Below, in pieces: positions 1 through 64,000 of a stretch of 64,000 bases of DNA. Source of the DNA: Eledone cirrhosa (taxonomy: Eukaryota); the NCBI GenBank assembly GCA_964016885.1, contig CAXHJY010001577.1, positions 936 through 64,935 of the forward strand, in the 5' to 3' direction. The notes below the pieces were generated by a model. The model saw only the letters and a program-made list of their open reading frames with translations, made no database searches and had not been told where the DNA came from. Position 1 is the stretch's first letter. Each line of letters begins with the position of its first letter. The position numbers were made by a program, and so were the translations under genes.

Positions 1-2078
1 TATCTCCAAATTATTTGTCGAGCAATATTGGCCATGACTGCTGCTATGGTAGCAGGCAGGCCGCTGTCTTATTAGCAAACCACTTTCCACTGATTGACCT
101 CGATGTCACGTGATTGATTCTTTTTGAATTTGCCACCGACGCAGAGGCAGTGATTTTCTCTATGGCTAGGAATTCAGTCCACGCTTTGCTATTTTCTATC
201 CACTGCATTATTTTATTAATAAGTTTCCAGATTCCACGCTTTCCCTGGATACTTAGATGAGAATAGTCTTCCCTGACGACGGAATGATTCTCTTTGTTTT
301 CTTCGGAAAATATATTTATTCCATTCCAGAAACTAATTAGTTGGAAGTGATATTTTAGTAAGTAAGTTAATTTATAATTTTCTTATTTTACGTCTCTCAT
401 ATTATTGTTCTGCAACCCCATGCGTTGAACCACAAAGTTAGTAAGACAAAAATCTATATATTTGCTAGCATTGATATGCATCTGTATGTATATATATGTT
501 ACTAGATATTAATTCTTTATAATTATCTCCAAATTATTTGTCGAGCAATATTGGCCATGACTGCTGCTATGGTAGCAGGCAGGCCGCTGTCTTATTAGCA
601 AACCACTTTCCACTGATTGACCTCAGATGTCACGTGATTGATTCTTTTGAATTTGCCACCGACTCAGAGGCAGCGATTTCTCTATGGCTAGGAATTCAGT
701 CCACGCTTTGCTATTTTCTATCCACTGAATTATTTTTTAATAAGTTTCCAGAGTCCAACACTTTGCCTGGATACTTAGATGAGAATAGACTTCCCTGACG
801 ACGGAATGATTCTGCATGTTTTCTTCGAAAATATATTTATTCCATTCCAAAAACTAATTAGTTGGAAGTGATATTTAGTAAGTAAGTTAATTTATAATTT
901 CTTATTTTATGTCGTCTCTCATATTATTGTTCTGCAACCCATGCATTGAACCACAAAGTTTGTTACTTGGTATTAAATATTTATATATATGCTAGCATTG
1001 ATATGCAATCTGTATGTATATATATGTTGTTATTCTTTATTTATTATTGTCTCCATATTATTTGTTCGGAGCAATGATTTGGCAATGTAGGCATGAGTGC
1101 TAGCTATGGATAGCAGGCAGGCCGCTGTCTTATTAGCAAACACTGTATTGAATACTTGATGTACGTGACGTGATTGATTCTTTAGATTGCCACCGGACGC
1201 AGAGGCAGTGATTTTCTATGGCTAGGAATTCAGTCCACGCTTCTTTGATATTGGATCTGGGTTGGTATTTGTATTAATAAGTTTCCAGATTCCACGCTTC
1301 CGCTGTGATACTTAGATGAGAATAGTCTTCCCTGACGACGGAATGATTCTCTTTGTTTTTCTTCGGAAATATATTTATTTGTGGGGGTGGGGAGTGTGTG
1401 GAGGTGGTTGGATGAGTGAGTTGGAAGTGATATTTTAGTATGAAGTTATTTTATAGTATTAATATTATGTTATATTTACGTTGTTCTTGTTGGAACCAGG
1501 TAGTTGATCGTTGCTAGCATTGATATGCATTGTCTGTATGTATATATTGTTACTAGATATTTAATTCTTTATAATTATCTCAAATTATTTGTCGAGCAAT
1601 ATGGCCATGACTGATGCTATGGTAAGCATGTGCGCTGTCTTATTAGCAAACCTTTCACTGTTGACATTGACCTCGATGTCCGTGATTGATCTTTTGAATT
1701 TGCACCGACTCAGAGGCAGCGATTTTCTGGTAGGGCTATTCAGTCGCTTTGTATTTTCTAATCCACTGAATTATTTTTTAATAAGTTTCCAGAGTCCACA
1801 CTTTGCCTGGATACTTAGATGAGAATAGACTTCCCTGACGACGGAATGATTCTGCATGTTTTCTTCGGAAAATATATTTATTCCATTCCAGAATCTAATT
1901 AGTTGGAAGTGATATTTTAGTAAGTAAGTTAATTTTGTAATTTTCTTATTTTACGTCTCTCATATTAATGTTCTGCAACCCCCATGCATTGAACCACATA
2001 GTTACTAAGACAAAACCTATATATTTGCTAGCATTGATATGCATCTGTATGTATATATATGTTACTAGATATTAATTA
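1..2078 (+). repeat. Tandem array of ~522-bp HHR-containing unit (family A), ~4 copies, partly error-rich
   Basis: TATCTCCAAATTATTTGTCGAG recurs at 1, ~524, ~1048 and ~1576; copy 3 has many indels; mirror image of 7086-9166. Confidence 0.95.
268..347 (+). ncRNA. Type I hammerhead ribozyme, family A (one per unit)
   Basis: Stem I CTTCC/GGAAG; core CTGACGA (273-279); stem II GGAATG/CATTCC with internal C(TTCG)G hairpin; GAAA (329-332); palindromic stem III AACTAATTAGTT; GUU cleavage triplet. Confidence 0.8.
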
Positions 2079-2079
2079 T

Positions 2080-3865
<1,786 letters not shown>

Positions 3866-4551
3866 TAGCTTCTTGCTAAAACAATCTCTATACGTCTCAT
3901 TTATATTTATACTCGGATTCTTTTCCTAGAGTGCTTAAACTATCTGTGACTAATCCCGGTTTTTTCATAAAAACTGTGATAATTATTGCTATTTTGCTGA
4001 ACTCGTTGTAGAGTTTTTTTCAGAATGTATTTGACTGCTATTTCTTGTAAATAAACATTCACTTCCATCCTGACGTCACTAGCCCCGTTTTTTTCCTCAT
4101 GTGCTTTTTCATAAATACACATGAAGGCGAACTAGCCAGTTTTAGAATTCCCTTTTTCGGACTATATTACTGTGAGAGCCCTGGTTTTCTGTTGAGCTCT
4201 GCTGATGAATGATATTCCAACCGTGACCATCTCCACTGAAAGTTTTCATGAAATAGTCTTTTAAGACTATACAGAGCATTTGATGTTATTCCAAATTGAA
4301 GGATAAGTGTTTCAAACTTTGTTTTATCATGAGTTAAAAGGTCTATAGATTTTTTTTCTTTTTTTTTCTTCTCTTTCCCATGGATTTTACTAAATTCTGT
4401 GGATGAATTTGTATCCTGATTCTCTTTTGAGATGAGTTTGAGTTATTTTTCCTAAATCTTTCGTTAACTACTTTTCCCATCTTGACGTTATAGTCGCATA
4501 TATGTTATAGAATGCCGTTAGCTTCTTGCTAAAACAATCTCTATACGTCTC

Positions 4552-4556
<5 letters not shown>
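3866..4556 (+). mobile_element. Non-coding HHR element family B, ~650-nt unit plus ~38-nt terminal direct repeat
   Basis: TAGCTTCTTGCTAAAACAATCTCTATACGTCTCATTTA at both ends; flanked by (TA)n; homologous to 15612-16273. Confidence 0.8.
4196..4277 (+). ncRNA. Type I hammerhead ribozyme, family B
   Basis: GCTCTG-CTGATGA-ATGA...TCAT-GAAA-TAGTCTT TT AAGACTA-TA-CAGAGC: 6-bp stem I, intact core, 7-bp hairpin stem III. Confidence 0.88.
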
Positions 4557-4590
<34 letters not shown>

Positions 4591-4591
4591 T

Positions 4592-4679
<88 letters not shown>

Positions 4680-5311
4680 ATAAATGAGACGTATAGAGAT
4701 TGTTTTAGCAAGAAGCTAACGGCATTCTATAACATATATGCGACTATAACGTCAAGATGGGAAAAGTAGTTAACGAAAGATTTAGGAAAAATAACTCAAA
4801 CTCATCTCAAAAGAGAATCAGGATACAAATTCATCCACAGAATTTAGTAAAATCCATGGAAAAAATCTATAGACCTTTAACTCATGATAAAACAAAGTTT
4901 GAAACACTTATCCTTCAATTTGGAATAACATCAAATGCTCTGTATAGTCTTAAAAGACTATTTCATGAAAACTTTCAGTGGAGATGGTCACGGTTGGAAT
5001 ATCATTCATCAGCAGAGCTCAACAGAAAACCAGGGCTCTCACAGTAATATAGTCCGAAAAAGGGAATTCTAAAACTGGCTAGTTCGCCTTCATGTGTATT
5101 TATGAAAAAGCACATGAGGAAAAAACGGGGCTAGTGACGTCAGGATGGAAGTGAATGTTTATTTACAAGAAATAGCAGTCAAATACATTCTGAAAAAAAC
5201 TCTACAACGAGTTCAGCAAAATAGCAATAATTATCACAGTTTATGAAAAAACCGGGAGTTAGTTCTAGCATGATCAGTTTTAAGAACGTATAGAGATTGT
5301 TAGAAGAAGCT
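4680..5311 (-). mobile_element. Inverted copy of family B element (HHR at 4937-5018)
   Basis: Reverse complement of 3866-4556; noisy after ~5255. Confidence 0.85.
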
Positions 5312-5312
5312 A

Positions 5313-5348
5313 TTATATATATATATATTAGACTATAGAATTTTTAGC

Positions 5349-5381
<33 letters not shown>

Positions 5382-5386
5382 TATAT

Positions 5387-5448
<62 letters not shown>

Positions 5449-5463
5449 ATATTATATATATAT

Positions 5464-5517
<54 letters not shown>

Positions 5518-5522
5518 ATATA

Positions 5523-5577
<55 letters not shown>

Positions 5578-5676
5578 TATATATATATATTATATATATA
5601 TATATAATATATATATATATATATTATATATATATATATAATATATATATATATATAATATATATATATATATATA

Positions 5677-5744
<68 letters not shown>

Positions 5745-5766
5745 TATATATATATACATATATATA

Positions 5767-5809
<43 letters not shown>

Positions 5810-5847
5810 ATATTATATATATATATATATATTATATATATATATAT

Positions 5848-5879
<32 letters not shown>

Positions 5880-5920
5880 ATTTATATATTATATATATAT
5901 ATATGTTATATATATATATT

Positions 5921-5954
<34 letters not shown>

Positions 5955-6432
5955 TAATATATATATATACTATATATATATTATATATATTATATTCATA
6001 TATATATATAATTATATATATATATTTATATATTATATATATATATATATATATTAATATATATATATACTATATATATATTATATATATATATTCATAT
6101 ATATATATATTATATATATATATTTATATACATACATAAATATATATTATATATATATTATATATATATATTTATATACATACATAAATATATATTATAT
6201 ATATATTATATATATATATTTATATACATACATAAATATATATTATATATATATTATATATATATATATTTATATACATACATATATATATATATTATAT
6301 ATATATATTTATATACATACATATATATATATATTATATATATATATTTATATACATACATATATATATATATTATATATATATATTTATATACATACAT
6401 ATATATATATATTATATATATATATTATATAT

Positions 6433-6471
<39 letters not shown>

Positions 6472-6486
6472 TATTATATATATATT

Positions 6487-6536
<50 letters not shown>

Positions 6537-6589
6537 ATTTATATACATACATATATATATATATTATATATATATATTTATATACATAC

Positions 6590-6620
<31 letters not shown>

Positions 6621-6669
6621 ATTTATATACATACATATATATATATATTATATATATATATTTATTTAC

Positions 6670-6708
<39 letters not shown>

Positions 6709-6714
6709 ATTTAC

Positions 6715-6747
<33 letters not shown>

Positions 6748-6846
6748 ATTTATATACATACATATATATATATTATATATATATATTTATTTACATATTA
6801 TATATATATATATATATCATATATATATATTATATATATATTTATT

Positions 6847-6886
<40 letters not shown>

Positions 6887-6896
6887 ATCTACATAC

Positions 6897-6929
<33 letters not shown>

Positions 6930-7018
6930 ATATATTATATATATATATTTATATACATATATATATATATATATACATACATATATATATATATATATAT
7001 ACATACATACATACATAT

Positions 7019-7085
<67 letters not shown>
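5313..7085. repeat. (TA)n microsatellite
   Basis: Direct inspection. Confidence 0.98.
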
Positions 7086-7086
<1 letters not shown>

Positions 7087-9470
7087 ATAATTAATATCTA
7101 GTAACATATATATACATACAGATGCATATCAATGCTAGCAAATATATAGGTTTTGTCTTAGTAACTATGTGGTTCAATGCATGGGGTTGCAGAACATTAA
7201 TATGAGAGACGTAAAATAAGAAAATTACAAAATTAACTTACTTACTAAAATATCACTTCCAACTAATTAGATTCTGGAATGGAATAAATATATTTTCCGA
7301 AGAAAACATGCAGAATCATTCCGTCGTCAGGGAAGTCTATTCTCATCTAAGTATCCAGGCAAAGTGTGGACTCTGAAACTTATTAAAAAATAATTCAGTG
7401 GATAGAAAATAGCAAAGCGTGGACTGAATTCCTAGCCATAGAGAAAATCGCTGCCTCTGAGTCGGTGGCAAATTCAAAAAGAATCAATCACGTGACATCG
7501 AGGTCAATCAGTGGAAAGTGGTTTGCTAATAAGACAGCGGCATGCCTGCTACCATAGCAGCAGTCATGGCCAATATTGCTCGACAAATAATTTGGAGATA
7601 ATTATAAAGAATTAATATCTAGTAACATATATATACATACAGATGCATATCAATGCTAGCAAATATATAGATTTTGTCTTAGTAACTTTGTGGTTCAACG
7701 CATGGGGTTGCAGAACAATAATATGAGAGACGTAAAATAAGAAAATTATAAAATTAACTTACTTACTAAAATATCACTTCAACTAATTAGTTTCTGGAAT
7801 GGAATAAATATATTTTCCGAAGAAAACAAAGAGAATCATTCCGTCGTCAGGGAAGACTATTCTCATCTAAGTATCCAGGGAAAGCGTGGAATCTGGAAAC
7901 TTATTAATAAAATAATGCAGTGGATAGAAAATAGCAAAGCGTGGACTGAATTCCTAGCCATAGAGAAAATCACTGCCTCTGCGTCGGTGGCAAATTCAAA
8001 AAGAATCAATCACGTGACATCGAGGTCAATCAGTGGAAAGTGGTTTGCTAATAAGACAGCGGCCTGCCTGCTACCATAGCAGCAGTCATGGCCAATATTG
8101 CTCGACAAATAATTTGGAGATAATTATAAAGAATTAATATCGAGTAACATATATATACATACAGATGCATATCAATGCTAGCATATATATAGGTTTTGTC
8201 TTAGTAACTTTGTGGTTCAATGCATGGGGTTGCAGAACAATAATATGAGAGACGTAAAATAAGAAAATTATAAAATTAACTTACTTACTAAAATATCACT
8301 TCCAACTAATTAGTTTTTGGAATGGAATAAATATATTTCCGAAGAAAACATGCAGAATCATTCCGTCGTCAGGGAAGTCTATTCTCATCTAAGTATCCAG
8401 GCAAAGTGTGGACTCTGGAAACTTATTAAAAAATAATTCAGTGGATAGAAAATAGCAAAGCGTGGACTGAATTCCTAGCCATAGAGAAAATCGCTGCCTC
8501 TGAGTCGGTGGCAAATTCAAAAAGAATCAATCACGTGACATCGAGGTCAATCAGTGGAAAGTGGTTTGCTAATAAGACAGCGGCCTGCCTGCTACCATAG
8601 CAGCAGTCATGGCCAATATTGCTCGACAAATAATTTGGAGATAATTATAAAGAATTAATATCTAGTAACATATATATACATACAGATGCATATCAATGCT
8701 AGCAAATATATAGATTTTGTCTTACTAACTTTGTGGTTCAACGCATGGGGTTGCAGAACAATAATATGAGAGACGTAAAATAAGAAAATTATAAAATTAA
8801 CTTACTTACTAAAATATCACTTCCAACTAATTAGTTTCTGGAATGGAATAAATATATTTTCCGAAGAAAACAAAGAGAATCATTCCGTCGTCAGGGAAGA
8901 CTATTCTCATCTAAGTATCCAGGGAAAGCGTGGAATCTGGAAACTTATTAATAAAATAATGCAGTGGATAGAAAATAGCAAAGCGTGGACTGAATTCCTA
9001 GCCATAGAGAAAATCACTGCCTCTGCGTCGGTGGCAAATTCAAAAAGAATCAATCACGTGACATCGAGGTCAATCAGTGGAAAGTGGTTTGCTAATAAGA
9101 CAGCGGCCTGCCTGCTACCATAGCAGCAGTCATGGCCAATATTGCTCGACAAATAATTTGGAGATAATTATAAAGAATTAATATCGAGTAACATATATAT
9201 ACATACAGATGCATATCAATGCTAGCATATATATAGGTTTTGTCTTAGTAACTTTGTGGTTCAATGCATGGGGTTGCAGAACAATAATATGAGAGACGTA
9301 AAATAAGAAAATTATAAAATTAACTTACTTACTAAAATATCACTTCCAACTAATTAGTTTTTGGAATGGAATAAATATATTTTCCAAAGAAAACATGGAG
9401 AATCATTCCGTCGTCAGGGAAGTCTATTCTCATCTAAGTATCCAGGCAAAGCGTGGACTCTGGAAACTTA
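7086..9470 (-). repeat. Family A ~522-bp tandem array, antisense, ~4.6 copies
   Basis: Reverse complement of the unit; first HHR at 7255-7336; two variants alternate. Confidence 0.97.
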
Positions 9471-9475
9471 TAGCA

Positions 9476-10486
9476 AACCACAAAGTTACTAAGACAAAAC
9501 CTATATATTTGCTAGCATTGATATGCATCTGTATGTATATATATGTTACTAGATATTAATTCTTTATAATTATCTCCAAATTATTTGTCGAGCAATATTG
9601 GCCATAACTCCTGCTATGGTAGCAGGCAGGCCGCTGTCTTATTAGCAAACCACTTTCCACTGATTGACCTCGATGTCACGTGATTGATTCTTTTTGAATT
9701 TGCCACCGACGACGAGGCAGTGATTTCTTCTATGGCTAGGAATTCAGTCCACGCTTTGCTATTTTCTATCCACTGAATTATTTTTTAATATGTTTCCAGA
9801 GTCCACGCTTTGCCTGCATACTTAGATGAGAATAGTCTTCCCTGACGACGGAATGATTCTCCATGCTCTCTTCGGAAAATATATTTATTCCATTCCAGAA
9901 ACTAATTAGTTGGAAGTGATAATTTAGTAAGTAAGTTAATTTTGTAATTTTCTTATTTTACGTCTCTCATATTATTGTTCTGCAACCCCATGCATTGAAC
10001 CACAAAGTTACTAAGACAGAACCTATATATTTGCTAGCATTGATATGCATCTGTATGTATATATATATGTTACTAGATATTAATTCTTTATAATTAACTC
10101 CAAATTATTTGTCGAGCAATATTGGCCATGACTGCTGCTATGGTAGCAGGCAGGCCGCTGTCTTATTAGCAAACCACTTTCCACTGATTGACCTCGATGT
10201 CACGTGATTGATTCTTTTTGAATTTGCCACCGACGCAGAGGCAGCGATTTTCTCTATGGCTAGGAATTCAGTCCACGCTTTGCTATTTTCTATCCACTGA
10301 ATTATTTTTTAATAAGTTTCCAGAGTTCACGCTTTGCCTGGATACTTAGATGAGAATAGTCTTCCCTGACGACGGAATGATTCTCCATATTTTCTTCGGA
10401 AAATATATTTATTCCATTCCAGAAACTAATTAGTTGGAAGTGATATTTTAGTAAGTAAGTTAATTTTATAATTTTCTTATTTTACG

Positions 10487-10496
<10 letters not shown>
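9476..10496 (+). repeat. Family A array, sense, ~2 copies, joined head-to-head to the preceding array
   Basis: Orientation switch at GGAAACTTA-TAGC-AAACCACAAAG; ends TTACGTCTCTCATAT into (TA)n. Confidence 0.95.
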
Positions 10497-10528
<32 letters not shown>

Positions 10529-10631
10529 GGTGGCTACCAACTCGTTTTCGAGTCGGCCACTATTTTATATCCATGTAGGAGAACCCCTACCGATGCGCTG
10601 AACAACTGACTTTTTCGTCAAACCAGCGACT

Positions 10632-11036
10632 TGTCCTCTCAACAACCATTATCTTGAAAAAAACTTAGTCTACGAATGTAAAGTTATAACTGACACCAAT
10701 TCCTTTACTTATTTTGGTTCCACTTCCACCTCCTTTAAAGCTTGTCTTTATAATCATCATTCGTCTTTTAAATACCCACTTAAAAGAACCAACACGGCAC
10801 TCTCAGAACTCGCATGGTCCTTGAAAGACAAAAATATTAACTATAACATCTCTTGGAAGAAGGTTTGTTCTGCTTCTTCATACTTGAATAGTTCTCTATC
10901 CAAGACATGCAATCTTTGTTTATGTGAAAATTTTACCATTATATCTAACTTAGATTCTATAATAAATAGACGCACTGACTTGTTTTCTCTCTGCTTGCAT
11001 AAATTCCATAGAACATTCCATAAAGTATACATCTAA
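10632..11036 (+). pseudogene. GIY-YIG endonuclease 3' remnant of a Penelope-like element (Naiad-like)
   Basis: Manual translation CPLNNHYLEKNLVYEC...YFGSTSTSFK...NHHSSF...ALSELAWSLKD continuing into the listed ORF (ISWK...CNLCLCE...INRR...CLH). Confidence 0.85.
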
Positions 11037-12023
11037 TATCTAATACTTTATCAATGTAAAATCCTTTTCTCAAAGACACATATATATACATATATATTTC
11101 TTTAAAAATATACCCATCTCTCTACCTTATTTCAATGTTATTTATTATACATATATAATACTAGTTACTCATTCTATATCACTCCTATTTATCACTTCCC
11201 TTTCTTTCTTTTTTCCTTTTTTATTTTCTTTTTTTATTTTTATTTTAATTTCTAACCCCTAATCTGTACCTTTTCTTCCTAGATACTTCTCAATTATCAT
11301 TGTGCCTAACGTAGAAACAATTATTACTCAGCACAATATATTCTTACTTTATATCACCTTGAAAAAATCCTTCGTAAACATAAACATTTTTTTGACGTTA
11401 GATTATTCATCCTCAATTCATTATTTTTTTCTACCTTTCATGCTCATCTAACTTACACATATTACACTTATTCATCCACTCTTCTACTTCTTTCACAATA
11501 TATCCTTAATTACATTACTATTGCTATATGTTTTATATTTTTTAATAATACATATCAACAATTTCTTTCCATCGCACATATTATTAAACCCTTAAATATT
11601 ATTCTTAATACATATTAACAATTTCTTTTCATCGCACATATTATTAAACCCTTAAATATACAAACCTTAATTTAACATTATTCTAAATCTTTCTCTTCGT
11701 TAATTTTCAAATTCTTTAAATTTATATATTATCTTCCAACGGTTTTTCAACCTCTCTATGTAAAACAATATATTTTTCTCAGCTATAAAAGCTATCTCTC
11801 TCTCTCTATCACTCATCTCTCCTCCTATCTCATCCTTCCTCATTATACTCCTCCCCCTCCACTTTTTACTCTCATCTGCTCCTCTTTTTCATCCTTTCCA
11901 TCCCCCCACCCCCGCCCCTCAATTTTTTCCCAATATCACACATCACTCTAAAACTACTTTTCATATGTTGATTTAAAACTGCACTATTCACAAATGTGTT
12001 TTAACCTTCATATCATGTCTCCC

Positions 12024-12094
12024 TATTTTATCTGACGAAAACGCAAATGTTATTGCATGATGATATTTGTTTCTGAAATGCGCATAATAAAATA
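12024..12094 (+). ncRNA. Type I hammerhead ribozyme at the 3' end (pLTR) of the Naiad-like remnant
   Basis: TATTTTAT-CTGACGA-long stem II-GAAA-TGCGCA-TA-ATAAAATA; palindromic stem III ATGCGCAT. Confidence 0.82.
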
Positions 12095-12125
12095 CATGGA
12101 ACTCTTTTAACCATCTTTTGATCTT

Positions 12126-12195
12126 ATATATTATATATATATATGTATATATATATACATATCTGTATATATATATACATATACATACATATATG

Positions 12196-12235
<40 letters not shown>

Positions 12236-12431
12236 TGTATATATATACATATATGTATATATATACATATACATACATATATGTATATATATACATATAC
12301 ATACATATATGTATATATATATGTATATATATATACATATATGTATATATATATACATATACATACATATATGAATATATATATATATACATATATGTAT
12401 ATATATACATATACATACATATATGTATATA

Positions 12432-12469
<38 letters not shown>

Positions 12470-12871
12470 CATATATGTATAAATATATATACATACATAT
12501 ATGTATAAATATACATACATATATGTATATATATATACATACATACATACATATGTATATATATATATATATACATACATATGTATATATATATATATAT
12601 ACATACATATGTATATATATATATACATACATATATGTATATATATATATATACATACATATGTATATATATATATACATACATATATGTATATATATAT
12701 ATATACATACATATGTATATATATATATACATACATATATGTATATATATATATATATACATACATATATGTATATATATATATATACATACATATATGT
12801 ATATATATATATATACATACATATATGTATATATATATACATACATATATGTATATATATATATATATATG

Positions 12872-12909
<38 letters not shown>

Positions 12910-13030
12910 CTATATGTATATATATATATATATACATACTATATGTATATATATATATATATACATACATATATGTTTATATATACATACATATATGTAT
13001 ATATATATATATTTATATATATATATATAT
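12126..13030. repeat. (TA)n/TACA microsatellite
   Basis: Direct inspection. Confidence 0.98.
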
Positions 13031-13032
13031 AA

Positions 13033-14257
13033 TCTATACTATAAAGCTCACTGCCATATGTAGGTAACAAACTATCCGCCAAACGGCTGGACCAAACAGC
13101 ACCAAATTTGCACCATAGATGTAACTTTTTCTGAATAAATAAGTGATGGTATTGTTGCTTACGGAATTTTGTTAAAAGATTAAAGACATTATTTAAATAT
13201 TCACTTCTTTAAAATTTCACATGTCAACACTTCCGGTTATACGTCATTCCTCACTTTTTTTATGACGTCGCACAGCATTCCTCTATTTTTCTTAGTCTGT
13301 ATGACTGGCTGTCTGCATTAGATAACATTTTTCGAAGTATTTACTTCTGCGTTCACAGACTGATTTTTTCAGTTTCAGAAGATCCCGTTAAGGGTGAAAG
13401 CAGCGATTCTTTGCTTAAACTTTTATCTTTTATTTTAATATATATATTCGTGTACAGATATTTTTTGCATACACAAAAACAAAAGCCTATTTATTTCACG
13501 AAAGCACAGAAGGCTTATCTTCATTGTTACTGTTCGAGGTTAGAAGACCACAATCTTTCCAAGATCTGAGAACCATCAATGGCCATCAATGTTCAACTTA
13601 CCGTTTGGCTTGCCAGATGCGTGGTATGTTACACAATGGCAGCCAGTGGCATCTCACCCTGCAAGAAGCAGCAACTTCTAAAGTCCCTTCTCAGCTGCGA
13701 AAACTGTTATGTTATTATTTTGCACAACTGTGATCTCGCCGACCCTCTCGAGATGTGGAACAACCACCGCGAAAGTCTAACTGAAGACATCCTCCACCGT
13801 ACACGCAGACACAATCCGAACGTAACATACGATATCGTTTCCAACGAGGCGCTCATTTGTCTTGAAAACAGTGTCCTGGAGTTTGGTGGTAGGCCTCTAG
13901 GTCACTACAGCTTATCTGCTTCTGACAGGAGTGTCCAGAATTGAACGTCTACAGAGCTTCCCCGTGAGACGAGCTACGAAATCAGTGATTCTCCCATGGT
14001 CAATTGTATGTAGGATGCTCTAGGGTTAGCTCGCCAAACAATCTCTTCATCTTTGCTCCGGAGTTCCGAACAAAAAATATTGTATACTTTGACGCTCTAA
14101 CAGTGTAATTTAAATATTTTCTGTTACTTGGAATTTCCATTATGGTTGTACAAATTATTGTTTGTTAAAATATGTGTCCTGTTGACAGTTTATTGTTGTA
14201 ACTATCAATTTCCTTTAACGTACTGGCTGCTAGACTGGGGAATACCGGGCCAGCTAG
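13033..14257 (+). mobile_element. Internally deleted Helitron
   Basis: A|TC start, CTAG|T end after a short GC hairpin; Rep-Hel linker fragments (PQSFQDLRTING...YRLAC; DPLEMWNNHRESLTED) and a helicase C-terminal GQLYVGCSRV...KNIVY fragment near 13990-14090. Confidence 0.85.
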
Positions 14258-14272
14258 TATATATATATATAT

Positions 14273-15034
14273 AGTAGAGCCAGATTTGATAGTACACAGG
14301 TATACTATATTTGATTCCAGGCATCTATTCTTTAGTGGGCATTTATCCGGTAGGTGGCAGTTACACTTGGAGGCCTTCCTGTGTGCAGGTTTCCCGTTGC
14401 GGTTCTGTATGTTGTTAGGGGCGGGATGGGATTTAGGTTTACTAGTGTTTTGTTTTGATGTGCCCAGGCGTGCGGACGGTTGTGATGCTGTTATGTGTTT
14501 GCGTTTTGTATTTGGTGCTACGGTGTATGTTGGTAGATTACATTATTTAGAAATTCTTTTATAGTTGATTTTATGTATGTGTGATTCTATATTAGCTGCA
14601 GTAGAGTAAGAGAGTTTGATAGTTTTTCTGTTAAAGATTCTATGGTATTTGTGTAGTTTAGGGAAGTGCTTGTCGATTAATTTAAAGAATTTAGGAGGTT
14701 GGGTGGTTTTTAAGGAAGAGTTGAAAATTGGATTGAACCTTAAATGTTTCCTACCTTGGGGTTTTCTGGAGTTTCTAGAGATCAACATAGTGGTTGGTTT
14801 GGCTATTTCGTGTGTCTGTTGCCTATTTCTATGTTTAGTTCTATATTTGTTACTCCTGTAGGTTCGGGTGGTGCAGTTGTCGTTAGGTTTGTATTTGTAG
14901 TTGCTGTCTCTATCGGGTATGTATTTGAGCCCTTCCTTGTGGCCTGCCTTACATAAAGCTATAACTTCGATTACTACTATCATCAGTGACCGTATTTTTT
15001 TATTATTTTTTATTATTGTTGTTATTGTTTTCAT
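14273..15034 (-). pseudogene. Naiad-like Penelope fragment (RT thumb end, linker, Cys-rich motif, start of GIY-YIG)
   Basis: RFNPIFNSSLKT...FFKLIDKHFP...IFNRKTIKLSYS; manual translation downstream CNCHLPDKCPLKNRCLESNIVY. Confidence 0.85.
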
Positions 15035-15079
15035 TTACTTTATTCTCCAATGTATCTATAATACTTGTGTTATACCCTT

Positions 15080-15194
15080 CAGTATTCCGATGATTTGATC
15101 AGAGACGCACACTGTAATTAAGGTCGAGTGACGTAATTTCTAGCGACCAGTAGCCTTTAGACTCACATGATTAATGAAACAATTGTCAATACTG
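15080..15194 (+). ncRNA. Hammerhead-like motif family D with U4C core variant
   Basis: CAGTATT-CCGATGA-TTTGATCA...TGATTAAT-GAAA-CAATTG-TC-AATACTG: 7-bp stem I, palindromic stem III; homologous arms at 43612-43871. Confidence 0.7.
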
Positions 15195-15240
15195 TAAATA
15201 AATCCTTTTTGTACAGCCGACCATGTTATTCTTCACTCTT

Positions 15241-15278
<38 letters not shown>

Positions 15279-15282
<4 letters not shown>

Positions 15283-15570
15283 AAAAAGAGATGAAATCGA
15301 AAATGCAACTGAAGTCTTATTTTTTTTAAAAATATATATATATTTATTTGGTTCCTTTACCGGTTGTGAGAAAAACCACAGACCCTCCATCTCAACTCAC
15401 CTTTTGAAAAGCAGAAGAACTGCGAAACCGGTAAAGGAACCAAATAAATATATATATATTTAAAAAAAAAATAAGACTTCAGTTGCATTTTCGATTTCAT
15501 CTCTTTTTCTTTATACTTCCACTCGTGTAGGACACCTCGGTTATTTTTCATTTTGTAAAAAAAACCTCAC

Positions 15571-15580
<10 letters not shown>
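15279..15580. mobile_element. Family E HHR element with inverted partial copy; HHR at 15400-15437 (+)
   Basis: 15279-15365 is the reverse complement of 15427-15513; CCTT-TTGAAAA-GCAG AAGAA CTGC-GAAA-CCGG-TA-AAGG. Confidence 0.8.
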
Positions 15581-15611
<31 letters not shown>

Positions 15612-15615
<4 letters not shown>

Positions 15616-16269
15616 GGAATACTGTTGGCTTTTCGCTACAATGTTTTCTATACCTTTCATTTAGATATTTATACTCGCATTTCTTTCCTAGAGTGCTTAA
15701 ATTATTTGTGACTAATCCCGGTATTTTTTAATAAAAAACCGCGATAATATTGCTTTTTGCTGAACTCCTTATTGTAGAGTTTTTTTCGTAATGTTTTTTT
15801 GACTGTTGTTTCTTGTAAACAAACATTCGTCTCATTCTGACGTCACCAGCCCTGTCTTTCCACATGTGCGTTTTATTTTTCATAATCACGCATGATGGTG
15901 AACTAGCCTGTTTTTAAATTACCTTTTTGGCATATAAATCTGTGAGAATCTTGGTTATCGAGTTGAGCTCTGCTGAGGATCGAATTCCAACCGTGACCAT
16001 CTCCACTGAAAGTTTTCGTGAAATAGTCTTTAAGACTATACAGAGCATTTGAAGTTTTTCCAAATTGAAGGATGAGTATTTAAACTGTATTTTATCATGA
16101 GTTAAGGCTCTATTGATTTTTCCCTGGATTTCACTAAATTCTGTGGATGAATCTATATCCTGATTCTCTTTGAGATGAGTTTGAACTATTTTTCCCATTT
16201 TGACGCTATAGTCACTTATATAATATGGAATACTGTTGGCTTTTCGCTACAATGTTTTCTATACCTTTC

Positions 16270-16273
<4 letters not shown>
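15612..16273 (+). mobile_element. Family B element, second subfamily; HHR at 15967-16046
   Basis: ~50-nt terminal direct repeat TATGGAATACTGTTGGC...CTTTCATTT; GCTCTG-CTGAGGA...GAAA-TAGTCTTTAAGACTA-TA-CAGAGC. Confidence 0.82.
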
Positions 16274-16349
<76 letters not shown>

Positions 16350-17749
16350 TAGCAAAGAAATAGATTACCAAGGCTCAATAATTAATACATTATTTATTTG
16401 ATTTACACACGTTTCTTGTTTCTTTCTATAAACATGTTCTTCACTTTGTAGAGAGATCGTCAAGATCAATTGTATATAACATATTTAAATGTGTTTAATT
16501 ACAGACAGATGTATGTACGTACAAGCATGGTTGTAGCGACAAATTTAAACAAAGTTTTTCTAAGGTTATGGAATGTTGGAATCGCCAGAATTATTTATTT
16601 AATGATACTTTTCTTAATAGTGACTGTGTCGGGTATTACCAGCACTCCTATTCTCATATCATATTAATATAATCTATGCCTGTCGTTAGTGTAAATATAA
16701 TAGTATTTACTGAAGTGATAATCAAATTTGACCTCAGTATACAGTTTTATAAGCGTTAAGTTTATATCGATAGAAGCAGGTAGCGGGTAAAATTATCTAG
16801 TGGTTATCGGCGTTCATACACATACACACACATACACACACACATATACATGTCTTCATATTCGTAAGTACATACATATCTGAAAGCCTTACTGTTGTAT
16901 TATCAACTTATAGAATTTACTTTCTCTCTATATATAGTATAAGCAGATTTTTTTTTTCCTTTCAAGAGAACTATTTTCATAATTGATTGCAGTAAAAAGT
17001 GCATCATTGTGGCGCAACCCTCTGCCCAACAATTTAGTACATGCAGAAAGAAAACGAATAATCTATATAGAATAGATAAGTCAACCTATAATAGCATAAC
17101 ATACATATAGCTAAGAAAGAGCTACAAGAAAACTAATACAAACCTGAAAGTAATACTAGAATACTGGGCAGAGGTTTGTACATCAATGATGCATTTTTAT
17201 TCTTATTCATCAAGAAAATAGTGCCATTTTAAACAACAGAAATTGATAACTAAATTCTGTAAAATATCAGTCCAAAGTGGACAAAACACATTAACCACTC
17301 GTAGATTAAAAACTACACACATCAAACAGTTGCGTAAACAGAAATACCACAGATGACACTGACATAGTTAGAAACGATCCACCCAACAATGATATAGAAT
17401 CTCTGAACAATCATGTGGTAGACAAAGTAGAGTATAAGGAAAGTCATCGAAGCTGCCTCTCGAGCAATAAGAGAACTATCAGTAGAAACATGACAACCGT
17501 TTGCAACGGGAGTAAACTAACGAATCGAACAAGGATACGTGCACTTCTGCACTTGCTTCCATGGAACTCCATCCACATGTAGAGTGTACTGGGCAGGCCG
17601 TCTTGAGATGTGTTTGGAGTTAAGCTGGAAATTGATTCCAGATCAGCAAATAAAGTGTTCTGGTAGACCATCCGGTGTCTTTGTAATAAGACATCCTCCT
17701 CCACACCTGCTATCAGAAACGTGTCTGTGGTACTCCTCTCTTCAGGGAG

Positions 17750-17815
17750 GTGCACCCTCACGAGGTGGAGAGAATATTTTGCTGATCTCCTAAACCCGAT
17801 CACAACAGTATTTTC
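17750..17815 (+). pseudogene. Short LINE endonuclease-RT linker remnant
   Basis: RWREYFADLLN motif only. Confidence 0.4.
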
Positions 17816-18276
17816 TGGAGGTATGAGTGTTTTAGGTCATTATTATATTTGGTGTAGAATATCTTACTGCTATTTTGATAGGCATCATTTAAAGAAAAAT
17901 ATTTTCTTGTTTAAAGTATTGGATGATAGTTATGTTTAGTGTGAATATTATAAAATAGTTATCAGTTCTGTTGTAGGCATTTTAGATATTTGTATTGTAA
18001 AATGTATGTTTATCCACATATTGAAATTTTAACAAGAGGAAAATGGTAAGTATACTTGTGGTTATTTATTACATTTTACAAATATATATATATATACTCT
18101 TTTACCTGTTCCAGCCATCCGGCTGAGGCCATGTATGTGCGCGCGCGCGTGTGTTTGTGTGTGTTTTGTGATTATATGTGTGTGTGTGTATATATATATA
18201 TATATTTAATGTGTGTGAGTTATCTGCTCTATTTTTATTTCCTTTTGAGTTTGTATATTATATTTGCGTTTTCATA

Positions 18277-18446
18277 TCGGTAGAGGGTCGGACGCCATGC
18301 TTTCCAGCATAGTTACGTCCCTTTACGATCTGAGTTCAAATCCCGCCGAGGTTGACTTTGCCTTTCATCCTTACGGGGTCGATAAAATAAAGTACCAGTA
18401 ATGCACTGGATAATTGCTGGCCTTGTGCCTAAAGTAGAAACAATTA
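18277..18446 (+). mobile_element. tRNA-derived SINE (octopus OK-like)
   Basis: GAGTTCAAATCC B-box-like sequence, TTTGCCTTTCATCCTTACGGGGTCGATAAAATAAAGTACCAG body, GCCTTGTGCCTAA..TAGAAACAATTAT tail; several copies in the window. Confidence 0.8.
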
Positions 18447-19615
18447 TATATATATATATTTTTTTTGAATGGTGTTAGTTTCAGTATTAATATTTCGATA
18501 GTTTCAAGAGTATATTATGTTAAAATGAAACACATAGTATGCCTCTTTATGAGCTGAGTGTATGGTAACTTACATTCATACCTCTCAGATATATACTTCC
18601 ATTGTTCCGAATTTGCTCTCTTTCAGTCTTTCCTATGTCATGATTTAATGATTTAGGGGATATATTAAAATTATATATTTATTTACACTGACAAAAATCT
18701 CAAACCTCAATGCACATAAATCTGCATTCTCACACAGTTGTTAGGGATCAAATAAACAAGTAAATAAAGATATTTAGAAAAATAAAACTATATAATGGGT
18801 TGATGAGAATATATTGTATGTCAGGTTAGTGTATGAATTAAAATATTTACAAGTTCATTTATGTTTGTGGGAGTTTATTATACCATAGATTCTAAGGTGG
18901 GGTTTATATAAAGAGGACTTCTTAGTTTCTGTTGTACTTAAACTACATGGCTTGTAGTTGCTGGCATACGATTTAGCTCTTGTTAAAATTCCCCATTTTA
19001 AAGTATTCTGTGCAATGATGAGTTTAAATGTCTCAATATATATATAACCTTATATAAATGTAGCCTTCTTCATATTCTTAACATTTAAAGGTACTAAGAT
19101 AAACACATATAAAAGAAACTGCACATGGCCACTGCAAACCTGGCATCTTCTTATATTTCTAATAAATGCAACTGCCATTTACGAACTTCCTATTACAAAC
19201 AACCATCATAAATTCCTTGACCTTTTAAACGTCAAATATCCACATAAAAATAACATATCCCACATACAATTTAATCATTTCATATACTGTCCCAAATAAT
19301 TGCATTTGCTCCAATGTAGACACAACAGGACTAAACATAATAAAATATTTCAATTATCAACTTTTACAATTATAAGCCCGTAAGAGAAACATAATCAGTA
19401 CTTCTGTAACAATCTGCTATTATACTGGGTAATTGCTCGCCTTGTGCCTAACGTAGAAACAATTATTTAAAATAACATTATGTAAATAACTCACCTTCAA
19501 GTAGTTGAGATCTGTTCTAAAAATTGAGTTACTCTTTTCTTAATTAATTCACCAAGCATCTCTCCCCATCTCTTTCACACAGAAACACACACATGCTCTC
19601 ATATTGTTATTATTA

Positions 19616-19809
19616 GCGACGGTGGATTGGCAGTATCGGTAGAGAGTCGGACACCATGCTTTGACACATAGAGTTACGGCCCTTTCCATTCTAGGTTCAA
19701 ATGCCGTCGAGATTAACTTTGCCATTCATCCTTACGGGGTCGATAAAATAAAGTACCAGTAATGCACTGGTATAATTGCTGGCCTTGTGCCAAACGTAGA
19801 AACAATTAT
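19616..19809 (+). mobile_element. SINE (same family)
   Basis: Homologous to 18277-18446. Confidence 0.8.
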
Positions 19810-20135
19810 TTGCGATATTCTGTATATTATCTATAAACATTGTGTCTTTACAGTCTCTGCATTAGTAAAGCATGTCACTTGTCTTTAACCCATACATTTA
19901 TTAAATTATGTATTTTAATATAGCAATACATACTCTAATGGAGTTAACTAATTATTGTCTCTCAATTCATAATTATTACTCATTCCGTTAATATTATACA
20001 CGTTTTCACTTTAATATATATCAGACATTTTATGCATTTCTTTCTCTCAATTCTGTGCATTCACTTAGACAAATATAACGTTATCGTCATTTAAAACTTA
20101 GCATTTGTTTTTAATGGCTATTATTAAAGTATTTT

Positions 20136-20296
20136 GGCAGTGGACTGGCATTATCGGTAGAGCGTCGGACAGCATACTTTGTCTTTCATCCTTACGGGAT
20201 TGATGAAATATAGTGCCAGCAACGTACTGGGTTGATTTAATCAACCTTCCCTATCGCCCAAATTGTTGGCCTTCTGCCTAAATCAGAGCCCATTAT
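20136..20296 (+). mobile_element. Diverged SINE (same family)
   Basis: CTTTCATCCTTACGGG...GGCCTTCTGCCTAAA. Confidence 0.65.
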
Positions 20297-20598
20297 TGAA
20301 GTGTGCTATTTAAAAAAAAATCATGTAATTATGATTTTATTTATATTATTTATTTGTATATATTATGGACTATTTCATAACACAAAATTAACTAGGATAC
20401 ATTTTTAATAACGAATAGCTTGACTCGATGCTCAGACTATAATATACAGACCCAAATCTACATTATTCATGGCAAGGTTTTTAACCTTAGTATTTCTCAC
20501 TTATATTTTCCTATCATCCCTGCAGAAACGTATTAGAAGAATATGATGTCTTAACTTTTAATTTTGTCTATTCGTCCGTTATTTTATTTACATATATG

Positions 20599-20657
<59 letters not shown>

Positions 20658-21059
20658 CACACGCACACGCACACACACATATATATTAAGGTGTTAGCTC
20701 TAGCATAGCTGTATACAGTGGTGGACTGGCCAGGTTGCCCGATGGCAAGTGGGCGCCAGGGGGCCCACGGTAGCATTGCAGGGCTCATCGTAGAAATTTA
20801 GGCGCAAATGCTTTGCTTTAAAAAAATAACTGAAATCTAACAGAAAGAATAAAATGTTTTTTAAAATAAATAAAACAATTAATCAAAGCATTTGGTGAAC
20901 ACATTCCACAGGGAATTAATATAAACCAAAATATATGATAGTGCAAGTAGCTGGAATGAGTGGTTGTACTTTCTACTAAATATAAAGATTAGTGTATTCA
21001 TTCATGCATGCAAAAATACATATATAGACACAGGCACACAAGCATATATATATATATAT

Positions 21060-21784
21060 ATAAACGGAAAAAATGAAACGAAATTTTATTTCTCACACTT
21101 AGTACGGCTGTTATTTAAATATAAGTATGTATACGTAGATACATATATTTATACAGACGTACAGTAGTATGTATATATATATACATACATGCACACACAT
21201 ATATATATGTACGTATGGATTCACCGAACATTTATTATAATGCTCGGTGTGTTTAAACAAACAACTCGAATTAAGCCGTACAGTGTCTAGCCACCATCGT
21301 TGCTCATTTGTTCAAAACTGACAAAGGAACGCTGTACTAGTTTCAAGCTTATTAGCTATCGTCAGCAACGTATACCTTCCTGCCAGATGGTTGAACGTCT
21401 GAAAGTATATACTTTCCTTATGCATATTAACGGCTGAGCAGCCTAATTTGCATATCGAGTGAGTTAATCGGCCGGGGTACCGAAAACGATAAACGGAAAA
21501 AATGAAACGAAATTTCATTTCTCACTGATAGTACGGCTGTTACTTAAATATAAGTATGTATACGTACATAAATATATGTATACAGACGTACAGTAGTATG
21601 TATATATACATACATATATGTACGTATGGATTCACCGAACATTTATTATAATGCTCGGTGTGTTTGTAAACAAACAACCCGAATTAAGCCGTACAGTGTC
21701 TAGCAACCAATGTTGCTCATTTGTTCAAAACTGACAAAGGAACGCTGTACTAGTTTCAAGCTTATTAGCTATCGTCAGCAACGT
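21060..21784 (-). repeat. Family F HHR tandem repeat, ~413-430-nt unit, ~1.7 copies; HHRs at 21329-21371 and 21742-21784
   Basis: Minus strand ACGTTG-CTGACGA-TAGCTAATAAGCTT-GAAA-CTAG-TA-CAGCGT occurs twice, 413 nt apart. Confidence 0.85.
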
Positions 21785-24700
21785 ATCCACTGAATTATTT
21801 TTTAATAAGTTTCCAGAGTTCTCGCTTTGCCTGGAAACTTAGACGAGAATAGACTTCCCTGACGACGGAATGTTTCTCAGTATCTTACTCCATTCCAGAA
21901 ACTAATTAGTTGGAAGTGATATTTTAGTAAGTAAGTTAATTTTATAATTTTCTTATTTTACGTCTCTCATATTATTGTTCTGCAACCCCATGCATTGAAA
22001 CACAAAGTTACTAAAACAAAACCTATATATTTGCTAGCATTGATATGCATCTGTATGTATATATATGTTACTAGATATTAATTCTTTATAATTATCTCCA
22101 AATTATTTGTCGAGCAATATTGGCCATGACTGCTGCTATGGTAGTAGGCAGGCCGCTGTCTTATTAGCAAACCACTTTCCACTGATTGACCTCTATGTCA
22201 CGTGTTTGATTCTCTTTAAATTTGCCACAGACGCAGAGGCAGTGATTTTCTCAATGGCTAGGAATTCAGTCCACGCTTTGCTATTTCCTATCCACTGAAT
22301 TATTTTTTAATAAGTTTCCAGAGTCCTCGCTTTGCCTGGAAACTTAGACGAGAATAGACTTCCCTGACGACGGAATGTTTCTCAATATCTTCTTCGGAAA
22401 ATATATTTACTCGATTCCAGAAACTAATTAGTTGGAAGTGATATTTTAGTAAGTAAGTTAATTTTATAATTTTCTTATTTTACGTCTCTCATATTATTGT
22501 TCTGCAACCCCATGCATTGAACCACAAAGTTACTAAGACAAAACCTATATATTTGCTAGCATTGATATGCATCTGTATGTATATATATGTTACTAGATAT
22601 TAATTCTTTATAATTATCTCCAAATTATTTGTCGAACAATATTGGCCATGACTGCTGCTATGGTAGTAGGCAGGCCGCTGTCTTGTAAGCAAACCACTTT
22701 CCACTGATTGACCTCGATGTCACGTGTTTGATTCTCTTTGAATTTGCCACAGACGCAGTGATTTTCTCAATGGCTAGGAATTCAGTCCACGCTTTGCTAT
22801 TTCCTATCCACTGAATTATTTTTTAATAAGTTTCCAGAGTCCTCGCTTTGCCTGGAAACTTAGACGAGAATAGACTTCCCTGACGACGGAATGTTTCTCA
22901 ATATCTTCTTCGGAAAATATATTTACTCGATTCCAGAAACTAATTAGTTGGAAGTGATATTTTAGTAAGTAAGTTAATTTTATAATTTTCTTATTTTACG
23001 TCTCTCATATTATTGTTCTGCAACCCCATGCATTGAACCACAAAGTTACTAAGACAAAACCTATATATTTGCTAGCATTGATATGCATCTGTATGTATAT
23101 ATATGTTACTAGATATTAATTCTTTATAATTATCTCCAAATTATTTGTCGAACAATATTGGCCATGACTGCTGCTATGGTAGTAGGCAGTCCGCTGTCTT
23201 GTAAGCAAACCACTTTCAACTGATTGACCTCGATGTCACGTGTTTGATTCTCTTTAAATTTGCCACAGACGCAGAGGCAGTGATTTTCTCAATGGCTAGG
23301 AATTCAGTCCACGCTTTGCTATTTCCTATCCACTGAATTATTTTTTAATAAGTTTCCAGAGTCCTCGCTTTGCCTGGAAACTTAGACGAGAATAGACTTC
23401 CCTGACGACGGAATGTTTCTCAATATCTTCTTCGGAAAATATATTTACTCGATTCCAGAAACTAATTAGTTGGAAGTGATATATTAGTAAGTAAGTTAAT
23501 TTTATAATTTTCTTATTTTACGTCTCTCATATTATTGTTCTGCAACCCCATGCATTGAACCACAAAGTTACTAAGACAAAACCTATATATTTGCTAGCAT
23601 TGATATGCATCTGTATGTATATATATGTTACTAGATATTAATTCTTTATAATTATCTCCAAATTATTTGTCGAACAATATTGGCCATGACTGCTGCTATG
23701 GTAGTAGGCAGGCCGCTGTCTTGTAAGCAAACCACTTTCCACTGATTGACCTCGATGTCACGTGTTTGATTCTCTTTGAATTTGCCACAGACGCAGTGAT
23801 TTTCTCAATGGCTAGAAATTCAGTCCACGCTTTGCTATTTCCTATCCACTGAATTATTTTTTAATAAGTTTCCAGAGTCCTCGCTTTGCCTGGAAACTTA
23901 GACGAGAATAGACTTCCCTGACGACGGAATGTTTCTCAATATCTTCTTCGGAAAATATATTTACTCGATTCCAGAAACTAATTAGTTGGAAGTGATATTT
24001 TAGTAAGTAAGTTAATTTTATAATTTTCTTATTTTACGTCTCTCATATTATTGTTCTGCAACCCCATGCATTGAACCACAAAGTTACTAAGACAAAACCT
24101 ATATATTTGCTAGCATTGATATGCATCTGTATGTATATATATGTTACTAGATATTAATTCTTTATAATTATCTCCAAATTATTTGTCGAACAATATTGGC
24201 CATGACTGCTGCTATGGTAGTAGGCAGGCCGCTGTCTTGTAAGCAAACCACTTTCCACTGATTGACCTCGATGTCACGTGTTTGATTCTCTTTGAATTTG
24301 CCACAGACGCAGTGATTTTCTCAATGGCTAGAAATTCAGTCCACGCTTTGCTATTTCCTATCCACTGAATTATTTTTTAATAAGTTTCCAGAGTCCTCGC
24401 TTTGCCTGGAAACTTAGACGAGAATAGACTTCCCTGACGACGGAATGTTTCTCAATATCTTCTTCGGAAAATATATTTACTCGATTCCAGAAACTAATTA
24501 GTTGGAAGTGATATTTTAGTAAGTAAGTTAATTTTATAATTTTCTTATTTTACGTCTCTCATATTATTGTTCTGCAACCCCATGCATTGAACCACAAAGT
24601 TACTAAGACAAAACCTATATATTTGCTAGCATTGATATGCATCTGTATGTATATATATGTTACTAGATATTAATTCTTTATAATTATCTCCAAATTATTT

Positions 24701-25581
24701 GTCGAACAATATTGGCCATGACTGCTGCTATGGTAGTAGGCAGGCCGCTGTCTTGTAAGCAAACCACTTTCCACTGATTGACCTCGATGTCACGTGTTTG
24801 ATTCTCTTTGAATTTGCCACAGACGCAGTGATTTTCTCAATGGCTAGAAATTCAGTCCACGCTTTGCTATTTCCTATCCACTGAATTATTTTTTAATAAG
24901 TTTCCAGAGTCCTCGCTTTGCCTGGAAACTTAGACGAGAATAGACTTCCCTGACGACGGAATGTTTCTCAATATCTTCTTCGGAAAATATATTTACTCGA
25001 TTCCAGAAACTAATTAGTTGGAAGTGATATTTTAGTAAGTAAGTTAATTTTATAATTTTCTTATTTTACGTCTCTCATATTATTGTTCTGCAACCCCATG
25101 CATTGAACCACAAAGTTACTAAGACAAAACCTATATATTTGCTAGCATTGATATGCATCTGTATGTATATATATGTTACTAGATATTAATTCTTTATAAT
25201 TATCTCCAAATTATTTGTCGAACAATATTGGCCATGACTGCTGCTATGGTAGTAGGCAGGCCGCTGTCTTGTAAGCAAACCACTTTCAACTGATTGACCT
25301 CGATGTCACGTGTTTGATTCTCTTTGAATTTGCCACAGACGCAGAGGCAGTGATTTTCTCAATGGCTAGGAATTCAGTCCACGCTTTGCTATTTCCTATC
25401 CACTGAATTATTTTTTAATAAGTTTCCAGAGTCCTCGCTTTGCCTGGAAACTTAGACAAGAATAGATTTCCTTGACGACGGAATGTTTCTCTATATCTTC
25501 TTCGGAAAATATATTTACTTCATTCCAGAAACTAATTAGTTGGAAGTGATATTTTAGTAAGTAAGTTAATTTTATAATTTT
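21785..25581 (+). repeat. Family A tandem array, ~7.3 copies of 516/522 bp
   Basis: Unit starts at 22093, 22615, 23131, 23653, 24169, 24685 and 25201; HHR e.g. 22358-22439. Confidence 0.97.
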
Positions 25582-25598
25582 CTTATTTTACGTTTCTC

Positions 25599-25858
<260 letters not shown>

Positions 25859-25876
25859 ATATACCTATATATATAC

Positions 25877-25961
<85 letters not shown>

Positions 25962-25992
25962 CATATATATATATACATATATATATATATAC

Positions 25993-26221
<229 letters not shown>

Positions 26222-26366
26222 TATATGAAAAGTGTAAGTTTCTACACAAAACGAAGGTTATAGAGAAAATTGAGGTTGGTAATGGCACATGGAATATATA
26301 AGAGACAGAATACTTTTTTGTGAAAAAACATAATTTTATAAGGTAAGAAAATAATAAAGGGTATAA

Positions 26367-26414
26367 AAAATGACCGGTTTCGATGGGTCTGCAAAAGCCA
26401 TCTTTTCAAATGTT
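26367..26414 (-). ncRNA. Hammerhead with U3-A8 covariant core, downstream of the Penelope ORF (probable pLTR)
   Basis: AACAT-TTGAAAA-GATGG...CCATC-GAAA-CCGG-TC-ATTTT; stem I has one mismatch. Confidence 0.65.
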
Positions 26415-26764
26415 GATTAATATTAAGAAAAATTAATAATACGAAGAGTTAAAATTTGAGACTTGAAAATTCAAGTATAAAATTCATTGTGGGATTTCAT
26501 AGCAGTTTTCATCTAGGTAGCAACAACAGGTTGACTGCTGTGTCCCTTTCAGGTAGTGAATGAGAAGTTATTTGGGGTGTGGGTTATTTTATAAAGGTCA
26601 GATTTAGCAATCGCCAGCTGCTGGTCAGTGAGGGGGTGGAAGCAATATACACACACATATATCTTCCTGTGATGGGTAGGAGAGTGGAGCGTGATAGAAA
26701 AGGATTTAGTGCACTTACACCTATATATACACACATACCTTCATCCACACATACATACATATAC

Positions 26765-26807
<43 letters not shown>

Positions 26808-26876
26808 CACACATACATACACACACACATACATATACATACACACATACACACACACACACATATATATACACAT

Positions 26877-26929
<53 letters not shown>

Positions 26930-26968
26930 TATATATACATACACATACATCCAGATACACACATACAT

Positions 26969-27034
<66 letters not shown>

Positions 27035-27642
27035 CCACACATACATACACACACACATATATATATACATACACACATACAAACATACACACACACACAC
27101 ACACACATATATATACACACATACACACACATATATATACACACACACACACACACACGCATATATATATATATATACACATACGCATACATCCAGATAC
27201 CCACATACATACACACACACACACACACACACGCACACACAATACATACATCCACATGCACACACATACTCACACACACACACACACACATACATACACC
27301 CACACACAGAGAAATGGCCTTCAAATATATATATATATATATACATACAGACACATATATTTTTTCCATAATATAAGAAGTTGGGGCAGTGAAATTAAAA
27401 TACAAGTCATTCTGATCACATTGAGTTCTTCATGTAGATTGGGCCCCGCAACCGACAGTGGTGAATTCTGTGTGCGCATATATATATAGATATATGTGTG
27501 TGCACGTGCAGGGTTTAACATGGATGTATTGGTCACACAAAGGCATGGTCTGTCAATGAATAAACCTGATTCTACAGAATTGGTCTCTGGTCTTTAATAG
27601 TAGTGATTCCGTGCGTATGTGTGTTTATATTTTATGACAATT

Positions 27643-29925
27643 CTATTGGGGTGATAACCCGTTTAGTTTTGGTTTAAATTTGTTAAGGAATAGATTTTCT
27701 TTGTTTATTCTTTGTTGTTGTGTGAACGAATCTGAGCACTTGTAGAAGGGGAAGATTTTAAAGTTGGGTAGTGTCATTCCTGCGCAGTTCGCAATATGGC
27801 TGCTCAAGGGGATTTTTCTTGTGTTAGCGTCCCGGATTTGTTGGCGGTGGATGGTCATTCTTTTGCGTAATGAGGTGCCCGTCTGTCCTATGTAGTTGTG
27901 TTTGCACCCACCGCAAGTTATTGCGTAAATCAAGTTCTCCGAGTTGCAGGTGAAATTGTTTTTTACTGTAAATGTTTGGCCATCTTTGAATGTAAATGTT
28001 TGTCCTTCAGTGAGGTAGAGGCACGTTCCACAGTTTGTTCTACCACATTTGGTAACTGTAGGGTTGAGGATTGGTTTGGGTATATTTGGTCCAGTGAGAA
28101 TGCGTTTAAGTGATTTGGGTTGTCTTTTACTTTTAAGGATCTTGTGTGTTTCAAGAATAGACTTAATTTTTACATCTTTAAGTAGGATGGGGAGGTTTTT
28201 GTGTAGGTGATCAAACATTTCGGTATTTCTGGGGTTGAAAGTGGATACATATGGCAGGGTGTTGAGTGTGGTTTTCTGTTTTGGATTGTTAAGTTGATGG
28301 GGATTTAGGTGTTTTGCCCTGTCTATTCCATTGTTGATTATTTCAAGTGGAAAGGCTCTTAAGATAAGGGTGTCTTTTAGTTCCTTTAGTCTTTGCTCCC
28401 GTTTAGGTGGATCTGATACTATGGTACATATACGTTTGGCCAAATTGTAAGGAATGTTAAGTTTTGTATGTTTTGGGTGACTTGATGTGAAAAAGAGGTA
28501 TTGCTTGGAATCTGTGGGTTTATAGAATATATCTGTATCTAATTTCCCGTCTATTACAGAGATGAGAATATCCAAGAAGGCTAATTCCTTAGGATTGGAT
28601 TCCATTGTGAATTGTATGTTATTATCTATGTTGTTTATCATGTTTTTAAACGTAGTAAGTGAGTTCATGTCTTCTTGCCATAGGATAAAGCAGTCGTCTA
28701 GATATCTTTTCCAATTGGCTTTGAGGTGTGTGTGGAAAGAGTCTCCAAATAAGAGAAGGGACTGACTGTATATTTGTTGTTCATGGAATCCCATGACTAG
28801 GTTGGCATATGTGGGTGCTACTTTCGTGCCCATTGCCGTACCTGATACTTGTCTGTATGTTGAACCATTGAATGTGAAGTAGTTATTTTGTAGGATAAAG
28901 CGGAGTCCGTCAGTGATAAAATCTGTGTTGATGCGTGTCGGTATTTCTGATGGGTGTGTGTTAAGCCAGTATTGGACTGCTGTTATTCCATAGTTGTGAG
29001 GTATGTTTGTGTAGAGGTTTATTACGTCAAAGGAGACAAGAATTGTATTTGCACTTACTGTTTTAGGGAGGTGTTTCAGCATGTCAAGGTCATCTCGTAT
29101 GTAGCTCTGTATATGTTGTAGAAAGGGTTTCAGTAGGATGTCCAGAAAGTTGCTAAGTCTGTGGGTTTCACATGTAGGGCCTGCTATAATTGGCCTGAGT
29201 TTTAGGTCTTCTGGTGGTGTTAGTTCAATGTAATTGTTGGTTGAGGTGTCACATGCATCGTTTATGGGTTTACATTTGTGAAGTTTCGGTAAGCCATAAA
29301 AAGAGCTTGTATTGCATTTGAAGTGGCTTATATAGTTAAACTCTTTTGTGGTTAAGCTGTTGCGGTATTTATTCAGTAAGGTCAAAAGGTTCCCCATTGT
29401 TTTGGTGTGTTTGTAGTTTTCTGTTTTTTCATAGTATGTGTTGTTTTCTAAAATGTTAAGTGCGAGGGTCCTATAGTAGTCCGTATTCATAATCACAACA
29501 GTACTGCCTTTATCGACTTCTTTGATAGTTATCTCAGGGTTGTTTCTAAGTGTGAATAATTCTTCCCATTCGTGTGTAGATAGGTTTGATTTCGTGTGTT
29601 TATTTGTAATTTTTTCATAGGGAAAGTTGGTGATGTGTTCGCAGTACGTGTCCAGTGCTTTATTTCTTCCCTTTTGTGGGCAGAAATTGCTTTTATTTCT
29701 AACCAGTGATTCGTCTTCAGTGTTGGTGTCGTTGTGGAAGAATTCCGTTAGTCGCAGCTTTCGGCAGTATTCCATGATGTCATCCTTCATTTCGGGGAAG
29801 TTTGGTTTACGTGGTGTAGGTGTAAATTTCAGGCCCTTACTTAAAATGTTGATTTGTGTGTTGGTTAGAGGTGTCTTTGAGAGGTTGATTATTTTTGGTT
29901 TCTCCTGAGGGGGGGGGGGGGCCAT
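27643..29925 (-). CDS. PLE reverse transcriptase plus GIY-YIG endonuclease (760 aa, uninterrupted)
   Basis: [70 protein letters not shown]; CGRTNCGTC linker; LIYAITC..C...YIGQT. Confidence 0.96.
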
Positions 29926-31023
29926 CGAGTATCCTGGTATTTCAGGCTTTTCCCTAAAAAAGGAATGTAGTTTTGTGTGTGATTATATTTTGTTGGTCTG
30001 TTGCGTGTGGGTCTGTAGCTTGTTGTTTCATGAGGGTGAATGTGATGGTGGGGGTGGTATGTGTTGTGGTTGTTGATGAGCAAGGGTTCTGTTGTTGGTT
30101 CATGTGGTCTGGGTGCGTTATTTCTGTGGTACAGAGTGTTGAGGCTGGGGGGTTGTCTTTTGTTGGATTGAGGGTGATGTCTGGTGTGGTTGTGGGTAAG
30201 TTCTGTTGTGATTTCAAGTGGCCTGGGTGGATTTCTTCTGAGGAATGTGGTGTGTGTGTTGTGAGTTGGATCTATGTTATTTCGTCGTTGGTTTATGTAG
30301 GGGGCATTTCTACGGAAACCTGTGTTGTGGTGGTTGGGTGTGTTTCTTTTGGTGTAGTTGGCCGTATTTGGTTTGTGTTGGTGGGGGATGTGCCTGTGGT
30401 TAGTGTGTGTTGGGTTTGGTGGTGTAAATGTGTCTGTTGTAGTTCTTGTTATGTTCAAATGCTTTATAAAGGGGTTACCTGTTTGGTGCGTCCTTTTAAA
30501 GTCTTCTTCATATTTGAGGAACCAGTTTTCGGATTTTTCCCACCGTTTAAGGGAAATAGTTTCTGCATTCTCGCAGTCCTGTTTCCACGATTTGATTAAA
30601 TTTTGTAGGGTTGTTCCCTCGGCCTTTTTAGTGCATTCTTCCTCCATATTTTTATCAGTATCCTTATACACTTGCTCGTTTGAGGTGGCCCTTAATTTTA
30701 GGAGTTCTATTTCCATGTTTATACTGTTGAGTGACATTTGTTCACGGAGTTTTCTTTCTGGTTCAGGTTCGTTTGTAATATGCTTTATTTGGAATTTACG
30801 TGGTAAAACTATCGGTGTTGAGTTAATCCATTTTTGGTAAATTCCAGCTTTGTTGAGGTTTTTTATCATATTCCAGAAAGTGAATTTTCTGGTTTTTAGA
30901 TGTTTTTTCCAGAGGTGTCCCATTTGGTTTTTGATATGGAGCAATGTCGTTTGTTCTGTGTTGGTATTCATAAGTTTTTCGATGGAGTTGCATACGTTTT
31001 GAACGTTTAAATAAATTTGGTTG
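29889..31023 (-). CDS. PLE upstream ORF1 (helical region, then H/N/P/T/R-rich low-complexity tail), overlapping ORF2; first non-repeat Met at 30971
   Basis: Non-microsatellite part of the 641-aa ORF; LPRKFQ motif; ends ...PFLGKS... Confidence 0.75.
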
Positions 31024-31852
<829 letters not shown>

Positions 31853-32187
31853 TATGAAGAGAGAAGAAACATTTAGTTATAATTAGTAATAAAATGTATC
31901 ATACCTAAACTGCTCCTAGATTCCTCGACTACGTAGTTTTGTGGCATAAACAAAAACAATACATCATAAAGATATAGAGCTTTTGCGAGGTCTGCCACCT
32001 TATCATGAGGATACCTCGTTTTACTAGCTTCAAGAACGCGTCTATATGCTGTGAGAAAGAATCCCAAAATGCGGAGGGGGAGATAGTCACGTGAAACAAC
32101 GGTCGAAAAACGCGATCAACATTCATGAGTATGTGTGTGTACGCATGTATCTGAGTGTTTCTAAATATATTGTATATATATATATAC

Positions 32188-32219
<32 letters not shown>

Positions 32220-32253
32220 TTATATATACATATATATACATATAAATATATAC

Positions 32254-32326
<73 letters not shown>

Positions 32327-32426
32327 TATACATATATATATATATATATACATATATATACATATTTATATATACATATTTATATATATATATATACATA
32401 TATATACATATTTATATATACATATT

Positions 32427-32457
<31 letters not shown>

Positions 32458-32501
32458 TTATATGTACATATTTATATATATATATACATATATATATATA
32501 C

Positions 32502-32534
<33 letters not shown>

Positions 32535-32622
32535 CATATATATATACATATATATTTATATATACATATATATTTATATATACATATATATATTTATATA
32601 TACATATATATTTATATATACA

Positions 32623-32703
<81 letters not shown>

Positions 32704-32710
32704 TTATACA

Positions 32711-32837
<127 letters not shown>

Positions 32838-33178
32838 CAACAACTATATCAACAACTATATCAACAACTATAGAATATATGTATATATATATATATACAT
32901 ATATATACATATTTATAGAATATATGTATATATATATATATACATATATATACATATTTATATACATATTTCCTCTCCCAATCAGCATAATCAACCACAC
33001 AAAAAACCAATTAAACCACGCTATAGGATTAAAAGACACCTATGAAGAAATAATAGATAAATAAACGACAGCTATCTATTCGCGATCAACAACTATAGAA
33101 TATTTACCCAGTATTTCTAATAGCACGTGGAAATCAATTAAATATATCGTCAACCATACACATATATATATATATATA

Positions 33179-34730
33179 TGAATATAGACATAGAATATTC
33201 GAAAATATTCTGTATGTTTATAATAAACATTTTGAAGACCTAATCGCTATAGAATAGAATACGTCACGTATTACAATTAGATTCTCGATAAAAGCAAGGG
33301 AAGTAATCTACGCGTTTCATTCTCGTTAGAAATCATCAGGACTACATATCCAGTGCTTTTATCGAGAATGACACAGCTAGAGACTTATAGAATACTTAGC
33401 TGTGTACAGGAACTGGTTTGAAAGAGCGGTTGCCGGTCCGGCAGAAATTAGAAATTGGAATAAATGCTCTGAAATAGCGATATATATGTGAATATAGACA
33501 TAGAATATTCGAAAATATTCTGTATGTTTATAATAAACATTTTGAAGACCTAATCGCTATAGAATAGAATACGTCACGTATTACAATTAGATTCTCGATA
33601 AAAGCAAGGGAAGTAATCTACGCGTTTCATTCTCGTTAGAAATCATCAGGACTACATATCCAGTGCTTTTATCGAGAATGACACAGCTAGAGACTTATAG
33701 AATACTTAGCTGTGTACAGGAACTGGTTTGAAAGAGCGGTTGCCGGTCCGGCAGAAATTAGAAATTGGAATAAATGCTCTGAAATAGCGATATATATGTG
33801 AATATAGACATAGAATATTCGAAAATATTCTGTATGTTTATAATAAACATTTTGAAGACCTAATCGCTATAGAATAGAATACGTCACGTATTACAATTAG
33901 ATTCTCGATAAAAGCAAGGGAAGTAATCTACGCGTTTCATTCTCGTTAGAAATCATCAGGACTACATATCCAGTGCTTTTATCGAGAATGACACAGCTAG
34001 AGACTTATAGAATACTTAGCTGTGTACATGAACTGGTTTGAAAGAGCGGTTGCCGGTCCGGCAGAAATTAGAAATTGGAATAAATGCTCTGAAATAGCGA
34101 TATATATGTGAATATAGACATAGAATATTCGAAAATATTCTGTATGTTTATAATAAACATTTTGAAGACCTAATCGCTATAGAATAGAATACGTCACGTA
34201 TTACAATTAGATTCTCGATAAAAGCAAGGGAAGTAATCTACGCGTTTCATTCTCGTTAGAAATCATCAGGACTACATATCCAGTGCTTTTATCGAGAATG
34301 ACACAGCTAGAGACTTATAGAATACTTAGCTGTGTACAGGAACTGGTTTGAAAGAGCGGTTGCCGGTCCGGCAGAAATTAGAAATTGGAATAAATGCTCT
34401 GAAATAGCGATATATATGTGAATATAGACATAGAATATTCGAAAATATTCTGTATGTTTATAATAAACATTTTGAAGACCTAATCGCTATAGAATAGAAT
34501 ACGTCACGTATTACAATTAGATTCTCGATAAAAGCAAGGGAAGTAATCTACGCGTTTCATTCTCGTTAGAAATCATCAGGACTACATATCCAGTGCTTTT
34601 ATCGAGAATGACACAGCTAGAGACTTATAGAATACTTAGCTGTGTACAGGAACTGGTTTGAAAGAGCGGTTGCCGGTCCGGCAGAAATTAGAAATTGGAA
34701 TAAATGCTCTGAAATAGCGATATATATGTG
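33179..34730 (-). repeat. Family H 310-bp HHR tandem array, 5 copies; HHRs at 33303-33345 and every +310
   Basis: AATATAGACA at 33181, 33491, 33801, 34111 and 34421; one substitution seen (34029). Confidence 0.98.
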
Positions 34731-35789
34731 AATACGTGACGTATTCTATTCTATAGCGATTAGGTCTTCAAAATGTTTATTATAAACATACAGAATATTT
34801 TCGAATATTCTATGTCTATATTCACATATATATCGCTATTTCAGAGCATTTATTCCAATTTCTAATTTCTGCCGGACCGGCAACCGCTCTTTCAAACCAG
34901 TTCCTGTACACAGCTAAGTATTCTATAAGTCTCTAGCTGTGTCATTCTCGATAAAAGCACTGGATATGTAGTCCTGATGATTTCTAACGAGAATGAAACG
35001 CGTAGATTACTTCCCTTGCTTTTATCGAGAATCTAATTGTAATACGTGACGTATTCTATTCTATAGCGATTAGGTCTTCAAAATGTTTATTATAAACATA
35101 CAGAATATTTTCGAATATTCTATGTCTATATTCACATATATATCGCTATTTCAGAGCATTTATTCCAATTTCTAATTTCTGCCGGACCGGCAACCGCTCT
35201 TTCAAACCAGTTCCTGTACACAGCTAAGTATTCTATAAGTCTCTAGCTGTGTCATTCTCGATAAAAGCACTGGATATGTAGTCCTGATGATTTCTAACGA
35301 GAATGAAACGCGTAGATTACTTCCCTTGCTTTTATCGAGAATCTAATTGTAATACGTGACGTATTCTATTCTATAGCGATTAGGTCTTCAAAATGTTTAT
35401 TATAAACATACAGAATATTTTCGAATATTCTATGTCTATATTCACATATATATCGCTATTTCAGAGCATTTATTCCAATTTCTAATTTCTGCCGGACCGG
35501 CAACCGCTCTTTCAAACCAGTTCCTGTACACAGCTAAGTATTCTATAAGTCTCTAGCTGTGTCATTCTCGATAAAAGCACTGGATATGTAGTCCTGATGA
35601 TTTCTAACGAGAATGAAACGCGTAGATTACTTCCCTTGCTTTTATCGAGAATCTAATTGTAATACGTGACGTATTCTATTCTATAGCGATTAGGTCTTCA
35701 AAATGTTTATTATAAACATACAGAATATTTTCGAATATTCTATGTCTATATTCACATATATATCGCTATTTCAGAGCATTTATTCCAAT
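34731..35789 (+). repeat. Family H 310-bp array, sense, ~3.4 copies
   Basis: AATACGTGAC at 34731, 35041, 35351 and 35661; reverse complement of the preceding array. Confidence 0.98.
34968..35010 (+). ncRNA. Minimal type I hammerhead, family H (also 35278-35320, 35588-35630)
   Basis: GTAGTC-CTGATGA-TTTCTAACGAGAAT-GAAA-CGCG-TA-GATTAC; palindromic ACGCGT stem III; GUA triplet. Confidence 0.9.
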
Positions 35790-35837
35790 ATATATATATA
35801 TATTTATACTTACACATACATACGAACTACCGACCAA

Positions 35838-36025
35838 ATAATTGTTTCTACTTTTGGCACAAGGCCAACAATTATTCCAGTGCATTACTGGTGCTTTATT
35901 TTATCGACCCCATAAGGATGAAAGGCAAAGTTAACCTCGGCGGGATATGAACTCAGAACGAAAACACAGGTAACCCTATGCTGTAAAACAGGACATCCGA
36001 CTCTCTATCGATACTGCCACTATCC
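35838..36025 (-). mobile_element. SINE (OK-like)
   Basis: Reverse complement of the 18277 family. Confidence 0.8.
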
Positions 36026-36088
36026 AAATAATGTTTGGTATCAATGGGTTAAAGACATCTCTCAAAACAATTAGTGGTGAAGGAGGAT

Positions 36089-36135
<47 letters not shown>

Positions 36136-36159
36136 AACGATCGACGTTCGTCAAATCGG

Positions 36160-36348
36160 ACCGAGGGAACAATGTTTCCGTTGGTCTTTCCAATTGCTAA
36201 TACTATCTATCGGTCGCAACTCCAGGTAGAAGGAGCAACGTGAAATAAAGTGTCTTGCTCAAGGACATAACGCGTCGCCTGGTCCAGGAATCGAACTCAC
36301 AACCTTACGATTGCGAATCCAATTCTCTAACCACTCAGCCACACGCCT

Positions 36349-36350
<2 letters not shown>
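36160..36350 (-). mobile_element. tRNA-derived SINE, second family
   Basis: Minus strand A box TGGCTGAGTGG, B box GTTCGATTCC, then GTCCTTGAGCAAGACACTT. Confidence 0.8.
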
Positions 36351-36393
<43 letters not shown>

Positions 36394-36870
36394 ACACACA
36401 CACACACACATACACATATATATGTTGAATGGATGCCTCCATAAGCGGTATGCCGCTTGAGCACTCTATGCTCTAGCAGAGAATAATAATACAGAGTATA
36501 ATAAAACGAAGAAACAGTCATGCATCGGAACACAATTTATTAATGTACTAGCAGTTTAGTCCGGCGTTGCTCGGGTTTGTTCATTTGCTATGAAAAGTTA
36601 CATACAGGTAAGCGTAGCTTGAAAGCGCATAAGCTTATCAATTAAGTGCATAAAGCAGTTGAACCGGTTATTAATAGTTACGAACCAATTAGCATTTTGG
36701 ACAATCAATGATAGGTTAATAATCTTCCAATAGCGAATTTAGTAGACCAAAGTTGCAAGATGGTGGCCCTCATGCCGCTGGATGTCAGATCTGTCCACTA
36801 TGGGTAACCCTACCAGTTTTACAGACGACCTAGCTCCAACATCTATAGCATTTTTAGACGATATTGCGTA

Positions 36871-39420
36871 TCATCCCTTGAGGAGTGTAAGCAAAAATCC
36901 ATTCCTGCTCCCTGCGTGGGAACAGGCAACATAAAGTTGGCCATGGGAGAAGCATGGCTCCCCCAAATGGATGCCCGCCACCGACAATGTTTGCCCTTGT
37001 GATTTGTTAATGGACATGGCAAAACATGGTCTCACCGGGAATTGGGATCGCCGGAAATCGAACTGGATATCTGACGCCGAGGGGAAAAAGTTCATACTTG
37101 GAATGAAAACATTCTCCCCTCCCGCGTACCCCGTTACAACGGTGGCCTCAATCAAGTGGGGCGTCAGTGACTTGACGACCATGCGAGTACCGTTGCACTG
37201 CTTTGGTGGACGCAAGTTCCTTATTAGAATAATGGGACAGCCAACCCTAAGCTTAAGAATGTGAGGTGGGAGCCCTGGGGGCTCAAGGGAATTTAATAAC
37301 TTAACCGGATAATTAACGATATCGTCGAGGTCTGACGTCCGGTAGATACATTTGAAGATGTGTTCTTTACCGGGAAACTTCTCAATCAACTGCTCCTTAA
37401 TAAAATTAACCATGGTATTTTTCGGAGCAAGGATGTCTCTTTGGCTGAGCCAATCGAGGTTTTTAAATTTAGATGAGACATTAGGAAAAAACTGCTTCCC
37501 AAAGGTCAGAAGGGCTGCTCACAATGTTGCACAAGGAGTCGATTGCTATGCATCCGCAGGGACCTTGCCCTCACCAAGTGCTAAAATATTCTGAGCAAAT
37601 GCTGCAGACATGTTGTGACCATGCAAATGAGCACGCATATTTGTGCTCAGGTACAAACTCTTCACCTAGAGCCACAACATGCACGGCTTAAGGCAGGCAT
37701 GCACTTCATCCGCTCTTGTCCCTTTGGGTAAGACCGGCAGCGTTTGCCGAAAATCCCCTGATAGCAGAAGGGTTACGCCACCCATAGGAGCCGTAGAATC
37801 CCTAATGTCTTTCAGGGTCCTGTCCAAAGCCTCAAGGGCACCCTTGTGTGCCATTGTGCACTCATCCCAAACAATGAGACAACATTTTTTGAGAACCAGA
37901 GCTTCGTGTGAACTCTTGCTGATATTGCATGTTGGTGTCTCAGTTTTTACTAAATCCAAGAGGTGTTTAAAGGTTGAATGTGATGTCCTGCCTCCCGGCA
38001 ACAAAGTAGCAGCGATCCCGTACGATGCAACGGTCAACGCAATTTTTTTCTCCTGTCGAATCTTAGTGAGAATCCATTTCGTTACAAAAGTTTTTCCGGT
38101 ACCCCCAGATTTTGAAATCTGATTTTGAACCGCGTCAATGATAGTTAAATAGGCCAACCTTTGGTCCGACAGAAGTTTCGGCTCATTTTCCTCTAAGTAT
38201 TGGGGAAGAGATTCGATGTCATATGCTGTTTCCCGCAACAAATCCGGGGCCAACGTGTTAGCTTCCTCTCTGACGGTTGACGGCAAGCCCTACGTCGCCA
38301 ACTCACTCCCACCCATGTCGAGGAGAGCGTCCTCGATATCAATGAGTGCCCTGTTGTAGATAATGTCGCTGTAACCAACTTCCACTGAAGTATACTGCAG
38401 ATGAGCCAGGCGCAGGAAGTCCTCAGACATGAAGTCTCTGTACTTGACCCATAAAGATTTGGGATCACCCAATTCACATTTTTGAAGCAAAATGGCAAAG
38501 AGTTCCCGAAGACCTTTAGGTGATTTCAACAGAGCACCCTCTGCTAAAGTGGAATCCCATTGCGAACCAAAAGACCACGCTTAAAGCAGGCTTCCCGGTA
38601 CGTATCACATATTTCTCCATCAACAATTTTGAGGTCCTGAAAACTTTGTGGGCCTACAACTTCATGCAGAAGAAGGCGGAGATGAAAGCAGTCATGCTGA
38701 CTTGGGGGCACAGTGTAAACCCTTCCAAGACAGCTGTCAAATTTTACACCAGGATGTCTTTCAGCAGCCTTACCTGACTTTCTTCGCACCCGAATGTTTT
38801 TCGACCATATAAAGTAGGATGGAACCTGGGAGTACACAATTGTTTGCGCAAATGTATCGAACTGGCAAAGTTTGAAGAAACCCGTCAGAGTGGTCTCTTT
38901 CGCATCCGCGGCCAACTTGACGGCGGTTTGGTCCGTAAAGTAAACCCTTTGCCCATTTTCCAAATGTACCGCAAGCTGTACGATGGCGGGGTGACGTTGT
39001 TGTAGGGGTAAACCAAATAGTCGCCAAAAAGCTTCATTGCTACTGATGTACCTCCCCGCCATGTAATCTGTGATCTCGTCCCTGCTATTTTCAGTTTGAA
39101 ATGAGAACATTGCGGCATCAGAGCCCTTATTTACATATTTGCATATTTATTTTATCGACTTGACCGAGATGCAAAACTCAACGTTGATGTGGGCGTTGAA
39201 CATCTTCAAGAGAAGCGGGCAATAAGGGACCACCCATCTATTGTCGACTTGACCTCCCCTTACTGTTGTGGTGAAGCCACCGTTCTCGGGCCGTCTCCGC
39301 CTGTACAGGGGGTACCCGTCCCCACCAGTCTGAGTCTGGTCAACAAATTTTTTTGGGTATCCCTTACCGCAATGACATTAAATTTGGTAACGGATTAATT
39401 CAGACCTGCCAACCTCTAAA
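36871..39420 (-). pseudogene. Helitron Rep/PIF1-like helicase, broken by frameshifts and stops
   Basis: GYPLYRRR, VDNRWVVPY, HINVE, KYVNKGSD, RYISSNEAFWR, GGTGKTF, GGRTSHS, WDECTM, GDFRQTLPV, QFPVRPCFAMSINKSQGQT, HGQLYVACS. Confidence 0.93.
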
Positions 39421-40084
39421 AATCCAAACAGGGAGTACCATGAAAAAAAGGGCCCCAAAACGGGGAGAAATGAGGCAAAATGGGGAGATTTTACATAATG
39501 AAAGTTATACCCATTTTCACAAGAGAAGTCATTTATCATTCACCCCAGAGTGGGTAGGAGATCTCCCCGTCGGACGGGGAGAGTTGACAGGTCTGTTTAT
39601 TACACCACCAAACAACGGGTACAATTCATCAAACAGGCTTCCACACAGTACTTTCTACCTAATTTTACTCACATTTTCCTAAGGCCATGCCTGAGCTCAA
39701 TTATTGAATGCTATCTTCAACTTTTGAAGTTTTGGTCAATCTCTAGTGAGAATGTTATGCGTCTAGAAACCCAAAAATCTTTGCCATAAATTTTAATCAG
39801 TAGATTTCAGATTGATCTCCGACAAATCTATAACTAATATTTTAAGTAATACTATATAAACGAACTATGTATAAACTTGTATAAGAAAGTGTTGTTGATT
39901 TCATGCATCGATATACATTCCCCAATTTATAATGAAAGAGAAAGGAAACATATGAGTGTGGGTTGAACAGTTCATAGGAAGACTATGAAGGAATAATACT
40001 AGGGCTGTGACATTTTACATATATCAATTTCAACTCATCTTATCAATAACTGCATTGTTTTTTTCAGGTAGACTGACATCTGAC

Positions 40085-40258
40085 TACATTAGGGGATGAC
40101 GCTCCAGCTTTATCAACGGGGCAAAAGTGGGCAGTTGAATTTAGGAGGGGAAGGGAGAGTCTTGAAGATGACCCAGGTCTGGACGTCCTGCAGTTGCCAT
40201 CTCCGAAGAAAACATTCATCGTGTTCATAATATGGATGATAGGCGATTGACTATAAAG
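40085..40258 (+). pseudogene. Mariner transposase N-terminal fragment inside the Helitron
   Basis: Manual translation LGDDAPALST..KWAVEFRRGRESLEDDP/SGRP...MDDRRLTI. Confidence 0.75.
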
Positions 40259-41685
40259 CTAAGAGACTATAGGGATGTGTGTGAAACAGTGTTGTCATAT
40301 AGAGAGTGAAGAGCGACAGAGAGAGTAAAGCAGTTAAATTATAGAGAGGGGGAATGCTCATGATTGCTGTTTTCCCTTATTGTTGATAGATTTGAAATAT
40401 TTTGTTTCATGACCTTCTCCTGACCAAAAGCAATAATTGTCCCGACTTTGAATAGAATCCCGTGAAAAAAGTTTTCTCATTAATTTTTTGTCTCATATTG
40501 AGAAAAACAAAGAAAGAAAATTACAAAAAGGACAACAATAAAATATAATGTCTTTGCTGAGAATCATGTAAATAAATGCTTAAGCGTCGTTATTGTTACG
40601 TTTGTTGTTTTATAAATTCATCTGTTGCTTTTGAATATTTGTTATTTGATGTAAATGTAAGTGTGTAAAATGTAACGTAGAGAGTGCAGTATGTATTTAG
40701 TGTTATCGGCTTTTTTAAATTTTGATATTTGATGTGTGAGTGTCGCTTAGTTATCAAAGTTTTTTTCGCGTTCCCGAACGAAGAGGGGGAATGATCTATT
40801 ATATAGAGAGAGAACAGCGACGGAGAGAGTGAAGCTAGTGTTAAACATCGAAGCATGAAGAGAGTAAAGCAGTTAAATTATAGAAAGGGGGAATAATCTA
40901 TTGTAGAGAGAGGGAAGAGCGACGGAGAGAGTAAAGCTATGGTTGTTGTATAAATCGATGTGTTGCTTAGGTTTCAAAGTTTGTGTCGCGTCCCTTCAAC
41001 AGAAGTTTTGTCTTTGTTCTAAACTGTAGGGTAGTAGACGGAGGCAGTAACCTTTTAAAGATAGTTGCAGAGGAGATAGGAGAGTGGAGTAGAGGAAAGG
41101 ATGAACCTTTTAAAGAGAGTTGCAACATGTATGTAGTTTCATATATTTTTGATGGTAGTAGTGAGAGGAATGAAGCGTATAAGAGAGAGGGTTACAGCAT
41201 ATATTTAGTTTTATCGATTTATTTTTTATAGAAGCAGGAAACTTTTGGCAAAAATAATTACGCGTTGACCTGCCCTAGTAAATTTGGAGCATATTGGGAA
41301 AAATCATCAAAATCGGTAGAGAAATGTGGAAATACATAAAAATCATACACACACACAGACAGACATCTACCGTTTTATATATATAGAGATTACAATTGAG
41401 ATGATTTGCTTCGAAGTCACTAGACGTATCTGAGGAACTTGCCAACCCAGAGTCAGGTTCGATCCACAAATAGATCGCACCTCGAGCTGTTCGCCGGAGA
41501 AACAATTTGTGTTCCGATGCATCACTGATTCTTCGTTTTCCCTATTATATATACATATATATATATATAGGAACAAGTAAGACCCCGTCGGGGTCTTACT
41601 TGTTCCTATTACCCACTCTACTACCCTAAGTATTGAGTACTTTGGTGCGTTATGGTCCACCTGGTTCCTTACCACATTTCCTTCG

Positions 41686-41735
<50 letters not shown>

Positions 41736-41945
41736 CTTGCAAGGTTTTTTATATGAAATCGTGTGTCGAAACAAATATTGTTATATTTGTGGAGGGTCAT
41801 ATTGTTATAATATTCCCAGAAATAATAACAGAACATACTCACTATTTGGTTTGGGTTGGTTTTCACTTCTGTATCTTTTATATCTCCATAGTTAATTTAT
41901 TTGACAATCAATGTTTATCATTGATTGACCAGCGCTTAAAAATAC

Positions 41946-41987
<42 letters not shown>

Positions 41988-42682
41988 GATCAAAGTTTTT
42001 TTCGTCGCACATCTGCAACATCATCAGTGGTACTATTATGTTTCCCCCCATTGTATTGTATTGTAATGTCTACGCCATTTTAATTTTATTTTAAATTAAA
42101 ATAAATCTGTGTTTATCTCTCTTTATTATATTGAATTATATTACACGGCTCGGAAAATGTTTTCCTTGAGTTATTTTAATGGTAAGGGACTTTACTGAGT
42201 TTCTAACTCAATATATACTTTGATAATTATGGCTCCTTGAATTTTGTAGAGCTTAATAATTATCCCGTGAACCAGGCCGCTATTTTTAGCAGTATACGTA
42301 TTTTACGAGAGACGCTAGGTTCTGGATGCCACGTGTATTATTCTAAACGCGCATTTCATCTAGTCTTCTCGGAAACTTAGAATGTGAAGGGTCAGCTAAT
42401 TTTTTTACATCCACTGAAGAGCAGAAGAATTGGTAAACAATTTTCTTGATGGGAAACAATTTTACCGAAGACTGTCTGGATGTTCGATAGTTATCACAAT
42501 CGATTTGTTTTTCTTAATTTTTCTTTTAATTGAGTCTGGCGGACCGTATTATTTATAGTTAATATACTTTTCACCCTAGCGAATCTGGTCCCCTATAATT
42601 TGAACACGGATGTGTTGATCTCTCTTTATTATATTGAATTATATATATATATATTTATATATATATATATATATATACATAT

Positions 42683-42986
42683 CAGTGGCGAAGGGTAACC
42701 TGGAAAGCAGGGCATGCAGTCCAATCGCCATGGCGGAAAGTGAGGCTGTGCAGCCTTACCTCCCACCCCGATTCCCTCTAAATGATCCTCCCGGTCAAAG
42801 CTGCATGTAGTGTTATCTAGTGTATGTGTGTGTGTGTGTATGTGTGTGTGTGTATGTGTGTGCGTGTGTGTGTTATCTTTTTTTGTGTCTATACGTTTTA
42901 GTAAGCAGCCAAAATTCTGCTTGCTTCAACCGACGCCATTGATCAACTCAAGATTCTATAACGCATGCACGGACCCTTCGCCCCTG
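42683..42986 (+). mobile_element. MITE with CAG(T/G)GGCGAAG TIRs (hAT-like)
   Basis: CAGTGGCGAAGGGT...ACCCTTCGCCCCTG; second copy at 56112-56462. Confidence 0.75.
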
Positions 42987-43168
42987 ATATATATATATAT
43001 ATATATATACATACAATGTCAATTAGATCCCTAAGGATTTTTGTACAAGTTGAAAACATGTTATGTATACATATATATAAATCTATATATACACATGTTC
43101 ATGCACACATACACGCACTCCCATATATATATATATACATACATATATATATATATATGTGTACATAC

Positions 43169-43233
<65 letters not shown>

Positions 43234-43404
43234 ATAACAAGGTATTGTTTAAGGTAATCCAACTAGAGGTTGTGAGTAATCTGTGTTGAGGAAAGTTTAA
43301 ACGTACGACGTTGTTTGACTCAACAAGAAGTTTCCTTAGTTAGGTGGCGAGTTAAAGAGAATTCTCATGCAGATGGTTCCTGGAGTAATAATAGTGAAAT
43401 AATA

Positions 43405-44020
43405 ACATGATGCAATCAAAACAGTGCAATCAAACTTTTTAGCGAAAAATATCTTACCTTCTCCAATAAAAAATATTATGTATCTTGCGAAATCAACAGA
43501 CTTTCAATAATGACCTTCGGTCTTTCACTCTCTCTCTCTGTCTCCCTCTCTGTCTCTCTCTCTGTCTCTCTCTCTCTATATATATATAAAAAAAAAAATA
43601 TATATATATAGTGAAATTATATAGAATAACATGGTCAGCTGTACAAAAGTGTTTATTTACAGTATTAATCAGGTGTGTCTAAAGGCAGCTGAACGCTAGA
43701 AATTACGTCACTCGACCTTAATTACAGTGTGTCTCTGATCAAATCATCGAAATATACAATGTCTAGCGATCACCGGCTTTTAGACTCACCTGATTAATGA
43801 AACAGTTGTTAATACTGTAAATAAAACCTTTTTCTACTCTACAGCCGACCCATGTTATTCTTTATAATTTCGATATATATATATATATATATATAGTGAG
43901 TGAGTGTGAAAGACCAAAGGCCATTATTGAAAGTCTCTGGATTTCGCAAGATACATAATATTTTTTATTGGATATTTTTCCGCAAAGAGAATTTGATTGC
44001 ACTATTTTGTTTTCAATTAT
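43405..44020. repeat. Nested inverted repeats (outer arms 43405-43530/43900-44020; inner family D arms 43612-43757/43765-43871)
   Basis: Reverse-complement matches by eye. Confidence 0.8.
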
Positions 44021-44483
44021 GTATTTTTTGAAAATGTTATTTATTCATTACAAAAATTGAATGATAGCATTCTATATGTAGGTATGTAGGTGAGCCCCCT
44101 TCATCTCCTGGCAACCAATATTTTTAGACCCAGTCCGCTACTGGCTGTATATATGAACTAATTGAATTTTTATATCTAGCGATATACAGTATCTTTATAA
44201 ATAAACATTTTGATAGCCTTCAACTATGAATTTGGAAACTGATGGTGTCCGCTATCGAGTGGATTCCAGCAGAAGCTAGGGATAGGTAACTAACGACAAT
44301 TACGTCATCGTTTCTGACTCCGCTCGAACTCAATATAGGCAAAATCATATAGTTCAGACCCATAGGAAAATGGGCTGATTATCCTCATTTGTATATAGAA
44401 CTATAGACTGGCTCGGTCGGAACATAAAATGAGCTAATTATATGGGAGTACATTATGCCAGCAGAAAGATTTATTATTTTTGT

Positions 44484-44663
44484 TGCGGTGGATTGGCAGT
44501 ATCGGTAAAAAGTCGGACACCATGCGTTGAAGTATAGAGTTACGTCCCTTTATGATCTGAGTTCAAATCCCCCCGAGGTTAACTTTGCCTTTCATCCTTA
44601 CGGGGTCGATAAAGTAATGTACTGGGTAATTGCTTGCCTTGTGCCTAAAATAGAAACAATTAT
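44484..44663 (+). mobile_element. SINE (OK-like)
   Basis: Homologous to the 18277 family. Confidence 0.8.
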
Positions 44664-45066
44664 TTTTGTTGCACGATCCAGTATTTTAAATGGTACTCTT
44701 AATTAAATCGAGCGAAACCATTTGGCTGGTTTGAGAGCTGCGAAAGGTGTAGATATGTGTATAAACTTGTCTTTTACATCACCTTTCTTTATCTATTTAT
44801 TCCAGTCACTTCTTTGCGCCAGCACACTTCTCCTTGTCTTACTCCTATTTCAATATTTTCTATATCTCATCTGCCTATCACCCATCTTGTAGATTGTTTC
44901 TCTGTTGACCACTGGCTGCTGTCCTCTGTAGCATTTTTGCCCAGCGCTGTCTTTAAGAGCATTTAGCTGTTTTAATGGTTGTTCTAGCGATTAGTTTTCT
45001 CATTTTTATATGTATTAAAATTCACTATCGCTTCTTCTCAATCAGACACATTGTTTTATATATATA

Positions 45067-45143
45067 CAGGTTCTCCCTTCAAAATATATACACACTTCGA
45101 CAGCATACTAATCAAATTGTGTATACATTTTTGGGACACCCTA
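45067..45143. mobile_element. Tiny Tc1/mariner-type MITE
   Basis: TA-CAGGTTCTCCC...GGGACACCCTA-TA imperfect TIRs. Confidence 0.55.
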
Positions 45144-45710
45144 TATATGTGTGTGTGTTTTTTGGGGGGGGGGATATTTCAATGTAGCAATATCCGTAGG
45201 TGTGAAAAAGAAAAAGGGAAACTGCTCAATCGGGAAGAGATCAGAAATATATTTATTTCAACAAATTGGACTGATTTTCAGCCATCTTACTTTCATTTAT
45301 TTACTTCCGTTATATCTTTTGTTGCTCTTTCTCTTTCCACACTTACATAATACAGTCCACTTTCGATACTACTCTACTCGATACCTTAATAAATATTACT
45401 ATCTCTATATTACATTCCACCATATGATACAATACTTCTGCTGTAGTATACGAACACAACTACGTGGTTGATCTCAAAATTCAAATTTACATTTTGAACT
45501 TATTTTCCATTGTTTTATAACATTTTTATTTTCGTAAAAATGTGTTCATGGCAAAATTTATTTTTAACGGTATCTCATAAATTTAAATGCCTGAAGAAAG
45601 GTCACACTCTTGAGGCCAATTGTTTTCTGGAGTTATGGTCAAATTGGGGCCTTGAAAACTTGAGTAGCACCCTTATTCCGTGTATGAACATAAATGATTT
45701 ATACTCGTAT

Positions 45711-45776
<66 letters not shown>

Positions 45777-46287
45777 TTAGATATTAACACGGATTTAAAT
45801 CATATCATTTAATTGTGTGACGATCGTTTCATTAAAATAACTGGAATATTCCATTCTTATTATAATAATTTCATCAGAATCGATTAAATACAAATAATAT
45901 TTACCATTATATGTCCATAAACGTATCACAGATTTCCTAAAAGTATAAACAATTTAAATAATATTTGTTAATAGTTATTGTTGTTCGATTGGTTATTGAT
46001 TAGGCGAAACTCGCTGATGAAGTCACACATTCGCCAATTGTGCATTGTTGCATAATAAATGCAGACAGTGGGTGTTGTGTACTCACTTGCTGCATTAAGT
46101 GTAGCCGGAACTCGAGTACTCATTTACGTGTATTGTATTGAAGCAAATAACTTATTGTCTACTCTGGGATTTTTACATAACCTTTACATAACCTTACGTA
46201 TTGTGTAAGCTGAGATGCAACTGGTATCAGCAGTGGAACGTATGCTAGTCCCGTCAACTAATTATTATATATATATAATAATAATAA

Positions 46288-46500
46288 TAATTGTTTCTAC
46301 TTTCTGGCACAAGGCCAGCAATTATCCCAATGTATTTCTGGTACTTTATTTTATCGACCTCGGTGGGATTTGAACTCAGATCATAAAGGGCCGTAACTCT
46401 TTGCTGCGATATATATATAATAATAATAATAATAATAATTGTTTCTACTTTTGACACAAGGCCATCAGTTACCCAGTGATATTACTGGTACTTTATTTTA
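46288..46500 (-). mobile_element. Two truncated SINE copies with (AAT)n tails
   Basis: AATTGTTTCTACTTT...ACAAGGCCA occurs twice. Confidence 0.75.
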
Positions 46501-47642
46501 ATAATAATAATAATAATAATAATTAGTTGACGTGACTAGCATATATATATATGCTCCGTCGGATTGTAAAACTACCATCATTGAATTAAATTCTGAACTG
46601 TCTCTCATATATCTTGAGAAGGATTGCAAAATCACATTGAGTTTTAATATGTTTTGCCTTTATAAGGTTGTATTTTCAACTCATCTAAATTATATATATC
46701 ATCATCATCATCGTTTAACATCCATCTTCCACCTCTGTGTGTGTGTAGTTCGACGTGGAGAAAAATATGGTAAAATAAAGACGGTGATAGGAGGGTAAAT
46801 GAGTAATATGTTAGTAATTAGAAAGATAATGTATGTCAAACCCCTTCTTGAGTGTGGTGAACAGCTTATATATTGGATGACTGGTGTGTTTAGAAAATAT
46901 ATGGGCGGGAATATTGTAACAGTGTGGTATGAGTGACTGTAAGTATAGAGTATTTCTAAGGAGGATCTTTCACATTTAACTGTGCAAGTTGTAGGTATGG
47001 GAAATGGTTTTTCCATAAAGAGAACATTTTCTTAAACGTAAGTAGATTCTGAAAAATCTTTTAAAGTTGAAGTATTCTTTAGATAATTTTAAACACAAAC
47101 AATGGTTCTACATCAACAGGCATTACAATTTGTTGTATTTCAAATGTTTATCATAATCCCATGGTAAATTCCCATATCATGAATTATATCACTTTCAATT
47201 AACAATATGTCATGCATATAGCATTTTTTTCAATAATTCTCGTTAAATTAAGTACCAAGTCACACCACTCTTATAATTAGAGAAAGTATGACCAATATAT
47301 TGCCAACTCTGAAATATTACCTTAGCAAAAACCAAATTCATCATCTCCTTAACATGAACACAATGAAGGTGTGAATAAAATTATTTAGAAATCATTACAT
47401 AAGACTATTTTGTTATTCAAAGATAACGGACATAACTTTTACAAAATATAGTGTTCCATCTTTTACTTTCATAATTTAATTACTATTGTTTCCATAAAGG
47501 AAAACAACAATGAGTTCTGTACCTACATTCATACATAATGATGACTGACAATAATACACTAGTACTTTAATGCAGCATACTAGCAGAAAAATAAATCTGT
47601 ATTTCTAGTATTCAGCAGCTTTTAAATAATATTATATATATA

Positions 47643-47727
<85 letters not shown>

Positions 47728-47759
47728 AGAGAGGAGGGGGGAAGAGAGGGTGTATGTGC

Positions 47760-49029
47760 ATGTCATTATCATAATTTTATATCTGCTTTTCTATGCTTCC
47801 AAGAATTGGATATGTCTTTTCTTGTACAACCTCCCACTAGCCATTGCATTCCTTTATCTCTCTGTGAGGTTCACTGTTTTGTGATCCCCTTTCGCTAATT
47901 CTACCCAACTTTTTCCTGGACTTTACTGCAGCTTCCTTTTTCCAGCATCTCTTAGCACATATTCACCCAAAGGTTATCATCCTCAGGCATCACATATCAA
48001 TACCAGCCCTGGTTTCTCTTTTGCATACTGCATCTGATTTCTTTTTATACCCATTAACATCACACATCGATTGTAGCATACTTGCTTCATTTCTCTCCAG
48101 CCTTCATATATCCTTAGCATTCACAGTCTATGCCTCACCACTGGGCTTGCTGTAAGAGCTACCCTTTTGTTTAAAGAGAGAAACATTTTAATGTCAACAG
48201 GGGTAGTATCTCCCTAAACCATTTCCATCTTGTTCTAATTCTAGCTTCTATATTATCAAAATAGCAATTTCCACTGTTAATTAGATCACCTACATAAAAG
48301 GAACATATGCGAAATTGGAAAAATTCATTTCGCTGGTGTTCTTACTACCAACTAATTATGTGCATCAATCACATAGAAAGTCTGCATTTCTGTTAATTTG
48401 CCTGCTATCCCATTACACTTCTTGTGTAGCTGTTCCATTTTTACTTATTAAAGATGATCACTTCCCTAATGATACCAGTGATTTGTCTTCTTTTCTATTT
48501 TGCAAAGTTTACTATAAGCCTTTTTTTTAACCCTAAGATGTATTTCTAGAGCAGGTTTTTCTTTTCTAACTCTTCCATCGATTCTGCTTTAAGAATAAGG
48601 TCACCAGTATTCAGAAAGAATTTAATACACTGCAGTTGGCTAAGGAAAGTATCTTGATAAACATTTAATAGAGAACTGAAATCCTCACTAAACTCATTGT
48701 CAAATCTTACCATATCGATTGCAGCTCTGTATCTGAAATGCGCTGTTCTCAGAAGCCACACATCTACACTCAGTTCCCGTAATACCCATTAGATATCAGA
48801 TCATGGTTATCTATCATTGGCCTTATCCAGTTCAACACAAATTAGATATGGTTGCTTTGAATTAGCTTGGATTTTCACTTGTAGTTTTCTCACTAAGAAG
48901 AGAATTTCTATGGTGTTTTCATTCACGGAGCAAAATTTAAATGCATCACCAAGTGTGAATTTTTTCCTTAATTCTTTCTGTTGCTTTCATAACTTTATCA
49001 ATCAGTGGTATGCCTGTATAGCTGCTGCT

Positions 49030-49030
<1 letters not shown>
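47760..49030 (-). pseudogene. Degenerate RTE-type LINE RT and 3' end
   Basis: Decayed FLVRKLQ...VELDKA.DR, GDLILKAESMEELEKK motifs on the minus strand. Confidence 0.7.
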
Positions 49031-49075
<45 letters not shown>

Positions 49076-49158
49076 CGTTATTCTGGGTTGAATCGGAGGT
49101 AACCACAGTAAGTAAGGTACTCAATACATTGCAGAGTATAAAAGTTTTAATATAGATG

Positions 49159-49209
49159 AGATTCTACAGGACTAGAACTGTTTCATTCTTTAGAAATCAT
49201 CAGGAATCT
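49159..49209 (-). ncRNA. Hammerhead family I (single copy)
   Basis: AGATTC-CTGATGA-TTTCTAAAGAAT-GAAA-CAG TTCTAGTC CTG-TA-GAATCT. Confidence 0.85.
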
Positions 49210-49795
49210 GGGTATCAAAAAATAAATATGGTATTTATAGGTCTCTACAAGTGGTAGGAGAGGGTGGGGAGTGGGATGGGTGTAGGTCATTGGTTGATAG
49301 AAAAGGGAATTCATTAAAAGCTAATTCTACAAAGCTATAGTTTATTTTTATTTTTATTTATATTTATTTATGTTTTTAGAGTAACAAAGGCAGACAGAAT
49401 TCTATAAACAGGTTCCGGATGGCATACCATTCCTTGTCATTAAGTTTCTCTTAAGCTAACAGATGTCTATAAGATCAGTGGGGGGGGGGGTCAGTCATGG
49501 TAGATAGAATTAAAGGAAAGGGAGATTCTTTAAAAGCTAAATTCATTAAGGTTCTACTAAGTGACAAAGGTTTAGAGAATTCTGTAGACAGATTCAAAAT
49601 ACTGAGTGCATATCTTACAATTATCTTCGAACTTCTCTTAAACTAATCAACTATATGCCAAAAGTCAACAGACACATTCACAAAAAAATACACTCACTCA
49701 CACACTCGCGCGCAACCATAAACACACATACACATACACATATACACACATAAAAACACACACACATATATAAATATATCTAGATACACACATAT

Positions 49796-49866
<71 letters not shown>

Positions 49867-49987
49867 CACACACACACACACACACTCATATATACACATA
49901 TAAATACACTCACACACATACATACATACACACAAATATACATGTGTATACATATACAAATATATACACATATATATATATATATAT

Positions 49988-50039
<52 letters not shown>

Positions 50040-50185
50040 TTGTGTGTATGTGTGTGTATATGTATATATATGTATATGTGTGTGTGTATATATATGTATT
50101 TTATATATATATATATATATGTGTATATATATATATATATCTATGTGTATATGTTTGTATATGTATACACATGTATATTTGTGTG

Positions 50186-50224
<39 letters not shown>

Positions 50225-50430
50225 ATAAATACTTTATCCTGCAATGTTGCAGAGTCGAATCCTTTGTAAATTGATACCTTCCCTCCAGCTATCCGTTTCC
50301 CAAGTATTCTCATGTGTCAATATCTATCTTGACAGATTTTTGTTTGTGTTATCTTTCCAAACTTTTCTCGTCCTTCCACCACGTCTTCTTCCATATATCT
50401 CATACATACATATATCCATACATACACACA

Positions 50431-50471
<41 letters not shown>

Positions 50472-50473
<2 letters not shown>

Positions 50474-50728
50474 TAAAAAACGAAAAATCAGTGATGCATC
50501 TGGACTCAGTTTATCAGTTTATTGCGTATTACAATTGTTTCGCCGACAGGTAGGGACATGATCACTGTATGGATCTGGCTGATTCTACGGCTGCAGGTTC
50601 CTTCGGACACGGGTAATTCGTTCGGAGCAAATTTTCTCACTACCTGTCTCGAGCTACCTGCCGGCGAAACAATGGTAACACGCAATAAACTGAGTCCATA
50701 TGCATCACTGATTTTTTGTTTTTTTATA
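50472..50728. repeat. Inverted-repeat element with degenerate HHR-like motif; related to 41400-41545
   Basis: Arms AAAATCAGTGATGCAT...CAGGTAG / CTACCTG...ATGCATCACTGATTTT; GAAACAATTGTA motif. Confidence 0.7.
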
Positions 50729-50816
50729 CCATCCACCCTCTGCTCTGTATGAATATTTAGTGCTAATTTTGGCATACCGCCTATGGAAGCACCATAGCTA
50801 CCATTATACACACGTA

Positions 50817-51040
50817 TATATATATATATATATATATAACGGAGGAGTTGTGGTAAGGAACCAGATGGACCATAACGCACCAGAGTACTCAATACTTAGG
50901 GTAGTAGAGGGGGTAATAGGAGAAAGTATGACCCCGACGGCAGAGCTCAAGCCGTATCGACGGCTATTTCTGGAAATTTCAGTCCAGAAATAGCCGTCGA
51001 AACGGCTTGAACTCTGCCGTCGGGGTCATACATTCTCCTA
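50817..51040. repeat. Dispersed element with ~55-bp hairpin; related to 41567-41687
   Basis: TAGGAGAA..ATGACCCCGACGGCAGAG...TCTGG / CCAGA...CTCTGCCGTCGGGGTCAT..TTCTCCTA. Confidence 0.8.
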
Positions 51041-51058
51041 TATATATATATAGTAATA

Positions 51059-51089
<31 letters not shown>

Positions 51090-51716
51090 TTATTTGTATA
51101 CACGCACACACACGCGCACACATATTTATATGTGCCTGTATTTGTATACCTATGGCGAGTGTGTTCGCGTATGCTTGTGTATGTACGTATATGGATGCGT
51201 GTATGTATTTATTTAATTTCAATTGCCTCTGTATTTTATTTACTTTATTTTAACTCTGAAGCCGAGAATCATTCGCTTTCCTAGTTAGAATTTTAGTCTA
51301 CGACTTCAGTTATACCATTTACGTGGTTTTGTCTTTGCGTGCAATTGTTCTCCACGCTCAACATATGACGGATTATCTTCGTTTTTCCGTTCATTGCCAG
51401 AGAACGTCTCAATGAACCACCTAAGAGAATATTAGTCTACGACTTCGTTTATACCATAAACGTGGTTTTGTCTTTGCGTGTAATTGTTTTTCACCGCTCC
51501 AAATAATGACGTATTATATTCGTTTTTCTCCCGTTCTTTGCCAGGGAACGTTTCCACGAACCAAAGTATCGTCTTCCTGTCTTCCTCTGGTTGCAACGTT
51601 TTTTTGAAATATTCAGTTCTGCGTTCACAGATTGACTTTGTTAGTTTCAGAAGATCCCGTAAGTGTGGAGGCAGCGATTCTTTGCTTAAACTTTAATCTG
51701 TTATTTTAATAAATAA

Positions 51717-51764
<48 letters not shown>

Positions 51765-52120
51765 TAACCAAGGTGATATTTACCAAAAAGAAGAACAATT
51801 CAACATCATGGATACCATCTTTTTGGTAAATATCATCTTGGTTAAGAGAGTGGGACTGGCTTTGTGCAGTGCCTTTGCTCACTATAAAAGCTTCACGGCA
51901 CAGGCATTGCTTTATATCTGGAGATCTCCCTGCACTTGTCATCACATGGTACCATGGGCCCAGCACTATGTGTCAGTAATTGTCACAAGTGTAGTGTTTG
52001 TACCAGTGTTTTCAAGTCGCTGGCTGGACTAAAAAGTCACAATCGTTCAGCGCATCGGTAGGGGTTCTCCTACATGGATATAAAGTAGTGGCCGTACTCG
52101 AAAACGAGTTGGCAGCCACC

Positions 52121-52156
<36 letters not shown>

Positions 52157-52800
52157 TTGTGTATGTATATGTATGTATGTATATATGTATGTATGCCGGG
52201 TCACACTTGACTGCTACTGGTAACATGTAACCCAGTACAACATGTCGGATGGTCGAGTCGTCGGTGACTAAACTGGCAACCCCACAAAGGTTACTTGATT
52301 TTGGACACCCTGCAGGACAAAAAATAAAACCTGACAAAGGGCGGAAGAACTCATAAGAGTCAACGGCCATCCAAAGGTGTGTAAATATGTATATGCACAT
52401 ATGTATGTATATGTGTATATACATGGGTGCATGTGTATGTACATATGCGCGGGGACAGAAAAAGTCGGGCTGGACACCCGATTGCGCAGTTAAACCACTG
52501 GGAGTGACAGATCCTAGCCTTCTAGGAGAAGGCAACTCAGGAAACTGGGATTACTCCGATATAAAACCTGTGGCTCAGTAGTTTCCGATGATGTTGATCT
52601 TTTCTTCTTTTCAGGTTATAGCTACTGTCGCTCAGAGAGTGGGATTGGCTCAGTGCACAGTCTTTCCTCACTTTAAAACATATCTTCACGCACAGGCATT
52701 GTACAATAGAATTAATTAATATTTATTAATAATGGTGTATCGTGCAAATGGCCATACTCGATAACGAGGGGGCAGCCATCATATATATATATGTATGTAT

Positions 52801-52838
<38 letters not shown>

Positions 52839-52875
52839 ATATATATGTATATATATATATATGTATATATATGTG

Positions 52876-52906
<31 letters not shown>

Positions 52907-52945
52907 GTATATATGTATATATATATGTATATATGTATATATATG

Positions 52946-53012
<67 letters not shown>

Positions 53013-53135
53013 ATATATATGTATATATATATATATATGTATGTATGAATGTATATATATATGTATATATATATATATGTATGTATGAATGTATATATAT
53101 ATGTATATATATATATATATATATATGTATGAATG

Positions 53136-53171
<36 letters not shown>

Positions 53172-53183
53172 TATGTATGAATG

Positions 53184-53256
<73 letters not shown>

Positions 53257-53265
53257 GTATGAATG

Positions 53266-53307
<42 letters not shown>

Positions 53308-53329
53308 TATGTATGAACTTCAAACACTC

Positions 53330-53650
53330 GTATATGAAAAAAACAACCTGTGCCCCCCCCCCCCTGTTTGAAGAACTTTGTAACGCGAACTGGCGCGAAG
53401 TTTATAATTATTGACCAACCAATCAAATTACTTTTCTAAAAACCTGGCATTTCGAGCCACTTTTTTCCATATAAAACAAGTAACATTTAGAGACCAACCA
53501 GATATGAGAAAAACCACAGACCCTCCATCTCAACTCTACTCTTGAAAAGCAGAAGAACTGCGAAACCGGTAAAGGAACCAAATAAATATATATATATTTT
53601 TTTAAATAAGACTCCAGTTGCATTTTCGAATTCATCTTTGTTTCTTTATA
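53330..53650 (+). mobile_element. Family E element (HHR core at 53542, weakened stem I)
   Basis: TTGAAAAGCAGAAGAACTGCGAAACCGGTA; homologous to 15366-15513. Confidence 0.78.
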
Positions 53651-53652
53651 TG

Positions 53653-53728
<76 letters not shown>

Positions 53729-53729
53729 T

Positions 53730-53822
<93 letters not shown>

Positions 53823-53825
<3 letters not shown>

Positions 53826-54060
53826 TAGAAAGTGAGGTTTTTTTTACAAAATGAAAAATAACCGAGGTGTCCTACACGAGTGAAAGTATGAAGAAAAAGA
53901 GATGAAATCGAAAATGCAACTGGAGTCTTATTTTTTTTTAAAATATATATATATATTTGGTTCCTTTACCGGTTTCGCAGTTCTTCTGCTTTTCAAATGG
54001 TGAGTTAAGATGGAGGGTCTGTGGTTTTTGAAAAACCACAGACCCTCCATCTCAACTCAC
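53823..54060 (-). mobile_element. Family E element, antisense, with short inverted tail
   Basis: Reverse complement of 15370-15580. Confidence 0.78.
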
Positions 54061-54062
54061 TC

Positions 54063-56097
<2,035 letters not shown>

Positions 56098-56111
56098 ATA
56101 TAGGTATATAT

Positions 56112-56462
56112 CAGTGGCGAAGCGTAACCTGGAAAGCAGGGCATGCAGTCCAGTCGCCATGGTGGTAAGTGGGGCTGTGCTGACTTACCCTGCCTCCACC
56201 AATTCCCTCTAAATGACCCTCCTGGTCAAAGCCGCATGTGCTATCTAGTGTGTGTGTGTGTGTGTTATCTTATGTGTCTACGGTTTAGCAAGCAGCTAAA
56301 ATTCTGCTTGCTTGAACGCGCGCTGACGTGTGTTTGTGTGTATGTGTGTGTGTGTTGTCTTTTTATGCGTCTACGATTTAGCAAGCAGCCAAAATTATGC
56401 TTGCTTCAACTGACGCAATTGATCAACTCAAGATTCTATAACGCATGCACACTTCGCCCCTG
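56112..56462 (+). mobile_element. MITE, second copy of the 42683 family
   Basis: CAGTGGCGAAG...CTTCGCCCCTG. Confidence 0.75.
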
Positions 56463-56515
<53 letters not shown>

Positions 56516-56519
<4 letters not shown>

Positions 56520-57630
56520 CAGAGTTATCCGGCGTTACCCGGTATAACTCTCAATGGAATAGTCGTACAAATAAACCGAAAGACTTCCCTTAAACACGAC
56601 TATAGAAGTAACAATTTATAGGTGTTGCCCCTACAGTGGGCCTTTGAACGTTTACTTTGAAATATCTCTGCCGCGGTGCTGCTATCAAAGACGAATCCGA
56701 TGGTATCAATTTAAAGTTGGTGTCCCTAAAGAGAATTTTGGATCGTTCACTCTTAAAAGTCCCATCCGGCAGAGCTGTCAGCATAACGACTCCGATTAGA
56801 GGTGGTGGTCCTTAAGAAGTCCTTAACACCACTTTGGTGTATCGTATTTGCTTTGCTTGTTATTTGAGATTGTAACCTAGAGAAGCATGTAACAGTCGGT
56901 GGCCACAAAAACGACCTTGGCAAGATCACGCTGGAATGTAAAAAAAATGTGTAAATAAGATGTAGGGAAAAGTAGATTAATTCGGTTAAAACTACGACAC
57001 ATCGACAGCAAAATGTAATAGCAACATATAAATGCGGAAAACGGAGACATTGAACATTTATAACGTACATCCTGTAAGTATTGTTTCCTCAATAACATGC
57101 GGATTCGCCTTTTGGACGACCAGACGCGTGCCGTTGGAAAGTCTTCGGGGTTCCAAATTCCTGAGGAGCATGACAGGGGCACCTTTCTTAAGTTGCAGTA
57201 AGTGTGGTGGCAATCCGGGAGGGTCTAGGGAGTTAAGGAATTCTGTGGTGTAATTAACAACTTCGTCAGGCTCATCCATAGAGTCTAGGGACTTGTAGGC
57301 GTGCAGATTTCCAAGCAAGCACACAACCACTCTTGATTTGTGTAGTTCTCCTCAAGATTAGGAAAAACAGACGTCCATAACTCAGCAAATGACTTAACGT
57401 ATCTGCAAATCCTCGTAAGGTCCGCTGCACGATCTCCGTCGAGTGGAATTTGCCATCTCCCAACGACAATATGGCAGCAGCAAAACCCGCTGATGTCTAA
57501 TCACCTTGCAGTTGTGCTCTCATGTTTCTTGTAAGCGTCAGCTTTCTTACATAACGCCAAAGTGGGGAGGCCTTAAGGCATGTACCAACCGCATCAGCCC
57601 GCGTACCTTTTGGGATTACAGGCAGAGGCG
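56516..57630 (-). mobile_element. Helitron 3' remnant
   Basis: TEFLNSLDPPGLPPHLLQLKKGAPVMLLRNL...NGTR; 3' hairpin CCGGGTAACGCCGG then CTAA. Confidence 0.82.
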
Positions 57631-57952
57631 TATAGAGAGTGTAAATGCGTTAGGCATATATATATGCCTAACGCATTTGCACTCTCTATACGCTTGCATA
57701 TGTACTGCTAATGTCCTCGTTTTACGAGTAACTTTCTACCTTAATGCCTCTTTAATTATTATACTATTCTCTTGTAATCTCTGCCACATGCATTCCACTC
57801 TGTGCCTCTTTAATCATTATATAATTCTCTTGTAATCTCTGTCACATCCATTCCACTCTGTAAATATGAAACTCTTGATGACAACATTAATACCCATGTT
57901 ATATGATTGTTCAGTTGAATAGTAATTTAATTATATGTCCAAACTTTGCTAG

Positions 57953-57999
57953 TGCTCCGATGATTCCAAACGAAAGCTTGGAAGAAACGATTATCAGCA
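57953..57999 (+). ncRNA. Hammerhead-like motif, U4C core, imperfect stem III
   Basis: TGCT-CCGATGA-TTCCAA...TTGGAA-GAAA-CGATTA-TC-AGCA. Confidence 0.55.
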
Positions 58000-58191
58000 A
58001 TAAAATGTTTTGAACATAATTTTGATTATTGTGTAATTTATATTCCTGCTCTGTAAAAACATCTGATGGATTTACATTGAGCTATTTTTCTTACTAGTAA
58101 TAAGGTAGTAAGGAATTACTGACCTTTCCTGTTTATAGTTGTATATAGTGTATATATAACTATAAATAATATTATTATTATTATATATATG

Positions 58192-59248
<1,057 letters not shown>

Positions 59249-59249
59249 T

Positions 59250-59525
59250 GCGTAGGCATACAATACAACAGGAGGAAACATAATAGCATCACTGACGATG
59301 TTGCAGATGTGCAACGAAAGAATTTGTTAGACTATACATATATGTGTTTGTGTCTATATTATATCTGTATTGTTGACCGTTGGTCAGTCAATGGTAACAT
59401 TGAGGACCGAATAAATTAAATGAACCGATATAAAAGACACAGAAGCGAAAACCAACCAAACAGTGAGTGTGTTCTGTTATTAATTCTGGCAATATTATTA
59501 CACAAATATAACAAGTATAACAATA
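59250..59525 (+). repeat. Dispersed repeat with degenerate HHR (59288-59328); antisense relative at 41780-42075
   Basis: CTGACGA-TGTTGC AGATGT GCAAC-GAAA; stems I and III decayed. Confidence 0.55.
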
Positions 59526-59527
59526 TA

Positions 59528-59582
<55 letters not shown>

Positions 59583-59586
<4 letters not shown>

Positions 59587-59741
59587 AATTAGTATATCTA
59601 CTAACATATATATACAGATGCATACTTATGCCAGCAAATATATAGGTTTTGTCTTAGTAACTTTGTCGTTCAATGCATGGGGATGCAGAACAATAATATG
59701 AAAGACGTAAAATAAGAAAATTATAAAAATTAACTTACGTC

Positions 59742-59747
<6 letters not shown>
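59583..59747 (-). repeat. Diverged fragment of family A unit
   Basis: GGTTTTGTCTTAGTAACTTTG...GCAGAACAATAATATG. Confidence 0.85.
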
Positions 59748-59829
<82 letters not shown>

Positions 59830-59844
59830 TAACTTACGTCTTTC

Positions 59845-59883
<39 letters not shown>

Positions 59884-59890
<7 letters not shown>

Positions 59891-60148
59891 GTGATTTTTT
59901 TTTTACAAACTGAAAAATAGCCGAGGTGTCCTACACGAGTGTATGTATAAAGAAAAAAATATGAAATCTAAAATGCAACTGGAGTCTTATTTTTAAAAAA
60001 ATATATATATTTATTTGGTTCATTTACCGGTTTCGCAGTTCTTCTGCTTTTCAAAAGTAGAGTTGAGATGGAGGTTTGTGGTTTTTTTCACATATGGTTG
60101 GTCTTTGAATGTTACTTGTTTTGTATGGAAAAAAGTGGCTCGAAACGT
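59884..60148 (-). mobile_element. Family E element
   Basis: TACCGGTTTCGCAGTTCTTCTGCTTTTCAA. Confidence 0.78.
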
Positions 60149-60197
60149 ATATATATATATATACATGTGTTTATATATATATATACAATATATATAC

Positions 60198-60241
<44 letters not shown>

Positions 60242-60259
60242 TTATATATATATATTATA

Positions 60260-60305
<46 letters not shown>

Positions 60306-60332
60306 TTATATATATATATATATATTATATAC

Positions 60333-61240
60333 ACTCACTGTTTCTCCCCTTCTCACTTCACCCCGTTCGCGACGAATACAATTTCCTTCTTTCTTACATT
60401 TGGATTCATCTCGAAAGGTCTTTTTTCTAAGCGCTCATATATTCACCCAGCTTATGCTGACAGAATAACTATGTATCTTGTTCCCTTCCTATCTACGGTT
60501 AGCTTTCCTCTTTGTTGTTTACTTGTCTCACTCGCTTTACGTGTTTTAATTGTCCTAATAACTTAATTTAGTTATTATTGCACCAACGTGAGGTATATGA
60601 TTTTTAATGCAACGAAATATCTATGATCGTTGGCAAATCACTGATGAAGGGCTCATTTTATAACATGTTATCCATGTGCAACCTGCAGTATTCTTCTCCC
60701 CATTTTTTCACATATATTTACCTAAACTGTGATTCTGTTTTTCTCTCTCTCTCTCTCTTACTGCTCCCTCGTTCTCTCTGTTTCTCCTACTTTCTTTCGC
60801 CCCCTCTGTCATGTCAATTAACACTTTCTCTCTACTGACCTCTTCCTCACACTTCCACTCACTCACTCACTGTTTCTCCCCTTCTCACTTCACCCCGTTC
60901 GCGACGAATACAATTTCCTTCTTTCTTACATTTGGATTCATCTCGAAAGGTCTTTTTCTAAGCGCTCATATATTCACCCAGTTCATGCTGACAGAATAAC
61001 TATGTAGCATGTTCCCTTCCTATCTACGGTTAGCTTTCCTCTTTGTTGTTTACTTGTCTCACTCGCTTTACGCGTTTTAATTGTCCTAATAACTTAATTT
61101 AGTTATTATTGCACCAACGTGAGGTATATGATTTTTAATGCAATGAAATATCTATGATCGTTGGCAAATCACTGATGAGGGACTCATTTTATAACATGTT
61201 ATCCATGTGCAACCTGCAGTATTCTTCTCCCCATTTTTTC
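60333..61240. repeat. ~531-bp tandem duplication (1.7 copies) between (TA)n arrays
   Basis: CTGATGA context repeats at 60641 and 61172. Confidence 0.9.
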
Positions 61241-61353
61241 ATATATATATACATATTTATATATTATATATTTTTATATATATATATATACATATATATA
61301 TATTATATACTTTTATATATATATTATATATATATACATATATATATATTGTA

Positions 61354-61408
<55 letters not shown>

Positions 61409-61411
<3 letters not shown>

Positions 61412-62830
61412 TTTAGCCCGGCGTTGCTCAGGTTTGTTCATTTGCTATGAAAAGTTACATATAGGTAAACATGGCTTGAAAGCGAATAAGTTTATCAATT
61501 AAGTGCATAAAGCAGTTGAACCGGTTATTAAAAGTTACGAACCAATTATCATTTTGGACAATCAATGATGGGTTAATAATCTTCCAATAGCGAATTTAGT
61601 AGACCAAAGTTGCAAGATGGTGGCCCTCATGCCGCTGGGTGTCAGATCTGTCCGCCATGGGTGACCCTACCAGGAAATAGTTTTCCAGACGGCATAGCTC
61701 CAACACCTCCAACACCTGCACCAACATCTATAGCCCCTCTTTCTAGACGATATTGCGTGTCATCCCTTGAGGAGTGTAAGCAAACAGTACATTCCTGCTC
61801 CCTACGCGGTTACAGACAACATAAAGTTGGCCATGGGAGAAGCATGGCTACCCCAAATGGATGCCCGCCAGCGACAATGTTTGCCCTTGTGACTTGATAA
61901 TGGACATGGCAAAACATGGTCTCACCGGGAATTGGGATCGCCGGAAATCGAAGGGATATCCGACGCCGAGGGGAAAAGGTTCATCCTTGGCAGTGTATTC
62001 GGCAGAATTGCCAGAAGTACAACACTATGGGTGTTGTCATATTAATATTTAACCAATGAAAGTCGTAAAAAATAAATAATTAAACATTTCGATTCATATG
62101 TCTATAGCATTAATCTGTTATATGAAGTGTTATTTTGCGGGTAGTTATTTGCAATAAGCCGATTTAAAATACACCAGAAAAGCCGTATGTCTTTACGGAA
62201 CTCCAATGTCTCCCCCAGCAGTTAAATTATAGAGAGGGGGAATAATTTATTATAGAGAGAGGGAAGAGCGATGGAGAGAGTAAAGCTAAGAGACTATAGG
62301 GAGGTGTGTAAAACAGTGTTGTCATATAGAGAGTGAAGAGCGACAGAGAGAGTAAAGCAGTTAAATTATAGAGAGGGGGAATAATCAATTATAGAGAGAG
62401 GGAAGAGCGACGGAGAGAGTAAAGCTAAGAAACTATAGGGAGGTGTGTTAAACCTCAAAGCAGGAAGAGAGTAAAGCAGTTAAATTATAGAGAGGGGGAA
62501 GAGCCACGGATAGAGCGTTATGACTATGTTTGTTGTTGTATAAAATGATGTGTTGCTTAGGTTTCAAAGTTTATGTCGCGTTCCTGAACGAAGTTTTGTC
62601 GGTGTTGGGTAGTAGAGAGAGTGAATAAGCGTGTAAGAGAGAGGTTTACAGCATGTGTTAAGTTTTATCGACTTTTTTCATAGAAGCAGGAAATATTTTG
62701 CAAAGTTTATTAAGCGTTGACCATCTTTGGTAAATTTGGAGCTCATTGAAAAGAAAATCATCAAAATCGGTAGAGAAATGTGGAAATGCATAAAAATCAT
62801 ACACACACACAGACAGACATCTTCATTTAT
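61409..62830 (-). mobile_element. Deletion derivative of the 36548-41389 Helitron
   Basis: Matches its 3' ~550 bp and its 5' region (62220-62830); Rep/Hel mostly deleted. Confidence 0.88.
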
Positions 62831-63335
62831 ACCATAAAAGTGGTTTTGTGCTTGCGTGTATTTGTTCTCATCCTCCACATAACGACGTATTATCTCCGCT
62901 TTTTCCGTTCATTGCCAAGGAACGTCTTCACCAACCAAACTATCGTATATCGGTTGCAACGTTTTTCGAAATATTTACTTCTGCGTTCACAGATTGATTT
63001 TTTTAGTTTCAGAAGATCCCGTTAAGGGTGAAAGCAGCGATTCTTTGCTTAAACTTTAATCTGTTATTTTAATAAATATTTGCTCTAGGGTTCTTATATC
63101 TTTGATATATATTTATTTTATCGAGCCCTCTTTGGATTTTAGTCTTCACATTTATTATTATTACTATATATATATATATATAATTTTGGTTATATATGAA
63201 ATAAATATGGTTTTATAAAGGTAGTTACCATTTATTAATATTATTGATATTATACTCCAGAAGAAAATTGTAGAGTGCCTCTAATTTGTTATAAACTAAG
63301 TTTGTAGAATAACCAACAGATAAAATAACTCATTG

Positions 63336-63371
<36 letters not shown>

Positions 63372-63413
63372 AGGAGGTTATAGTTCACTTGAAGCATTGT
63401 GTAATGAGGTATA

Positions 63414-63780
63414 AACGTTAGAATATGTGTAATAAGGCCATGACAATGCAGATATGGACATAGAAAAAAGAATGCAATAGTGAGAGATATTGATGAGAAA
63501 TCGTGTTTCACCTTGAATTTATTTAAATGTCCTTAATTTTCGAGATAATATCTCTTCTTCGGAGGGAAGTAAAAGTCTCAGACCAGCGTCTTAAATTTCT
63601 AATTAAGACGCTGGTCTGAGACTTTTACTTCCCTCCGAAGAAGAGATATGTCGAAAATTAAAGACATTTAAATAAATTCAAGGTGAAAGACGATTTCTCA
63701 TCAATATCTCTCACTATTGCATTCTTTTTTCTACGTCCATATCTGCATTCTCTTGGCCTTATTACACATATTCTTACGTT
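63414..63780. repeat. ~180-bp-arm palindrome with minimal HHR-like motif (63531-63565, minus)
   Basis: Arms 63414-63594 and 63602-63780; CCT-CCGAAGA-AGAGATATTATCTC-GAAA-AT-TA-AGG. Confidence 0.8.
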
Positions 63781-63844
63781 TTTATATATATATATATATA
63801 TATATACATATGTATATATAAATATATATATATATATACATATG

Positions 63845-63945
<101 letters not shown>

Positions 63946-63946
63946 G

Positions 63947-63977
<31 letters not shown>

Positions 63978-64000
63978 GTATATATATATATATACACATA

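Follow-up and report, generated by a model that had tools for sequence, protein, structure and literature searches.

The window analysed here, a stretch of 64,000 nucleotides of the 65-kb contig C1604 of a 3.0-Gb genome, is rich in (TA)n. It includes a locus at which two arms of one repeat family, A, meet head to head with both 3' ends facing TA. This raises the question of how two opposed copies come to lie in one TA target, and whether they were copied from separate RNAs. A first-pass annotation had reported six antisense-then-sense junctions of this type in the window and proposed that both ends of a break in (TA)n prime reverse transcription on separate RNAs. All six junctions are present in the orientation claimed and have their outer ends at (TA)n (Table 1); the T/T joint, previously placed at 50630, was moved to the position listed.

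Table 1. Features of the window relevant to the head-to-head pairs
Feature	Position	Strand	Details
TA-rich tract at the L end of A/A	2077..7089		Probable fold-back of the contig centred here, near 4600
Family A left arm	7082..9471	-	~4.6 copies of the 522-bp hammerhead monomer
A/A filler, 4 nt	9472..9475	+	With its neighbours, matches monomer positions 73-83
Family A right arm	9476..10496	+	~2 monomers; outer end is the S site, monomer position 402
(TA)n tract at the S end of A/A	10493..10523
E/E pair	15280..15577		Minus arm 15280-15365 (S end); plus arm 15359-15577 (L end); tail ~63 nt
Cross-family J/A pair	21063..25602		J minus arm (L end 21063); joint ~21784; A plus arm (S end 25602)
Young autonomous Neptune-like PLE	26227..31024	-	RT + C-terminal GIY-YIG frame 27643-29982, 779 aa stop to stop
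H/H pair, 310-bp hammerhead monomer	33170..35789		Minus arm 33170-34734 (S end); plus arm 34731-35789 (L end)
D/D pair	43232..43873		Minus arm L end 43232; plus arm S end 43873; joint ~43746-43756; tail ~165 nt
T/T pair	50471..50814		Minus arm S end 50471; joint 50643-50645; plus arm L end 50814; tail ~86 nt
Mixed E/G pair	53826..54329		E minus arm (L end); short E plus piece; G plus arm (S end)
R/R pair	63370..63783		Minus arm L end 63370; joint ~63601-63610; plus arm S end 63783; tail ~40 nt

Head-to-head pairs in the window and the genome

Families A and H consist of non-coding tandem monomers (522 and 310 bp, respectively) with a type I hammerhead motif in each, as in non-LTR retrozymes; in the A hammerhead, stem II is long and stem III is short and palindromic. 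We read the cores of A, H, and the U3-A8 variant directly from the sequence. The best 150 of 265 Rfam matches included no hammerhead and were miRNA-like matches to hairpins and TA repeats, and the A and H monomers folded no better than shuffled sequences. Poor folding of the monomer is expected for short palindromic helix III motifs (PMC4209133).

At the A/A locus, type I cores lie on the minus strand in the left arm (7330-9417) and on the plus strand in the right arm (at 9842 and 10366); the 5' ends thus adjoin each other, and the 3' ends are directed at TA. The outer end of the left arm is the long, tailed site, L (monomer position 522), and this arm is 5'-truncated at position 218. The S site, at which the right arm ends, is located 118-120 nt upstream of L. 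The positions matched by the filler can be reached from position 428 via a shared 6-mer, which suggests a templated jump. The two arms differ by ~3% in every register, yet they have two private variants in common, which suggests that the arms come from different monomers within a single source array.

The exact 9472 junction was found only on this contig, where it occurs twice, at the present position and in a mirror copy at the start of the contig. The first 5.5 kb of the contig mirror the following 5.5 kb, with the centre in the TA tract near 4600; window positions 1 to ~4600 are a fold-back of 4600-9166, and identity drops from 934/934 to 904/998 towards the centre. This fold-back is probably an assembly artefact, and the tail-to-tail pair of family B near 4600 is therefore to be ignored. 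For the reads aligned on 8900-11200, no listed read or contig spans 9472. That the contig opens with a fold-back and that the focal junction is limited to it would fit the idea that inverted pairs in general are fold-back artefacts of long reads or assembly. We consider this idea extremely unlikely, since the joints are asymmetric, the arms differ in sequence as well as in end type, and pairs are present on chromosome-sized contigs. Moreover, Logan contigs from the public run X1 contain minus-to-plus joints of their own, which are at different monomer positions and have short sides of 22-28 letters that are weak evidence alone. At 9472 itself, a simple fold-back would not yield the observed joint because the joint is asymmetric and its filler matches sequence from elsewhere in the monomer.

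The other pairs were oriented using the hammerheads where these were recognizable. E/E has a U3-A8 hammerhead near 15404 on the plus strand, and this variant, which is described in PMC4209133, is present in 32 of 39 copies of family E and orients the family. The arms of H/H are 99.7-100% identical, share a 4-nt AATA overlap at the joint, and have canonical cores that face outward; the tail is ~35 nt. Family D has a degenerate core, each R/R arm has a degenerate hammerhead-like core, and 11 copies of family T yielded no intact core; the polarity of D, R, and T therefore rests mainly on fixed outer and variable inner ends. The internal S site in the minus arm of D/D is split by another element (43401-43610) with a short flanking duplication, as read from the sequence. 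Once this later insertion in the long arm of D is allowed for, all six junctions have one S and one L end.

The same orientation prevailed outside the window. Across seven hammerhead-oriented families (loci L001-L037 and L040-L179 together with the window), 117 direct joints were head to head and none was tail to tail, while joints across TA comprised three tail-to-tail cases and one head-to-head case. Family A accounts for 104 of the 117 joints, and most of these were fetched by TA ends, which biases the count against tail-to-tail joints at that end. Among 37 A loci chosen by monomer similarity only, 25 had direct head-to-head joints (26 joints), 12 were single-armed, and none had a direct tail-to-tail joint. 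Orientation is thus not random, in agreement with the first-pass annotation, and the layout is that of PLEs, in which an inverted 5'-truncated copy is located at the 5' end.

Unequal outer ends

The annotation had missed the main regularity of these loci, which is that the two outer ends are unequal, one being S and the other L. Outer ends are fixed in each family, overlap the TA target by a few bases, and lack poly(A). To sample A ends, genome matches to each end were taken in listed order, those already fetched were skipped, and duplicates were then removed. Among 84 unique end-anchored A pairs, 78 were S+L and none was S+S or L+L; the remaining six comprised two with ends 16 nt past L, two that were off the locus, and two odd ones. 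Seen from the S side, 71 anchored ends had an L partner (35), an end 16 nt past L (2), a partner that ran off (2), TA joined directly (20), or other sequence (12), and none had an S partner. Seen from the L side, another 71 had an S partner (47), an odd end (2), TA (13), or other sequence (8), with 1 unresolved and no L partner. By our own arithmetic, 35 L ends among 35 partners of S-anchored ends has a probability of ~3e-11 at even odds. Two-armed insertions were the majority (88 of 142 anchored A ends), and 33 of 142 were without a second arm.

Seventeen unselected bystander families gave 76 pairs, 69 of which were L+S and 7 S+S, with no L+L. Upon inspection, three of the S+S pairs (L013, L118, and L151) turned out to be mislabelled L arms with an internal TA run; L012 and L095 look real, and L081 and L129 are ambiguous. 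Unselected families with the same end pair have tails of ~35-137 nt (~165 nt in D) and hammerheads 50-200 nt upstream of S. A tail at one end only is typical of PLEs. The typical length of 30-40 bp fits the Neptune-like family (36) and H (~35), whereas the tail is longer in A (118) and others, up to ~165.

The window also contains a young autonomous PLE with a single ORF for an RT and, C-terminally, a GIY-YIG domain, as in EN+ PLEs. RVT_1 scored above the cut-off; the Pfam profile search gave no GIY-YIG match, and the GIY-YIG motifs were read by eye in the translation. The nearest Atlas clusters have GIY-YIG in 50-58% of their members. A CX2-5CxxC linker, a CCHH motif, and a DKG motif, read by eye against the definitions in PMC8557442, fit the Neptune clade, and on these motifs the element is called "Neptune-like". 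Its 3' region has a U3-A8 hammerhead-like motif, and its S and L ends are 36 nt apart, a classical tail. This is a young family: dozens of its copies share 99-100% protein identity. Without exception, the 49 pairs that could be resolved were S+L; a set of 60 short loci supplied 19 distinct pairs, and a set of 40 longer stretches the remaining 30. The other 10 longer stretches had one end only, and "S" in the longer stretches denotes any end not running into the tail. For a Hydra-type family, the partner was tailed in 8 of 15 loci and S in none. Exact end counts were 1016 S and 370 L for A and 81 S and 937 L for the Neptune-like family; these numbers depend on pattern strictness and do not represent an S:L ratio.

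Unequal ends could also result if both arms started at L and the endonuclease re-cut one of them at a TA-like S site, with loss of the tail, as in the "EN-mediated resolution" by which PMC8557442 proposes that tails originate. S sites are indeed TA-like in every family read, and that of D was later hit by an insertion. Re-cutting nevertheless predicts surviving L+L pairs, and there were none in A, the Neptune-like family, or the bystander families. In addition, the RT itself starts at both tail boundaries in PMC11167929, and Hydra-type S ends often have repeated 7-9-nt start units, fitting re-priming at S. Based on these data, we regard re-cutting as very unlikely.

Source and joining of the two arms

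The median divergence between A arms was 1.6% within an insertion and 4.3% to other loci (p=6e-9; 57 of the 77 pairs, those with sufficient overlap). Within an insertion, the arms differed about as much as neighbouring monomers in one arm (2.3% versus 2.1%; 33 pairs; p=0.13). Locus-private variants were common to both arms in 13 of 55 pairs compared to 0.9% of shuffled pairs. In the bystander families, divergence within was lower than between in 12/16 (M), 7/7 (G), 4/6 (P), and 2/4 (N) cases. Age could explain part of the similarity of the A arms, and we therefore used the young Neptune-like family, in which several haplotypes coexist at ~1% divergence, for a haplotype test. Of its 49 pairs, 34 were informative, and 33 of these matched at all shared polymorphic sites, while 20,000 shuffles gave a mean of 18.5 mismatched pairs and a minimum of 9. 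In the one mismatched pair, L299, the joint is complex and the S arm more diverged. At the level of sequence comparison, these results show that both arms derive from a shared source copy, and they argue against separate RNAs as the rule, the part of the annotation that did not hold. The template would be either one RNA or sibling RNAs. In-register A arms were no more alike than out-of-register ones (14/30; p=0.73) and L-arm lengths had no clear pile-up or stall at 120 nt, so there is no positive sign of one RNA stretch read twice. Gene conversion between the inverted arms could add to their similarity.

Cross-family pairs are the minority for which separate RNAs are needed. An automatic census listed 24 candidates (16 L+S, 5 S+S, and 3 L+L), many of which were not two-armed or were mislabelled upon inspection; its library was contaminated in that pool J included A. 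The pairs kept (L036, L072, L077, L085, and L290 as well as the window joints at 21784 and 54029) are all L+S, and L178 might be an L+L exception, but its label is doubtful. In L290, the best case, a 189-bp Neptune-like L arm with 2 mismatches in 187 to young copies meets a Hydra-type arm of 3.0 kb, which runs to its own S site and has a 3' end identical in 40 listed copies; both families are young. The Hydra-type translation, judged against section 11 of PMC8557442, has a CxCX5C linker, no CCHH, and CxxC and CxH motifs, and the target is (TA)n; this assignment, too, is based on motifs. Pairs such as L290 can be taken to indicate that two RNAs sometimes combine in one event; alternatively, L290 may represent an insertion beside an existing copy.

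These pairs (all but the joint at 54029) are what one would expect if two separate RNA-protein particles, drawn independently from the pool in the cell, primed the two break ends as a general rule, and independent RNAs would also match if only a single source locus were expressed per germ cell at any given time. Such pairs are rare, however, with 1 clear case in 60 anchored Neptune-like ends. The haplotype match of 33/34 also argues against independent drawing given the permutation mean, though several haplotypes are young together, and the constant pairing of one S with one L is left unexplained. We therefore find independent particles quite unlikely as the rule.

The lengths of the two A arms were uncorrelated (rho -0.01), and 33 of 77 A pairs lack an arm long enough for the other to have been copied from it; at L308, L312, and L315, each arm exceeds 2 kb. 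Together with the fixed, TA-overlapping outer ends, these data support that the outer ends act as independent priming sites, as the annotation had proposed in having both break ends prime, and priming from both ends of one break is likely.

These lengths also bear on an explanation based on self-priming or strand switching, in which a primed cDNA folds back or switches to antisense RNA or free cDNA, an idea taken from PMC3846280. It accounts for the shared source, palindromes at inverted junctions are reported in PMC3846280, and some joints here are in hairpins, with hammerhead stem II, a region picked after seeing the data, containing 29 of 154 A 5' ends compared to 15.7 expected. A fold-back copy must fit within the other arm, which is impossible by length in the 33 pairs mentioned above, and 10 of 77 L arms do not reach the length needed to contain the S site. 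The 5' ends of the two arms are mostly at unrelated positions, and with an antisense template, a fixed stop at S or L and attachment to TA would still be required. We conclude that strand switching is unlikely, although a variant using pre-made free cDNA may be considered. In their simple forms, fold-back copying and random pairing of two particles are ruled out by the near-obligate S+L ends together with the shared source.

Microhomology was enriched at the inner joints, with at least 3 nt in 13 of 35 flush joints compared to 26 of 342 simulated joints (p=6e-6). Inserted letters were present in 38 of 73 joints compared to 43% of simulated blunt joints and are not interpretable. In A, copying continued past the hammerhead cleavage site in 70 of 77 S arms and in 57 of 77 L arms; because most arms span this site, the template would be an uncleaved tandem RNA or a re-ligated circle. 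A search for empty sites gave 8/158 matches, among which L070 alone was convincing. Here, an A pair lies within the internal TA tract of family F, and the flanks are collinear with uninterrupted F copies; such intact flanks fit one single insertion event, as would be expected. Elsewhere, (TA)n masks target-site duplications and the geometry of the target.

Proposed two-ended priming and known systems

Based on these results, we propose, with a probability of roughly two in three, that the pairs are head-to-head insertions of PLEs and retrozymes in (TA)n, with S+L ends and a shared source, made by a paired PLE RT-endonuclease that primes at both DNA ends. The GIY-YIG domains would cut both strands of a TA tract, and each 3' end would pair with 3-8 nt of AU-rich RNA such that one subunit starts at S and the other at L. 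As templates, a single uncleaved tandem or circular RNA, or sibling RNAs of one transcript, would be used. Both cDNAs would stop at random points, and host end-joining would link their 3' ends via short microhomology or templated filler. Occasionally, the enzyme would carry or jump to the RNA of another family, giving cross-family pairs, while in single-armed insertions the second end may have been joined without priming or an arm may have been lost later between TA tracts.

A PLE protein studied in vitro (PMC11167929) cuts and extends both strands, has two start sites that define the tail, is a predicted dimer, and uses unprocessed RNA. In that study, however, both strands used the start sites alike, and these sites had no homology to the DNA being cut, whereas the ends in the present loci overlap TA. 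These findings count against two-ended priming as outlined above, as do the seemingly true S+S pairs L012 and L095, the A ends without a second arm, and the ~3% difference between the focal arms.

More tentatively, the S+L rule might reflect an asymmetric dimer, with subunits hard-wired to S and L of one tandem or circular RNA, in roles conserved well enough for RNAs of different PLE clades to fill them together, as with the Neptune-like and Hydra-type arms of L290. If so, double priming would be the default mechanism of PLEs and not an accident as in L1, and programmed two-ended priming would explain pLTRs, tails, and inverted repeats together. PMC8557442 counts the formation of tandem repeats, inverted repeats, and tails in PLEs among the open questions, and the later insertion steps are left unvalidated in PMC11167929. 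The S+L counts and the shared source give numerical predictions for the existing in vitro PLE system, for which the young, near-identical autonomous families of this genome could serve as substrates.

The link to the inverted pLTR of Penelope made in the first-pass annotation was correct. PMC8557442 describes EN+ PLEs with an inverted 5'-truncated copy directly at the 5' end, an often one-sided tail, and (TA)n targets in the Naiad and Hydra clades, and in PMC3846280, which offers a self-priming model, head to head is the commonest arrangement. The inverted pLTR and tail in these descriptions have the same layout as the pairs reported here, including the 36-nt tail of the Neptune-like family. 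What is "often" or "optional" in these descriptions is near-obligate here, with S+L ends over ~20 families. The present pairs further differ in tail length (35-165 nt), in having one source haplotype for both arms, in that both arms may be longer than 2 kb, and in that cross-clade pairs also follow the rule. In titles and the starts of abstracts, we found neither obligate S+L pairing nor a test for a shared source; supplements or older PLE papers may state the pairing.

PAc (Poseidon of Anolis), the protein in PMC11167929, shares with the present families two RT start sites at the tail boundaries and both strands cut and extended, and likewise the predicted dimer and the unprocessed RNA. In vitro, PAc start sites were not allotted by strand and lacked homology to the target, whereas here the two ends use different sites and overlap TA by a few bases. 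Metazoan non-LTR retrozymes, for which an origin from PLEs has been proposed, are likewise non-coding tandem monomers with a type I hammerhead in each (PMC7229834; bioRxiv 10.64898/2026.07.22.740005); term searches of the main texts of these two reports found neither inverted insertion nor tails. Paired hammerheads on opposite strands, 100-700 bp apart, are described in Schistosoma (PMC4209133).

L1 twin priming (bioRxiv 10.1101/2024.08.27.596794) similarly involves priming at both target ends and cDNAs joined by microhomology to give a head-to-head product. As described there, L1 uses poly(A) and a chance internal site on one RNA, whereas here both sites are fixed in each family and lack poly(A). 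Unlike in L1 twin priming, the two arms here have overlapping sequences, and insertions with two arms predominate. The PLE layout is known and is also seen here in non-coding retrozymes; what the present analysis adds are the counts and the haplotype test.

Family A arms and the start of the contig

Among the arms of family A, a non-coding, tandemly repeated 522-bp hammerhead monomer, 5' truncation points were concentrated at monomer positions 270-310, where stem II of the hammerhead lies (29 of 154 vs 15.7 expected, for a region picked post hoc and with a count partly affected by alignments ending in a variable loop). In the left family A arm at 7082-9471, the monomers show an alternating pattern: counted from the long, tailed (L) outer end, the second and fourth monomers are alike except for 1 of 458 sites, vs differences of 2-4% for the others. 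This alternation may reflect either a dimer template or later duplication. Separately, we observed that window positions 1-9166, at the start of the 65-kb contig, form a giant fold-back centered within a TA tract near 4600. Identity between its halves drops toward the center, and the fold-back is probably an assembly artifact that doubles the copies of families A and B.

Further Penelope-like pieces and pairs in the window

The window contains further pieces of Penelope-like elements (PLEs), two further pairs and fragments resembling parts of other transposons. The short repeat joined to the Hydra-type PLE had a read depth of >30,000 in two runs, and the PLE ORF fragment meets a family D plus arm head-to-head near 14975. 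The microsatellite of the young autonomous PLE, a Neptune-like copy, has been propagated in all copies read. For family M, 21 of 22 pairs combine one L end with one short (S) outer end.

Further features in the window
Feature	Position	Strand	Remarks
Very high-copy short repeat joined to 3' part of Hydra-type PLE	10524-12131	minus (repeat)	Hammerhead at 12032; S end at 12131
PLE ORF fragment	14275-15243	minus	Ends at TA tract
Long mixed TG/TA microsatellite	27310-26720	minus	Within 3' region of young autonomous PLE
Two S+L pairs, family M	41570-41687; 50839-51039		Absent from first-pass annotation
Fragments resembling Helitron helicase on reading (presumed)	37100-39350; 13570-13944
Fragments resembling mariner-type transposase (presumed)	58264-59250

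Three-piece insertions and repeated units at arm ends

Four genomic loci (L003, L033, L131, and L169) carry three-piece insertions in which one arm starts in one family and goes on in another, as could arise if the template jumped from one RNA to a second. At 4 of 16 Hydra-type S ends (L290, L332, L334, and L337), one to three extra copies of a 7-9-nt unit precede the TA tract. A similar repeated stretch lies at 59739-59849 of the window, at the inner end of a family A arm. The extra units at the Hydra-type S ends look as if the reverse transcriptase had re-primed several times, and they recall repeat addition by telomerase.

Follow-up and report, generated by a model that had tools for sequence, protein, structure and literature searches.

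The tandem array at positions 21785-25602 (+ strand) of the window, by which we mean the whole 64,000-nucleotide stretch of Eledone cirrhosa DNA that was analysed, is very probably a non-LTR retrozyme insertion that was likely copied in trans by a Penelope-type (PLE) enzyme into a (TA)n tract and likely lengthened by local duplication. That PLE-type retroposition spread the repeat family to which it belongs (family A) we hold with high confidence, and a circular template for that copying is an evenly balanced question. Elements of this type are already known, and family A is a further case.

The presence at this site of a 522-nt repeat with a hammerhead in every unit is confirmed. The array consists of 7.4 units in head-to-tail order (seven full units of 505, 516, 522, 516, 516, 516 and 522 nt, then a 205-nt end piece), each with a predicted type I hammerhead. 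Its 5' start belongs to the variable class, and its 3' end is the "short" end (unit position 205), which runs into a (TA)n tract at 25599-26226 (no strand assigned) and corrects the array end from the 25581 given by the first-pass annotation to 25602. The unit has a GC content of 0.35, its longest ATG-started open reading frame is 27 codons, so it is non-coding, and a tRNA search of it found none. Since it has no reading frame for a reverse transcriptase plus GIY-YIG, family A is not an autonomous PLE. Its properties are those by which non-LTR retrozymes are recognised: non-coding units with GC under 50%, no LTR or tRNA-derived part, dispersed copies, and a complete type I hammerhead in two or more tandem units in a row (here seven). 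An upstream hairpin lies 5' of the hammerhead in each unit, for example at 22830-22860 (+) in unit 3 (z -3.17; 0 of 200 shuffles as stable).

The hammerheads are all on the + strand, at 21853-21917 (unit 1, predicted cut after 21911), 22358-22439 (unit 2, after 22433), 22874-22955 (unit 3, our reference, after 22949), 23396-23477 (unit 4, after 23471), 23912-23993 (unit 5, after 23987), 24428-24509 (unit 6, after 24503), 24944-25025 (unit 7, after 25019) and 25466-25547 (the last, partial unit 8). The reference motif reads stem I (6 bp), CUGACGA, a C-A mismatch, stem II, GAAA, stem III and GUU, and stem II (5 bp in unit 3 and 6 in most family A copies) carries an inner C(UUCG)G hairpin. By the type I consensus of PMC3088659 the core (CUGANGA, GAA, A15.1-U16.1 and H17) is complete in units 1-7; in unit 8 core C3 is replaced by U, and the ribozyme of this unit is likely inactive. 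The first-pass annotation had every stem II capped by C(UUCG)G, which is true of most copies but not of unit 1, where a 17-nt deletion removes the hairpin and leaves the core intact, or of the copy at 9425, which has C(UUUG)G. It also equated stem III with a 12-nt palindrome; the palindrome is there, but stem III itself is only 3 bp (A15.1-U16.1, C-G and U-A, with loop AAUU) and the palindrome also spans core residues A14 and U17.

Is such a motif likely to work? The GUU triplet and the C-A mismatch had been named as possibly inactivating, but both are family-wide (GUU in 153 of 161 copies, where H17 is otherwise A in 6 and C in 2; C-A in 157 of 161) across subfamilies that are 78% alike, and this weakens a reading of them as decay. 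The mismatch means that base pair 10.1-11.1 at the foot of stem II is not formed, and the Perreault 2011 screen would disqualify a motif with C10.1-A11.1. Active natural hammerheads with a mismatch (U-U) at 10.1-11.1 exist, so C-A lowers the motif's "canonical" status and not the case that it works like a hammerhead. Stems I and II covary across subfamilies: in nine related sequences 93.3% of the cells are paired, stem II shows the pair types GC/UA/CG and UA/GC, four pairs are changed on both sides (two of them, in stem I, by one paired 1-bp deletion), and the covariation score was reached by 0 of 500 shuffles. Stem III is invariant and thus uninformative. Folding energies of the isolated motif are no better than those of shuffles (z 0.70 and z 0.25), its predicted fold has a competing A14-U17 pair, and the subfamily A2 motif reaches z -3.15 in a fold that blocks the core. 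Rfam gave no family at gathering level in the whole window and no hammerhead model for 21700-23400 even at E<=10, so what supports the motif beyond chance is the complete core and the covariation. The circular monomer is predicted to fold at -114 kcal/mol (40 shuffles, -96 +/- 6), and the stem III palindrome could form a 10-bp duplex of -9.0 kcal/mol between paired hammerheads. We lean somewhat toward a ribozyme that is active in vivo.

Beyond the array, the window contains more copies than the roughly 18 first counted: 19 carry a hammerhead (one of them partial), four at 265-1912, five at 7253-9425, two at 9834-10443 and eight in the array, and there is one ribozyme-less fragment. A second family A insertion has a long-end arm at 7080-9471 (- strand), ending at unit position ~323 in (TA)n, and a short-end arm at 9476-10496 (+ strand), ending at 205 in (TA)n. 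The ribozyme-less piece is a 5'-truncated fragment at 59580-59738 (- strand; unit 164-323) with its long end in (TA)n. Positions 1-2084 (+ strand), which carry four family A copies, mirror 7080-9166; both lie inside a palindrome of 11,035 nt with which the contig begins, and its left half is indel-rich (65 gap openings in 2.1 kb). These four copies are therefore probably a foldback artefact, in line with the early suspicion that some copies might be artefactual.

Genome-wide, exact matches to the 27-nt ribozyme core number 1,735 (reversed control, 0), and the dispersal search yielded 1,792 candidates, of which 40 were scored. The first-pass description of a satellite at several loci falls short: family A is no plain satellite but a retroposed family scattered over the genome, whose copies have fixed 3' ends, arms in inverted orientation and flanks of (TA)n. 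The tally of ends covered 43 insertions with 67 arms (an A2-type pair in L024 was left out); 31 arms have the short end, 30 the long end and 6 another, so that 61 of the 67 stop at unit position ~205 or ~323 and pass into (TA)n, and their 5' ends are variable. The two fixed ends lie 61 and 179 nt beyond the predicted cut site, 118 nt apart (the tail). Most insertions are 1-3 units long, and their flanks are (TA)n with a median pure run of 38 nt on 70 flanks; empty target sites were sought for 35 insertions and none was found. Two arms are present in 24 of the 43 insertions, and wherever both ends of a head-to-head pair are canonical (18 pairs), one is short and the other long (0 alike; 3.8e-6 if ends are independent), while six further head-to-head pairs have one atypical end each. 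In a second locus set 14 of 17 canonical pairs are mixed and three are not (L131, long plus long; L136 and L137, short plus short, which are near-by duplicates of the mixed L138). In subfamily A2 11 of 13 two-armed loci are mixed and two are atypical, overlapping duplicate loci having been removed from this and from the diagnostic-variant and (CT)n comparisons.

Opposite arms of one insertion appear to have come from the same template. At subfamily-diagnostic positions opposite arms agree in 547 of 613 comparisons and units of one arm in 779 of 860, against 35,119 of 68,112 (52%) for different loci. Exclusive shared variants occur at 2.7 per kb between opposite arms versus 0.10, and are found in 9 of 22 arm pairs versus 65 of 1,836 (these variant-sharing counts left out L015 and W3, and in some cases L012 and W2).

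The back-to-back layout and the two fixed ends in TA repeats make insertion by Penelope-type enzymes likely. Fixed 3' ends, variable 5' truncation and an inverted arm are what marks EN+ PLE insertions, and here they come with strictly short-plus-long end pairs and with arms that share variants. This footprint, together with a family-wide, covarying hammerhead, leads us to class family A as a non-LTR retrozyme for which a TA-targeting PLE is the likely copying agent. Its life cycle may be pictured as follows: Tandem transcripts would be cut by hammerheads paired through the stem III palindrome, and the products may close into circles. In a TA tract a PLE protein would nick the two strands, and each of the resulting 3' ends would anneal to an AUAU/UAUA site (~205 or ~323) of the same RNA and prime cDNA. 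Microhomology would then serve to join the cDNA ends, either with one another or with the target. Arms longer than 61 or 179 nt cross the cut site, so the template would be circular or uncut. The locus 21785-25602 has a short-end arm only, whose middle units would have been multiplied later.

The possibility of an uncut template has to be weighed. PLE-type retroposition from uncut read-through transcripts, with a slow or vestigial hammerhead retained within the signal for protein binding or initiation, and with array length due to local duplication only, is a possible but less probable account. It agrees with the fact that most arms run through the cut site unbroken, and with the lack of a run-off peak at the scissile bond: genomic junctions show no excess of 5' ends there (by eye, ~16 events at 143-145 versus ~10 at 132-134), while roughly 46 among the first 100 of 223 listed junctions, also counted by eye, fall at 161-163; the third pattern compared was 2 nt shorter and confounded by a 4-bp deletion variant. 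The GUU, the C-A and the competing A14-U17 pair fit it too, as does PLE insertion in vitro being independent of the hammerhead, mutants of which did not impair it (PMC11167929, available portion); long arrays are moreover homogenised in their middle units. It accounts poorly for a core and stems kept with compensatory changes across such divergent subfamilies, for GUA or GUC in 8 of 161 copies, for three loci (L132, L146 and L138) in which neither arm ends more than 2 nt from the cut site, and for coral, mussel and axolotl relatives that are cut and circular in vivo (PMC7229834, available portion). The arm stops at these three loci could also have arisen if a foldback lost its centre at the neighbouring palindrome. 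A search for RNA-editing scars found none: on the sense strand A>G changes (53) are not in excess of T>C changes (64).

Where did family A originate? One possibility, to which we give about the same limited weight, is that it is the pLTR of a yet-unfound autonomous PLE, the arrays being ORF-less derivatives and the short copies 5'-truncated insertions. This overlaps with the retrozyme reading and concerns origin. All the structural features of family A are those of pLTRs, and frog retrozymes match pLTRs in 24 of 57 families, but none of the 39 family A or 21 A2-search loci, where inspected, continues 5' into PLE coding sequence (both sets are biased toward the best full-unit matches). None of the 52 PLE loci compared, which belong to three protein families, shares sequence with family A; the genome holds many PLE families beyond these three. 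A Neptune-like element (27643-29982, RVT_1; 12 loci compared) and two Hydra-type families (15 + 5 and 20 loci) were compared as candidate drivers and share no sequence with family A, and a PDB search with the Hydra-type protein gave no match. By the motifs in the available part of section 11 of PMC8557442, an autonomous Hydra-type PLE of the same genome has the design of family A: a hammerhead with a long stem II and a palindromic stem III, (TA)n flanks, and ends ~39 and ~134 nt past the cut site, which give a 95-nt tail (118 nt in family A).

At its 5' side the array abuts, head-to-head and with a 3-nt overlap, an arm of family B (21060-21786, - strand), an unrelated hammerhead repeat with a ~414-428 nt unit and cores at 21778 and 21365; this arm has its own "long" end in (TA)n. 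Conceivably, though we think it rather unlikely, a single event produced 21060-25602, a PLE having copied two RNAs on opposite strands, B from its long site and A from its short site. The head-to-head layout, the overlap, the outer ends both in (TA)n, and the pairing of B at its long end (298) with A at its short end all suit such an event. It is a single case with even odds by chance, a second, later insertion that deleted target sequence would account for it equally well, same-family pairs share one template, and where family A meets a foreign family head-to-head elsewhere the ends are short plus short (L030 and L039) or long plus long across a spacer (L049). Co-insertion with a foreign family as a rule is not supported by these last three loci.

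The retrozyme insertion appears to have a local history of its own. A 6-bp deletion in units 2, 4, 5 and 6 and a TTTCAAC variant in units 3 and 7, both noted at the outset, were seen in our unit comparison. They had been ascribed to several templates or to later unequal exchange. The array's fifth and sixth units are identical, its outermost ones (1 and 8) diverge most, and variants agree within arms, so later local exchange fits better and several templates less well; two other long family A arrays have the same identical middle and divergent edges. That the array's length is an assembly artefact is most improbable: the contig is small and unplaced (64,935 nt), starts with a foldback and has two identical units, but the units differ by patterned substitutions, not random indels, and large scaffolds hold similar arrays (L012 and L096). 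The unit number could be off by one or two. A classical satellite amplified only by DNA-level recombination or rolling-circle DNA replication, with a chance or dead hammerhead, would explain the local homogenisation of long arrays but is largely refuted already, and hardly credible, given insertions mostly of 1-3 units, strand-polarised fixed ends with variable 5' ends, inverted arms, TA flanks and hammerhead covariation.

A less familiar detail is a gain of (CT)n at the long end of subfamily A2, as if the enzyme stutters. Tracts of 8-84 nt are present at 10 of 13 A2 long ends, whereas internal copies have CTCT in 25 of 25 and family A short ends have one 2-nt gain among 23, although there the CT seed adjoining the same TA tracts is longer. 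From these differences we tentatively suggest that a PLE enzyme copies one circular RNA from both strands of a cut TA tract, starting invariably at the short site on one and at the long site, 118 nt away, on the other, and stutters telomerase-like at the long site, adding dinucleotides; if this is true, retrozyme insertion creates or lengthens genome-filling microsatellites that are its own future targets. Family A also predicts that a single template has two TA-matching start sites, 205 and 323, each used by one strand, and its natural, predicted GUU, C-A hammerhead bears on the limits of the core. Our literature search, mainly of open-access texts, found nothing on family A or on a PLE enzyme that adds repeats when it initiates.

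The comparisons that follow draw on the available portions of the cited sources. The likeness to hammerhead-bearing animal repeats first proposed holds, and such repeats are now classed as non-LTR retrozymes (PMC7229834). Those of metazoans (coral, mussel, axolotl, newt satellite 2 type) resemble family A in having AT-rich, non-coding head-to-tail units with one type I hammerhead (PMC7229834), a weak stem III with a palindromic loop, and PLEs in the same genome (PMC7229834; 10.64898/2026.07.22.740005). The 522-nt unit compares with 150-450 nt in Cervera and de la Pena 2020 (PMC7229834) and 51-972 nt in Li et al. 2026 (10.64898/2026.07.22.740005). A mismatch at the base of stem II is common to both (U-U in axolotl HHR_Amex2; PMC7229834), but family A differs in its 49-nt stem II region with an inner hairpin, its GUU site and the C-A form of that mismatch. 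Of nine frog retrozyme dimers, eight failed to cleave in vitro. The minimal hammerheads of PLE terminal repeats, for which weak activity, as dimers, is expected, share with family A a long helix II, an unpaired base at the 5' end of stem II and a small palindromic helix III, and with 6 bp in stem I and 3 bp in stem III family A stands between minimal and canonical forms (PMC4209133). Non-autonomous elements of Chlamys (MRC1) share 3' sequence with a known autonomous family, a partner not found for family A, and mostly have no canonical hammerheads, unlike family A (PMC8557442). In vitro a PLE tail is made by two internal reverse transcription start sites with no strand difference, and anole Poseidon sites are not homologous to the cut DNA, whereas family A has strict short-plus-long pairing and putative start sites that match the TA primer (PMC11167929). 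EN+ PLEs have 30-40 nt tails where ORF-less family A has 118 nt, but their signature is otherwise that of family A: 5' truncation, partial tandems, an inverted 5'-truncated arm, a tail at one end, microhomology or palindromes at the inner junction and, in Hydra and Naiad PLEs, (TA)n targets (PMC3846280, PMC8557442, PMC11167929). Published proposals that PLEs mobilise animal retrozymes draw on ribozymes common to the two, on their joint occurrence and on resemblance to pLTRs; an insertion footprint with fixed ends and inverted arms, as in family A, does not figure in the available portions of the retrozyme accounts (PMC7229834; 10.64898/2026.07.22.740005).

Judged by its sequence organization, family A is a dispersed retroposed family. 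A search of the 3.0 Gb genome with its unit gave 1,792 candidates, 40 of which were scored, and the 27-nt ribozyme core has 1,735 exact matches genome-wide (reversed control, 0); a search with the sister subfamily A2 (78% identity to A) gave 2,736 candidates. Unit positions are numbered on unit 3 (22806-23327) of the array in the window, and 39 of the 40 scored loci plus three window regions make up a set of 43 insertions with 67 arms (an arm is the run of units on one strand of an insertion). The 5' ends of the arms are scattered; the arm ends lie at ~205 (the "short" end, 31 arms), at ~323 (the "long" end, 30 arms) or elsewhere (6 arms), and the canonical ones continue into (TA)n, where the template sites read ATAT or TATA. 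Two head-to-head arms are present in 24 of the 43 insertions; one end is atypical in six of these 24, and wherever both are canonical a short end is paired with a long one (18 of 18 pairs; 3.8e-6 if independent). Pairs were also mixed in 14 of 17 cases in a second locus set chosen by another criterion, its exceptions being L131 plus two loci that duplicate a mixed one near by, and in 11 of 13 two-armed A2 loci. In family B, an unrelated hammerhead repeat whose ends lie at 242 and 298, 11 pairs were mixed and about four further loci were irregular. No empty target site was found for any of 35 insertions. The published signature of Penelope-like elements (PLEs) comprises inverted arms, truncation at the 5' end and a tail on one side (PMC3846280; PMC8557442), and a further account describes a PLE tail made in vitro from two internal start sites (PMC11167929).

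Mean distance rises from 1.2% for the same arm to 2.3% for opposite arms and 3.7% for different loci, and 14 subfamily-diagnostic columns agree in 779 of 860 same-arm, 547 of 613 opposite-arm and 35,119 of 68,112 between-locus comparisons, which are non-independent. Variants exclusive to two arms number 2.7 per kb within a locus versus 0.10 between loci. These values fit an origin of both arms of an insertion from one RNA, or from RNAs of one source array. Because any arm exceeding 61 or 179 nt crosses the predicted cut site, its template would have been circular or uncut RNA, and the data are compatible with either. If cut RNA were a common template, a pile-up of 5' ends would be expected at 145; genome-wide patterns at 143-145 (28 matches, ~16 junction events once indels and duplicates were removed), 132-134 (13 matches, ~10 of them junction events) and 161-163 (223 matches, ~46 junctions among the first 100 listed) gave no 5'-end excess at that site. 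Both arms do end 2 nt or less from it in three loci, which foldback deletion at the adjacent palindrome can explain. An A>G strand bias is absent in family A (53 A>G versus 64 T>C). In three related loci (L153, L154 and L156) an internal deletion brings unit position 64 next to 145, and the latter falls exactly at the predicted cut site.

The array at 21785-25602 (+) contains seven full units of 505, 516, 522, 516, 516, 516 and 522 nt and a last piece of 205 nt that continues into a (TA)n tract (25599-26226). The private variants reported in the first-pass annotation are indeed there: a 6-bp deletion in units 2, 4, 5 and 6, and TTTCAAC in 3 and 7. Units 5 and 6 are identical and unit 4 is one base off; measured against unit 2, unit 8 has 7 differences in 205 positions and unit 1 has 10 differing positions as well as indels. 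The odd unit out is the last piece in the long array L012 and the first unit in the A2 array L096, and most family A insertions have 1-3 units. The simplest reading is that a short insertion had its middle multiplied later by unequal exchange or slippage. The window holds 19 hammerhead-bearing copies, one of them partial. Four, at 1-2084, mirror 7080-9166 inside an 11,035-nt palindrome that opens the contig and has an indel-rich left half, so they are, with the palindrome itself, probably a read foldback artefact. This palindrome occupies 1-10100 of the window, starts at the contig's first base and has its midpoint in a TA run close to 4580.

The family A unit has the layout of a type I hammerhead, with stem I ACUUCC/GGAAGU, CUGACGA, a C-A mismatch, a stem II GGAAU/AUUCC that encloses an inner hairpin closed by C(UUCG)G and, 3' of stem II, GAAA, stem III (3 bp, AAUU loop) and GUU; cleavage is predicted after unit position 144. 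The C(UUCG)G cap previously ascribed to stem II holds as the unit pattern but fails in unit 1, which lacks the inner hairpin; unit 8 carries U at core position 3. Rfam gave no match for this hammerhead and its folding energy is no better than that of shuffles, so its support is comparative. The predicted minimum-energy structure is 1.3 kcal/mol more stable than the hammerhead fold and differs from it by an A14-U17 pair. Across nine sequences, taken from A, A2 and two intermediates, 93.3% of stem cells are paired; stem II shows one pair in three states (GC, UA, CG) and a second in two (UA, GC), and A2 has stem I shortened by one base per side; the covariation score was reached by 0 of 500 shuffles, a control inflated by the kinship of the nine sequences. 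GUU is present in 153 of 161 copies and the C-A mismatch in 157 of 161, and on this conservation neither looks like decay. The motif is not a canonical hammerhead at 10.1-11.1, where the C-A mismatch lies. Two units are predicted to form a 10-bp duplex (-9.0 kcal/mol) through the stem III palindrome, as expected of ribozymes acting in pairs (PMC4209133). In published work eight of nine frog retrozyme dimers failed to cleave, and in PMC11167929 PLE insertion in vitro was unaffected by hammerhead mutants.

Other hammerhead repeats lie in the window: a 310-nt repeat with a CGCG stem III (33170-35789; two head-to-head arrays of 5 and 3.4 units, 99-100% alike), a 102-nt tandem unit with stem III CAG..CTG and a palindromic loop (54067-54329, and 49203 on the minus strand; related copies at L030, L048 and L087), and a family with a long stem II and stem III TAGTC..GACTA (4202, 5012 on the minus strand, and 15973). 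Frames at 36871-39146 (-) resemble, by eye, Helitron/PIF1 helicase fragments.

The 5' end of the array is joined via a 3-nt overlap to a family B arm (21060-21786, -) whose terminus, in (TA)n, is the long end of B. Family B, represented by this arm and loci L157-L176, has a ~414-428 nt unit, a GUA site, a stem II with U-U at its base, and two fixed ends 56 nt apart that occur in mixed pairs (1,508 candidates). The locus could represent a single event with two templates, but a subsequent insertion with target deletion is no less likely, because foreign neighbours elsewhere break the pairing rule (L030 and L039, short with short; L049, long with long across a spacer).

In 10 of 13 A2 long ends the element is separated from (TA)n by (CT)n, 8-84 nt in length, and internal A2 copies have CTCT in 25 of 25. 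The loci with this gain include L052, L055, L058, L066, L067, L069, L073 and L096 (A2 unit, 533 nt), and L040 has (CT)n at an atypical start. The runs suggest an enzyme slipping repeatedly at the long start site; DNA slippage after insertion may also have produced them. In family A the same slippage would add TA and hence be invisible, and its short ends with a longer seed beside TA have a 2-nt gain in 1 of 23. A literature search found no account of such enzyme slippage at the start site.

At the sequence level family A is a non-LTR retrozyme as defined in PMC7229834 and 10.64898/2026.07.22.740005, and would work like a non-autonomous PLE; it is not an autonomous one. The protein of a Neptune-like reverse transcriptase-endonuclease frame in the window (27643-29982, -; RVT_1, 779 residues) is shared without change over 367 residues by more than 50 loci, and a scan reaching about 850-900 nt from either end of the frame found no canonical hammerhead. 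This PLE is very young, and an overlapping upstream frame reaches ~31000. A Hydra-type PLE fragment with a hammerhead at 12032 lies at 10602-12125 (+) and belongs to an abundant family (57,822 candidates; ~950-nt 3' UTR); another Hydra-type family, an older one, is represented by a frameshifted fragment at 14165-15034 (-). Among 52 PLE loci, no sequence common to family A and PLEs was found. Our best guess for the driver is a Hydra-type PLE. L091, a long copy of the abundant Hydra-type family, has an 808-residue frame whose motifs, read by eye (RW, NKT for DKT, CxCX5C, CxxC and CxH), are the Hydra motifs as given in section 11 of PMC8557442. Its hammerhead has a long stem II and a palindromic stem III, its ends lie about 39 and 134 nt past the cut site, its tail is 95 nt long and its flanks are (TA)n. 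The family A tail, the interval between its short and long ends, is 118 nt, compared to 30-40 in the PLE papers (PMC3846280; PMC8557442; PMC11167929); L091 and family A match in design.

Follow-up and report, generated by a model that had tools for sequence, protein, structure and literature searches.

A stretch of 64,000 nucleotides, hereafter the window, holds an array of nearly invariant 310-nt units in inverted arrangement on a small contig (C1604). The locus raises the question of what kind of element places near-identical copies of so short a sequence head-to-head, and from which template such copies would be made. Comparisons with published systems refer to the portions of the cited papers that were available.

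Structure of the 310-nt array and its hammerhead

Exact mapping resolved the array into 8.44 head-to-head units (5.02 + 3.42), while TRF returned two period-310 blocks at 33170-34734 (5.0 copies) and 34731-35789 (3.4 copies). Unit numbering starts at 35005, the first base after the predicted cut. The 3' ends of both arms point outward into short TA runs. The features placed on the window were as follows:

33162..33178, no strand: (TA)n target, left side
33179..34734, minus strand: left arm, 5.02 units, 1556 nt (exact mapping, TRF); its outer (3') end is unit base 130, the putative 'short' RT start, within the AUAUAUAU run
33281..34609, minus strand: five predicted hammerhead domains, with cores beginning at 33339, 33649, 33959, 34269 and 34579
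34029, minus strand: single substitution of the whole array, unit base 210 (exact mapping)
34731..34734, no strand: head-to-head junction with a 4-nt microhomology or overlap, left-arm base 125 being joined to right-arm base 37
34731..35789, plus strand: right arm, 3.42 units, 1059 nt (exact mapping, TRF); its outer (3') end is unit base 165, the putative 'long' RT start
34944..35032, plus strand: predicted type I hammerhead domain closed by a 16-bp clamp; core CUGAUGA at 34974, predicted cut at 35004/35005 (between GUA and GAUUAC)
35254..35342, plus strand: hammerhead domain, second copy on this strand
35564..35652, plus strand: hammerhead domain, third copy on this strand
35755..35789, plus strand: 35-nt 'tail', right end only, unit bases 131-165 (tail as in PMC8557442 and PMC11167929)
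35790..35803, no strand: (TA)n target, right side

A preliminary description of this DNA had counted about 8.4 inverted copies with one substitution, and the exact mapping agrees. The absence of an ORF was also claimed and is borne out, as no stop-free frame in the looped unit exceeds 59 aa. The GC content of the unit is 0.345.

Eight hammerhead cores lie in the array, three on the plus strand and five on the minus strand. The core pattern has 17 matches in the window compared to 0.48 expected, a number reached by 0 of 100 shuffles. In each unit CUGAUGA is followed by a helix II of 4 bp on a U-U pair, by GAAA, and by a helix III in which two pairs enclose a 2-nt palindromic loop. The 6-bp helix I continues via an internal loop into the 16-bp clamp, with pair probabilities near 1 for both. 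The pair probability of helix II is predicted at only ~0.15 in the monomer, and the helix III palindrome is predicted to form an intermolecular duplex of -9.5 kcal/mol, in line with the dimer hammerheads of PMC4209133. Given this value for helix II and the two-pair helix III, the hammerhead of the 310-nt monomer is probably a weak, dimer-dependent motif. Rfam detected no hammerhead in it, either at the gathering score or at E<=10. The core and the enclosing 16-bp stem named in the preliminary description are present in every unit; the canonical hammerhead claimed there is qualified by the weak predicted helix II and the Rfam result.

The two-pair helix III and the U-U pair at the base of helix II resemble the axolotl HHR_Amex2 (PMC7229834). 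A short palindromic helix III, implying activity as a dimer, is also a feature of the minimal hammerheads of Penelope-like elements (PLEs; PMC4209133). The 310-nt hammerhead is nevertheless nearer to the canonical type, with its 6-bp helix I plus 16-bp clamp and its 4-bp helix II, and unlike the minimal type of PMC4209133 it has no G10.1-C11.1 pair.

As the preliminary description had anticipated, the predicted folding energy of the unit is below that of shuffled controls, both as a linear molecule (z -3.33; 0 of 100 shuffles as good) and as a circle (z -4.17; 0 of 150 shuffles as good). The antisense strand folds at least as stably as the sense strand (z -4.81), so polarity is not given by folding alone. 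The hairpins that had been named are present in the sequence; ACACAGCTA and the ACGTGACGT-type hairpin do not recur at the same aligned columns in older relatives. The term 'viroid-like' describes the fold well enough, but nothing points to RNA-to-RNA replication, and the hammerhead core occurs on one polarity of the unit only, where a viroid or RNA replicon would have ribozymes in both.

A young, dispersed family and its older relatives

A 30-nt motif of the unit has 16,447 exact matches in the 3.0-Gb genome, and the hammerhead haplotype of the array has 4,033; the reversed control gave 0 in both cases. On the forward strand alone, end-junction patterns marked 777 long ends and 656 short ends (reverse-strand counts being inflated by repeat matches), so the family probably comprises well over a thousand insertions. 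A total of 94 loci with ~860 units were examined, all of them on contig C1 except the window array. The copies are ~99.9% identical, with a minor variant rate of 0.0008 per base.

Metazoan non-LTR retrozymes likewise form tandem arrays of low-GC units of ~300 nt, each with a single type I hammerhead and no ORF, in thousands of copies (PMC7229834; Li 2026). The 310-nt unit lies within ~150-450 nt, has a GC content below 45% and one core per unit, and is dispersed in many copies. At the level of sequence, the family is thus a non-LTR retrozyme, as first proposed; unit size, GC of 35%, type I hammerhead, lack of an ORF, dispersed arrays and covariation all speak for it. Expression and circles have been shown for known retrozymes.

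Older sister subfamilies of the unit occur at L033:4363-4725, at L119:3225-3590 and at L180-L209, and a 20-nt motif common to them has 4,544 matches in the genome. Their hammerhead helices are rewritten and show a U3-A8 core variant, and their long ends lie at approximately the same place. At L119, an insertion of the young family directly adjoins an inverted older-sister insertion at a single TA run.

The unit was aligned with relatives located beside family loci, nine sequences picked by eye for length, and RNAalifold recovered the three-helix junction from this alignment. In the hammerhead domain together with two hairpins, 20 of 44 pairs show changes on both sides; none of 500 shuffles attained this number, and slid controls yielded 2-7. 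The 44 pairs come from a prediction on the same alignment, which favors that structure. Core positions 3 and 8 covary perfectly, being C3-G8 in five sequences and U3-A8 in four of the nine, the latter a core variant described in PMC4209133. Within the young family, none of 30 locus-fixed variants falls in the 11 core positions, and at paired sites 9 of 13 such variants keep the pair (17% expected for random substitution, 51% for transition). These substitutions indicate that the hammerhead fold of the family is under selection; cleavage is a prediction.

The same variants offer a lead on RNA editing. A>G accounts for 9 of the 30 fixed sites and T>C for 3, as opposed to 7 and 14 among singletons (Fisher p 0.03), and 276A>G was found in seven loci on five backgrounds. 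Since U is the pairing partner at eight of the nine A>G sites, the excess is explained equally well if G-U pairs are tolerated, and A-to-I editing of the unit RNA is put forward as a lead only.

Insertion footprint and neighboring elements

Two-armed insertions make up 74 of the 94 loci, alongside 15 single, 3 complex and 2 cut or unclear ones, a count biased by the selection of most loci via end patterns. At two-armed loci, one outer end lies at unit base 128-139 and the other at ~163-172. In an unselected run of 18 consecutive loci, located by an internal motif, both end types were present at 14 (13 simple, 1 complex) and the remaining 4 were single, one of them adjoining an N run. Loci chosen by one end pattern had a short and a long end in 28 of 39 cases. 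The median TA fraction of flanks is 0.91, and nearly all of the first 10 loci, which were selected by hammerhead only, end in TA runs; inside such (TA)n flanks a target-site duplication is indistinguishable. More than one unit is present in 89% of 148 arms (median 3.4, up to 45 units), and in both multi-unit arms the outer ends are fixed and the inner ends random. A clustering of short-arm lengths at whole units among the first 10 loci disappeared with more loci (Rayleigh p 0.44).

PLE insertions are known to carry an inverted 5'-truncated copy and a 30-40 bp tail and to favor (TA)n or microsatellite targets (PMC8557442, PMC3846280). In vitro, a PLE protein cuts and extends both strands, and two internal starts bound the tail; hammerhead cleavage is unneeded, and unprocessed RNA is the main substrate (PMC11167929). 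An inverted truncated arm with a one-ended tail of 30-40 bp is present at 74 of the 94 loci and at 14 of the 18 unselected ones. By analogy, the inversion, which the preliminary description had correctly noted and left unexplained, is a Penelope-like insertion footprint with two internal RT starts and a ~35-nt tail. The short end of the 310-nt family lies in the AUAUAUAU run, which is able to pair with the target, whereas the starts in PMC11167929 are non-homologous. L1-type twin priming, with the first cDNA halting at the second primer, was not supported, given that 9 of 74 long-arm inner ends fall at bases 125-175 where 12 were expected.

EN+ PLEs share with the family head-to-head 5'-truncated arms, a ~35-nt tail at one end, two internal RT starts, AT-rich or (TA)n targets and a hammerhead in the repeat (PMC8557442, PMC11167929, PMC3846280). 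Unlike them, the 310-nt family has arms of up to 45 units, and an RT/GIY-YIG ORF is absent from the unit, which is therefore no autonomous PLE. Mobilization by PLEs and circular templates have both been proposed for retrozymes (PMC7229834, Li 2026). Taken together, we consider it very probable that the family is a retrozyme mobilized by a PLE. Both this type of element and this insertion footprint have precedents. In the available text of PMC7229834 and Li 2026, two-armed inverted insertions, fixed ends, a tail and (TA)n targeting are undescribed for retrozymes ('tail' and 'head-to-head' have 0 occurrences in that of Li 2026, and 'target site' has 0 in that of PMC7229834). The combination of a retrozyme with a two-armed, tailed insertion was not found in the literature surveyed, which covers subscription journals thinly and whose supplements might hold it.

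An open frame of 779 aa lies at 27643-29982 on the minus strand of the window. It contains an RT domain (Pfam RVT_1) and, by eye, a CX4CXXC linker and a GIY-YIG-like C-terminus, and was labeled Neptune-like after PMC8557442. Across its final 145 aa it has at least 150 matches in the genome with 100% identity, many of which lie in 777-aa frames, and it is a young PLE family located ~3 kb from the array. No hammerhead core is present in the 1.5 kb after the stop codon in 30 copies, and the 3' region is unrelated to the unit, so a partnership with the array is unsupported. A PLE fragment beside L048, 30% identical to this PLE and without similarity to the unit, was also set aside. The hammerhead pattern with an altered downstream context gave 25 matches, which proved to be 23 family variants with a one-base deletion and 2 rearranged family copies. 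Unit sequence shared with the pLTR of an autonomous PLE was not found in 30 of the 4,544 tail-motif loci either, these 30 being family members or sister subfamilies.

The window holds further repeats. A second tandem family, of ~520 nt, occupies 1-2084, 7080-10496 (also head-to-head) and 21796-25602, and carries a CUGACGA...GAAA motif as a candidate hammerhead. A 102-nt repeat at 54067-54329 (plus strand) and 49181-49203 (minus strand) has a type I hammerhead that is similar to that of the 310-nt unit in its core and helix II and differs in a longer helix III; the repeat also flanks L038, L092, L138 and L189. Two inverted copies of an element with a hammerhead core face a central TA run at 3950-5320, with a related copy at 15700-16280. 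More cores, of two other families, were found at 21341-21778 (minus), 42000-42027 (minus) and 59292-59319 (plus). PLE-endonuclease-like fragments were recognized by eye at 10602-11036 (plus), which has no Pfam match, and 14165-15034 (minus), and a broken Helitron-like stretch with PIF1 helicase domains lies at 36871-39146 (minus).

Template of the arrays

Circle-templated reverse transcription of retrozymes by PLE enzymes has been proposed, not shown, in PMC4209133 and PMC7229834. For the 310-nt family, such a cycle would begin with transcription of arrays into RNA, which the hammerheads would cut, probably as dimers paired via the helix III palindrome. Ligation of the monomer would rely on the clamp and helix I to keep its ends close. 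A PLE protein (RT/GIY-YIG) would then nick both strands of a (TA)n target, and each 3'-OH would prime RT at one of the two internal starts (bases 128-139 and ~163-172). Each RT would pass through several units before the two cDNAs are joined by microhomology. A single-unit template, read over and over, would give uniform arrays, and a minority of insertions would arise from uncut multi-unit transcripts.

Several patterns in the loci bear on the template. Of the 45 loci covered well enough, 43 carry one and the same haplotype in both arms, compared to a mean of 8.6 and a maximum of 17 in 5000 shuffles, which implies that the two arms derive from one RNA or one source. Apart from singletons, 79 of 91 loci are uniform. 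Among the 80 loci of at least three units there are 28 haplotypes, 21 of which occur once. At 12 loci, with the divergent L111 left out, a private substitution is present in every copy; private fixed changes include 210C>A, shared by 16 of 16 units at its locus, and a 2-nt deletion shared by 21 of 21. In a rough comparison, the rate of private fixation (0.15 per locus) is similar in magnitude to the probability of a minor variant in any one unit (0.24), which fits one single-unit bottleneck per generation. The cleavage site shows no enrichment of junction or inner ends (5 of 152, some of the five being alignment cut-offs, compared to 4.9 expected), and 721 crossings of that site show 2 minor variants where 4.5 were expected. 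Errors are not in excess at the junction, so end-to-end jumping on cut linear monomers is unsupported.

Other loci depart from this uniformity. When units are numbered inward from the outer ends, L068 and L120 have one minor variant in the matching unit of both arms, and at L134 the haplotype switches after the second unit in both arms. At L052 and L069 the arms share a variant in offset positions, and base 276 is mosaic at L078 and L146. Mirrored instances number 10 of 88 testable ones, all from two loci, L068 lying outside the counting threshold. A monomer circle does not predict mirrored, offset or mosaic variants, which need a multi-unit template or conversion between arms. The rolling-circle reverse transcription of a circular RNA assumed in the preliminary description would account for most loci, but not for the three that have mirrored variants.

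The main competing explanation keeps the family and the PLE enzyme and makes the uncut multi-unit read-through transcript, primed at two internal sites, the main template, with circles as by-products. It accounts for the variants mirrored or shared between arms at L068, L120, L134, L052 and L069, and it accords with a PLE RT that starts internally and favors unprocessed RNA in vitro (PMC11167929), as well as with a hammerhead that is predicted to be weak. In Xenopus, 8 of 9 retrozyme dimers were without cleavage (Li 2026, 10.64898/2026.07.22.740005). A multimer would explain equally well why the arms agree and why they do not end at the cleavage site. However, 78 of the 88 testable minor variants are non-mirrored (some being sequencing errors or later mutations), and both the private substitutions in all copies at 12 loci and the 21 unique haplotypes of 28 need a single-unit bottleneck. 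Further, an array cannot lengthen by copying a multimer, and the hammerhead core and helices are under selection. With the mirrored variants and the in vitro preference for uncut RNA (PMC11167929) weighed against it, we lean towards a monomeric RNA circle as the main template, with some multimer copying, and regard mainly multimeric templates as a lesser possibility.

Local expansion, whereby a PLE-derived monomer or short repeat was inserted and unequal exchange and conversion between arms then enlarged and homogenized it on site into satellite DNA, appears improbable. It echoes the local-amplification model in the Discussion of Li 2026, and conversion between arms could also yield mirrored variants. 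Long arms at L050, L052, L053 and L076+L077 show internal duplication and scattered variant repeats; in the 45-unit arm of L076+L077, variants recur at a 27-unit offset, which suggests a large internal duplication and post-insertion exchange. In long arrays with such exchange homogenization is possible. Against expansion in place as the general explanation, 89% of the 148 arms exceed one unit despite ~99.9% identity, outer ends are fixed and inner ends random with both arms multi-unit, and private variants are shared across the inversion. Lastly, palindromes can come from read chimeras, and the array sits on a small contig; an assembly or long-read fold-back artefact is nonetheless highly implausible, as an identical asymmetric end pair recurs at 74 loci, most of them on a 443-Mb contig, whose flanks differ and which have unequal arms, differing junction phases and locus-specific haplotypes.

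With the monomer circle as the favored main template, a bolder and decidedly tentative reading is that the arrays may record a dimeric PLE RT circling one 310-nt RNA circle from both ends of the break, with A-to-I edits fixed array-wide and a second route through uncut multimers. If true, over a thousand insertions would be legible as single-molecule traces of the PLE mechanism. With ~16,000 units, fixed starts and locus-specific haplotypes, this young family makes circle and multimer templates separable by genome-wide variant counts. The 310-nt unit is also a defined substrate for RT and cleavage assays, and a test bed for the copying of ribozyme repeats by PLEs.
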